Source of the DNA: Squalus acanthias
Taxonomy: Eukaryota
Assembly: GCA_030390025.1 (NCBI GenBank)
Contig: JASTWF010000034.1
Location: 558,001-622,000 of the forward strand
DNA: 64,000 bases
Direction: 5' to 3'
The notes beneath the pieces were generated by a model that did no database searches, had not been told where the DNA came from, and worked only from the letters and a program-made list of their open reading frames with translations. Of the stretch, positions 1-64,000 are shown one piece after another (positions within the stretch are counted from its first letter, which is position 1; the number at the start of each line of letters is the position of its first letter). The translations under genes and the position numbers were made by a program.

Positions 1-3000
1 GTGGGGCCACATTCGGAGGAGCAGTAGGGTGGGAAGGGGGAACAGCGCAGGGGATGGAGGTCACCCTCGCTGCAGCCACTGGGGCCACATTAGGAGGAGC
101 AGTAGGGTGGGAAGGGGGTAAGTGCGCAGGGGGTGGAGGTCACCCTCGCTGCAGCCACTGGGGCCACATTAGGTGGAGCAGTAGGGTGGGAATTGGGGAA
201 GTGCGCAGGGGGTGGAGGTCACCCTTGCTGCAGCCACTGGGACCACATCAGGAGGAGCACTAGGGCGGGAAGGGGGGAAGTGCGCAGGGGATGGAGGACT
301 CCCTTGCTGCAGCCAGTTGGGCCACATTAGGAGGAACAGCTGTTTGGGAAGGGGGGATGTGCGCAGGGGTTGGAGGTCACCCTTGCTGCAGCCACTGGGG
401 CCACATTCGGTGTAGCAGAAGGGGGGGAAGTCCGCAGGGGATGGAGGTCACCCTCGCTGCAGCCACTGGGACAACATTACAGAGGAGGAGTAGGGTGGGG
501 AGGGTGTAAGTGCGCAGGGAGTGGAGGTCATCATTGCTGCAGCCACTGGGGCCACATTAGGAGGAGCAGTAGCGTGGGAAGGGGGGAAGTGCGCAGGGGG
601 TGGAGGTCACCCTTGCTGCAGCCAGTAGGGCCACATTACAGAGGAGCAGTAGGGTGGGAAGAGGGGATGTGCGCAGGGGGTGGAGGTCACACTTGCTGCA
701 GCTACTGGGGCCACATTAGGAGGAGCAATAGGGTGGGAAGGGGGGAAGTGCGCAGGGGATGGAGGTCACTCTCGCTGCAGCCACTGGGCCACATTATGAG
801 GAGCAGTAGGGTGTTAAGGGGGGGAAGTGCGCAGGGGATGGAGTTCACCCTTGCTGCAGCCAGTGGTGCCACATTAGGAGGAGCAGTAGGCTGGGAAGTG
901 GGGAAGTGCGCAGGGGATGGAGGTCACCCTTGCTGCAGCCAGTGGGGCCACATTAGGAGGAGCAGTAGGGTGGGAAGGGGGGAAGTGCGCAGGGGATGGA
1001 GGTCACCCTCGCTGCAGCCACTGGGGCCACATTACAGAGGAGCAGTAGGGTGGGAAGGGGGGAAGAGCGCAGGGGATGGAGATCAGCCTTGCTGCAGCCA
1101 GTGGGGCCACATTACAGAGGAACAGTAGGGTGGGAAGTGGGGAAGTGCGCAGTGGGTGGAGGTCACCCTCGCTGCAGCCACTGGGGCCACATTAGGAGGA
1201 GCAGTAGGGTGGGAAGGGGGGAAGTGCGCAGGGGATGGAGGTCACACTTGCTGCAGCCACTGGGGCCACATTAGGAGGAGCAGTAGGGTGGGAAGGGGGG
1301 AAGTGCGCAGGGGATGGAGGTCACACTTGCTGCAGCCACTGGGGCCACATTAGGAGGAGCAGTAGGGTGCGAAGTGGGGGGAAGTGCGCAGGGGATGGAG
1401 GTCACCCTCGCTGCAGCCACTGGGGCCACATTAGGAGGAGCAGTAGGGTGGGAAGGGGGGAAGTGCGCAGGGGATTGAGGTCACCCTTGCTGCAGCCACT
1501 GGGGCCACATTAGGAGGAGCAGTAGGGTGGGAAGGGGGGAAGTGCGCAGGGGATGGAGGTCACACTTGCTGCAGCCACTGGGGCCACATTAGGAGGAGCA
1601 GTAGGGTGCGAAGTGGGGGGAAGTGCGCAGGGGATGGAGGTCACCCTCGCTGCAGCCACTGGGGCCACATTAGGAGGAGCAGTAGGGTGGGAAGGGGGGA
1701 AGTGCGCAGGGGATTGAGGTCACCCTTGCTGCAGCCACTGGGGCCACATTAGGAGGAGCAGTAGGGTGGGAAGGGGGAAAAGTGCGCAGGGGATGGAGGT
1801 CACCCTTGCTGCAGCCACTGGGGGCTACATTCGGAGGAGCATTAGGGTGGGAAGGGGGAAAGTGCGCAGGGGATGGAGGTCACCCTTGCTATAGCCACTG
1901 GGGGCACATTAGGAGGAGCAGTAGGGTGGTAAGGGGGAAAGTGCGCAGGGGATGGAGGTCACCCTTGCTGCAGCCACTGGGGCCACATTACAGAGGAGCA
2001 GTAGGGTGGGAAGGGGGGAGGTGGGCCGGGGGTGGAAGTCACCCTTGCTGCAGCCAGCGGGGCCACATTAGGAGGAGCAGTAGGGTGGGAAGGGGGGAAG
2101 TGCGCATGGGGTGGACGTCACCCTTGCTGCAGCCACTGGGGCCACATTAGGAGGAGCAGTAGAGTGGGAAGGTGGGAAGTGCGCAGGGGATGGAGGTCAC
2201 AGTCGCTGCAGCCACTGTGGACACATTACAGAGGAGCAGTAGGGTAGGAAGTGGGGATATGCGCAGGGGATGGATGTCACCCTCGCTGCAGCCAGTGGGG
2301 CCACATTACAGAAGAGCAGTAGGGAGGGAACGGGGGAAATGTGCAGGGAATGGAGGTCACCCGTGCTGCAGCCACTGGGGCCACATGAGGAGGAGCAGTC
2401 GGGTGGGAAGGGGAGAAGTGCGCAGGGGATGGAGGTCACCCTCGCTGCAGCCAGTGGGCCCACATTACAGAGGAGCAGTAGGGTGGGAAGGGGGGAAGTG
2501 CGCAGGGGATGGATGTCACCCTCGCTGCAGCCACATTACAGAGGAGCAGTAGGGTGGGAAGGGGGGAAGTGCGCAGGGGATGGTGGTCAGCCTTGCTGCA
2601 GCCAGTGGGGCCACATTACAGAGGAACAGTAGGGTGGGAAGGGGGGAAGTGCGCAGTGGGTGGAGGTCACCCTCGCTGCAGCCACTGGGGCCACATTAGG
2701 AGGAGCAGTAGGGTGGGAAGGGGGGAAGTGCGCAGGGGATGGAAGTCACACTTGCTGCAGCCACTGGGGCCACATTGGGAGGAGCAGTAGGGTGGGAAGG
2801 GGGGAAGTGCGCAGGGGATGGAGGTCACCCTTGCTGCAGCCACTGGGGATACATTAGGAGGAGCAGTAGGGTGGGAAGGGGGAAAGTGCGCAGAGGATGG
2901 AGGTCACCCTCGCTGCAGCCACTGGGGCCACATTAGGAGGAGCAGTAGGGTGGGAAGAGGGAAGTGCGCAGGGGATGGAGGTCACCCTCGCTGCAGCCAG

Positions 3001-6000
3001 TGGGCCCACATTACAGAGGAGCAGTAGGGTGGGAAGGGGGGAAGTGCGCAGGGGGTGGAGGTCACCCGTTTGCAGCCAGTGGGGCCACATTCGGAGGAGC
3101 AGTAGGGTGGGAAGGGGGAACCGCGCAGGGGATGGAGGTCACCCTCGCTGCAGCCACTGGGGCCACATTAGGAGGAGCAGTAGGGTGGGAAGGGGGTAAG
3201 TGCGCAGGGGGTGGAGGTCACCCTCGCTGCAGCCACTGGGGCCACATTAGGTGGAGCAGTAGGGTGGGAAGGGGGGAAATGCGCAGGGGATCGAGGTCAC
3301 CCTTGCTGCAGCCACTGGGGCCACATTACAGAGGAGCAGTAGGGTGGGAATTGGGGAAGTGCGCAGGGGATGGAGGTCACCCTTGCTGCAGCCACTGGGG
3401 CCACATTACAGAGGAGCAGTAGGGTGGGAATTGGGGAAGTGCGCAGGGGGTGGAGGTCACCCTTGCTGCAGCCACTGGGACCACATCAGGAGGAGCACTA
3501 GGGCGGGAAGGGGGGAAGTGCGCAGGGGATGGAGGACTCCCTTGCTGCAGCCAGTTGGGCCACATTAGGAGGAACAGCTGTTTGGGAAGGGGGGATGTGC
3601 GCAGGGGTTGGAGGTCACCCTTGCTGCAGCCACTGGGGCCACATTCGGTGTAGCAGAAGGGGGGGAAGTCCGCAGGGGATGGAGGTCACCCTCGCTGCAG
3701 CCACTGGGACAACATTACAGAGGAGGAGTAGGGTGGGGAGGGTGTAAGTGCGCAGGGAGTGGAGGTCATCATTGCTGCAGCCACTGGGGCCACATTAGGA
3801 GGAGCAGTAGCGTGGGAAGGGGGGAAGTGCGCAGGGGGTGGAGGTCACCCTTGCTGCAGCCAGTAGGGCCACATTACAGAGGAGCAGTAGGGTGGGAAGA
3901 GGGGATGTGCGCAGGGGGTGGAGGTCACACTTGCTGCAGCTACTGGGGCCACATTAGGAGGAGCAATAGGGTGGGAAGGGGGGAAGTGCGCAGGGGATGG
4001 AGGTCACTCTCGCTGCAGCCACTGGGCCACATTATGAGGAGCAGTAGGGTGTTAAGGGGGGGAAGTGCGCAGGGGATGGAGTTCACCCTTGCTGCAGCCA
4101 GTGGTGCCACATTAGGAGGAGCAGTAGGCTGGGAAGGGGGGAAGTGCGCAGGGGATGGAGGTCACCCTTGCTGCAGCCAGTGGGGCCACATTAGGAGGAG
4201 CAGTAGGGTGGGAAGGGGGGAAGTGCGCAGGGGATGGAGGTCACCCTCGCTGCAGCCACTGGGGCCACATTACAGAGGAGCAGTAGGGTGGGAAGGGGGG
4301 AAGAGCGCAGGGGATGGAGATCAGCCTTGCTGCAGCCAGTGGGGCCACATTACAGAGGAACAGTAGGGTGGGAAGTGGGGAAGTGCGCAGTGGGTGGAGG
4401 TCACCCTCGCTGCAGCCACTGGGGCCACATTAGGAGGAGCAGTAGGGTGGGAAGGGGGGAAGTGCGCAGGGGATGGAGGTCACACTTGCTGCAGCCACTG
4501 GGGCCACATTAGGAGGAGCAGTAGGGTGGGAAGGGGGGAAGTGCGCAGGGGATGGAGGTCACACTTGCTGCAGCCACTGGGGCCACATTAGGAGGAGCAG
4601 TAGGGTGCGAAGTGGGGGGAAGTGCGCAGGGGATGGAGGTCACCCTCGCTGCAGCCACTGGGGCCACATTAGGAGGAGCAGTAGGGTGGGAAGGGGGGAA
4701 GTGCGCAGGGGATTGAGGTCACCCTTGCTGCAGCCACTGGGGCCACATTAGGAGGAGCAGTAGGGTGGGAAGGGGGGAAGTGCGCAGGGGATGGAGGTCA
4801 CACTTGCTGCAGCCACTGGGGCCACATTAGGAGGAGCAGTAGGGTGCGAAGTGGGGGGAAGTGCGCAGGGGATGGAGGTCACCCTCGCTGCAGCCACTGG
4901 GGCCACATTAGGAGGAGCAGTAGGGTGGGAAGGGGGGAAGTGCGCAGGGGATGGAGGTCACACTTGCTGCAGCCACTGGGGCCACATTAGGAGGAGCAGT
5001 AGGGTGCGAAGTGGGGGGAAGTGCGCAGGGGATGGAGGTCACCCTCGCTGCAGCCACTGGGGCCACATTAGGAGGAGCAGTAGGGTGGGAAGGGGGGAAG
5101 TGCGCAGGGGATTGAGGTCACCCTTGCTGCAGCCACTGGGGCCACATTAGGAGGAGCAGTAGGGTGGGAAGGGGGAAAAGTGCGCAGGGGATGGAGGTCA
5201 CCCTTGCTGCAGCCACTGGGGGCTACATTCGGAGGAGCATTAGGGTGGGAAGGGGGAAAGTGCGCAGGGGATGGAGGTCACCCTTGCTATAGCCACTGGG
5301 GGCACATTAGGAGGAGCAGTAGGGTGGTAAGGGGGAAAGTGCGCAGGGGATGGAGGTCACCCTTGCTGCAGCCACTGGGGCCACATTACAGAGGAGCAGT
5401 AGGGTGGGAAGGGGGGAGGTGGGCCGGGGGTGGAAGTCACCCTTGCTGCAGCCAGCGGGGCCACATTAGGAGGAGCATTAGGGTGGGAAGGGGGGAAGTG
5501 CGCATGGGGTGGACGTCACCCTTGCTGCAGCCACTGGGGCCACATTAGGAGGAGCAGTAGAGTGGGAAGGTGGGAAGTGCGCAGGGGATGGAGGTCACAG
5601 TCGCTGCAGCCACTGTGGACACATTACAGAGGAGCAGTAGGGTAGGAAGTGGGGATATGCGCAGGGGATGGATGTCACCCTCGCTGCAGCCAGTGGGGCC
5701 ACATTACAGAGGAGCAGTAGGGTGGGAACGGGGGGAAGTGCGCAGGGGATGGAGGTCACCCTTGCTGCAGCCACTGGGGCCACATGAGGAGGAGCAGTCG
5801 GGTGGGAAGGGGAGAAGTGCGCAGGGGATGGAGGTCACCCTCGCTGCAGCCAGTGGGCCCACATTACAGAGGAGCAGTAGGGTGGGAAGGGGGGAAGTGC
5901 GCAGGGGGTGGAGGTCACCCGTTTGCAGCCAGTGGGGCCACATTCGGAGCAGCAGTAGGGTGGGAAGGGGGAACCGGGCAGGGGATGGAGGTCACCCTCG

Positions 6001-8573
6001 CTGCAGCCACTGTTGCCACATTAGGAGGAGCAGTAGGGTGGGAAGGGCGTAAGTGCGCAGTGCGTGGAGGTCACCCGCGCTGCAGCCACTGGGGCCACAT
6101 TAGGAGGAGCAGTAGGGTGGGAAGGGGGGAAGTGCGCAGGGGATGGAGGTCACCCTTGCTGCAGCCAGTGGGACCACATTAGGAGGAGCAGTAGGGTGGG
6201 AAGGGGGGAAGTGCGCTGGGGATGGAGGTCACCCTTGCTGCAGCCAGTGGGGCCACATTAGGAGGAACAGCAGTTTGGGAAGGGGTGATGTGCGCAGGGG
6301 GTGGAGGTCACCCTTGCTGCAGCCAGTAGGGCCACATTACAGAGGAGCAGTAGGGTGGGAAGAGGGGAAGTGCGCAGGGGGTGGAGGTCACCCTTGCTGC
6401 AGCCACTGGGGCCACATTAGGAGGAGCAGTAGTGTGGGAAGGGGGGAAGTGCGCAGGGGATGGAGGTCACTCTCGCTGCAGCCACTGGGCCACATTAGGA
6501 GGAGCAGTCGGGTGGGAAGGGGGGGAAGTGCACAGGGGATTGAGGTCACCCTTGCTGCAGCCACTGGGGCCACATTAGGAGGAGCAGTAGGGTGGGAAGG
6601 GGGGAAGTGCGCAGGGGATGGAGGTCACACTTGCTGCAGCCACTGGGGCCACATTAGGAGGAGCGTTAGGGTGCGAAGTGCGGGGAAGTGCGCAGGGGAT
6701 GGAGGTCACCCTCGCTGCAGCCACTGGGGCCACATTAGGAGGAGCATTAGGGTGGGAAGGGGGGAAGTGCGCAGGGCATGGAGGTCACCCTTGCTGCAGC
6801 CACTGGGGGTACATTAGGAGGAGCAGTAGGGTGGGAAGGGGGAATGTGCGCAGGGGATGGAGGTCACCCTTGCTGCAGCCACTGGGGGCCACATTAGGAG
6901 GAGCATTAGGGTGGGAAGGGGGAAAGTGCGCAGGGGATGGAGTTCACCCTTGCTGCAGCCACTGGGGGCACATTAGGAGGAGCAGTAGGGTGGGAAGGGG
7001 GAAAGTGCGCAGGGGATGGAGGACACCCTTGCTGCAGCCACTGGGGCCACATTACAGAGGAGCAGTAGGGTGGGAAGAGGGGAGGTGGGCCGGGGGTGGA
7101 AGTCACCCTTGCTGCAGCCAGCGGGGCCATATTAGGAGGAGCAGTAGGGTGGGAAGGGGGGAAGTGCGCATGGGGTGGAGGTCACCTTTGCTGCAGCCAC
7201 TGGGGCCACATTCGGAGGAGCAGTAGAGTGGGAAGGTGGGAAGTGCGCAGGGGATGGAGGTCACCCTCGCTGCAGCCACTGTGGCCACATTACAGAGGAG
7301 CAGTAGGGTGGGAAGGGGGGATATGCGCAGGGGATGGATGTCACCCTCGCTGCAGCAAGTGGGTCCACATTACAGAAGAGCAGTAGGGAGTTAACGGGGG
7401 AAATGCGCAGGGGATGGAGGTCACCCTTGCTGCAGCCACTGGGGCCACATGAGGAGGAGCAGTTGGGTGGGAAGGGGGGAAGTGCGCAGGGGATGGAGGT
7501 CACCCTCGCTGCAGCCAGTGGGCCCACATTACAGAGGAGCAGTAGGGTGGGAAGGGGGAACCGCGCAGGGGATGGAGGTCACCCTCGCGGCAGCCACTGG
7601 TGCCACATTAGGAGGAGCAGTAGGGTGGGAAGGGGGTAAGTACGCAGGGGTTGGAGGTCACCCTCGCTGCAGCCACTGGGGCCACATTAGGAGGAGCAGT
7701 AGGGTGGGAAGGGGGGAAGTGCGCAGGGGATGGAGGTCACCCTTGCTGCAGCCGCTGGGGCCACATTACAGAGGAGCAGTAAGGTGGGAAGGGGGGAAGT
7801 GCGCAAGTGTTGGAGGTCACCCTTGCTGCAGCCACTGGGGCAACATTCGGTGTAGCAGAAGCGGGGGGGGAAGTCCGCAGGGGATGGAGGTCACCCTCGC
7901 TGCAGCCACTGGGACAACATTACAGAGGAGCAGTAGGGTGGGAAGGGGGGAAGTGCGCAGGGGGTGGAGGTCACACTTGCTGCAGCCACTCGGGCCACAT
8001 TAGTAGGAGCAGTAGGCTGGGAAGGGGGGAAGTGCGCAGGGGATGGACGTCACCCTCGCTGCAGCCACTGGGGCCACATGAGGAGAAGCAGCAGGGTGGG
8101 AAGGGTGTAAGTACGCAGGGGATGGAGGTCACCCTTGCTGCAGGCACTGGGGCCACATTACAGAGGAGCAGTAGGGTGGGAAGGGGGGAAGTGCGCAGTG
8201 GCTGGAGGTCACCCTTGCTGCAGTCACTGGGGCCACATGAGGAGGAGCAGTAGAGTGGGAAGGGGGGAAGTGTGCAGAGGGATGGAGGTCACCCTTGCTG
8301 CAGCCACTGGGGCCACATTACAGAGGAGCAGTAGGGTGGGAAGGGGGGAAGTGCGCAGAGGGATGGAGGTCACCCTCGCTGCAGCCACGGGGCCACATTA
8401 GGAGGAGCAGTAGGGTGGGAAGGGGGGATATGCGCAGGGGATGGAGGTCACCCTTGCTGCAGCCACTGGGGCCACATTACGAGGTGCAGTCGGGTGGGAA
8501 GGGGGGAAGTGCGCAGGGGATGGAGGTCACCCTTGCTGCCGCCAGTGGGCCACATTAGGAGGAGCAGTAGGGT
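1..8573. repeat. G-rich satellite, 79-80 bp monomer (~107 copies visible), with ~3-kb higher-order repeat; runs off the left edge
   Basis: Monomer ggggccacattaggaggagcagtagggtgggaaggggggaagtgcgcaggggatggaggtcacccttgctgcagccact. Near-identical ORF translations recur at offsets of 3238 (370 vs 3608) and 3398 (1782 vs 5180). Confidence 0.98.
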
Positions 8574-10105
8574 ATAGGCCCATTCTGCACAATCTCTTAT
8601 CAAAGGACAGCCCTTTCATCCCAGGAATCAATCTAGTGAACCTTCGTTGCACTACCTCCAAGGCAAGTATATCCTTCCTTAGAGAAGGAGACCAAAACTG
8701 TGCACAGTACTCCAGGTGTGATCTCACCAAGGCCCTGTACAATTGTAGCAAGACTTCCTTACTCTTATACTCCAACCCCCTTGCAATAAAGGCCAACATG
8801 TCATTTGCCTTCTTTATTGCTTGCTGTACCTGCATGCTAGCTTTCTGTGTTTCTTGCACGAGGACACCCAAATCTCTCTGAACACCAACATTTGAAAGTT
8901 TCTCACCATTTAAAAAAATTTCAGTTTTTCTATTCTTCCTACCAAAGTGAATAACCTTACATTTCCCTACATTACACTCCATCTGCCACCTTACTGCCCA
9001 CTCACTTAATCTATCTATATCTCTTTGCAGACTCTGTGTTCTCCTCACTTACTGTCCCACCTAGCTTTGTATCATCAGCAAACTTGGATACATTACACTC
9101 GGTCCCTTCATCTAGGTCATTAATGTAGATTGTAAATAACTGCCCCCAGCACTGATCCTTGCGGCACCCCACTAGTTACAGCCTGCCAACCTGAAAAAGA
9201 TCAGTTTATCCCTACTCTCTGTTTTCTGTCCGTTAACCAATCCTCCATCCATGCTACTATATTACACCCAACCCCGTGAGCCCTAATCTTGTGTAATAAC
9301 CTTTTACGTGGCATCTTATCGAATGCCTTTTGGAAATCCAAATATACTACATCCACTGGTTCCCCTTTATCTACCCTGCTAGTTACATTCTCAAAAAACT
9401 CATAAATTTGTCAAACACGATTTCCCTTTCACAAAACCATGTTGACTCTGCCTAATCATGTTATGATTTTCTAAGTGCCCTGATACCGCTTCCTTAAAAA
9501 TGGATTCCAGCATTTTCCCGACGACTGATGTCAGGCTAACTGGCCTGCAGTTCCCGGTTTTTTTTCTCCCTCTTTTCTTGAATAGTGGTGTTACATTTAT
9601 GACCTTCCAGTCCGCTGGGACCATTCCAGAATCTAGGGAATTTTGGTAGATCAAAACCAATGCATCCACTATCTCTTCAGCCACCTCTTTTAGAACCCTA
9701 GGATGTAGGCCGTCAGATCCAGGGGATTTGTCGGCTTTTAGTCCCATTAGTTTCTCTGGTACTTTTTGTCAACTTATATTAATTACGTTAAGTTCCCCAC
9801 CCTCATTAGACCCTTGGTTCCCCACCATTTTCGGTATGCTTTTTGTGTCTTCTACTGTGAAGACAGATACAAAATATTTGTTTAACATTTCTGCTATGAT
9901 CACTCGGCCCCAGAGGATCCTTTACTGAGATTGTTAATTAACCCTGTCTCATTACACAATACAAGATCTAAAATAGCCTGTTCCCTGGTTGGTTCCATGA
10001 CATATTGTTCTCGGAAACTGTCCCGAATGCATTCCATGAACTTGTCCTCCAGACTACCTTTGCCAATTTGATTTATCCAGTCTATAATGAAGATTAAAGT
10101 CCCCC
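8574..10105 (-). mobile_element. CR1 LINE ORF2 fragment (RT plus part of endonuclease), internally deleted, 3' end missing
   Basis: Translations GLKADKSPGSDGLHPRVLKE, QHGFVKGKSCLTNL, LEYCAQFWSP. Jumps from the RT N-terminal region to endonuclease sequence at ~9895. Confidence 0.93.
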
Positions 10106-12420
10106 AACCTTGTACATCCTCTTCATCTATTTTTATCCTATGCAATATTGTTATTGCCTCCTCCTTTACTGCTACATTGGCAGCATCCTCTTCTCTGGTG
10201 AAGACTGAAGTAAAGTACTCATTTAGTATCTCAGCCATTGCCCTCTGCCTCCACAAGATGATGTTTTTGGTCCCGAATCGGCCCCAGCCTTCCTTTGACT
10301 ACCCTTTTACTATTTATGTGTTTATAAAAGACTTTTGGGTTCCCTTTTATGTTAGCCGCTAATCTATTCTCATACTCTCTCTTTGCCCCTCTTATTCCCT
10401 TTTTATATCTCCTCTGTACTTTCTATATTCAGCTTGGTTTTCTACTATCTTATTAACCTTAGAATTGTCATAAGCCTCCTTTTTCATTCTTATTTTAACC
10501 TCTATATCTTTAGTCATCCAGGGAGCTCCAGCTTTGGATGCCCTTCCTTTCCCCCTCATGGCAATGTGTCTACTCTGTACACAAACCATCTCCTCTTTGA
10601 AGCCCTCCCATTGTTCAATTACTGTTTTGCCAACCAACTTTTGATTCCAATCCACTTGGGCCAGATCCCTTTTCAACTCACTGAAGTTAGCCCTCCTCCA
10701 GTTAAATATTTTTACACTTGTCCTTTTCCATAACTATTTTTAAGCTGACGATATTCTGATCACTGTTCCCCAAATGCTCTTCCACTGAAACATGCTCCAC
10801 TTCATTCCCCAGAACTAGATCCAGCACTGCTTCCTTCCTCGTTGGGCTGGAAACAGTGTTCAAGAAAATTCTCTTGTACGCATTTCAGGAATTCCTCCCC
10901 CTCTTCGCCCTTTAGACTGTTGCTATCCCAGTCTATATTAGGATAATTGAAGTCTCCCATTATCACTACTCTGTAGTTCGTGTATCTTTCTGTAATTTGC
11001 CTGCAAATTTGCTCCATTATCTCCTTCCCATTATTTGGTGGCCTATAGTATACACCCTGTAGCATAATAGCTCATCTACTGTTCCATAAATCTAACCAAA
11101 TAGATTCTGTCATCACCCCCTCAACTACATCATCCCTCTCCAGTGCTACAATAGTTTCATTGATCAGTATTGCCACCTCCTCCTTTTTTCCCCCTTCCCT
11201 CTCTTTCCTGAATACCTTGTAGCCAGAAATATTAAGTTCCCAATCCTCCCCTTCTTTGAGCCAGGTCTCTGTTATTCCCACTATATCATTGTCCCATGTG
11301 GTGACTTGTGCCTGTGGCTCACCAACCTTATTTCTCACGCTCCGTGCATTTACGCACATGCACTCCAAACCCATCTTAGACTGCTTCGCATTTGCCCCCC
11401 GTCTGATCCCTCCCATTTCTGAACTATTGTTTGATCTAGTGCTATTTGCCTCTCCAAGTCCTCTGTGCACCTTGTTTCTCCTCTCTAATGTTTCATCCTG
11501 GAGCACACCTCCTGCCAAATTAGTTTAAACCCTCCCCCACAGCACCAGTTAACCTTCCCGTGAGGATGTTGGTCCCAGCTCTGTTGAGGTGCAACCCATC
11601 CACCTTGGACAGGTCCCTCCTGCCCCAGAACTGGTCCCAATGCCCCAGGAATCTGAAGTCCTCCTTCCTGCTTCATTTCTCCAGCCACGCATTAACCTGT
11701 CTTATCCGACTATTCCTACACTCACTAGTGCATGGCACTGGGAGTAATCCAGAGATTGCTACCTTTCAGGTCCTGCTCTTTAATTTCCTCCAGAGTTCCT
11801 GAAACACCGACTGCAGGACCGCAACTCTTTTCTTTTCTGTGTCATTGGTTCCTATATGGACTACGACTTCGAGCTGTTCAACTCCCCCCCCCCCCATAAA
11901 ATGTTCTGCACCCTCTCCGTGATGTCCTTTACCCTGGCACCAGGGAGACAACACACCGGGCAGGACTCACATCCGGGGTTGCAGAAACACCTGTCTATCC
12001 CCCTGACTATCGAATCCCCTATGACCACTGCATTTCTACACTTTGCTGTGCCCCCCTGTGCAGTCATTTGCCCCACAGTGCAGTGGATGCTCTCCAGACT
12101 GCACTCCCCCGAGGTTTGCGAGTGCCACATTCCCGGAGGATTCCTGCACTGCCTGCCTCTTCCTACCCTGCCGGACGGCCACCCAGTTACAATTCCCATG
12201 AACTCTCCTGTAGCTGCGGGGTGACCACCTCCTGCAACGTGCGCTCCAGGAAATTCTCAGCCTCCCGTCTGCCCTGCAGTGACTCCAGCCGCTCCTCAAG
12301 CTCAGAAACCCTGAGCTCGAGTTCCAGCCACTGGAGGCACTTCCTGCACCCGCGGTTATCCGGGACACGTGAAGCGTCCTGAAGTTCCCACATGGCACAG
12401 GAATTGCAGCAATCGGCCCA
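10106..12420 (-). mobile_element. CR1 LINE 5' half: degraded ORF1 (zinc finger + SGNH esterase) and APE endonuclease
   Basis: MWELQDASRVPDNRGCRKC, VIGDSIVRGIDR, VNARSVRNK, GITETWL, YRPPN, MGDFNYPNIDW; many frameshifts. Confidence 0.92.
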
Positions 12421-12569
12421 TCATTTCGCTTAAAAGTCTATCTACTTAAGCTGTAGATATGATGTTGGGTTAGTCTCCCCTTATCCCTACCATTCAATCA
12501 GTGACTGGCCCTTTGCCAGGCCCGCTGACTGTGGCCCCTCTCCCAGATTCCAGCCCCAGCTCTGTGCTG

Positions 12570-13085
12570 ACTGAGCTGCTCTCACCTGGGGACAGCGCGT
12601 CACAATCGGCCCCAGCGCACCTGAGCTGCTCACCAGACCCCGCACCCCTTGCTGCGCCGCCATTGGTTGGAGGACCCGCCGCCCGCTCGGTCCTCCAGCC
12701 CCGCCCCGCTCTTCCTATTGGTCCGAGCTCCCGTCAATCAGGTAGAGCCCCGGGATCACGTGCTCCAGTTCACTCCGTCCCCTCGCCACCCCGAGTGATG
12801 GATGCGGCTGAATCCGCTCCATTCGGTGTCCGGGGAGCTCCCGCCCGACTCTCGGGTTTGTATTTTACTTTATTTTCTCTCTCTCTCCGTCCCCACTCCC
12901 CGCCTAACCGCAAGCTAACTCGGTGCAGCAAACTCACTTTCCGTCGGTGACTCGGCCTCAACGGCCGCCCGTTCACCTTACCCAGGAGCCCCCGCGCGGT
13001 TGCCCCGGTGACCCCAGCGCGCAGGCGCAGCAGCGGCCGGATTGTTGGCCTGAGTTCTGCCTCCTGAGCATGCGCGGCGCCCAGC
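12570..13085. promoter_or_regulatory. CpG-rich promoter-like region with CCAAT/GC-box core paralogous to the 25.4-kb ZNF promoter; exon-1-like donor on minus strand
   Basis: 12662-12740 is the reverse complement of 25401-25478 (two CCAAT boxes, GC box, tggaggacc/ggtcctcca hairpin). Minus-strand cag|gtgagagcagctcag at ~12571-12588. NRF1-like gcatgcgc near 13068. Confidence 0.7.
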
Positions 13086-13099
13086 CGGTGACCTCATCA

Positions 13100-15685
13100 G
13101 AACAAAAGGACCTGGAGCAGGAGTGGGCCATTCGGGCCCTCGAGCCTGCTCCAACATTCAATAAGATCATGGCTCATCTTCCTCATCTCCACTTTCCTGC
13201 ACTATCCCCACATCCCTTGGTTCCCTTAATATTCAACAATCTATCGATCTCTGTCTTGAATATACTCAATGACTGAGTCTCCACAGCCCCCTGGGGTAGA
13301 GAATTCTAAAGATTCACCACCTCCTGAGTGAAGAAATTTCTCCTCATCTCAGTCCTAAATGGCCGACCCCTTATCCTGAGACTGTGACCCCTGGTTCTAG
13401 ACTCCCCAGCCAGGGGAAACATCCTCCCTGCATCTACCCTGTCAAGCCCTGTAAGAATTTTGTATGTTTCAAAGAGATCAATTCTCTTTTTTTAAAACTC
13501 TAGTGAATACAGGCCTAGTCTACTCAATCTCTCCTCATAAGACAATCCCCCCATCCCAGGAACCAGTCTGGTGAACCTTCGTTGCACTCCCTCTCTGGCA
13601 AGTATATCCTTCCTTAGGTAAGGAGACCAAAACTGTACACAATACTCCAGGTGTGGTCTCACCAGGGCCCTATATAATTGCAGTAAGACGTCTTTACTCT
13701 TATACTCAAATCCTCTTGTAATAAAGGCCAACATATCATTTGCTCTCCTAATTGCTTGCTGTACCTGCATGTTAACTTTCAGTGATTCCTGTACAACGAC
13801 ACCCAGGTCCCTCTGAACACCAACATTTCCCAATCTTTCACCATTTAAAAAATAGTCTGCTTTTCTATTTTTCTGACCAAGGTGGATAACTTCACATTTC
13901 TCCACATTATATTCCATTTGTCTTGTTCTTGCCCCACTCACTTAGCCTGTCTATTTCCCCTTGAAGCCTCTTTGCATCCTCCTCATAACTTACAGTCCCA
14001 CCCAGCTTTGTATCATCAGCAAACTTGGATATATTGGGCCGTATTTTGCGACCCCTACGGGTGCGTACGAGGTGCGCATGTGCCCGGAGGGGCTGCACAC
14101 GTGCCGGGTTTAGGCATGCGTAGCACATGCATTAAAACCCGGCACTTGCGATCTGTCAAGAATTCTCTTGACAGATCCGCCACATCCCCAGGAAAAGGGT
14201 GCTATTGGCCCAACCTCCGCCCGCTGAAAGGCCGTGGAATTCTTACGCCTGGTTTACCAGCATAAGAGTTTAAAAAATAGAAAAATAAAATTTTATCACT
14301 CATTTATACATTAAAAACCCTGTCAATAAGGGAAGTTTATTTTTAGCCCCATTGAAACATATACATTTTTTTCCAAAAAATTAAATTTTTGTTTAAAATA
14401 TTTAATTAAATGCCATTTTAATTAATTTTATATATGTAATGTTTATTTTAAATTTATTTCACGTGTTCGGGTGATTTTTTAGTCATTCCCACTCATACAT
14501 ATGACAGTTCTGTACAAATCATTGATGTAGATTGTGAATAGCTGAGGCCCAAGCACTGAACCTTGCAGTACCCCACTAGTTACAGCCTGTCAACCCGAAA
14601 ATGACCCGTTTATTCCTACTCTCTGTTTTCTGTCCGTTAACCAATCCTCAATCCATGCTAGTATATTACCCCCAATCCCATGAACCCTAATTTTGTTTAA
14701 TAACCTCTTGTGTGGGACTTTATCAAAGGCCTTCTGAAAATCCAAATACACCACATCCACTGGTTCCCCCTTATCTATTCTACTAGTTAGAACCTCAAAA
14801 AACTCTCAACAGATTTGTCAAACATGATTTCCCTTTCATAAATCCGTGTTGACTCTGCCCAATCCTATTATTATTTTCTAGTGCCCTGTTACCAGGTCCT
14901 TAATAATAGATTCTAGCATTTTCCCTACTACTGATGTCAGGCTAACTGGTCTGTAGTTCCCCGGTTTCTCTCTCCCTCCTTTCTTAAATAGTGGGGTTAC
15001 ATTTGCCACCTTCCAATCCGTGGGAACCGTTCTAGAATCAATGGCATTTTGGAGGATGAGAACCAATGCATCCACTATCTCTATAGCCACCTCTTTCAAA
15101 ACCGTAGGATGTAGGCCATCAGGTCCAGGGGATTTATCGGCTTTCAGTCCCATTAATTTCTCCAGTACTATTTTTTTTACTAATACTAATTTCTTTCAGT
15201 TCCTCATTCTCACCAGACCCGTGGCTCTCCAGTATTTCCGGGAGGTTTTTTGCATCTTCTTCCGTGAAGACAGACACAAAGTAGTTGTTTAATTTCTCTG
15301 CCATTTCCTTCTTCCCCATTATAATTTCTCCAATCTCAGCCTGTAAGGGACCCACATTTACTTTCGCTAATCTTTTCCTGTTTACATACCTAGAGAAGCT
15401 TTTACAGTCTGTTTTTATGTCTCTCGCTAGTTTACTCTCATTCTATTTACTCTTTCTTTATTCATTTCTTGGTCCTCCTTTACTGAATTCTAAAATCCTC
15501 CCAATCCTCAGGCTTACTGCTCTTTTTGGCAATATTATAAGCCTCTTCCTTTGATCTAATACTATCTTTAACTTCTCTTGTTAGCCACGATTGGACCACT
15601 TTTCCTGTGGGGCTTTTGTGCCTTAAAAAGAATGTATATTTGTTGTAAATTATATATTACTTCTTTAAATGCTAGCCATTGCTTT
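13100..15685 (-). mobile_element. CR1 LINE, 5'-truncated, interrupted by an insertion at 14036-14517
   Basis: 3' stem-loop tail at ~13100-13180; [34 protein letters not shown]. Confidence 0.93.
14036..14517. mobile_element. Unclassified non-LINE insertion (GC-rich then very AT-rich), possibly a partial MITE
   Basis: Interrupts CR1 RT between ...aaacttggatatatt and atcattgatgtag..., with loss of a short stretch of host sequence. No ORF; no clear TIR pair. Confidence 0.55.
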
Positions 15686-16519
15686 TTTTAAATTTGTTCA
15701 TGGGATGTGGGCGTTGCTGGCAAGGCCAGCATTTATTGCCCATCCCTAATTGCCCTTGAGAAGGTGGTGGTGAGCCGCTGCCTTGAACCGCTGCATTCCG
15801 TGTGGTGAAGGTACTCCCACAGTGCTGTTAGGGAGGGAGTTCCAGGATTTTGACCCAGCGACGATGAAGGAACGGCGATATATTTCCAAGTCAGAGTGGT
15901 GTGTGAATTGGAGGAGAACTTGGAGGTGGTGGTGTTCCCCTGCGCCTGCTGCCCTTGTCCTACTCGGTGCTAGAGGTTTGGGAGGTGCTGCCGAAGAAGC
16001 TTGGCGAGTTGCTGCAGTTCATCTTGTAGATGGTACACACTGCAGCCACGGTACGCCGGTGGTGGAGGGAGTGAATGTTTAAGGTGGTGGATGGGGTGCC
16101 AATCAAGCGGGCTGCTTTGTCCTGGATGGTGTCGAGCTTCTTGAGTGTTGTTGGAGCTGCACTCATCCAGGCAAGTGGAGAGTATTCCATCGCACTCCTG
16201 ACTTGTGCCTTGTAGATGGGGGAAAGGCTTTGGGGAGTCAGGAGGTGAGACACTCGCCGCAGAATACCCAGTCTCTGACTCGCTATTGTTGCCACAGTCT
16301 TTATGTGGCTGGTCCAGTTAAGTTTCTGGTCAATGGTAACCCCCAGGATATTGATGGTGGGGGATTCGGCGATGGTAATGCCATTGAATGTCAAGGGTCA
16401 GTGGTTAGACGCTCGTTTGTTGGAGATAGTCATTGCCTGGCACTTGTGTGGCGCGAATGTTACCTGCCACTTATCAGCCCAAGCCTGAATGTCGTCCAGG
16501 TCTTGCTGCATGCAGGCAC
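15686..16519 (-). mobile_element. LINE family B (second CR1-group LINE), 3' fragment
   Basis: INILGVTIDQKLNWTSHI...YKAQVRSAMEYSPLAW; 3' end gggcaataaatgctggccttgccagc...poly(A). Confidence 0.85.
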
Positions 16520-19500
16520 CATAGAATCATAGAAGATAGGAGCAGGCCATTCGGCCCCTCTAGCCTGCTCCGCCATTCAGTGCGATCATGGCTGATCATC
16601 CAAATTCAGTACCCTGTCCCTGCTTTCTCCCCATATCCCTTGATCCCTTTAGCCTTAAGAAATATATCCAACTCCTTCTTGAATCTATTTAATGAATTGG
16701 CCTCTACTGCCTTCTGTGGTAGAGAATTCCACAGGTTCACCACTCTCTGGGTGAAGAAATTCCTCCTCATTTCTGTCCTAAATGGCTTACCCCTTATCCT
16801 TAGACTGTGACCCCTGGTTCTGGACTCCCCGACCATCGGAACATCCTTCCTGCATCTAGTTTGTCCTGTCCTGTCAGAATTTTATAAGTTTCAATGAGAT
16901 CCCCTCTCATTCTTCTAAACTCCAGCGAGTATAAGTCCAATCGACCCAATCTCTCTTCATACGTCATTCCTGCCATCCCAGGTATCAGCCTTGTGAATCT
17001 TCGCTGAACTCCTTCCATGGCAAGAACATCCTTCCTCAGATAAGGCGACCAAAACTGCACACACTACTCAAGGTGTAGTCTCACTAAGGCCCTGTACAAC
17101 TGCAGCAAGACATCCTTGTTCCTGTACTCAAACCCTCTCGCTATGAAGGCCAACATACCATTTGCCTTCTTAACCGCCTGCTGCACCTGCATGCTTACCT
17201 TCAGCGACTGGTGCACAAGGGCACCCAGGTCTCGTTGCACTTCCCCTTCTCTCAATCTATTGCCATTCAGATAATAATCTGCCTTTCTGTTTTTGACACC
17301 AAAGTGGATAACCTCGCATTTATCCACGTTATATTGCATCTGCCACGCTTCTGCCCAATCACCCAACCTGTCCAAATCATCCTGGAGTTTCTCGGCATCC
17401 TCCTCGGAGCACACACGCCCACCCAGTTTTGTGTCGTCTGCAAACTTGGAGATATTACATCTAGTTCCCTTGTCTAGATCATTAATATATATTGTGAATA
17501 GCTGGGGTCCAAGGACCGATCCCTGCGGTACCCCACTAGTCACTGCCTGCCACTCGGAAAAAGACCCGTTTATTGCAACTCTTTGCTTTCTGTTTGCCAA
17601 CCAGTTCTCTATCCAAGTCAGTACCTTACCCCCACTCCCATGTGCCTTAACTTTACGCGCTAATCTCTTATGCGGGACCTTATCAAAAGCCTTTTGGAAG
17701 TCCAAATACACCACATCCACTGGTTCTCCCTTATCTATTTTACCAGTTACATCCTCAAAAAATTCCAGTAGATTAGTCAAGCATGATTTACCTTTTGTAA
17801 ATCCATGTTGACTTTGTCCAATCCTGTCACTGTTTTCCAAGTGCTCAGCTATTATATCTTTTCTAATGGACTCTAGCATTTTCCCCACTACCGATGTCAG
17901 GCTTACCGGTCTGTAATTCCCCGTTTTCTCTCTACCACCCTTTTTGAATAGTGGGGTAACATTAGCTACCCTCCAATCCATGGGTACTGTTCCAGATTCC
18001 ATCGAATGTTGGAAGATGATCAGCAATGCATCTACTATTTCTAGGGCCACTTCCTTAATTACCCTAGGATGTAGATTATCAGGCCCTGGGGATTTATCGG
18101 CCTTCAATTTCCCTAACACCATTTCCCTACAAATACTGATTTCTTTCAGTTCCTCCCTTTCATCAGACCCTATGTTCCCCGACATCTCTGGGAGGTTATT
18201 TGTGTCCTCCTTTGTGAAGACAGAACCAAAATATGTATTTAATTGGTCTGACATTTCTTTGTTCCCCATTATAAGTTCCCCTGATTCTGACTGCAAGGGA
18301 CCTATGCTTGATTTCACTAATCTTTTTCTCTTCACATATCTATAAAAGCTTTTACAGTCAGTTTTTATGTTCCCTGCAAGCTTACTCTCGTATTCTATTT
18401 TCCCCTTCTTAATTAATCCCTTTGTCCTCCTTTGTTGAATCTTAAACTGCTCCCAATCCACAGGGTTACTGCTTTTTCTGGCCAATTTATATGCCCTCTC
18501 CTTGGATCTTATGCTATCCCTAATTTCCCTTGTTAGCCACGGTTGAGTCACCCTTTTTGTTTTATTCTTATGCCAAACTGGGATGAACAAATTCTGTAGT
18601 TCGTCCATGCTGTCTTTGAATGTTTGCCATTGCCTATCCACCGTCAACCCTTTGAGTGACATTCCCCAATCAATCCTACCCAACTCGCACCTCATACCAT
18701 CGTAGTTTCCTTTATTTAAATTCAGGACCCTAGTATCTGAGTCAACTACTTCACTCTCCATCCTAATGAAGAATTCTATCATATTATGATCGCTCCGACC
18801 CAAGGGGCCTCGCACAACAAGATTGCTAATTAATCCTTTCTCATTGCATAATACCCAGTCTAAGATGGCCTGATCTCTGGTTGGTTCCTTGACATATTGG
18901 TCCAGGAAACCATCCCGTAAACACTCCAGGAATTCCTCCTCCATAGTATTGTTACTAATTTGGTTAGCCCAATCTATATGTAGATTAAAGTCACCCATGA
19001 TGACTGCTGTGCCCTTATTGCACGCTTCCCAAATTTCCCTTTTAATGCCATCCCCAACATCCGTATTACTGTTTGGGGGTCTATATATAACTCCCACTAA
19101 CGTTTTCTGCCCCTTCTTATTTCTCAGTTTAACCCATACAGATTCCACATCATCAGAGCTAATATCCTTCCTTTCAATTGTGTTAATCCCCTCTTTAACC
19201 AGCAATGCTACACCACCTACCTTTCCTTTTTGCCTATCTTTCCTGAATATTGAGTACCCCTAGATGTTGAGTTCCCAGCCTTGGCCACCCTGGAGCCATG
19301 TTTCGGTAATCCCAATCAAATCATATTCATTTACCTCTATTTGCGCAGCTAATTCATCCACCTTGTTCCGAATGCTCCTTGCATTAAGACACAAAGCCTT
19401 CAGGCTTGTTTTTTTAACGCTCTTAGACCTATTAGAATTAGTATTTACTGTGGCCATGTTTGATTTAAACCATTGTTTTCTCTGACTGCCACTTTTGTTT

Positions 19501-20782
19501 TTCTCCTTCCTATCTTTTGCTTTTATCCTCGTTTCCCTTTCCTCTGTCTCCCTGCTCAGGTTCCCAACCCCCTGCCACTTTAGTTTAAACCCTCCCCCAG
19601 AGCATTAGCAAACACTCCCCCGAGGACATCGGTCCCGGCCCTGCCCAGGTGTACACCGTCCGGTTTGTACTGGTCCCACCTCTCCCAGAACCGGTTCCAA
19701 TGCCCCAGGAATTTGAATCCCTCCCCCTTGCACCATTCCTCTAGCCACGTATTCATTTGAAATATCCTTCTATTTCTACTCTGACTCGCACGTGGCACTG
19801 GTAGCAATCCTGAGATTACTACCTTTGAGGTCCTATTTTTTAATTTACCTCCTAACTCCCTATATTCTGCTTTTAGGACCTCATCCCGTTTTATTACCTA
19901 TATCGTTGGTACCTATATGCACCATGACAACTGGCTGTTCACCCTCCCCTTCCAAAATGCTCTGTAGCCGCTCTGAGACATCCTTGACCCTTGCACCAGG
20001 GAGGCAACATACCATCCTGGAGTCTCCATTGCGGCCACAGAAACGCCTATCTATTCCCCTTACAATAGAATCCCCTATCACTATAGCTCTCCCACTCTTT
20101 TTCCTCCCATCCTGTGCAGCAGAACCACCTACGGTGCTAGGAAGTTGGCTGCTGCTGTCTTCCCCTGATACGCCATCTCCCTCAACAATATCCAAAGCGG
20201 TATATCTGTTTGAGAGGGGGATGGCCACAGGGGACCCCTGCACTACCTGCCTGCGCCTATTACTCTGCCTGGTGGTCACCCATTCCCTTCCTGCCTGTAC
20301 ACCCTTTACCTGCGGTGTGACCGACTCCCTAAACATGCTATCCACGATGTCTTCAGCATCGCGAATGCTCCAGTATGCATCCATCCGCAGCTCCAGCGCC
20401 GCAATGCGGTCTGTCAGTAGCTGCAGCTGGATACATCTCCCGCACACATGGTTGTCAGGGACACAGGAAGTGTCCCTGATTTCCCACATAGTGCAGGAAG
20501 AGCATGTCACAGCACCAAGCTATCCTGCCAAGACTTACCCTTTAATTAGAATTAAATTAAAATTAAATGGATCCCACCAATTACACTGGAATTAAGTGAT
20601 ATACTCAAGGGCCCTTGCTTAACAGTAGTCCCCACTACACAAAGAGACCGTAGAAACCACAAAATTTAAGTTTAGAAAAATTAAGAAAACACTCACCAAC
20701 CAATCACTTACCTGCTTTTTGGTGACGTCACACTACGAATACTTTTTGCTTCCCTCTCCCGGAACCTGGATTTGTAAACCGC
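16520..20782 (-). mobile_element. Full-length CR1 LINE (family A): ORF1 zinc finger/esterase and ORF2 APE-RT, a few disabling mutations
   Basis: ORF1 19881-20510 and 19580-19807 (CSSC..CGRC, GDSIVR). ORF2 17064-19205 (713 aa, FADD), with stop at ~19260 and frameshifts near 17062 and 16835. 3' tail at 16520. Confidence 0.97.
17064..19205 (-). pseudogene. CR1 ORF2 (endonuclease-reverse transcriptase), longest open segment
   Basis: [35 protein letters not shown] motifs. Confidence 0.93.
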
Positions 20783-22305
20783 CTCGGGGCTCACCTTAAG
20801 TACCGCCCCCCGCCCCCTCGGAGCTCACCTTAAGTACCGCCCCCCGCCCCCTCGGGGCTCATCTTAAGTACCGCCCCTCGCCGCCTCGGGGCTCACCTTA
20901 AGTACCGCCCCCCGCCCCCTCGGGGCTCACCTTAAGTACCGCCCCCCGCCCCCTCGGGGCTCACCTTAAGTACCGCCCCCGCCCCCTCGGGGCTCATCTT
21001 AAGTACCGCCCCTCGCCGCCTCGGGGCTCACCTTAAGTACCGCCCCCTCGGGGCTCACCTTAAGTACCGCAGCTTGCCCCCTCGGGGCTCACCTTAAGTA
21101 CCGCCCCTCGCCCCCTCGGGGCTCACCTTAAGTACCGCCCCTCGCCGCCTCGGGGCTCACCTTAAGTACCGCCCCTCGCCCCCTCGGGGCTCACCTTAAG
21201 TACCGCCCCTCGCCCCCTCGGGGCTCACCTTAAGTACCGCCCCTCGCCCCCTCGGGGCTCACCTTAAGTACCGCCCCTCGCCCCCTTGGGGCTCACCTTA
21301 AGTACCGCCCCTCGCCCCCTCGGGGCTCACCTTAAGTACCGCCCCTCGCCCCCTCGGGGCTCACCTTAAGTACCGCCCCTCGCCCCCTCGGGGCTCACCT
21401 TAAGTACCGCAGCTTGCCCCCTCGGGGCTCACCTTAAGTACCGCCCCTCGCCCCCTCGGGGCTCACCTTAAGTACCGCCCCCCGCCCCCTCGGGGCTCAC
21501 CTTAAGTACCGCCCCTCGCCCCCTCGGGGCTCACCTTAAGTACCGCAGCTTGCCCCCTCGGGGCTCACCTTAAGTACCGCCCCTCGCCCCCTCGGGGCTC
21601 ACCTTAAGTACCGCCCCTCGCCCCCTCGGGGCTCACCTTAAGTACCGCCCCTCGCCCCCTCGGGGCTCACCTTAAGTACCGCCCCTCGCCCCCTCGGGGC
21701 TCACCTTAAATACCGCCCCTCGCCCCCTCGGGGCTCACCTTAAGTACCGCCCCTCGCCCCCTCGGGGCTCACCTTAAGTACCGCCCCTCGCCCCCTCGGG
21801 GCTCACCTTAAGTACCGCCCCTCACCCCCTCGGGGCTCACCTTAAATACCGCCCCTCGCCCCCTCGGGGCTCACCTTAAGTACCGCCCCTCGCCCCCTCG
21901 GGGCTCACCTTAAGTACCGCCCCTCGCCCCCTCGGGGCTCACCTTATGTACCGCCCCTCGCCCGCTCGGGGCTCACCTTAAGTACCGCCCCTCGCCCCCT
22001 CGGGGCTCACCTTAAGTACCGCGCCTCGCCCCCTCGGGGCTCACCTTAAGTACCGCCCCTCGCCCCCTCGGGGCTCACCTTAAGTACCGCAGCTTGCACC
22101 CTCGGGGCTCACCTTAAGTACCGCCCCTCGCCCCCTCGGGGCTCACCTTAAGTACCGCCCCTCGCCGCCTCGGGGCTCACCTTAAGTACCGCAGCTTGCC
22201 CCCTCGGGGCTCACCTTAAGTACCGCCCCTCGCCCCCTCGGGGCTCACCTTAAGTACCGCCCCTCGCCCCCTTGGGGCTCACCTTAAGTATCGCCCCTCG
22301 CCGCC
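20783..22305. repeat. 34-bp minisatellite (~45 copies) at the 5' end of the full-length CR1
   Basis: Unit cttaagtaccgcccctcgccccctcggggctcac, with recurrent variant gcagcttg. Confidence 0.97.
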
Positions 22306-22339
22306 TCTGTTCCCTCGCAGGTCCGCCCCTCGCCGCTGT

Positions 22340-23479
22340 GTCCAACCATGTGATGTCATAGTCCGTGTCCACAGTCTTCAGCTTTTCCACGGAGAAGAAG
22401 CCATCCACTATCTCAATCCCGCAAAAAAGACCGAACACTCAAATTTTCTGCTACTTGCTGTTACTGCTCACAGGACCCAGCCATCAAATAGTCATTATTC
22501 CTTACCGATATTACTTTGTTTTGTCTTTTATCTTCCTTTTTTTCCCACTTTTAACCGTTCACATTTCCATCTTGTAACCGCTCAGGCGCCATGCTACAGA
22601 TGGAAACAGTTTGTCTTTCCTCCGCCACCAATATGGCGACGCATAAACCGGTCCCATGACCAAGAAAAAGCCTCACAGCTGCCGCCAGGCAGAGCAGATG
22701 CTGGGCCGCTGGAACTCATTCAGGCCCGAGACCATTCTGCAACTTTCAGAACCAGTGCAGCAATACTCACCAACCGCATCTCCCGACTCCACCTCTACCG
22801 ACCAGCCGCCCCGCCCTGGGCCCCCCGCCTGGGGCTCTCCGTGCTGGGCCCCCCGCCTGGGGCTCTCCGTGCTGGGCCCCCCGCCTGGGGCTCTCCGTGC
22901 TGGGCCCCCCGCCTGGGGCTCTCCGTGCTGGGCCCCCCGCCTGGGGCTCTCCGTGCTGGGCCCCCCGCCTGGGGCTCTCCGTGCTGGGCCCCCCGCCTGG
23001 GGCTCTCCGTGCTGGGCCCCCCGCCTGGGGCTCTCCGTGCTGGGCCCCCCGCCTGGGGCTCTCCGTGCTGGGCCCCCCGCCTGGGGCTCTCCGTGCTGGG
23101 CCCCCCGCCTGGGGCTCTCCGTGCTGGGCCCCCCGCCTGGGGCTCTCCGTGCTGGGCCCCCCGCCTGGGGCTCTCCGTGCTGGGCCCCCCGCCTGGGGCT
23201 CTCCGTGCTGGGCCCCCCGCCTGGGGCTCTCCGTGCTGGGCCTCCCGCCTCGGCCACCCTCCTCTGGGTCTTCCACCCTGGGCCTTCTGCACCGGGCCCT
23301 CCGCACCGGCATTCCCCGCGAGCAGCCGGGGTGTGGAGCAGCCCGTTCACACAGCACTGAGCTGAGAATCTCGCAGCATGTCTCTCTCTCTCTCTCTCTC
23401 TCTCTGTCCTCCCCGGGTGTTTGTGAAGCGGATAATGTTCACTGTTTTAATAATGGGGCCTGGGGCCGCACTCGGGGTG
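22340..23479. repeat. Tandem segmental duplicate (left copy) of 24536-25288
   Basis: Colinear similarity from tgtc(c/g)aaccatg through ...gcactcggggtg; both copies translate MTKKKxHSCRQAEQMLGRWNSFRPETILQL. Confidence 0.9.
22818..23250. repeat. 28-bp GC-rich minisatellite (~15 near-perfect copies)
   Basis: Unit gggccccccgcctggggctctccgtgct. Confidence 0.97.
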
Positions 23480-23834
23480 AATCTTTTTATTCAAATCAAT
23501 AATACTTATACAACTCATGAATTACATAGTAAATCCATTACATTCATCCATCACAGTAAAACATAAAGCCTTAAAAACAGCCTTATAGTTAATATAAATG
23601 CAATGATTAATTTTACAAATAATCAATAATGTTTACAGTACAAATACCCTTAAACAATACCACACAACTTTTTAGATTTAAAATAATAAATCTCACAGTT
23701 AACTCCACATTAAACAAACCATTTCAACACCAGTGTACAAACACATAGCACCATCACAATCCAATTAAATGCCACAGATAACATTTATTCCAATAAACCA
23801 AGAAAACCTGTTTTACGCCAGTCCTACTAGCATT

Positions 23835-24290
23835 GTTCGTTCGATCATTCATTCAATTGTTCGTTCGTTCATTCAAGCGTTCGTTCGATCGATCGAGCGT
23901 AAGTTCCATTATGTATGTCTGAATGCGTGCGTGCGTATCAGTTGTCTAAGTGCGCGCCTGCGTGCGTTCGCTTGAATCGTTCGCCACGCGATCATTCGTT
24001 CGATCGAGTGTAAGTTCCAATGTGCATGCTTGCGTTCGCTCGAATCGTTCGTTCGACCACTACCTCCCAAGAGGTCGTTCGTTCGATCGAGTGTAAGTTC
24101 CATTATGTATGTCTGAATGCGTGCGTGCGTAGCATAGTCTAAGTGCACGCCTGCGTGCATTCGCTCGAATCGTTCGTCCTATCACTGCACAAGTGATCAT
24201 TCGTTCGATCGAGTGTAAGTTCCAATATGCATGAATGCGTTCGCTCGAATCGTTCGTCCATTCGTTCACTCGAGCGTCCGTTCGTTCAAT
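23835..24290. repeat. CpG/TCGA-rich complex repeat with four copies of a cgatcgagtgtaagttcca core
   Basis: gtaagttcc cores at 23899, 24010, 24093 and 24215 with alternating downstream flanks. Confidence 0.8.
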
Positions 24291-24535
24291 AATTTACCAA
24301 TGTTAATTTACTTTATCTTTTCAGCCACACCCAACACTAGACAATAACCTCAAAGTAAATTCCTACATAACCACCAATACATCACCATGTGCAAATTCCC
24401 ACAGTCCTTATCAGAAAATCAATTGAGTTTCAAGTAAACTGCTTTCAAACAGAAAACCTGAAACCTTCCCAACAAAACAATTAAATACCAGTTCTACGCC
24501 AGTCCTTTTGGCAATCCATTAACGAATATCATTTG

Positions 24536-25288
24536 ATGTCGAACCATGTAAAGTCATAGTCCTTGTCCACAGTCTTCAGCCCTTCCACGGAAAAAGAAGC
24601 CATCCACTGCCTGAAATCCCGTAAAAAGACCGAACACTCAAATCTTCTTCAGCTTGCTGTTATCGCTCACAGGACCCAACCATCAAAGAATACTCATCAT
24701 TCCTTACTGATATTACTTTGCTCTGTCTTTTACTCTCCTTTTATTTTCCGTCTTTTAACCATTCACATTTTCCATCTTGTAACCGCTCACGCGCCACATT
24801 ACAGATGGAAACAGTTTGTCTTTCCTTCACCAATATGGCGACGCATAAACCGGTCCCATGACCAAGAAAAAGTTTCACAGCTGCCGCCAGGCAGAGCAGA
24901 TGCTGGGCCGCTGGAATTCATTCAGGCCCGAAACCATTCTGCAACTTTTAGAACCAGTGCAGCAATGCTCACCAACCACATCTCCCGACTCCACCTCTGC
25001 TGACCAGCCGCCCCGCCCTGGGCCCCCCGCCTGGGGCTCTCCGTGCTGGGCCCCCCGCTCAGGCCACTCTCCTCCGGGTCTTCCACCTTGGGCCTTCTGC
25101 ACCGGGCCCTCCGCACCGGCATTCCCCGCAAGCAGCCGGGGTGTGGCGCTCACCCGTTCACACAGCACCGAGTTGAGCTGAGAATCTCGCAGCCTCAGCC
25201 TCTGCCTCTCTCTGTCCTCCCCCGGGTGTTTGTGAAGCGGATAATGTTGAGTGTTTTAATAATGGGGCCTGGGACCGCACTCGGGGTG
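24536..25288. repeat. Tandem segmental duplicate (right copy) of 22340-23479
   Basis: As for the left copy, but only ~1.5 copies of the 28-bp motif (25019-25058). Confidence 0.9.
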
Positions 25289-25666
25289 TGTGCAGCCCGC
25301 GTCCCCCCGGGGTTTATTAACCCGCTCCCTGAGCTCTCTCACCTGATGTGTCAGCGGCTGCTGCAAAGGTCCGCGCATGCTCAGCTCACACTGCCCGGGT
25401 GATTGACGGGGGCTCGGACCAATAGGAAGAGCGGGGCGGGACTGGAGGACCGAGCGGGCGGCGGGTCCTCCAACCAATCGGAGTGTGTGAGGGGCGGGGC
25501 TTGACCTTTAAACCTGAACAACAGAAGGTGAGCTGAGCATGCGCGGACCTTGGCAGCAGCCGCTGACACATCAGGTGAGAGAGCTCAGGGAGCGGGTTAA
25601 TAAACCCCGGGGGGACGCGGGCTGCACACACCCCGAGTGCGGCCCCAGGCCCCATTATTAAAACAC
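25251..25666. promoter_or_regulatory. Promoter core flanked by 139-bp inverted repeats, each with a splice donor (putative bidirectional ZNF promoter)
   Basis: Arms 25251-25389 and 25528-25666 differ at 2 of 139 positions. The 138-bp spacer has CCAAT boxes (25419, 25474) and GC boxes. Donor cag|gtgaga at 25575(+) and 25342(-). NRF1-like gcatgcgc in each arm; ETS-like ccggaagtg at ~25722. Confidence 0.8.
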
Positions 25667-26619
25667 CCCCGGTTCCAGGGTTGGAATCCCCATGTACAGT
25701 CCCAGGGCTGGAATCCGACACCCGGAAGTGGAATTTCAGCCTCAATGTTACAAGTTTCATCGGTTACAGGCTGGAGAGAGGAATCATTCAAACTGACCCA
25801 GAGCTGTGTGATTGGTTCAGTCTGTGTATCACTGACGGGCCCTTTTAAATTTGAGTGGTCAGGTATTCAAATTCCCAGTAATCTAATCCCGGATATAAAA
25901 GAGGGGAGAGCTGTGTTTAAATCAAAGAGTCTCCTTGGAGATTCTCTGAGTGAAGGACCTGGTCGGCTTGAAACAGCTGAAAAATCGGTTAAAAATGTCC
26001 AATGAGCAGTTTTTGACCAATATCGACTCCCACAGGGATGGGGAATTCTAGAATAAGGAAGGAACCGGTCAGGATTTGAAAGGTCTTTACAAAGGATTCG
26101 AGGGACTCCTACATTTGGGATCTTTCTTTATTTCATCCACTTGAGGAGTTCGATAACAGGCTTCCTCCTGTGAATGTCGAGCTGGATTAGTGAGCTGTGA
26201 CGGGTTTACTTGTTCATCTTTTGTTAAATACATTTGGTGAGTGAATTTAAATTTAAAACCAGGTTTGCAGGCGTGATGCTCTATTCACACATTAAAAGTG
26301 AGAGAGATGCTGTGGGACACATGCTAAGTCCAGTAGCTGAAAATGATTAACAGTCTGGGTTTTGTGTTTAGTGATCACCATGTACAGTCCCAGGGTTAGA
26401 ATCCCCACGTGTGAAGGAACATTGTATAGAAACTAGAATTGTCTGTTCTGAATTTCTATCCTGTACTTACAATGATGACTTTTGTAAACTCCTTTTACAG
26501 GCTATTAGAAGGGGAGGATTTACAGACGGGAAACTCTAACCAAACATCACGTCAAGATCTGAGAGTCACTCAATTCATCAGGACCTGAATATCATCAGCC
26601 TTTGAATGTGGAAGGAGAA

Positions 26620-26862
26620 ATGTTTGTCTGTTCTGTCTGTGGGAAAAGATTTCAAAGATCAGTGTGACTGGAAAAGCACTGAGACACACACACCCGAGTG
26701 AGAGTGTTCCAGTGCACTGACTGTGGAAAGAGCTTTAACCAGTTACACAGCCTGAAAAAACATCGCACCATTCACAGCGGGGAGAAACCGTACACGTGTT
26801 CTGTGTGTGGACGAGGCTTCAACTGATCGTCCAACCAGGAGAGACACAAGGACACCCGCACC
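26620..26862 (+). pseudogene. Three degenerate C2H2 fingers in frame with the ZNF ORF, broken by TGA at 26665, 26680 and 26824
   Basis: [78 protein letters not shown]. Confidence 0.85.
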
Positions 26863-27591
26863 ACGGAGAAACCGTGGGAATGTGGGGACTGTGGGAAAGG
26901 ATTCAGTTCCCCATCCCACCTGGAAACTCATCGACGCAGTCACAGCGGGGAGAGGCCGTTCACCTGCTCCGTGTGTGGAAAGGGATTCGCACAGTCATCC
27001 AACCTGCTGAGACACCGGCGAGTTCACACTGGGGAGAGGCCGTTCACCTGCTCCGTGTGTGGGAAGGGATTCACTAATTCAGCCCACCTTCTGAGACACC
27101 AGCGAGTTCATACTGAGGAGAGACCTTTTAAATGCTCTGACTGTGCGAACTTCTTTAAAAGCTCTGAGGAACTGATTCAACACCAGCGAGTTCACACTGA
27201 CGATAAACCATTCAGTTGCTCTCACTGTGGGAAAAGGTTCAGGCAGTCATTCAATCTCATTGTACACAAGCACACTCACACTGGGGAGAGACCGTTCACC
27301 TGCTCCGTGTGTGGGAAGGGATTCACTTGTTCATCCACCCTGCTGACACACCAACGAATTCACACTGGGGGGAGGTCGTTCACCTGCTCCGTGTGTGGGA
27401 AGGGTTTCTCTCGATCGTACAGCCTGCTGACACACCAACGAGTTCACACTGGGGAGAGGCCGTTCACCTGCTCCGTGTGTGGGATGGGTTTCTTTCGATC
27501 ATCCAACCTGCTGAGACACCAGCGAGTTCACAAGCGACTGCAGGAGTTGGATTCTGATGTTATTGCTGCTGTTAATCACATCCAGGACTGA
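26863..27591 (+). CDS. KRAB-less tandem C2H2 zinc-finger protein, 8 intact fingers; start uncertain (ACG at 26863), possibly a pseudogene
   Basis: Open frame [14 protein letters not shown]...[16 protein letters not shown]...[24 protein letters not shown]. Acceptor ttttacag| at 26500; AATAAA at 27630. Confidence 0.85.
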
Positions 27592-28106
27592 AATCATTCT
27601 GACAGTTGGCGTTTGTTTCTGCTGATGTTAATAAACCCCAGCCCAGTTAAAGGGTTAATATTCTGGATACATAGCTGATTGACTTGTTGGGGCTGCAGTG
27701 TCCCTTTAAGAACTGCTGTCTGTGGCCTTTCCCCTTAATTCAGGACTTTCATAAGAAATTATTTGACAAAATTATGAATTTTACTTTAACCCTAAATTGA
27801 CCTTTGGTACAAAATCTACAATTTATTGTCTGAAAAGTTCCACTGATTAACATCTCCAATTAGAAAGTGCTGATTAATCCTCGCTGACAATTCTTACTGA
27901 CTTGCACATTACACACAGTGGCACCTCCATTATCCACCAGAAAGAAGGGGAATGAGAATTGGTGGAGAATCGAGAATCCCCAAATGTTGCTCCTCCCGTC
28001 TGGTACAGCAATCCCCTCGGCACGGGAATGGAGACCAGTCCAATCCAAATAACGGGCTGAGTTTAATCGTTCTGGGCCTGTGGGATCAGTTTATATCAGA
28101 CAGGAG

Positions 28107-29298
28107 CTGGATTTCCAGAAGGCATTCGATAAGGTGCCACATAAAAGGTTACTGCATAAGATAAGACCTCACGGAATTGAGGGTAATATATTAGCATGGA
28201 TAGAGAATTGGCTAACTAACAGAAAGCAGAGAGTCGGGATAAATGGGTCATTTTCCGGTAGGCAAACAGTAACTAGTGGGGTGCCACAGGGATCGGTGCT
28301 GGGGCCTCAACTATTTACAATCTATATTAATGACTTGGATGAAGGGACCGAGTGCAATGTAGCCAAGTTTGCGGATGATACAAAGATGGGCAGGAAAGCA
28401 AGTTGTGCAGAGGACTCAATGAACCTGCAAAGGGATATAGACAGGCTAAGTGAGTGGGCAAACATTTGGCAGATGGAGTATAATGTGGGAAAGTGCGAGG
28501 TTATCCACTTTGGCAGGAAAAATAAAAAAGCAAATTATTATTTAAATGGAGAGAGATTACAAAATGCTGCAGTTCAGTGGGACCTGGGGGTCCTTGTGCA
28601 TGAAACACAAAAAGTTGTCATGCAGGGACAGCAAGTAATCAAAAAGGCAAATGGAATGTTGGCCTTTATTGCAAGGGGGTTGGAGGATAAAAGCAGGGAA
28701 GTCCTGCTACAACTGTACAGGGTATTGGTGAGACCATACCTGGAGTACTGCGTACAGTTTTGGTCTCCTTATTTAAGGAAGGATATACTTGCATTGGAGG
28801 CAGTTCAGAGAAGATTCACGAGGTTAATTCCAGAGATGAGGGGGTTGTCTTATGAGGAAAGGTTGAGCAGGCTGGGCCTATACTCATTGGAATTTAGAAG
28901 AATGAGAGGTGATCTTATTCAAACATATAAGACACTGAGGGGGCTCGACAAGGTAGATGCAGAGAGGATGTTTCCCCTCGTGGGGAAATCTAGAACTCGG
29001 GGGCACAGTCTCAGAATAAAGGGTCGCCCTTTTAGAACTGAGATGAGGAGGAATTTCTTCTCCCAGAGGGTCGTAAATCTGTGGAATTCTCTGCCCCAGA
29101 GAGCTGTGGAGGCTGGGTCATTAAATACATTTAAGGTGGAGATAGACAGATTTTTGCAAGTTAAGGGAGTGAAGGGTTATGGGGGAGCGGGTGGGGAAGT
29201 GGCTTTGAGCCCAAGATCAGCCATGATCTTATTGAATGGCGGAGCAGGCTCGAGGGGCCAAGTGGCCTATTCCTGCTCCTAATTCTTATGTTCTTATT
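28107..29298 (+). mobile_element. Young 5'-truncated CR1 with an uninterrupted RT frame and a 5-bp TSD (aggag)
   Basis: ORF 28080-29282 ([13 protein letters not shown]); (ttcttatg)n tail; aggag at 28102-28106 and 29299-29303. Confidence 0.95.
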
Positions 29299-30055
29299 AG
29301 GAGGAGATTGGTGTCAGTGACTGTGGGGCTGGTTTATATCAGACAGGAGGAGATTGGTGTCAGTGACTGTGGGGCTGGTTTATATCAGACAGGAGGAGAT
29401 TGGTGTCAGTGACTGTGGGGTTGGTTTATATCAGACAGGAGGAGATTGGTGTCAGTGACTGTGGGGTTGGTTTATATCAGACAGGAGGAGATTGGTGTCA
29501 GTGACTGTGGGTTGGTTTATATCAGACAGGAGGAGATTGGTGTCAGGGACTGTGGGGCTGGTTTATATCGGACAGGAGGAGATTGGTGTCAGTGACTGTG
29601 GATTGGTTTATATCAGACAGGAGGAGATTGGTGTCAGGGACTGTGGGGTTGGTTTATATCAGACAGGAGGAGATTGGTGTCAGGGACTGTGGGGCTGGTT
29701 TATATCGGACAGGAGGAGATTGGTGTCAGTGACTGTGGATTGGTTTATATCAGACAGGAGGAGATTGGTGTCAGGGACTGTGGGGTTGGTTTATATCAGA
29801 CAGGAGGAGATTGGTGTCAGTGACTGGGGCTGGTTTATATCAGACAGGAGGAGATTGGTGTCAGGGACTGTGGGGTTGGTTTATATCAGACAGGAAGAGA
29901 TTGGTGTCAGTGACTGTGGGGCTGGTTTATATCAGACAGGAGGAGATTGGTGTCTGTGACTGTGGGGTGAGTTTATATCAGACAGGAGGAGATTGGTGTC
30001 AGTGACTGTGGGGTTGGTTTATATCAGACAGGAGGAGATTGGTGTCAGTGACTGT
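29299..30055. repeat. 46-bp minisatellite (~16 copies)
   Basis: Unit aggaggagattggtgtcagtgactgtggggctggtttatatcagac; a partial first unit lies left of the CR1 at ~28075-28106. Confidence 0.96.
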
Positions 30056-30232
30056 ATCTAACCCATGCTGTACCTGCCCCGGGAGTGTTTGATGGGACAG
30101 TGTAGAGGGAGCTTTACTCTGTATCTAACCCGTGCTGTACCTGCCCTGGGAGTGTTTGATGGGACAGTGTAGAGGGAGCTTTACTCTGTATTTAATCCCT
30201 GCTGTCCCTGCCCTGGGAGTGTTTGATGGGAC
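30053..30232. repeat. 67-bp dispersed tandem repeat (~2.7 copies)
   Basis: tgtatctaacccgtgctgtacctgccctgggagtgtttgatgggacagtgtagagggagctttactc. Confidence 0.9.
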
Positions 30233-30628
30233 TTGGAAGAATGAGAGGTGATCTCATTGAAACGTATAAGACTCTGAGTGGGATTGACAGGGTAGATCCT
30301 GATAGGTTGTTTCCCCTGGCTGGAGAGTCCAGAACTAGGGGGCATAGTCTCAGGATAAGGGTCAGCCATGTAAGACAGATGAGGAGAAACTTCTTCACTC
30401 AGAGGGTTGTGAATCTTTGGAATTCTCTGCCCCAAAGGGCTGTGGATGCTGAATCGTTGAGTATATTCAAGGCTGAGATAGATTTTCGGACTCTAGGGGA
30501 ATCAAGGGATATGGAGATCGGGCAGGAAAGTGGAGTTGAGGTCGATGATCAGCCATGATCTTATTGAATGGTGGAGCAGGCTCGAGGGGCCGTGTGGCCC
30601 ACTCCTGCTCCTAATTCTTATGTTCTTA
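30233..30628 (+). mobile_element. CR1 3' fragment
   Basis: RMRGDLIETYK...NFFTQRVVNLWNSLP; ttcttatg tail. Confidence 0.9.
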
Positions 30629-30644
30629 AGCTGACCACTGTGTG

Positions 30645-30921
30645 TTTTTAATTCATTCACAGGATGTGGGCATCGCCAGCAAGGCCAGTATTTATTGCCC
30701 ATCTCTAATTGCTCTCGAAGGTGGTGGTGAGCCGCCTTCTGAATACAACTGAGTGACTCGCTGGGCCATTTCAGAGAGCAGTTAAGAGTCAACCACATTG
30801 CTGTGGGTCTGGAGTCACCGATAGGCCGGGCCAGGTAAGGACGGCAGATTTCCTTCCCTAAAGGACATTAGTGAACCAGATGGGTTTTTACGACAATCTG
30901 ATAGTTTCATGGTCACCATTA
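30645..30921 (-). mobile_element. SINE-like repeat sharing its 3' tail with LINE family B; appears to continue briefly after the HE1 insertion (~31350-31395)
   Basis: Tail matches 15690-15790 and 44345-44440; non-coding body recurs at 40335-40530. Confidence 0.75.
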
Positions 30922-31349
30922 CATAGAAACATAGAATCTAGGAGCAGGAGTAGGCCATTCGGCCCGTCGAGCCTGCTCCACCTTTCAATACGATCATGGC
31001 TGATCATCCAAATCCAGTACCCTATCCCTGCTTTAATCCCCACAATACACATATCCCACCCTACCCCCGTAACCCCACGTATTTAATTCCCCCTAACATA
31101 TCCCATCCTATCCCCATAACCCCACATATTTAATCCCCCCTAACACTAAGGGTCAATTTATCATAGCCAAATCAACCTAACCCGCACATTTTTGGACTGT
31201 GGGAGGAAACCGGAGCACCCGGAGGAAACCCACGCAGACACGGGGAGAATGTGCAAACTCCACACAGACAGTCACCCGAGGTCAGATTCGAACCCGGGTC
31301 CCTGGCGCTGTGAGGCACCAGTGCTAACCACTATGCCACCGTATTGCCC
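30922..31349 (-). mobile_element. HE1-type V-SINE (tRNA-derived head, V domain, CR1-derived 3' tail)
   Basis: Minus-strand head ggtggcatagtggttagcactg...gggttcgaatc (A/B boxes); V domain gtgtggagtttgcacattctccccgtgtctgcgtgggtttcctccgggtgctccggtttcctcccaca; tail like CR1 family A. Confidence 0.88.
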
Positions 31350-31514
31350 TGATACAAACTGATACAAACTTTTCATTGCAGATTTATTTAATGTTGTACT
31401 TCATCTTTTTCTGGTGAATGAAACATCTTTAAAATCTGAGACAGTACGTTGTGAAACAAAGAGCCTTGTGCCCAATAAGGGGAATAAAGGCCCACAGCCT
31501 CCCCTGGCCCCGGG

Positions 31515-34500
31515 CCCTGAACATTCTGAGGGGCGAGGGTGAACAGCCAGAGGTCGTGGTCCATATCAGTACCAACGACATAGGTAGAAAGAGGGATGAG
31601 GTCCTGCAGGCAGATTTTAGGGAGCTAGGAGAGATTAAAAAGCAGGATCTCAAAGGTAGTAATCTCCGGATTACTCCCGGTGCCACACGCTCGTGGGTAT
31701 AGAAATAGGAGGATAGAGCAGATGAATGTGTGGCTGGAGAGAAGGTGCAGAAGGGAGGGCTTTAGATTCCTGAGGCATTGGGACTGGTTCTGGGGGAGGT
31801 GGGACCTGTATAGGCCCGAAGGCTTGCACCTCAACAGGGCCGGAACCAATATCCTCACGGGGAGGTTTGCTGGTGCTGTTGGGGAGGGTTTAAACTAATT
31901 TGTCAGGGGGATGGGCACCAGGATGAAACATTAGAAAGGGGAAGTAAAGTGCTCACAGGATTGGGAGAGGCAGAGAGCACTAAAGTAAGATATAGTGAGG
32001 TATTTGGTGGGGTCAAACTAAGAGAGAATACAGGATGGTCTAAGATGGGTTTACAGTGTCTGTATGTGAACGCACGAAGCGTAGTAAACAAGGTCAGTGA
32101 GCTGCAGGCACAAATAGCCACATGGGAATATGATGATGTGGCAATTACTGAGACCTGGCTCAAAAAAGGGCAGGATTGGGTATTAAATATTCCTGGTTAT
32201 AGATTGTTCAGGAAAGATAGGGAAGGAAAGGTCGGAGGTGGTGTGGCAGTATTGGTCAAGGAGAATGTTACAGTGCTGGAGAGGGAGGATGTCCTGGAGG
32301 GGTCAAGGACAGAATCTATATGGCGAGAGTTAAGAAATAATAGAGGTGCCATTACACTACTAGGTGTATTCTATAGACCACCAAATAGTGGGAAAGATAT
32401 GGAGGAGCAAATTTGCAGAGAAATTACAGAAAGGTGCAAGAACTATAGAGTAGCGATAATGGGGGATTTCAACTATCCTAATATAGACTGGGATAGTAAT
32501 AGTGTTAAGGGCAGAGAAGGGGAAGAATTTCTGAAGTGTGTTCAGGAGAACTTTCTTGATCAGTATGTTTCCGGCCTGATGAGGGTGGAGGCATTGCTGG
32601 ATCTGGTTCTGGGGAATGAGGTGGGTCAAGTGGAGCAAGTGTCAGTCGGGGAACATTTAGGGAACAGTGATCATAGTATCATAAGGTTTAGATTAGCTAT
32701 GGAAAAGGACAGGGAGCAATCTGGAGTAAAAATGTTTAACTGGGGGAAGGCCAATTTCAGTGGGATGAGAATGGATCTGGCCCGGGTAAACTGGAATCAA
32801 AGATTGGCAGGCAAAACTGTAATGGAACAATGGGCTGCCTTTAAAGAGGAAATAGTTCAGGTACAGTTGAGGTACATTCCCACTAGGGGGAAAGGCAGGG
32901 CTCCCTGGATGACGTAAGAGTTCGAGAATATGATGAAGCAGAAAAAGAGTGCGTATGACAGATGTCAGGTTACAAATAGAACTGAGAATCAGGCTATATA
33001 TAAAAAGGTCAGAGGAGAAGTGAAAAAGAAAATAAGAGGGGCAAAGCGAGGGTATGAGAATAGAATGGCAGCCACTATAAAAGGTAATCCAAAAGCCTTC
33101 TATAGGCATTTAAATAGTAAAAGGGGTGGGGCCGATTAGGGACCAAAAGGGAGACCTATGCATGGAGGCAGAGGGCATGGCTGAGGTACTAAATGAGTAC
33201 TTTGCATCTGTCTTCACCAAGGAAGAGGATGCTGCCATAGACATAGTGAAGGAGGAGGTAGTGGAGACACTTGATAGGATAAAAATTGATAAAGAGGAGG
33301 TATTAGAAAGGCTGGCTGTACTTAAAGTAGATAAATCACCAGGAGCAGATGGGATGCATCCTGGGATGCTGAGGGAATTGAGGGAGGAAATCGCGGAGGT
33401 ACTGGCCATAATATTCCAATCCTCCTTAGATACGGGGATGGTGCCAGAGGACTGGAGAATTGCAAATGTTACACCCTTGTTCAAAAAAGGGTGTAAAGAT
33501 AAACACAGCAACTACAGGCCAGTCAGTTTGACCTCGGTAGTGGGGAAGCTTTTAGAAACAGTCATCAGGGACAACATTAACAGTCACTTGGATAGGTGTG
33601 GATTAATTAAGGAAAGCCAGCACAGATTTGTTAAAGACAAATCGTGTTTAACTAACTTGACTGAGTTTTTTGATGAGGTAACAGAGAGGGTTGATGAGGG
33701 CAGTGCGGTTAACGTGGTGTACATGGATTTCCAGAAGGCGTTCGACAAGTGCCACATAATAGACTTGCCAGCAAAGTTGAAGCCCATGAAATAAAAGGGA
33801 CAGTGGCAGCATGGATAAGAAATTGGCTAAGTGACAGAAAACAGAGAGTAGTGGTGAACGGTTGTTTTTCGGACTGGAGGAAGGTATACAGTGGTGTTCC
33901 CCAGGGGTCGGTTCTAGGACCACTGCTTTTCTTGATTATATATTAATTGGATGTGGGTGTACAATTTCAAAATTTGCAGATGACACAAAACTTGGAAGTA
34001 TAGTGAACAGTGAGGAGGATAGTGATAGACTTCAGGAAGACATAGACAGGCTGGTGAAATGGGCGGACACATGGTAAATGAAATTTAACGCAGAAAAGTG
34101 TGAAGTGATACATTTTGGTAGAAAGAATGGGGAGAGGCAATATAAACTAAATGGTACAATCCTAAAGGGGGTGCACAAATCGATGAAGGTGGCAGGGCAG
34201 GTTGAGAAAACAGTTAAAAAGGCATACGGGATCCTGGGCTTCATAAATAGAGGTATAGAGTACAAAAGTGTGGAAATTATGATGAACCTTTATAAAACAC
34301 TGGTTCAACCCCAACTGGAGTACAGTGTCCAATTCTGAGCACCACACTTTAGGAAGGATGTGAAGGCCTTAGAGATGGTGCAGAAAAGATTTACGAGAAT
34401 GATTCCAGGAATGAGGGACTTCAGTTACGTGGATAGACTGGAGAAGCTGGGGTTGTTCTCCTTAGAGCAGAGAAGGTTGAGAGGAGATTTGATAGAGGTA

Positions 34501-34842
34501 TTCAAAATCACGAGGGTTCTGGACAGAGTAGATAGAGAGAAACTGTTCCCACTGATGGAAGGGTCGAGAACCAGAGGACACAGATTTAAGGTGATTGACA
34601 GAAGAACCAAAGGCGACATGAGGAAAAACTTTTTTACGCAGCTTTGGTTCGGATCTGGAATTCACTGCCTGAAAGGGTGGTGGAGGCAGATTCAATCACG
34701 GCTTTCAAAAGGGAATTGGATAAGTATCTGAAGAGAAAAATTTGCAGGGCTACGGGGAAAGGGCGGGGAGTGGGACTAGCTGAGAGCCGGGATGGGCCGA
34801 ATGGCCGCCTTCCGTGCTGTAACCATTCTATGATTCTATGAC
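31515..34842 (+). mobile_element. Near-full-length degraded CR1 (ORF1 C-terminus plus ORF2)
   Basis: [42 protein letters not shown]; tail attctatgattctatga. Confidence 0.94.
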
Positions 34843-35162
34843 CTCAACACTTTCCCATCCTATCCCTATGGAGTACGTGTAATTTATCTGGATTTTCAAA
34901 AGGCCTTCGATAAGGTACCTCATAATAGACTGATGAACAAGGTCAGAGAATGCGGAGTGTGGGGACAAGTAGCAGAATGGATTGCTGGCTGGCTTCAGGA
35001 CAGAAAGCAGAGAGTCGGGGTAAAGGGCAGCTATTCACAGTGGCAGAAGGTGGGTAGTGGTTTTCCACAAGGATCAGTGCTGGAACCAGTGCTGTTCAGA
35101 ATTTACATTAACGATTTAGACTTTGGAATCAAAACCACAATTTCTAAATTCCCAGATGACAC

Positions 35163-35868
35163 CAAAGGGGGCGGGGCTAGTCAATACTGAGGAGACTGCA
35201 ACAAAGGGGGCGGGGCTAGTCAATACTGAGGAGACTGCAACAAAGGGGGCGGGGCTAGTCAATACTGAGGAGACTGCAACAAAGGGGGCGGGGCTAGTCA
35301 ATACTGAGGAGACTGCAACAAAGGGGGCGGGGCTAGTCAATACTGAGGAGACTGTAACAAAGGGGGCGGGGCTAGTCAATACTGAGGAGACTGCAACAAA
35401 GGGGGCGGGGCTAGTCAATACTGAGGAGACTGCAACAAAGGGGGCGGGGCTAGTCAATACTGAGGAGACTGCAACAAAGGGGGCGGGGCTAGTCAATACT
35501 GAGGAGACTGCAACAAAGGGGGCGGGGCTAGTCAATACTGAGGAGACTGCAAGAAAGGGGGCGGGGCTAGTCAATACTGAGGAGACTGCAACAAAGGGGG
35601 CGGGGCTAGTCAATACTGAGGAGACTGCAACAAAGGGGGCGGGGCTAGTCAATACTGAGGAGACTGCAACAAAGGGGGCGGGGCTAGTCAATACTGAGGA
35701 GACTGCAACAAAGGGGGCGGGGCTAGTCAATACTGAGGAGACTGCAACAAAGGGGGCGGGGCTAGTCAATACTGAGGAGACTGCAACAAAGGGGGCGGGG
35801 CTAGTCAATACTGAGGAGACTGCAACAAAGGGGGCGGGGCTAGTCAATACTGAGGAGACTGCAACAAA
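35163..35868. repeat. 39-bp minisatellite (~18 copies) derived from CR1 RT sequence
   Basis: Unit caaagggggcggggctagtcaatactgaggagactgcaa, directly after the FxDDTK codons. Confidence 0.97.
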
Positions 35869-36374
35869 TTACAAGACATTAATAAAATTGAAGAATGGGC
35901 AAATAATTGGCAAATGAAATTCAACACAGATAAATGTATTACATTTTGGTAAGAAAAAAAGGGCGGTCACTTATTACTTGGAAAATAAGAATCTTAGTGG
36001 GAAAGAAGAGCAAAGGGATCTCGGAGTACAAATACACAAATCACTAAAAGTAGCAACACAAGGCCATAAAATAGCAAACCAAGCACTAGGGTTTATTTCT
36101 AGAGGGATTGAATTGAAAAGTAGGGAAGTTATGCTAAACTTGTATCGAACCTTGGTTAGACCACACTCAGAGTACTGTGTATAATTCTGGTCGCCATATT
36201 ATAAAAAGGATATCGAGGCACTAGAGAGGGTGCAGAGAAGATTTACAAGGATGATACCAGAAGTGCGAGGGTGGATGAACAGGCTGGCTCTCTTTTCTCT
36301 TGAAAAGAGAAGGCTGAGGGGTGACCAAATAGAGGTCTTTAAAATTATGAAAGGTTTCGATAGAGTAAAGACAG

Positions 36375-37335
36375 AGTCATAGAGTCATAACGGCACAGAA
36401 GGAGGTCATTCGGCCCATCGAGTCCGTGCCGTCTCTCTGTAGAGCACTCCAGTCAGTCCCATTCCCCCGCTCTATCCCTGTAGCCCTGCAAGTTTATTTC
36501 CCTCAAGTGCCTATCCAGTCTCACCTTGAAAACATCGAGTGTCTCCGCTTCCACCACTTCCGTCGGCAGCGAGTTCCAGGTCCTCCCCACTCGCTGTGTA
36601 AAAAAGTTTTTCCTCACATCCCCCCTGTATCTCTTGTCCAAAACCTTAAATATGTGTCCCCTAGTCCTTGTACCATCAACTAGTGGGAACAGCCTTTCCC
36701 CGTCTAGCCTATCCAAACCCGTCATAATCTTGTACACCTCCATCAAATCACCACTCGACCTCCTTTGCTCCAATGAAAACAAATCCAGCTTCTCCAACCT
36801 GTCCTTGTAGCTAAGATCCCCCATCCCCGGAACCATTCTGGTAAATCTCCTCTGCACCCTCTCAAGGGCCTTCACTTCCTTCCTAAAGTGTGGAGACGAG
36901 AACTGGACTCAATACTCCAGTTGTGGCCTAACCAGTGCTTTATAAAGGTTCAGCATAACTTCTCTACTTTTGTACTCAATACCTCTATTTATGAAGCCCA
37001 AGATCCCATATGCTTTGCTAACCACTCTCTCAATATGTCCTGCCACCTTCAGGGACCTTTGCACATTAACTCCCAGGTCCCTCTGTCCCTGCACACTCTT
37101 TAAAACTGTGCCATTAAGTGTATATTGCCTCTCCCTGTTCCTTCTGCCAAAATGCATCACCTCACACTCCTCTGTATTAATTTCCATCTGCCACTTGTCT
37201 GCCCATTCTGCTAGCCTTTCTATGTCCAGTTGAAGTCGATTGGTATCATCCTCACTGTTTGCCACCCCCCCTAGTTTGGTATCATCAGCAAATTTAGAAA
37301 TTCTATTCTGTATTTCAATATCCAGGTCATTTATT
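36375..37335 (-). mobile_element. Nested 5'-truncated CR1
   Basis: [26 protein letters not shown]; its own tail at 36375; (atctat)n follows at ~37335-37368. Confidence 0.9.
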
Positions 37336-37705
37336 TATATATCTATATCTATATCTATATCTATATCTCAAAAAAAGTGTTTCCACTTCTGGGGAAGAGC
37401 AAAACTCGAGTCCTTCAAAATAAGATAGTCATCAAGAAAACAACTAGGGCATTCAGAAGAAACTTCTTTACCCAGAGAGTGGTGAGAATGTGGAACTCGC
37501 TACCACAGGGAGTGGTTGAAGCAAATAGTATCGATGCATTTAAGGGGAGACTAGACAAGCATATGAGGGAGAAGGGAATAGAGGGTTATGCTGATAGTTA
37601 GATGAGGAAACATGGGAGGAGGGTCGTGTGGAGCATAAACACCGGCATGGAATGGTTGGGCCAAATGGCCTGTTTCTGTGCCGTATATCCTGTGTAATGT
37701 AATCC

Positions 37706-38350
37706 TAACCTGTGCTGTACCTGCCCTGGGAGTGTTTGATGGGACAGTGTAGAGGGAGCTTTACTCTGTATCTAACCCGTGCTTTACCTGCCCTGGGAGT
37801 GTTTGATGGGACAGTGTAGAGGGAGCTTTACTCTGTATCTAACCCGTGCTGTACCTGCCCTGGGAGAGTTTGATGGGACAGTTTAGATGGAGCTTTACTC
37901 TGTATCTAACCCGTGCTGTACTTGCCCTGGGAGTGTTTGATGGGACAGTGTAGAGGGAGCTTTACTCTGTATCTAACCCGTGCTTTACCTGCCCTGGGAG
38001 TGTTTGATGGGACAGTGTAGAGGGAGCTTTACTCTGTATCTAACCCGTGCTGTACCTGCCCTGGGAGAGTTTGATGGGACAGTGTAGAGGGAGCTTTACT
38101 CTGTATCTAACCCGTGCTGTACCTGCCCTGGGAGTGTTTGATGGGACAGTGTAGAGGGAGCTTTACTCTGTATCTAACCCGTGCTGTACCTGCCCTGGGA
38201 GTGTTTGATGGGACAGTGTAGAGGGAGCTTTACTCTGAATCTAACACATGCTGTTCCTGCCCTGGGAGTGTTTGATGGGATAGTGTAGAGGGAGCTTTAC
38301 TCTGTATCTAACCCATGCTGTACCTGACTGGAGATAGTTTGATGGGACAC
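37706..38350. repeat. 67-bp tandem repeat (~9.5 copies)
   Basis: Same unit as 30053; period 67 (37767 to 37834). Confidence 0.96.
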
Positions 38351-38504
38351 GTGGTGTTTGCCTCGATGATCACAATATTTAACCCAAAGCCGATGTGATA
38401 TAAACCGATCAGCTTCTTAATGGAGTATTAAAGTTGGTGACACTGGATACTTGAACCTGCAAATTAATAGGACGAGGGGTTCGCTTGAATCTTACACTCT
38501 CAGT

Positions 38505-38925
38505 CTCTCTTCTCTACTCCTTTCAAAGTTTTACCATTTCATGTATATTTATTAGATTTTAGGAGGAAGAAAAATGTATCACCTCCCATTTCTCTGCGTT
38601 AATCTTCATCTGCCATCTACCTGCCCCATTTATAACCTGTGTATTCACTGAAGTCACTGACAGGCCTTTCACAGTTGGCCATTGTTCCTTTTTTGGTGTC
38701 ATCGAGAGACTTTGGTCTCGTGCCCCATAAACCCAAGCCCAGAACATTTCTCTATATTGAGAAGAGCAATGGTGCCAACACTGACCCTGGGGGACACCAC
38801 TGTTCACATCCCTCCAGTCTGAAGAACATCCATTAACCACAAATCTGTTCTCTGCCCTTTACCCAACTTCCTATCCGCGCTGCCCCACTCCCTTTAATAC
38901 CCTGAGCCTTAATTTGATCAACAAG
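38505..38925 (-). mobile_element. Old degraded CR1 RT fragment
   Basis: VNGCSSDWRDVNSGVPQG; WQMKINAEKWEVIHF. Confidence 0.75.
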
Positions 38926-38939
38926 CCTCCGGCCCTCAC

Positions 38940-39267
38940 CCGTGTTGTTGATGAGGAGCAGCCGCTCCGGAGGTCCGTCCTGGTCCTGGCCACCGGTGAC
39001 CGAGCTCAGCACCCGCTGCACCTCCTCTGCCTCACTGAGCTTGGCTTCCACACGGCTCACCCTCAACCCGCCGCCCAGCAGAGCCGCTGCTTCCAGCACC
39101 TGGCGCTCCACCTCCCGCAGGTTATCCCCAGACTTGGCCATCAGCACCAGGTGGGAGCCAGCCCGCAGCCTTGGAGCCAGCACCAGGGACAGCCTCTTCC
39201 CCAGACCCCTGGAGGCGCCCATGATGATGCACAGGCTCTTGCCGAGGTCCCTCAGTCCTCCATCCAT
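38940..39267 (-). pseudogene. SPR: Sepiapterin reductase exon 1 (SDR Rossmann-fold N-terminus), orphan and probably pseudogenic
   Basis: MDGGLRDLGKSLCIIMGASRGLGKRLSLVLAPRLRAGSHLVLMAK...LRVSRVEAKLS...ERLLLINNT(G) aligns by eye with vertebrate SPR (GRAVCLLTGASRGFG...RLLLINNAG). Ends in a phase-1 donor g|gtgagg at 38940/38939. Confidence 0.85.
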
Positions 39268-39384
39268 CCTCGCCACTTCCTCTTGCATCAGATCCGACTC
39301 CTGCTGATCTGTATCTTGTCAGCACCAGCCATCTGCACTTTGATCAGATTGGGCAACTGGCCAATATTGTTGCAGTCTAGAATT

Positions 39385-40535
39385 TTTTTTAATTCATTCT
39401 CGGGATGTGAGCGTCACTGGTAAAGCCAGTATTTATTGCCCATCCCTAGTTGCCCTCAAGAAAAGAATGAGAATTAGGAGCAGGAGTGGGCCATACGGCC
39501 CCTCGAGCCTGCTCCACCATTCAATAAGATCATGGCTGATCATCGACCTCAACTCCACTTTCCCGCCCGATCTCCATATCCCTTGATTCCAAAAATCTAT
39601 CTATCTCAGCCTTGAATATACTCAACGACTTTCTCCATAGCACTTTGGGGCAGAGAATTCCAAAGATTCACAACCCTCTGAGTGAAGAAATTCCTCCTCA
39701 TCTCAGTCTTAAATGGCCGACCGCTTATCCTGAGACTATGCCCCCTAGTTCTTGACTCTCCAGCCAGGGGAAACAACCTCTCAGCATCTACCCTGTCAAT
39801 CCCCTTCAGAATCTTATGTTTCAATGAGATCACTTCTCATTCTTCTAAACTCCAGAGAGTATAGGCCCATTCTACACAATCTCTTATCATAGGACAGCCC
39901 TCTCTTCCCAGGAATCAATCTGGTGAACCTTCGTTGCACCGCCTCCAAGGCAAGTATATCCTTCCTAGATAAGGAGACCAAAACTGTGCACAGTACTCCA
40001 GGTGTGGTCTCACCAAGGCCCTGTACAATTGTGGCAAGACTTCCTGACTCTTATACTCCAACCCCCTTGCAATAAAGACCAACATGCCATTTGCCTTCCT
40101 AATTGCTTGCTGTGTTTCTTGCACGAGGACACCTAAATCTCTGAACACCAACATTTAATAGATTCTCACCATTTAAAAAATATTCTGTTTTTCTATTCTT
40201 CTTACCCTAGTGAATAACCTCACATTTCCCCACATTATACTCCATCTGCCACCTTACTGCCCACTCAGTTAACCTGTCTATATCCCTGAGAAGGTGGTGG
40301 TGAGCCGCCTTCTTGAACCACTGCAGTCCGTGTGGTGAATTGTAGCAGTTTGTGACAACTGAGTGACTCGCTCGGCCATTTCAGAGGGCAGTTAAGAGTC
40401 AACCACATTGTCTGGAGTCACCAATAGGCCAGACCGGGTAAGGACGGCAGATTGCCTTCCCTAAAGGACATTAGTGAACCCGATGGGTTTTAACAACAAT
40501 CCGGTCGTTTCATGGTCACCATTACTGATACAAAT
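39385..40535 (-). mobile_element. Family-B-tailed SINE-like element split by a CR1 fragment (39463-40286)
   Basis: Tail 39385-39462 resumes at 40287 (gagaaggtggtggtgagccg). The intervening sequence is CR1 3' ORF2 (LEYCAQFWSP, NFFTQRVVNLWNSLP). Confidence 0.82.
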
Positions 40536-43500
40536 CCCCTCTAAACCTCCTGCCCCTTACCTTGAAACTATGCCCCCTGGTTATTGACTCCTCTACTAAG
40601 GGGAAAAGTTCCTTTCTATCTACCCTATCGATGCCCCTCATAATTTTGTACACCTCAATCAGGCCCCCCTCAGCCTTCTCTGCTCTAAGGAAAACAACCC
40701 CAGCCTGTCCAGTCTCTCTTCATAGCTGAAGCGCTCCAGCCCAGGTAACATCCTGGTGAATCTCCTCTGCACCCTCTCCAATGCAATCACATCCTTCCTA
40801 TAGTGTGGCGACCAGAACTGCACACAGTATTCCAGCTGTGGCTGAACTAGCGTTTTGTACAGCTCCATCATAACCTCCCTGCTCTGATATTCTATGCCTC
40901 GGCTAATGAAGGCAAGTATCCCATATGCCTTTTTAACCACCTTATCTACCTGTCCTGCTGCCTTCAGGGATCTATGTACATGTACACTAAGGTCCCTCTG
41001 ATCCTCTCTCCTTCCTAGGGTCCTACCATTCATTGTGTATTCCCTTGCCTTGTTAGTCCTCCCAAAATGTATGACCTCACACTTTTCAGGGTTAAATTCC
41101 ATTTGCCACTGTTCTGCCCATCTAACCAACCCGTCTATATCGTCCTGATAGGGCCTGATAATCTACATCCTAGGGTACTTAAGGAAGTGGCCCTAGAAAT
41201 AGTAGATGCATTGCTGGTCATCTTCCAAAATTCTATAGACTCTGGAACAGTTCCCATGGATTGGAGGGTAGCTAATGTAACCCCACTATTTAAAAAAGGT
41301 GGGAGAGAGAACACGGGGAATTATAGACCGGTAAGCCTGACATCGGTAGTGGGGAAAATGCTAGAGTCCATTATAAAAGATGTAATAGCAGAGCACTTGA
41401 AAACAGTGACAGGATCGGACAAAGTCAACATGGATTTACAAAAGGTAAATCATGCTTGACTAATCTACTGGAATTTTTTGAGGATGTAACTGGTAGAATA
41501 GATAAGGGAGAACCAGTGGATGTGGTGTATTTGGACTTTCAGAAGGCTTTCGATAAGGTCCCGCATAAGAGATTGGTGTGCAAAGTTAAAGCACATGGGA
41601 TTGGGGGTAAGGCACTGACTTGGATAGAGAACTGGTTGGCAGACAGGAAGCAAAGAGTTGGAATAAACGGGTCTTTTTCCGAGTGGCAGGCAGTGACTAG
41701 TGGGGTACTGCAGGGATCGGTGCTCGGACCCCAGTTATTCACAATATATATTAATGATCTAGACGAGGGAACTAGATGTAATATCTCCAAGTTTGCAGCC
41801 GACACAAAGCTGGGTAGGCGTGTGTGTTGTGAGGAGGATGCAGAGAAACTCCAGTATGATTTGGACAAGTTGGGTGATTGGGCAGATGCATGGCAGATGC
41901 AGTATAATGTGGATAAATGCGAGGTTATCCACTTTGGTGGCAAAAACAGGAAGGCAGATTATTATCTGAACGGCAATAGATTGGGAAAAGGGGAAGTGCA
42001 ACGAGACCTGGGAGTCCTTGTGCACCAGTTGTTTAAGGTAAGCATGCAGGTGCAGCAGGCGGTTAAGAAGGCAAATGGTATGTTGGCCTTCATAGCGAGA
42101 GGATTCGAGTACAGGAGCAAGGATGTCTTGCTGCAGTTGTACAGGGCCTTGGTGAGACCACACCTTGAGTATTGTGTGCAGTTTTGGTCACCTTATCTGA
42201 GGAAAGATGTTCTTGCCATGGAGGGAGTGCAGCGAAGATTCACAAGGCTGATACCTGGGATGGCAGGAATGACGTATGAAGAGAGATTGGGACGATTGGG
42301 CTTGTATTCACTAGAGTTTAGAAGAATGAGAGGGGATCTCATTGAAACTTATAAAATTCTAACAGGACTAGACAGACTAGATGCAGGGAGGATGTTCCCG
42401 ATGGCAGGGGAGTCCAGAACCAGGGGTCACAGTCTAAGGATAAGGGGTAAGCCATTTAGGACTGAGATGAGGAGGAATTTCTTCACCCAGAGAGTGGTGA
42501 ACCTGTGGAATTCTCTACCACAGAAGGCAGTTGAGGCCAATTCATTAAATATATTCATGAAGGAGTTAGATATATTTCTTAAGGCTAAAGGGATCAAGGG
42601 ATATGGGGAGAAGGCAGGGACAGGGTACTGAATTTGGATGATCAGCCATGATCTCATTAAATGGCAGAGCACGCTAGAGGGGCCGAATGGCCTACTCCTG
42701 CTCCTATCTTCTATGTTTCTATGTCCTGTAGCCTAAGGATTCCCTCCTCGCTATTTACCACTCCACCAATTTTCGTGTCATCTGCAAACTTACTGATCAT
42801 ACGTCCTACATTCATATCTAAATCATTAATGTACACTACAAACAGCAAAGGACCCAGCACCGATCCCTGCGGTACACCACTGGACACAGGCTTCCAGTCA
42901 CAAAAACAACATTCGACCATCACCCTCTGCCTCCTGCCACTAAGCCAATTTTGGATCCAATGTGCCAAATTGCCCTGGATCCCATGGGCTCTTACCTTCT
43001 TGACAAGTCTCCCATGCGGGACTTTGTCAAAAGCCTTACTGAAGTCCATGTACACTACATCAACTGCACTACCCTCATCCACACACCTAGTCACCCCCTC
43101 GAAAAATTCAATCAAATTGGTTAGACATGATCTCCCCCTGACAAAGCCATGCTGACTATCCTTGATTAACCCTTGCCTCTCCAAGTGGAGACTAATTCTG
43201 TCCCTCAGAATTTTTCCCAATAATTTCCCTACCACTGATGTTAGGCTCACTGGCCTGTAATCCCTGGTTTATCCCTACTACACTTCTTGAATAATGTTAC
43301 TACGTTAGCTGTTCTCCAGTCCTCTGGCACCTCCCCTGTGGCCAGAGAGGTTCTGAAAATTTGTGTCAGAGCCCCTGCAATCTCCTCCCTTGCCTCACAC
43401 AGCAGCCTGGGATACATCTCGTCAGGGCCTGGGGATTTATCCACTTTTAAGCCCACTAAAACCAGCAGTACCTCCTCCCTCTCGATGCCAATTTGTTCAA

Positions 43501-44336
43501 GTATATCACAATCCCCCTGCCTGATTTCTATGCCTACATCGTCCTTCTCCATAGTGAACACAGATGCAAAATATTCATTTAAAACCTCACCTACATCTTC
43601 CGGCTCTACACACAGATTGCCACTTTGGTCCCTAATGGGCTCTACTCTTTCCCTGCTTATCCTCTTGCCCTTAATATACTTATAAAACACCTTGGGATTT
43701 TCCTTTATTTTGCCCACCAGTGTTTTTTCATGCCCCCTCTTCGCTCTCTTAATTCGTTTTTTAAGTACCCCCCTGCACTTTCTATACTCCTCTGGGGCTT
43801 CCACTGTTTTTAGTCCTTTGTATCTGCCAAAAGCCTCCCTTTTTTTCCTTATCCATTTTTGTATATATCTTGACATCCAGGGTTCCCTGGGTTCGTTGGT
43901 TCCACCCTTGACCTTTACGGGAACATGTTGGCATTGTACTCTCTCTATTTCCTTTCTGAAAGACTCCCACTGCTCTGATGTGGATTTTCCTACAAGTAGC
44001 TGATCCCAGTCCACTTTGGCCAGATCCTGCCTTATCATATTAAAATCGGCATTCCCCCAATTTAGAACCTTTATTTCTGGTCCATCTTTGTCCTTTTCCA
44101 TGACTACCTTAAATCTCACCAAATTATGGTCACTGTCACCAAAATGCTCTCCTACTGACACCTCTACCACTTGCCCGGCTACATTCCCTAGAATTAGTTC
44201 CAGTACCGCCCCCTCTCTTGCAGGACTTTCTACATGCTGGCTCAAAAAGCTCTCCTGGATGCACTTTAAGAATTCCGCACCCTCTAAGCCTTTCACACTC
44301 TGACTATCCCAGTTAATATTGGGGAAGTTGAAATTG
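40535..44336 (-). mobile_element. CR1 ORF2 (host element) split by a younger CR1
   Basis: ORFs 43247-44341, 42711-43250 and 40659-41129 are colinear parts of one ORF2. Confidence 0.92.
41148..42722 (+). mobile_element. Nested young family-A CR1 with a 6-bp TSD (gtcctg)
   Basis: ORF 41456-42631 is very similar to the 16.5-kb element; gtcctg at 41142-41147 and 42723-42728. Confidence 0.95.
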
Positions 44337-44341
44337 CTCAC

Positions 44342-45465
44342 TTTTTTATTCGTATATGGGATGTGGGCGTTGCTGGCGAGGCCAGCATTTATTGCCCATC
44401 CCTAATTGCCCTTGGGAAGGTGGTGGTGAGCCGCCTTCTTGAACCGCTGCAGTCCGTGTGGTGAAGGTACTCCCACAGTGCTGTTAGGGAGGGAGTTCCA
44501 GGATTTTGACCCAGCGACGATGAAGGATCGGTGATATACTTCTAAGTCAGGATGGTGTGTGACTTGGAGGGGAACTTGCAGGTTGTGGTGTTCACATGCG
44601 CCTGCTGCCCTTGTCCTTCTTGGTGGAAGAGGTTGCAGGTTTGGGAGGTGCTGCCGAAGAAGCCTTGGCGAGTTGCTGCAGTGCATCTTGTAGATGGTAC
44701 ACACTGCAGCCACGGTACGTCGGTGGTGGAGGGAGTGACTGTTTAAGGTGGTGGATGGGCTGCCAATCAAGCGGGCTGCTTTGTCCTCGATGGAGTCAAG
44801 CTTCTTGAGTGTTGTTGGAGCTGCACTCATCCAGGCAAGTGGAGAGTATTCCATCACACTCCTGACTTGTGCCTTGTAGATGATGGAAAGACTTTGGGGA
44901 GTCAGGAGGTGAGACACTCGCCGCAGAATACCCAGCCTCTGACCTGCTCTTGTTGCCACAGTATTTATGTGGCTGGTCCAGTTAAGTTTCTGGTCAATGA
45001 TGACCCCCAGGATGTTGATTGGGGGGAGGGGGGATTCGGCGATGATAATGCCATTGAATCTCAAGGGGAGGTGGTTAGACTCTCGCTTGTTGGAGATAGT
45101 CATTGCCTGGCACTTCTGTGGCGCGAATGTTACCTGCCACTTATCAGCCCAAGCCTGAACGTCGTCCAGGTCCTGTTGCATGCAAGCATGGACTGCTTCA
45201 TTATCTGAGGAGTTGTGAATGGCGCTGAACACTGTGCAGTCATCAGCGAACATCCCCATTTCTGACCTTAAGTTGGAGGGAAGGTCATTGATGAAGCAGC
45301 TGAAGATAGTTGGGCCTAGGGCACTGCCCTGAGGAACTCCTGCAGCGATGTTCTGGGACTGTGATGATTGACCTTCAACCACCACAACTATCTTCCTTTG
45401 TGCTAGGTATGACTCCAGCCATTGGACAGTTTTCCCCCCGATTCCCATTGACTTCAGTTTTACTC
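44342..45465 (-). mobile_element. LINE family B 3' portion with RT C-terminus
   Basis: ORF 44402-45448: GVPQGSALGP, MFADDCT, INILGVIIDQKLNW. Confidence 0.9.
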
Positions 45466-45589
45466 GGGTTTTTCTCTCTATCTACCCTATCAACTCCTTT
45501 AATATTCTTAAACACCTCAATTAGATCACCCCTTAATCTTCTATATTCATGGAAATACAAGCCTAGTCTGTGCAACCTGTCCTCATAAT

Positions 45590-45720
45590 TTACAAATGTC
45601 ATCTCTGGAAGTACAGGATAGAAATTCTGAACAGACAGTTCTAGTTTCTCGGGAACATTCTTTCCTCTCTTGCCCCTCCTAAGCTGTAAATCCCCCGTCC
45701 CACACACCCTCTCATCGCCT
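45590..45720 (-). pseudogene. Relic of the ZNF-gene intron 3' region, cut just before the acceptor and fused to a CR1 fragment (45467-45589)
   Basis: Minus-strand agaaactagaactgtctgttcagaatttctatcctgtacttccagagatgacatttgtaaa matches 26428-26488. Confidence 0.75.
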
Positions 45721-46054
45721 CATCCTCGCCGTTTGAAATCCAAATTCATCGCAGGCTCTGAATTTTCTCCCTTTCTCTCCTGAAGGTGCTGCGTGATGGT
45801 GGGGTTCGGCCCCAGTCACTGTCTGCCCTCCAGTACCTCTCCGAGTGGTAATTCTGAGCTGCGATCCTATACTGAAGGTGCTGTGTGATGGTGGGGTTCG
45901 GCCCCAGTCACTGTTTGCCCTCCAGTACTTTGCCAAGTGCTAATTCTGAGCTTGTGGGCCGATACAGTGAGCTGCCAGCATTTCGACCATGGGGAGCATC
46001 TCAGCCGCCGGCCCTGGCTGATTCTGTCTGGCAAAGTTGAGGCCTATAATAGCA

Positions 46055-46320
46055 CAGCAACAACAACTTGCATTTACATAGCGCCTTTAACACAGTAAAA
46101 TGTTCCAAGGTGCTTCACAAGGGCGGAATCAGTCAAAAATTGACACCGAGCCATTAGAACTGGTGCCTAAAAGCTTGGTCAAAGATCTTACGTCCTCGGC
46201 AACTGTAGGAATGGCCGCCAATGGTGGAGCAAAGGAAGTGGGGGTTGCACAAGAGGCCAGAGTTGGAGGAGCGCAGAGGTCTCTTGTAAGGTTGGAGGAT
46301 GAGAATTTTAAAGGCTGAAG
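46055..46320 (-). mobile_element. L2-type LINE 3' fragment
   Basis: Minus-strand aaaggcgctatgtaaatgcaagttgttgttg tail, same as the SINE tail at 46870-46900; upstream RPLRSSNSGLL is L2 C-terminus-like. Confidence 0.65.
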
Positions 46321-46434
46321 TCACCAAAATAGAAAGCAGTCTCCCCCAGTACAGAATGTGACTCACTACTAACAGGAAGGATGTTACTTTAACTACTATC
46401 GGTGCAGAGAGGTGAGTCATTGTCTTTGTGTCAG

Positions 46435-46901
46435 GCCGTGGGCTCAGTTGGTAGCACCCTCGCCTCTGAGTCAGTAAGGGCTTGTGGGGTCAAGTTCCCA
46501 CTCCAGAGACTTGAGCACAAAAATCTGGGCTGACACTCCAGTGCAGTACTGAGGGAATGCTGCACTGTCGGAGATGCTGTCTTTTGGATGAGATGTTAAA
46601 CCGAGGTCCCGTCTGCTCTTTCGGGTGATGTAAAAGATCCCAGGGCTGTATTTCGAAGAAGAGCAGGGGAGTTATCCCCGGTGTCCTGGCCAATATTTAT
46701 CCCTCAATCAACATCACTAAAACAGATTACCTGGTCATTATCACATTGCTGTTTGTGGGAGCTTGCTGTGCACAAACTGGGTGCCGTGTTTCCTCCATCA
46801 TAACAGTGACTACACCTCAAAAAGTACTTCATTGGCTATAAAGCGCTTTGGGAGGTCCGGTGGTCGTGAAAGGCGCTATATAAATGCAAGTCTTTCTTTC
46901 T
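46435..46901 (+). mobile_element. SacSINE1/DeuSINE-type SINE (tRNA head, Deu domain, L2-like tail)
   Basis: Head gctcagttggtagcacc; Deu core gagatgttaaaccgaggtccc...gtaaaagatccc...gaagaagagcaggggagtt...tcctggccaatattta; tail aaaggcgctatataaatgcaagtctttctttc. Confidence 0.85.
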
Positions 46902-47089
46902 CTAAATATCACAAACAGATGCACAATGAGGGGAAATCAATCTCTGTACCTTTAACTAACAGCGACATGGAGCGAGGGAAATGAATGAGCTTTAAACACC
47001 TGGTCCACTTGGCACTGAAGTGTCTGAAACGCAGACCCGGAACTGCAGGCAATCACAATACTGAACATGGCGGCTGCCCTTACCCAGAG

Positions 47090-47440
47090 TGCACATCGCG
47101 TGTGAATACGGCCTATCTCCAGCAGCAGGGGCGCAGTGCGCAGGCGCAGGAAGTGCTGGTTCCCGGAGACCGCCTTCCTGCGCGGAGCATGCGCGGTGCG
47201 GCTCGAGGAAACTGAGCGGGGATGAGCGCGGCCTCAGCAACACCGAGTGCGCGTCTCAGGCCCCGAATCAGAGCGGCCGGGCCCGGCACCAGGAAACCCA
47301 GGGTGCAGCGCCTCCCCCAGACAGGAGAAACCACAACTGGCATCGACACAGCAGAGCCGGCTTGTATCAGGGCGGGCGCTGGATGCGGAAGTCGGTCCCT
47401 GGCCGCCTGTGTCGGTCTTTTTGTTGCTTCAGTTTGAGCT
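47090..47440. promoter_or_regulatory. CpG-rich promoter-like region
   Basis: Dense CpG; NRF1-like tgcgcaggcgca and gcatgcgc (as near 13.02-13.07 kb and in the 25.4-kb arms); ETS-like cggaagt. Confidence 0.55.
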
Positions 47441-47654
47441 GGAGTGGAGATGGAGGAGAAGCTGCTGGGTTTAACCCCCAGTACTTCTGAGCCCAGGAGG
47501 ACCCAACAATTTCCAATGTGAGACTGTCAAGGGAGGTGGATTCTGGGGGAGATTAGCTTGTTCAACAGACACTGTCCCTACAATGTAAAAGACTATTGTT
47601 TCAGGAACAAGTATTTCTGTAGAGGCTTTTAATCCATTTTACATGTACAGATTT

Positions 47655-49090
47655 TTTATTCATTCTTGGGATGTGAACGTCGCTGGCAAGGCCAGCATTT
47701 ATTGCCCATCCCTAGTTGCCCATTGAGTAGGTGATGGTGAGCCGCCTTCTTGAACCTCTGCAGTCCGTGTGGTGAAGGTATACATAGATACATAGAAGAT
47801 AGGAGCAGGAGTAGGCCATCCGGCCCTTCGCGCCTGCTCCGCCATTTAATGAGATCATGGCTGATCCTCCAATTCAGTATCCCGTCCCCGCCTTCTCTCC
47901 GTAACCCTTAACCCCTTTTGCCTGTAGAAATATATCTAATTCCCTCTTAAATATATTTAATGAGCTGGCGTACACTGCCCTCTGTGGCAATGAGTTCCAC
48001 AGGTTCACCACCCTCTGAGTGAAGAAATTCCCCCTCATTTCTGTCCTAAATGGTTTAGCCCTTATCCTTAAATGATGTCCTCTAGTTCTGTTCTCACCCG
48101 CCAAGGGAAACATTCCTTCTGCATCTAGTCTGTCTAGACCTGTCAGAATTTTATACACTTCTATGAGGTCCCCTCTCAATCTTCTAAACTCCAGTGTGTA
48201 CATCCCTAAACTACATAGTCTCTCCTCATAGGTCAATCCCGCCATTCCTGGTATCAGCCTGGTGAATCGCCGCTGCACCCCCTCCATGGCAAGAACATCC
48301 TTCCTCAGATGAGGCGACCAAAACTGTACACAGTACTCGAGGTGTGGTCTCACCAGTGCCCTGTACAGCTGCAGCAAGGTATCCCTGTTCCTGTATTCCA
48401 ACCCTTTTGCTATGAAGGCCAGCATACCGTTTGCCTTCTTGACCGCCTGTTGCACCTGCATGCTCGCCTTCAGTGACTGGTGTACAAGAACACCCAGGTC
48501 TCTCTGTACCTCCCCCTCTCCCAATTTATTGCCATTTAAATAATAATTTGCCCTCCCGTTCCTGCACCCAAGGTGGATAACTTCGCACTTGTCCACATTA
48601 TAGTGCATCTGCCATTTATCCGCCCAATCACCCAGTCTGTCCAAATCGCTCTGGAGCTTCCTGGTCTCCTCCTCTGAGCCCACCCCCCCTCCTAGTTTAG
48701 TGTCGTCTGCAAATTTGGAAATGCTGCATCCGACTCCCTGATCCAGGTCATTAATGTAAATTGTGAACAGCTGGGGACCCAGGACAGATCCCTGCGGTAC
48801 CCCACTTGTTACTGCCTGCCATTCAGAAAATGAGCCGTTTATTCCAACTCTCTGTTTTCTATCTGACAGCCAGTTCTCTATCCACGTCAATACTTTCCCC
48901 TTTATCCCATGAGCTTCAGTGCTGTTAGGGAGGGAGTTCCAGGATTTTGACCCAGCGACGATGAAGGAACGGCAATCTATGTCCAAGTCAGGATGGTGTG
49001 TGACTTGCAGATGATGGTGTTCCCATGTACCTGCTGCTCTTTTCCTTCTAGGTGGTAGAAGTCGTGGGACAGGTAGGGTGGCAGGTTCCC
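47655..49090 (-). mobile_element. LINE family B 3' end split by a CR1 (47781-48916) with an intact RT frame
   Basis: Host ...gtggtgaaggta | cagtgctgttaggg... lacks ctccca relative to 15810 and 44466. Insert forms most of ORF 47874-49106 (FADD). Confidence 0.9.
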
Positions 49091-50384
49091 TTCCATAAGA
49101 ATACAAGAATTAGGAGCAGGAGTGGGCCATACGGTAAAAATGGGAAAATCTTTCCCAGCTCCGTCGGGAGTCAGAATCCCGTTAAAGATGGTTTCGGGCA
49201 GGGCTGGGCAATGATTGGGGCTGGAGGGCCACTTAACAAGTTGTGGTGAGCTGTTGAGGGCCGCACACCAATGTTGCCCCTGAGGTGCGCGGCTGCACGG
49301 TGGCGCAGCAATGGCGAGGCCCCGCGCAGGCCGCTCACCAGCTCCTGCCGCTGGGAGAGAAACCGCGCAGCACATTTAAAGGGACCGCGCACGTTGGTGA
49401 GAGCAAAGTGTTCAATTGGTGAATCGGAAACAGTCCGACTCTTAGTGTTGAGCATCGCACCACTTCTACCCTCCCAATAATTTATCAACATCAATTCAGA
49501 TAGTCCTCAGATACTATCTTAAATACACAGAATGTGGTGTAAGATAGTAAAATCTGCCGTTACTGAATGAATGAAATGAGTGATCGATCGATCGATGGAT
49601 TATATGTTGGACTGAAAGTCCACGTGGCTGGTTGGCAGAGCGGCTCGAGTCTTTTGAAGCACAAGTAGCTCTTTGTGGACACTGTTTCTGCTTCAAAAAA
49701 CTGAAGAACATCAGAAGTCATTAACGGAGACGGGCACAGCATGCCAGCTCAACAAATGGCACCAAAGAATGGTGGGATGTGGGTTTATGCCCATTCTCCC
49801 TCACACTGCAAATCCTTAATCCCCACTGGACTGTCGGGAAGAAAGAGGGGGGGTCAACAGAAAGTGAGCCTGTCCCCACAAGGAAGTACATTTGGAGGGT
49901 GAGAGCCCACGGGTCACAGTAGAACGGCAGGGTCAGAGCAAGCTGCCCACCTGTTCCCTCAGCTGAGAATGCTTTGGTTGTGTGCAGGGACCTAAAGAGA
50001 AAAAAACACACACAACAAAAAGTAAAAGGCCAAAGAAAACTTCAAAGGGTTTGCTTAAAGTAAGAAAATACTATATTTGTAAAATAACTGCAGGTAGTTC
50101 TTTGGCTAAACTCTTACTTAGTCAAACAATCATATTCCAATAAGTGATATTGCAGCTTGCTGTTGATGATAATTAGAGATGTACTTTGTCGATAAATAGT
50201 GTACGAGGTTAAAAAGCAGAAAGCTTCCCATTTGGGGATTCATGTTGCTGCGGAACTGCTCAGGCTGTTTCCATCGTTATTTTATTGTCTTTTGGCCATT
50301 TTTAGTAGTTGTCCTTCTAGTTCAGATATGCTGGGGGTAATTTGAACCTCCCCCACCTGACTGGATTGAATTTCCTGCCCGTTT

Positions 50385-51275
50385 TACACCTTCACCCTCC
50401 ATTACCTCATCAAAAAACTCAGTCAACATCGTCAAACACGATTTGCCTTTAACAAATCCGTGCTGGCTCTGCTTTATTAGTCATACTTACCCAAGTGGCT
50501 GTTAGTTTTCTCCTGGATTATTGTTTCTAAAAGCTTCTCCACCACCAATGTTAAACTGACTAGCCTGTAATTGCCAGATTTATCCTTCTCCCCTTTCATG
50601 AACAAGGGTGTAGTATTTGCAATCCTCCAGTCCTTTGGTCCCAGCCCTGTATCTAAGGAGGATTGGAAGATTGTGGCCAGCACCTCAGCAATTTCTACTC
50701 TTCCCTCAGCTACCTCGACTGCATCCCATCCGGACGGGGTGACTTATCCACTTTAAGAACCGCCAGCCTTTCTAGTGCCTCCTCTTTATCTATTTTTATC
50801 TCATCCTGTATCCCAACAACCTCCTTGTTTACCATAGCTTTGGCAAAGTCCTCTTCCTTGGTAAACACCGATGCAAAGTACTCATTTAGTACCTCAGCCA
50901 TGCCTTCTGCCGCCACCAATAGATCTCTATTTTGGTCCCTAATCAGCCCCACCATTCCTCTGACTACTATTTTACTGTTAATATGCTGATAAAAGACCTT
51001 TGGATTCCTTTTATGTTAGCTGCCAATCTATTCTCATACTGTCTCTTTGCCCCTCTTATTTTCTTTTTCACTTGTCCTCTGTACTTTTTATATTCAGCCT
51101 GACTCTCCCTTGTATTATCAAGCTGACATCTGTTATACGCCCCTTTTTCTGCTTCATCCTACTCTCTAACTCATTCAGGGAGCTCTGGCTTTGGTTGCTC
51201 TCCCTTTCCCCCTTGTACCAAAACTGTACCCGAACCACCTCCTCTTTTAAGGCCACCCATTGCTCCATTACTAGT
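50385..51275 (-). mobile_element. Degraded CR1 ORF2 middle fragment
   Basis: AEVLNEYFASVFTKEE, LKVDKSPRPDG, NYRLVSLT. Confidence 0.85.
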
Positions 51276-51654
51276 TGATGATGGCAGAAGCTTCGCCTGG
51301 AAGAAGTCATCCAAACAGAAGAACCTCCAGTGCGACAAGAGCTGATCGCTCTCCCACCTTAACGCTGAAATCCTTGGTCTTCACATTTATCTATTGCTTG
51401 ATGCTTGTGTGAACTGTTAAATGATTAAAGGTAACTTTTGATTAACTGAAGTCCAGAGCAGTGTGTCTTTCTTTGACTGCCTAATGTCCAGTTCCACTAA
51501 ATCACTGGAATATCTGTATCCCTACACCAGTGGGTGTAGAACTGAACCCAGCCAGAGTAGTGGGACAATTTGGAAATGGTGCGATGGGTTTGGATTTCAG
51601 CACAGGGATGAGGGAGTGTGTGCGCGACTGGGATTTAGTTTTAGAGGAACAAGA

Positions 51655-51785
51655 GAAAGTAATGTTCTGTATAAATGCGAATTGTCTGTTCTGAATTTCT
51701 ATCCTGTACTTCCAGTGATGACTTTTGTAAACTCTTTTTACAGGGGATTAGAAGGGGAGGATTTACTGACCAAACAAACTCCACA
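51655..51785 (+). pseudogene. Relic ZNF intron acceptor plus ~40 nt of the ZNF exon
   Basis: gaattgtctgttctgaatttctatcctgtact...tttgtaaactctttttacag|gggattagaaggggaggattta matches 26436-26522. Confidence 0.8.
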
Positions 51786-51819
51786 CCTTGGTCATCTTGT
51801 AGATTGTACAGACTGTTTA

Positions 51820-52930
51820 TGGATAACAAGCTGGTTACAAACAGAAAACAGAGAGCAGGGGTTAGGAGTGGCTACTCCAACTGGCAAAAGGTGGGAAGTG
51901 GTGTTCCACAGGGATCGATGCTGTTGTTCACAATTTACATGAAGGATTTGGACTTGGGAATCAGAAGTACAATTTCAAAATTTGTCGATGACACCAAATT
52001 GCGGGGTAGAGTTAATACTGAGGAAGACTGCGAGAAAATGCAAGAAGACATTAATAAATTTGCAGAATGGGAGGGTAATTCGCAAATAAATTTCAATATA
52101 GCTAAGTGTGAGGTGGTGCATTTTGGTAGGAATAATAAGGAGGCCACACACTACTTGTAACATAAGAATCTAAATGGGGTAGAAGAGCAAAGGGATCTCG
52201 GGGTCCAGATACACAAATCACTAAAAGTAGCGACGCAGGTTAATGAGGCCATAAAAGAAGCAAACAATGGACTGGGGCTCATTTCTAGAGGGATAGAATT
52301 GAACAGCAGAGAAGTTATGTTGAACTTGTATAGGACATTGGTTAGACCACACTTGGCGTACTGAGCACAGTTCTGGTCACCATATTATAAAAAGGATATC
52401 GAGGCACTGGAGAAGGTGGAAAAAGGCTTTGCAAGGAAGATCCTAGAACTGAGAGGATATATTTATCCGGAAAGGCTGAACAGGCTGGGGCTCTTTTCTC
52501 TAGAATAAAGAGAAGGCCGATGGGTGACCTGATTGAGGTCTTTAAGATTATGAAAAGATTATAGAGGGTGGACCTGGAGAAAATGTTTCCACTTGTGGGG
52601 GAGTCCAAAACTACAGGTCATAAATATAACACAGTCTCTAATAAATCCAATGGGGAATTCAGGAGAAACTTCTTTACCCAAAGAGAGGTAAGAATGTGGA
52701 ACGTGCTACCACAAGGAGTAGTTGAGGCGAATAGCACAGCTGCATTCATGGGGAAGGTAGATAAGCACATGAGGGAGAAAGGAGTAGAAGGATATGCTAA
52801 TAGGGTTCAATGAAGAGTGGTGGGAGGAGACTCGTGTGGAGCAGAAACACCGGCATTGACCAGTTGGGCCGAATGGCCTGTTCCTGTGCTGTAGACTCTG
52901 TAATTCGATGTAACTCTGTGTAACTATGTC
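51820..52930 (+). mobile_element. CR1 3' half (same subfamily as 34875-37705)
   Basis: GVPQGS, FVDDTK, NFFTQREVRMWN; tgtaac-type tail. Confidence 0.88.
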
Positions 52931-53409
52931 CTCTGACTCCTGACACAGCTGGAAAAGCTTTTACTATTATTACCACAATTGTGCACCATCTTCCAAAAGA
53001 TCTCTTAGCTTCTCTAATGGCTGCTTTTGACTCCCTCAATTGTGGGTGATATTTGTCCCTATTCTCCTATAAACTGAACTCACCTTGATCTGAACTGGGT
53101 TCAATGTAAGACAGTTCGGGGAGTCAGACATCGTTCACCCCGAGACCTACGCTGGCCGGTGAAACCCCAGACGGTTCCTCAGTAAGGATTCCTCTGGTTC
53201 CTCACCATATATTTGTCAGGATACTGAAACCCAGCTTTCTTACTGTCCACTCCTGGAGGCCCCACTCCCTGAGCCTACAACCTTCAGCAGGGTCAGTGGT
53301 GAAGTTCCACAGCGGGAGTGATCCCAGAGTAACTGTCAGGATCGCACCCCTGTGGATGTTCCGGGTCGTGTATTTTTAGTTATCCTGGTGTCTAACACAC
53401 ACACATCAA

Positions 53410-53535
53410 TAAAACAGGGAATTCCTGGAAACACGCTGCAGGTCCTTCTTTATCTGGAGATCAAATGTCTGCTCCTTCATCAGGTGAAAGCTTGTGATTT
53501 CAAATAAAACTGTTGGACTATAACCTGGTGTTGTG
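53410..53535. mobile_element. Penelope-like element terminal remnant
   Basis: gaaagcttgtgatttcaaataaaactgttggactataacctggtg plus minus-strand ctgatgaaggagcag, which I associate with shark Penelope ends. Confidence 0.5.
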
Positions 53536-53712
53536 CGAGTATATTCAAGGCTGAGATAGTTAGATATTTGGACTCCAGAGGAATCAAGGGATATGGGGAT
53601 AGGGCAGGAAAGTGGAGATGAGATAGTAGATCAGCCATGGTCCTATTGAATGGCGGAGCAGGCTCGAGGGGCCGAATGGCCCACACCTGCTGCTGATTCT
53701 TATGTTCTTATG
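53536..53712 (+). mobile_element. CR1 3' tail fragment
   Basis: atattcaaggctgagatag...gcaggctcgaggggccgaatggcc...ttcttatgttcttatg. Confidence 0.85.
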
Positions 53713-54081
53713 TAAAATAGAAATCAGAGGGTTGGAGTTAAGGGAAGTTTGTTGTCATCTTTCCATCCATTCTGCTGCCTGGCCCTTGACTCCACCCGGC
53801 CTGACCGTGGTCATCTTGTAGACCGTACATATTACAGACACAGTGCACCAGTGGTGGAGGGGGTGGATATCGAGTCCTGTGGCAGGGGCGCTGATGAAGT
53901 TGATTTCTCCGTCCCGTGTGTTTTGAGGCATCGCTAGTTGCATTTTTCACCTCTTTCCACCTTTAAAAAATCTTTTTGCCAGTTTATTAAAGCCATTAAA
54001 AACCTTCCAGATAAGTCATACAAAAAAATGAGGCCTTGTATGTTTCCGTCAGAATCACAGGCCTGAACTAGAGTTAGAAAT

Positions 54082-57000
54082 CATAAGAACATAAGAACAT
54101 AAGAAATAGGAGCAGGAGTCGACCAATCGGCCCCTCGAGCCTGCTCCGCCATTCAATGAGATCATGGCTGATCTGATCCAACCTCAACTCTAAAGAGCAC
54201 AAGAAGCAGGAGCAGGACCAGGCCACTCGGCCCCTGGGCCCGATCCGCCACCCACAGGGCCTTGACCGATCCGAACTCAAACTCATGTCCAATTTCCAGC
54301 CCGCTCCCCGTAACCCCTGATACCCTTTACTTCCAGGAAACGGTCTATTTCTATTTTAAATTTATTTAATGAAGTAGCTTCCACAGCTTCCTGGGGTAGC
54401 AAATTCCACAGAGCCACTACCCTCTGAGTGAAAAAGTTTCTCCTCATCTCAGTTTTGAAAGAGGAGCCCCTTATTCTAAGATTATGTCCCCTAGTTCTAG
54501 TTTCACCCATCATTGGGAACATCCTCACCGCGTCCACCCGATCAAGCCCCTTCACAATCTTATATGTTTCAATAAGATCGCCTCTCATTCTTCTGAACTC
54601 CAATGAGTAGAGTCCCAATCTACTCAACCTCTCCTCGTATGTACACCCCCTCATCCCCGGAATTAACCGAGTGAACCTTCTTTGTACTGCCTCGAGAGCA
54701 AGTATGTCTTTTCTTAAGTATGGACACCAAAACTGTATGCAGTACTCCAGGTGCGGTCTCACCAATACCCTATACAACTGCAGCAATACCTCTCTGTTTT
54801 TATATTCTATCCCCCTAGCAATAAAAGCCAACATTCCATTGGCTTTCTTGATCACCTGCTGCACCTGCATACTAACTTTTTGATTTTCTTGCACCAAGAC
54901 CCCATGATCCCTTTGAACTGCAGTACTTTCCAGTATCTCGCCATTAAGATAATAACTTGCTCTCTGATTTTTCCTGCCAAAGTGCATAACCTCACATTTT
55001 CCAATATTGTATTGCATCTGCCAAATCTCTGCCCACTCACCCAGCCTGTCTATATCCCCTTGTAGGTTTTTTATGTCCTCTTCACTCTCTACTTTCCCTC
55101 CCATCTTTGTATCATCTGCAAACTTTGATATGTTACACTCGGTCCCCTCCTCCAAATCGTTAATATAGATTGTAAAGAGTTGGGGACCCAGCACCGACCC
55201 CTGCAGAACACCACTGGCTACTGGTTGCCAGTCCGAGAATGAACCATTTATCCCAACTCTCTGCTTCCTGTTAGATAACCAATCCTCCACCCATGCCAGA
55301 ATATTACCCGCAATCCAGTGATTTTTTATCTTGAGTAATAATCTTTTATGTGGCACCTTGTCGAATGCCTTCTGGAAGTCTAAATACACTACATCTACTG
55401 GTTCCCCTTTATCCACCCTGTACGGTATGTCCTCAAAGAACTCGAGCAAATTTGTCAGACATGACTTCCCCTTCATAAAGCCATGCTGACTTTGTCCTAT
55501 TAAATTATGTTTATCTAAATGTTCCGTTACTGTCTCCTTAATAATAGACTCCAAAATTTTACCCACCACAGATGTTAGGCTAACTGGTCTATAATTTCCA
55601 GCCTTCTGCCTACAACCCTTTTTAAATAAGGGTGTTACATTAGCAGTTTTCCAATCTGCCGGGACCTTTGCTGAGTTCAGGGAGTTTTGGAAAATTATTA
55701 CCAAAGCATCCACAATTCCTACTGTCACTTCCCTCAAGACCATAGGATGTAAGCCATCAGGTCCAGGGGATTTATCCGCCTTGAGTCCCATTATTTTACT
55801 GAGTACCAATTCCTTAGTAATTTTAATCGTATTTAGCTCCTCCCCCACTAGAGCCCCCTGTTTGTCCAGTGTTGGGATATTCTTAGTGTCCTCTACCGTA
55901 AAGACTGAAACAAAATATTTGTTCAGCATTATGCCATCTCCATGTTTCCCACCATTAATTTCCCGGTCTCATCCTCTAAGGGACCTACGTTTGCCTTAAC
56001 CACCCTTTTTCTTTTTATATAACTATAGAAACTCTTGCTATCTGTTTTTATATTTTTTGCTAATTTATTTTCATAGTCTATTTTCCCTTTCTTAATCAAT
56101 CCTTTAGTTACTTTTTGTTGTCTTTTGAAGACTTCCCAATCTTCTATACTTCCACTAACTTTGGCTACCTTATATGTCCTTGTTTTTAGTTGGATACTTT
56201 CTTTAATTTCTTTACTTAGCCATGGATGGCTGTCATTTCTTTTACACCCTTTTTTCCTCTGTGGAATATATTTATTTTGAAAGTTGTAAAATAACTCCTT
56301 GAATGGACACCACTGCTCATGCACCGTCTTACCCTTTAATCTGTTTTCCCAGTCCACTTTAATCAATTCTGCTCTCATGTCATCATAGTCTCCTTTATTC
56401 AAGCTCAGTACGCTTGTTTGAGAACCAACCTTCTCACCCTCTAATTGGATATGGAATTCAACCATGTTATGGTCATTCATTCCAAGGGGATCCTTAACTA
56501 GGACATTATTAATTAATCCAGACTCATTACACAGTACCAGGTCCAAGGTTGCTTGCCCCCTTGTAGGATCAGTTACATACTGCTCAAGAAATCCATCCCG
56601 AAGACACTCAATAAACTCTTCCTCAAGGCTGCCCTGCCCAATTTGATTTGTCCAGTTAATATGATAGTTAAAATCCCCCATATTTATCGCTGTTCCCTTA
56701 TTACATGCCCCAACTATTTCCTGATTAATACTTCTTTCAACAGAGTTGCAACTTTTTGGAGGCCTATATACTACGCCCACCAGTGTTTTTTTCCCCTTAT
56801 TATTCCTAATCTCTACCCAAACTGTTTCATTATCCTGATCTTTTGACCCAATATCATGTCTCTGTATTACAGTGATTCCTTTCTTTATTAACATAGCCAC
56901 CCCCCCTCCCCTTCCTTCCTGCCTGTCCTTCCTGATTGTTAAATACCCTGGCATATTTAATTCCCAGACGTTGTCACCCTGCAGCCATGTTTCTGTAATG

Positions 57001-58560
57001 GCCACAAGATCATACCCATACATAGTTATTTGTGCCGTTAACTCATCAATTTTGTTACGAATGCTACGTGCATTCAGATAAAGAACTTTCAAATGTGTTT
57101 TGCGACACTTACTTCCTGCTTTTTCCTTATTTAACACTTTACCTTTTACTCCATACCTTCTGTCCCTTCCTGACATGCTTTCCTCTGTCTCCCTGCTCAG
57201 GTTCCCAACCCCCTGCCACATTAGTTTAAATCCTCCCCAACAGCACTAGCAAACACTCCCCCTAGGACAGCGGTCCCGGCCCTGCCCAGGTGCAGACCGT
57301 CCGGTTTGTACTGGTCCCACCTCCCCCAGAACCGGTTCCAATGTCCCAGGAATTTGAATCCCTCCCCCTTGCACCATTCCTCTAGCCACGTATTCATTTG
57401 AAATATCCTCCTATTTCTACTCTGACTAGCACGTGGCACTGGTAGCAATCCTGAGATTACTACCTTTGAGGTCCTATTTTTTAATTTACCTCCTAACTCC
57501 CTATATTCTGCTTTTAGGACCTCATCCCCTTTTTTACCTATATCGTTGGTGCCTATGTGCACCACGACAGCTGGCTGTTCGCCCTCCCCCTCCAAAATGT
57601 TCTGTAGCCGCTCCGAGACGTCCTTGACCCTTGCACCAGGGAGGCAACACACCATCCTGGAGTCTCGGTTGCGGCCGCAGAAACGCCTATCTATTCCCCT
57701 TACAATTGAGTCCCCTATCACTATAGCTCTTCCACTCTTTTTCCTCCCAGCCTGTGCAGCAGAGCCGCCCATGGTGCCAGGAAGTTGGCTGCTGCTGCCT
57801 TCCCCTAAGTCATCCCCCCCAACAGTATCCAAAGCTGGTATATCTGTTTGAGAGGGGGATGGCCACAGGGGACCCCTGCACTACCTGCCTGCACCTCCTA
57901 CTCTGCCTGGTGGTCACCCATTCCCTTCCTGCCTGTACACCCTTCACCTGCGGTGTGACCAACTCACTAAACGTGCTATCCACGAGGTTCTCAGCATCGC
58001 GAATGCTCCAATATGCATCCAGCCGCAGCTCCAGCGCCGCAATGCGGGCTGTCAGTAGCTGCAGCTGGATACACTTCCCGCACACATGGTCGTCAGGGAC
58101 ACCGGAAGGGTCCCTGATTTCTCACATAGAGCAGGAGGAGCACAACACGGGGCTGGGCTGTCCTGCCATGACTTACCCTTTAATTAATTGAACTTTAATT
58201 AAATCAAATCAATACCACCAATTTCACTCAATTAAATGAATTACTCAAGGGCCCTTGGTTACTAGCACTAGAAACCGCCAACTTATATACAGGTAAAAAA
58301 AAAACTTACCCAGCAACCACTGCGACCCGCACTATTAAAGCAATCACCCTGTATAGCTTTTTAGCCTCGCTGCTCCACTCACTTCTCGCCCAGGTCCGCC
58401 GCTGTAAAAGAGGGGCCTACCTGGATACCGCAGGCTTTTTAGCCTCGCTGCTCCACTCACTTCTCGCCCAGGTCCGCCGCTGTAAAAGAGGGGCCTACCT
58501 GGATACCGCAGGCTTTTTAGCCTCGCTGCTCCACTCACTTCTCGCCCAGGTCCTCCGCTG
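54082..58560 (-). mobile_element. Full-length CR1 with one frameshift in each ORF and a tandemly repeated 5' end
   Basis: ORF1 57810-58170 and 57221-57832 (CGKC, GDSIVR). ORF2 55929-57221 and 54283-55929 (NARS, YRPP, FADD). Tail (ttcttatg)n. Confidence 0.97.
58356..58560. repeat. 78-bp tandem repeat (~2.6 copies) in the CR1 5' region
   Basis: gctttttagcc recurs at 58356, 58434 and 58512. Confidence 0.92.
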
Positions 58561-59239
58561 CACCTGCCCCGGGGGGATTGGGAGGGGCTTGGCTGCTTTC
58601 ACATTTTTCCAGGCTGCTCTTTGATTGATTGGCTCCCTGCTCCTGTGTGATGTCACTTGGAAACAGGGCCCCGCCCCTGGTTACGGCCCATCAGTGGGAT
58701 GTCAGTGTGGGAGGAGCTGGAGTGACAGCTGACACTGGCAGTGAGTTTAGTCCCAATAAACAGGGCAAAGGGCTGAAAGGAACAATTTAATATTAATGTA
58801 AGTAATTCAAATACACATTAATTGCAAATATAATGAAATTAGATACAATCCCAGTCACAAAAACAGCCCCACTGTATTCCAGGTACTGGATCTGGGATTA
58901 ATATGAATCATTTTTCTATTGACAGTCTCTGGGAGTGAACAATATCTCAGGAAGGTGGAGAGAGAGAAGTCGAATCATCGCCTCACTGACTGGGACTGGA
59001 GAAATGTCTCTGGGTTCACAGAGCAGATCTGGTGGGATCAAGACCCCCAGTCTCGGAGACGGGATAAAACGGAAGCTTCAACAATGATTGGAAAGGTGAG
59101 GAACTTTACTGAGAATCCCATCAGTCCAGGATTTTGCTGAGGTGAGAGTCTAACCAGATACTGGGAGCTGTTCAACATCTGCCGTCAGGCTCGGCCTTTG
59201 ATGTGGCAAGTTGAGCGGAGCTTAACTCTGAGATAAAAC

Positions 59240-59870
59240 TTTAGCTTACCCCACCCGGGAGTGTTTGACACTTGCATGTAGTGAGATCTTTATTCTGTAT
59301 TGACCCCATGCTGTACCCGAGCTGGTTGTGCTTCATTGGGTAGTGTCAAGGGAGCTGTACGCTGCATTGAACACATGATGTATCAGAGTTGGTTGTGTTG
59401 ATGAACCAAATTGGAGGGAACTTTACTCTGTATCTAATCCGTGCTGTACCTGCCCTGGGAATGTTTGATGGGACAGTGTAGAGGGAGCTTTACTCTGTAT
59501 CTAACCCACTGTACCTGCCCTGGGAGTGTTTGATGGGCCAGTGTAGAGGAAGCTTTACTCTGTATCTAACCCGTGCTGTACCTGCCCTGGGAGTGTTTGA
59601 TGGGACAGTGCAGAGGGAGCTTTACTCTGTATCTAACCCGTGCTGTACCTGCCCTGGGAATGTTTGGTGGGGCAGTGTAAGAGGGAGCTTTACTTTGCAT
59701 CTAACCCGTGCTGTACCTGCCCTGGAAATGTTTGGTGGGCAGTGTAGAGGAAGCTTTCCTTTGTATCTATCCCGTGCTGTACCTACCCTGGGACTGTTTG
59801 GTGGGGCAGCGTAGAGGGAGCTGAACTTTGATTCTAACCCACTGTACCTGCCCTGGAGGTATTTGATGAG
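59240..59870. repeat. 67-bp tandem repeat, degenerate at both edges
   Basis: Same unit as 37706-38350. Confidence 0.88.
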
Positions 59871-59924
59871 AGCTTTGGGATCCCACCGCACCAGAGATTG
59901 ACAGAAACAGAATGGATCGCACAC

Positions 59925-60428
59925 TCACACAGAGGGTGTCTCAGAGTGGGCCTGTACTTAAAGGGACTCCACAGATGGAGTCACAGAGTGGGTCTATACT
60001 TAGGGACTCCACAGGGGAATCACAGAGTGGGTCTATACTTAGGGACTCCACAGAGGGTGTCACAGAGTGGGTCTATACTTAGGGACTCCACAGATGGAGT
60101 CACAGAGTGGGTCTATACTTAGGGACTCCACAGAGGGTGTTACAGAGTGGGTCTATACTTAGGGACTCCACAGAGGGAGTCACAGAGTGGGTCTATACTT
60201 ATTGACTCCACAGATGGAGTCAGAGTGGGTCTATACTTAGGGACTCACACAGAGGGTGTCACAGAGTGGGTCTATACTTAGGGACTCCACAGATGGAGTC
60301 ACAGAGTGGGCCTGTACTTAGGGACTCCACAGATGGTGTCACAGAGTGGGCCTGTACGGAAAGGGACTCCACAGAGGGTGTCACAGAGTGGGTCTATACT
60401 TAGGGACTCCACAGATGGAGTCACAGAG
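59925..60428. repeat. 40-bp minisatellite (~12 copies)
   Basis: cacagagtgggtctatacttagggactccacagatggagt. Confidence 0.95.
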
Positions 60429-63400
60429 TCTTCTTGGGCAGTCCCTCGGAAACGAGGATGACTTGCTTCCACACTAAAAATGAGTTCTGAGGTGACTGAT
60501 GAGTCCAATGCGGGACCTACAGTCTCTGTCACAGGTGGGGCAGACGGTGGTTGAAGGGGCGGGTGGGTGGGGTGCTTGGGTTGACGTGCGATCCTTACGC
60601 TGTTTGCGCTTGGCTTCCGCTTGCTCCCGGCGGAGAGACTCGAAGTATTCGGCGCCTTCCCGGATGCTTTTCCTCCAGGGATTCCCAGGTTTCGCTGGGG
60701 ATGTTGCACTTTTTGAAGAAGGCTTTGAGAGTGTCCTTGAAGCGTTTCCTCTGCCCACCTGGGGCTCTCTTGCGGTGTCGGAGCTCCGAGTAGAGCGCTA
60801 ATTTTGGAAGTCTCTTATCGGGCATGCGGACGATGTGGCCCGGCCATCGGAGCTGATCGAGCGTGGTTAAAGCTTCGATGCTGGGGATGTTGGCCTGAGC
60901 GAGAACGCTGAAGTTGGTGCGCCTATCCTGCCAATGGATTTGCAGGATCTTGCGGAGGCAGCATTGGTGGTACCTCTCCAGTGCTTTGAGGTACCTGCTG
61001 TACATGGTCCATGTCTCTGAAGCATACAGGAGGTTGGGTATCACTACTGCTCTGTAGACCATGAGCTTGGGGCTGGGTTTGAGGTCCTGGTCTTTAAACA
61101 TTCTCTTCCTCAGGCGACCGAAGGCTGCACTGGCAAACTGAAGGCGGTGTTGGACTTTGTCATCGACGTCTCCCCTTGTTGACGGTAGGCTCCCGAGATG
61201 TGGAAAGTGGTCCGCGTTGTCCAAGGCCTCGTCATGGATTTTCATAATGGGGAGCAGTACTTGTGGCGGGTTGGTGGAGGACCTTTGACTTACGGATGTT
61301 TAGTGTAAGGTCCATGCTCTCGTACGCTTCGGTGAAGATGTTGACGATGGTTTAGAGTTCGACTGGTGAGTGAGCACAGATGCACGCGTCGTCTGCGTAC
61401 TGTAATTCGATGACAGAGGATGGAACGACCTTGGATCTGGACTGGAGGCGATGGAGTTTGAACAGTTCCCCTTTGTTCTGTAGATTAGCTCCACCCCGGG
61501 GGGGAGCTTACTGAGGGTGAGATGGAGCATTGCAGCCAGGAAGAACGAGAAGAGCGTTGTTGCGATGACACAGCCTTGCTTGACCCCGGTCCGTACATGA
61601 ATTGGGTCTCTGGTGGATCTGTTTGTCAGGATTACAGCTTGAATGTTGTCGTGAAGCAGGCGGAGGATGGTGACAAACTTTTGAGGGCAGCTGAATTTGA
61701 GGAGGATACTCCATAATCCCTCACGGTTGATGGTGTCGAAGGCCTTTATGAGGTCAAAGAAGACCATGTACAGCGGTTGGTGCTGTTCCCTGCATTTCTC
61801 TTGACGCGCGGTGAAGATCATGTTCATTGTGCCCCTTAGTGGGCGTAATCCGCATTGCGTCTCTGGGAGGAGCTCTTCAGCCAGTGGGAGAAGGCGATTG
61901 AGGAGGATTCTTGCGATGACTTTCCCTGTGACAGACAGGAGGGAGACTGCTCTGTAATTACCACAATCAGACTCGTCACCTTTCTTGAAGATGTTCACGA
62001 TTACGGCGTCTCTGAGATCCCCTGGCATGCTCTCCTCCTTCCAAATAAGAGAAATGAGTTCATGTATTCGCACCAATAGTACTTCTTCACCATGTTTTAG
62101 CGCCTCGGCGGGGATTCCATCTGCTCCTGAGGCCTTGTTGTTCTTCAGTTGTCGGATGACCTTTTCAACCTCATGCCGGACTGAGTTTGTGCTGAGGTGG
62201 TTGCGGGCAGCATGCTGCGGGATGGAGTTGAGGACACTCGCATCGAAGACAGAGTTTTGGTTAAGGAGATCTTCGAAGTGCTCCTTCTAGCGAGCACTGT
62301 CTGCCTCTCTGTCCTGGATGAGTACCTCTCCATTCTTAGCCCGCAGTGGGGTAGGACCATGGGTGCTTGGGCAGTAGGTGGTCTTGAATGCGCTAAAGAA
62401 TTCACGCACGTCGTGGTTGTCGGCTCGCTGCTGGATCTCCTGCGCTTTCTCCATCCACCATCTGTTCTTAGGTCGCGAGTTTTTTGTTGGACCTCGGCCT
62501 TCAATGTCTGTAGAGCTGCTTTCTGGCTCTCGAGTTCTGTTACTGTTGCCAGATCAGCAATGCCTTGCCCTTGTGACTTATTAGCTCCTATATCTCCTGG
62601 TCGTTCTTGTTGAACCAGTCTTGATTTTTCCTGGTCGAGTGACCGAGCGTCTCTTCGCAGGTGCTGATTATGGAGGCCTTGAGTGCAGACCAGGCGCCGT
62701 GGACACACTGTGTCTCTGAATCGCTGGGAGTCGTCAGGGTGGTTGTGAGGCGCAGGCTGAATAGGGCTTTCTTAGCAGGGTCTGTGAGTGCTCCAGCGTT
62801 GATTTTCCTGCGGCATTGCATCTGTTGCCGCCGCTGTTTTGGGGCTACGTTGATGGAGATGACAGAGCGGATTAGGCAGTGGGCTGTCCAGCAGTCATCA
62901 GCTCCTGTCATGGCACAGGTGATGCGGACGTCCTTGCGGTCCCTCGCTCGGGCGATGACGTAGTCCAACAGATACCAGTGCTTGGAGCGAGGGTGTTGCC
63001 ATGAAGCCTTGTACTTGTCTCTCTGACAGAACAAGGTGTTGGTTATGACAAGGCCATGTTCTTAGCATTTCGTCAGGAGGAGGGTACCATTGGAGTTGGC
63101 TTTCCCTACCCCCTCTCTGCCGATCACACCTCCCCAGAGGTCAGTGTCCTTTCCACCTCTGGTGTTGAAGTCGCCAAGGGGGATCAACTTGTCGCCCATT
63201 GGGACTCGGGACAGGGATTGTTCGAGGCTGGAGTAGAATTCCTCTTTGGTCTTGTCTGTGTCTTCCAGTGTTGGGGCGTATGCACTGATGACCGTAGCGC
63301 ACTGGTTCTGGGCTAGGTTGATCCATGAGTGATGAGGCGTTCGTTTATTCCACAAGGGGAGTCTCTGAGACGTTTAACTAGCTCATTTTTTATGGCGACA

Positions 63401-63770
63401 CCTACCCCATGGAGGCGGCGTTCTTCTTCACTTTTGCCTTTCCAGAAGAAGGTGTAACCACAGCCTTGCTCCTTGAGCTGGCCTTCCTCTGGCCACTGGG
63501 TCTCGCTTAGGGTGGTGATGTCTATGTCGAAACGTCTGAGCTCCCGGGCAACGATAGCACAATGGTGTTCCGGTCTGTCGCTGTTGGGCTTGTCCATGAG
63601 GGTCCTGATGTTCCAGGTCCCGAACTTCATTTTAAAGGGTGGAAGATGCCTGTGCGTGAATTCTTTTAACGTGGGGTGGCCGTTGCACACCAGCTACCAC
63701 ACAGGCTTGACAGAGCAAGGTCTTGGTCCAATGGCAAGGGGATCCAAGACGATTGGAGACCAGGCTCTGC
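60429..63770 (-). mobile_element. Near-full-length RTE-clade LINE, frameshifted
   Basis: MKFGTWNIRTL, ISAYAPT, GDFN, LDYVI, CGNYRAVSLL, DLIKAFD, GVKQGCVIA, LYASETWT; C-terminal CPTCDRDCRSRIGLISHLRTH; single ORF, no ORF1. Confidence 0.93.
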
Positions 63771-63940
63771 TACATCGGCCGAGCACACACACACAAACCC
63801 ACTCCTACTGTCCTCCTCCCTCTTCCCGCAGGTCCTCTCTGCCTGGGTTTCATAGGCTGCAGTGTGGTCCTCCCGACCCCGCTGCGCCACTCCTGGGCAT
63901 CGACCTCGCCCCTGGGCCCCGCCCTTCTCATCGTGTGCCT

Positions 63941-64000
63941 CCTTCCAGTGAGTGTGTCCCGCGGTGTGTCTCCTTCCAGTGAGTGTGTCCCGCGGTGTGT
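63941..64000. repeat. Start of a 31-bp tandem repeat at the window edge
   Basis: ccttccagtgagtgtgtcccgcggtgtgtct, about two copies. Confidence 0.7.

Follow-up and report, generated by a model that had tools for sequence, protein, structure and literature searches.

A 416-base inverted repeat within the 64-kb window (a term used here for the whole stretch of DNA analysed) is probably a passive composite, in which a first-exon/promoter head that is common to non-LTR retroelement leaders and to a zinc-finger (ZNF) subfamily occurs twice around one core; since the left head leads into a leader that is shared with a CR1-type LINE, the locus is likely not a switch. If true, this reading would be a case of LINE leaders and a growing zinc-finger family exchanging promoters in cartilaginous fish, and would account for the previously unexplained unit to the left of the repeat. 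The parts are of known kinds, and the ZNF copy is probably dead. Coordinates are collected in Table 1.

Self-comparison of the 64-kb window bore out the sequence-only reading of 139-bp inverted arms, 25251-25389 and 25528-25666, that are identical at 137/139 positions in reverse complement, and their identity ends abruptly on both sides of a 138-bp spacer. Among the 11 near-spaced inverted pairs of the window, this is the only one with arms less than 2.5 kb apart, at least 98% identical and longer than 40 bp, and another of the 11 involves a third, 37-bp copy of this arm. Each arm carries, as had been claimed, an outward unit consisting of a motif (GCATGCGC at 25537 and its reverse form GCGCATGC at 25373) that is NRF1-like, and of a CAG/GTGAG splice donor, cut between 25574 and 25575 on the plus strand and between 25343 and 25342 on the minus strand. 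The hexamers AATAAA and ATTAAA lie about 25 and 83 nt behind each donor. The arms differ at 25274/25643 and 25366/25551, and the two non-matching letters belong to the left arm, because a contig of the public sequencing run X6 agrees with 25546-25658 of the right arm at 0 differences. No target-site duplication (TSD) was found at the outer ends of the inverted repeat. A reading of the arm as an LTR was rejected, as the donor precedes AATAAA and neither a terminal repeat pair nor a primer-binding site was seen by eye.

The spacer holds the elements previously ascribed to it, namely two CCAAT boxes (25419 and 25474, both on the plus strand), GC boxes (25434 and 25492) and a 9-bp hairpin, TGGAGGACC-N12-GGTCCTCCA, at 25443-25472. 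Its sole TATA-like TTTAAA (25507-25512) is likewise on the plus strand, and BLAST of the spacer against itself returned no reverse match. Because CCAAT and TTTAAA are confined to the plus strand, the core is directional; the proposed mirror symmetry of the cassette therefore applies to the arms and not to the spacer between them. Across 25201-25650 the CpG observed/expected ratio is 0.73-0.74 and the GC content 0.64-0.65, which places the core region among CpG islands with CCAAT-, GC- and NRF1-type motifs. The axis of the hairpin (25457.5) lies 1 nt from that of the inverted repeat (25458.5). A hairpin of at least 9 bp was equally near the centre in 2 of 5000 mononucleotide shuffles, and occurred anywhere in 101 of the 5000. 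The DNA fold of 25370-25547 (z -5.5) adds nothing beyond the inverted repeat. The idea that the hairpin is the centre of a full palindrome, now decayed, was rejected, since the 53-55 nt on its two sides are not mirror images.

Table 1. Features of the inverted-repeat locus and of related elements in the 64-kb window.
Feature	Coordinates	Strand	Remarks
Second core copy, followed by a different exon-like segment and a CAG/GTGAG donor (12581-12588)	12560-12740	-	adjoins the ORF1 remnant of a CR1-type LINE downstream; without inverted arm
CR1-type LINE	16520-20779	-	leader with donor 20707, ORF1 remnant, endonuclease and reverse transcriptase frame 17064-19259, short-repeat tail near 16520
34-bp CpG-rich minisatellite, 45 copies	20779-22336	-	between leader copy A and the LINE body
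Leader L, copy A	22339-23479	-	first 37 bp identical to the outer part of the right arm; expanded 28-bp minisatellite 22816-23250
Body X, non-coding	23480-24536	-	internal degenerate repeats of ~200 bp; AT-rich 3' end with AATAAA 23491; multi-copy
Leader L, copy B	24537-25250	-	non-coding; identity to copy A 87%; the repeat unit ends inside the arm, at 25288
Left arm	25251-25389	-	47-nt exon-1-like segment 25389-25343; donor GT 25342; AATAAA 25318; ATTAAA 25260; 2 positions differ from the right arm
Promoter-like core in CpG island, multi-copy module	25390-25527	+	rests on motif positions, the copy at 12740-12662 and run X8 contig 28
Right arm	25528-25666	+	first exon 25528-25574 (putative 5' end), donor GT 25575, start of intron 1
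Remainder of ZNF intron 1	25667-26500	+	short high-copy repeat (25667-25716, 26374-26410) split by a lower-copy insert of ~660 bp (25717-26373); acceptor AG 26499-26500
C2H2 zinc-finger exon	26501-27591	+	broken leader fingers with two in-frame TGA; 8-finger open frame 26827-27591

The core also occurs without the arms. A second copy at 12740-12662 (minus strand) is identical at 77/79 positions (97%) and contains the identical hairpin, and it is because of this arm-less copy that we regard the hairpin as a native feature of the core. Contigs from the sequencing runs show the core in further settings: X8 contig 28 follows 25397-25503 of the core with 197 unlike letters, that is, another right flank; X3 contig 12 has 17 left-arm bases and the core followed by 28 unlike letters; and in X3 contig 13 the core is followed by 14 bases of the right arm. 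A splice donor lies just behind a CCAAT/GC promoter in all four of the CR1-associated or ZNF leaders that were inspected (12581, 20707, 25572 and, by eye, ~58310). The CR1-type leaders at 12581, 20707 and ~58310 are otherwise mutually unlike, and two of them carry tandem monomers (34 bp and 78 bp). Behind the 12.7-kb core, a further CpG-island segment (12740-13105) has a GCATGCGC of its own at 13068 and, near 12980, a donor-like site on the minus strand, and is cut at ~13105 by the end of a LINE, so that promoter modules appear stacked there. Exact patterns from the core, the arm and the leader gave 0 matches in viral and metagenome contigs, and Rfam at gathering thresholds gave 0 matches in the 64-kb window. 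No paper on the core/arm/leader module was found in the literature searched, the coverage of which was incomplete.

To the right of the core, one contig of the RNA-like run X15 (depth 115, short side 20 nt, from another organism) has a joint 25571>26498 which, with the GT..AG cut shifted by +3, is exactly 25574>26501. This supports, at the family level, the right arm being a working first exon that is spliced to the ZNF exon. Copies of the intron that lack the ~660-bp insert are represented by X3 joints 25711>26373 and 25712>26374, which skip 661 nt. The insert (25717-26373) is near-identical in organisms A, C and F; a TATA-like GGATATAAAAG lies near 25891, and the insert may be a fragment resembling a solo LTR. 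Among the 120 matches listed for the ZNF exon, the highest identities are 59-67%, to shark and ray ZNFs, which makes a cartilaginous fish the probable source. Two fingers upstream of the open frame carry the TGA stops, and an ACG stands at 26863 where the Mustelus (P0024) and Heterodontus (P0104) proteins have Met, although P0106 has Thr too. In the spliced message the first in-frame AUG is found only at 27484, i.e., there is none before the last finger, and this ZNF copy is probably non-coding. Relative to its relatives, its broken leader shows a small frameshift at 26550-26570 (loose ends at 26562 in X3, X6 and X15). Orphan ZNF acceptor cassettes without a finger exon occur at 51679-51770 (plus strand, 93%) and 45649-45589 (minus strand, 90%).

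The left side is organised differently from what had been supposed. The minus-strand AATAAA claimed near 23490 was confirmed at 23491, but the 23.5-25.2 kb unit that it was thought to end is in fact two units: a leader of about 750 bp, 24537-25288, repeats 22339-23479 in direct orientation at 87% identity, and 23480-24536 is the only part without a second copy in the window. The order on the minus strand is thus arm, leader L (to 24537), body X (24536-23480), a second L (23479-22339), the 34-bp minisatellite and the CR1-type LINE, and segment 23443-23479 of leader copy A matches the arm at 37/37 positions. Unit L-X is without coding capacity. Pfam matched only two ZNF pieces among 19 ORF pieces and nothing in L or X; on 12 L/X frames with stops read through as unspecified residues, the best E-value was 0.055. 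Synonymous and non-synonymous counts between L copies A and B favoured no frame, no homolog of the 126-aa minus-strand frame was found among longer proteins (0 of 545 candidates), and phmmer of the 147-aa plus-strand frame gave 0 matches. A suspected likeness of L/X to the C-terminus of Tx1 ORF2 was dropped, as it received no support from the profile and homolog searches. Although it has AATAAA 23491, the L-X copy has no poly(A) or simple-repeat tail and no TSD, and the 3' tail of X matches no other element inside the 64-kb window.

An acceptor filter of 11/15 pyrimidines, which on the plus side finds only the true acceptor AG 26499-26500, returned no leftward acceptor of that strength on the minus strand of 25342-22340 (~3 kb); weaker candidates, with 10/15 pyrimidines, are present at 24881 and 24611. 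No minus-strand splice joint was seen among the joints listed (15 of 47), a weak negative as contigs show presence only, and no ZNF linker was found on the minus strand of the 64-kb window.

Further to the left, Pfam RVT_1 and Exo_endo_phos were matched on 17064-19256. Esterase-type ORF1 remnants, 82% and 59% alike, stand in a chain to a GDSL-positive ORF1, and esterase-type ORF1 is linked to the CR1 clade. The elements at 16.5-20.8 kb and 11-12.7 kb are called CR1-type by their architecture, without a tree. LINE copies at 16538-18087 and 41150-42699 are 93-95% identical, inverted and about 23-25 kb apart, and flank the whole locus.

Public sequencing runs show how widely these modules are dispersed. 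Part of 23480-26800 was found in 20 of 22 runs, 18 of which hold 0.33-0.56 of the sampled words (six organisms and one unlabelled row). Four of the 22 (X3, X6, X8 and X15) were aligned to 23410-26800 in 30 bins, and all 30 bins were covered in all four runs, mostly at at least 95% identity (9722, 661, 1700 and 1476 contigs; organisms A, A, F and C). Since many paralogous contigs cover every bin in all four runs, the core, arms, L, X and intron are all repeats. None of the 22 runs is catalogued as RNA, a point that argues neither way. By the depth of the ZNF exon against that of the high-copy intron, X15 (247755/451) and X6 (17774/399) behave as RNA, and X3 (449473/279564) and X8 (21992/23159) as DNA. 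Contig depth equals neither copy number nor expression, and contigs carry no strand or start sites; hence, the depth ratios and the 3' gradient are to be read as hints. Depth over X and L drops away from the AATAAA end (Spearman -0.69 in X3 and -0.82 in X8, 15 bins), significantly so in X6 as well and not in X15 (p 0.25), which hints at a pattern such as 5'-truncated retroposition would give.

The same contigs bear on how the modules are linked. L and X are spanned by colinear contigs, internally deleted L-X copies are seen in X3 (23887>24992) and X8 (23896>24972), and linkage of the arm to L in other organisms is indicated by a joint 25204>25668, on opposite strands, in X15 and X8. Among the pieces listed (32 of 13744), none spans an arm-core junction with 31 nt on each side. 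Depths in X8 are 2004-2285 for the bins of arm and core and on average 1773 for the leader bins, which fits a core-arm-L unit but also a two-armed core.

The near-identity of the arms had been taken to imply a recent fold-back duplication or gene conversion. This does not follow, as non-palindromic copies are just as alike (77/79 for the core and 37/37 for the arm segment), and arm identity alone therefore cannot date a fold-back. In L, X, the intron and the exon, about 1.0-1.4% of the sites in the window depart from the letter that most contigs carry (40 listed of 103 sites). For independent family copies at 1.2% each, or at the 77/79 rate, two or fewer differences in 139 bp have a P of about 0.3, whereas copies at 3% divergence each would be expected to show more (P 0.01). 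None of the 40 variant sites listed of the 103 falls in the arms (P about 0.04), which possibly hints at selection or conversion acting on them.

A sequence of events consistent with these data may be proposed. Factors of the NF-Y, Sp and NRF1 types would open the CpG island, with firing that is predicted to be mainly rightward, because both CCAAT and TTTAAA point right, and weaker leftward. By analogy with U1 control of promoter directionality as set out in PMC4085477, U1 snRNP at the donor may mask the two poly(A) hexamers behind it in either direction. The rightward product would be a spliced, probably untranslatable ZNF RNA. Leftward transcription would yield an L-X RNA that is not spliced and stops at AATAAA 23491, the left head likely being the 5' end of a retroelement RNA; a LINE enzyme would copy this unspliced form and truncate it at the 5' end. 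The back-to-back join of the two heads is likely the outcome of template switching or recombination between members of the family at a short native dyad, for which the basis is that 14-17 arm bases border other copies of the core and that the core hairpin is coaxial with the arms. The joined heads would then have been carried along by block duplication, the event having occurred either once here or in the founder of the subfamily.

Other origins of the arrangement were weighed against the passive composite. The locus might be a head-to-head pair of ZNF-family genes on a bidirectional promoter, the left intron of which was invaded by X and CR1 while its finger exon was lost or moved, with arms that are alike by common descent and local conversion. 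We rate this as unlikely, though it has several points in its favour: the arm serves as a first exon for the ZNF acceptor, RNA-like contigs (loose ends in X6 and X15) continue the arm flank at 25220 into other sequence, and the orphan acceptor cassettes show turnover of such genes. However, the minus strand of the window is without a ZNF linker, L is repeated before both X and the LINE in the manner of a retroelement leader, the core precedes a CR1 element at 12.7 kb, and the depth of the X15 exon-1 bin (about 1024, against 76900 at the start of the ZNF exon) weakly hints at a minority first exon. On the sequence-only reading, one core would launch a pair of spliced transcripts that share their first exon, and the core would be flipped through recombination of the two arms; such a flip would tune which side is strong. 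The rightward half of this proposal stands at the family level on the single X15 contig, but the spliced leftward twin is absent among the joints listed (15 of 47) and finds no acceptor matching the true one within 3 kb. The flip itself would fit with an NRF1-like motif and donor being kept in both arms, with a directional core for which a flip would matter, with the coaxial hairpin and with the two weaker acceptors; moreover, the forward direction of the core points into the CR1 element at 12.7 kb and away from L-CR1 here, as one past flip would leave it. Nevertheless, arms of 139 bp are shorter than efficient homologous recombination in vertebrates would call for, a ZNF copy without AUG leaves little to switch, and no recombinase frame was seen by eye among the 98 ORFs of at least 120 aa in the window (with Pfam run on six non-local ORFs), although a recombinase could act in trans. 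Altogether, we consider a flipping core to be quite improbable.

A fold-back artefact of assembly would be conceivable in so repeat-dense a region next to an 8.5-kb satellite, and no listed contig bridges all the junctions. The arms differ at two sites, however, and each continues into a flank of its own that is typical of the family, an independent repeat of the left continuation is present at 23443-23479, and the two X3 contigs described above attach 17 nt of the left arm and 14 nt of the right arm to the core; such an artefact is accordingly very unlikely. Size and inverted termini would suit a MITE or another non-autonomous DNA transposon with 139-bp terminal inverted repeats, and yet the core is found without arms elsewhere, the outer left end is no element boundary (homology to copy A passes through it), and at the right end a deletion between two AAACAC repeats seems to have taken place. 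With no TSD found and both arms running on into family-typical flanks, the earlier judgement that this is not a simple MITE holds, and a transposon of this kind can hardly be the explanation.

A bolder reading of the two-armed arrangement may also be put forward, if only as a long shot. The two-armed cassette would be family-wide, with one core and identical U1-protected first exons co-transcribing a zinc-finger gene together with a retroelement, either L-X or L-CR1, such that retroelement activity would induce a candidate repressor family, while an occasional arm-to-arm inversion would swap the strong side. The coaxial hairpin, the variant-poor arms and the opposite orientation of the core relative to the CR1 element at 12.7 kb would fit such a cassette. 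Were many copies to be two-armed, with an intact ZNF on one side and an active retroelement on the other, they would give the arms race between transposons and zinc fingers a directly testable physical connection beyond tetrapods and teleosts.

Several known systems share features with the passive composite that we favour. Vertebrate bidirectional CpG-island promoters (PMC4730256 and PMC3583895) rely on NF-Y/CCAAT, Sp1 and NRF1 and are usually TATA-poor; the locus resembles them in its CpG island, CCAAT and GC boxes and NRF1-like motifs between outward exon/donor units less than 1 kb apart, and also in that upstream repeats supply the new divergent unit. It differs in having two first exons that duplicate one another, in the dispersed-repeat nature of the entire promoter and in the directionality of the core, divergent initiation here being putative. 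The recruitment of 5'UTRs and promoters by LINEs, with monomeric leaders, is described for L1 of primates, rodents and lizard (PMC5381506), and a swapped-in CpG-rich leader with tandem monomers before a LINE is likewise seen here (the 34-bp array, L, and the core at 12.7 kb). That system is L1 and not CR1, however, and the head at our locus is common to a host ZNF subfamily, so that capture in either direction is possible.

Regarding the left unit, PMC4494074 treats target-specific LINEs of the Tx1 clade and their non-coding partners (SINEU/Tx1-Mar of crocodilians, and R2-like dependence on host promoters). L-X is similar as a non-coding unit with a poly(A) signal, in tandem to a repeated leader and plausibly transcribed from a flanking promoter; unlike the Tx1 partners, it shows no Tx1 ORF, TSD or shared 3' tail in the window. 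On the right side, the likeness is to tandem C2H2 ZNF expansions, such as mammalian KZNF clusters and zebrafish FiNZ-ZNFs (PMC10547256, which does not mention sharks under the terms searched), in that a very large, repeat-embedded poly-finger family has dead copies and shared promoter types. In contrast to those families, no KRAB or FiNZ exon was seen, and the ZNF copy here is without a start codon. Finally, U1/poly(A)-site control of promoter directionality (PMC4085477) is matched by the poly(A) hexamers that stand directly behind a 5' splice site in each arm; such control is normally asymmetric, whereas the duplicated head here would give both directions the same U1 site.

A number of minor features were noted elsewhere in the window. 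A 79-bp satellite occupies 2-8573 in about 108 copies, with a higher-order repetition of period about 3.2-3.4 kb. A CpG island at 47100-47400 has GCATGCGC and is weakly similar to the arm (local score 63, the highest among shuffles being 46); by eye, it resembles the loose ends at 25220 in X6 and X15, and is possibly an older head of the same family. The ORF listing also includes an open frame at 38833-39318 on the minus strand, which by eye resembles the first exon of a short-chain dehydrogenase, sepiapterin-reductase-like.
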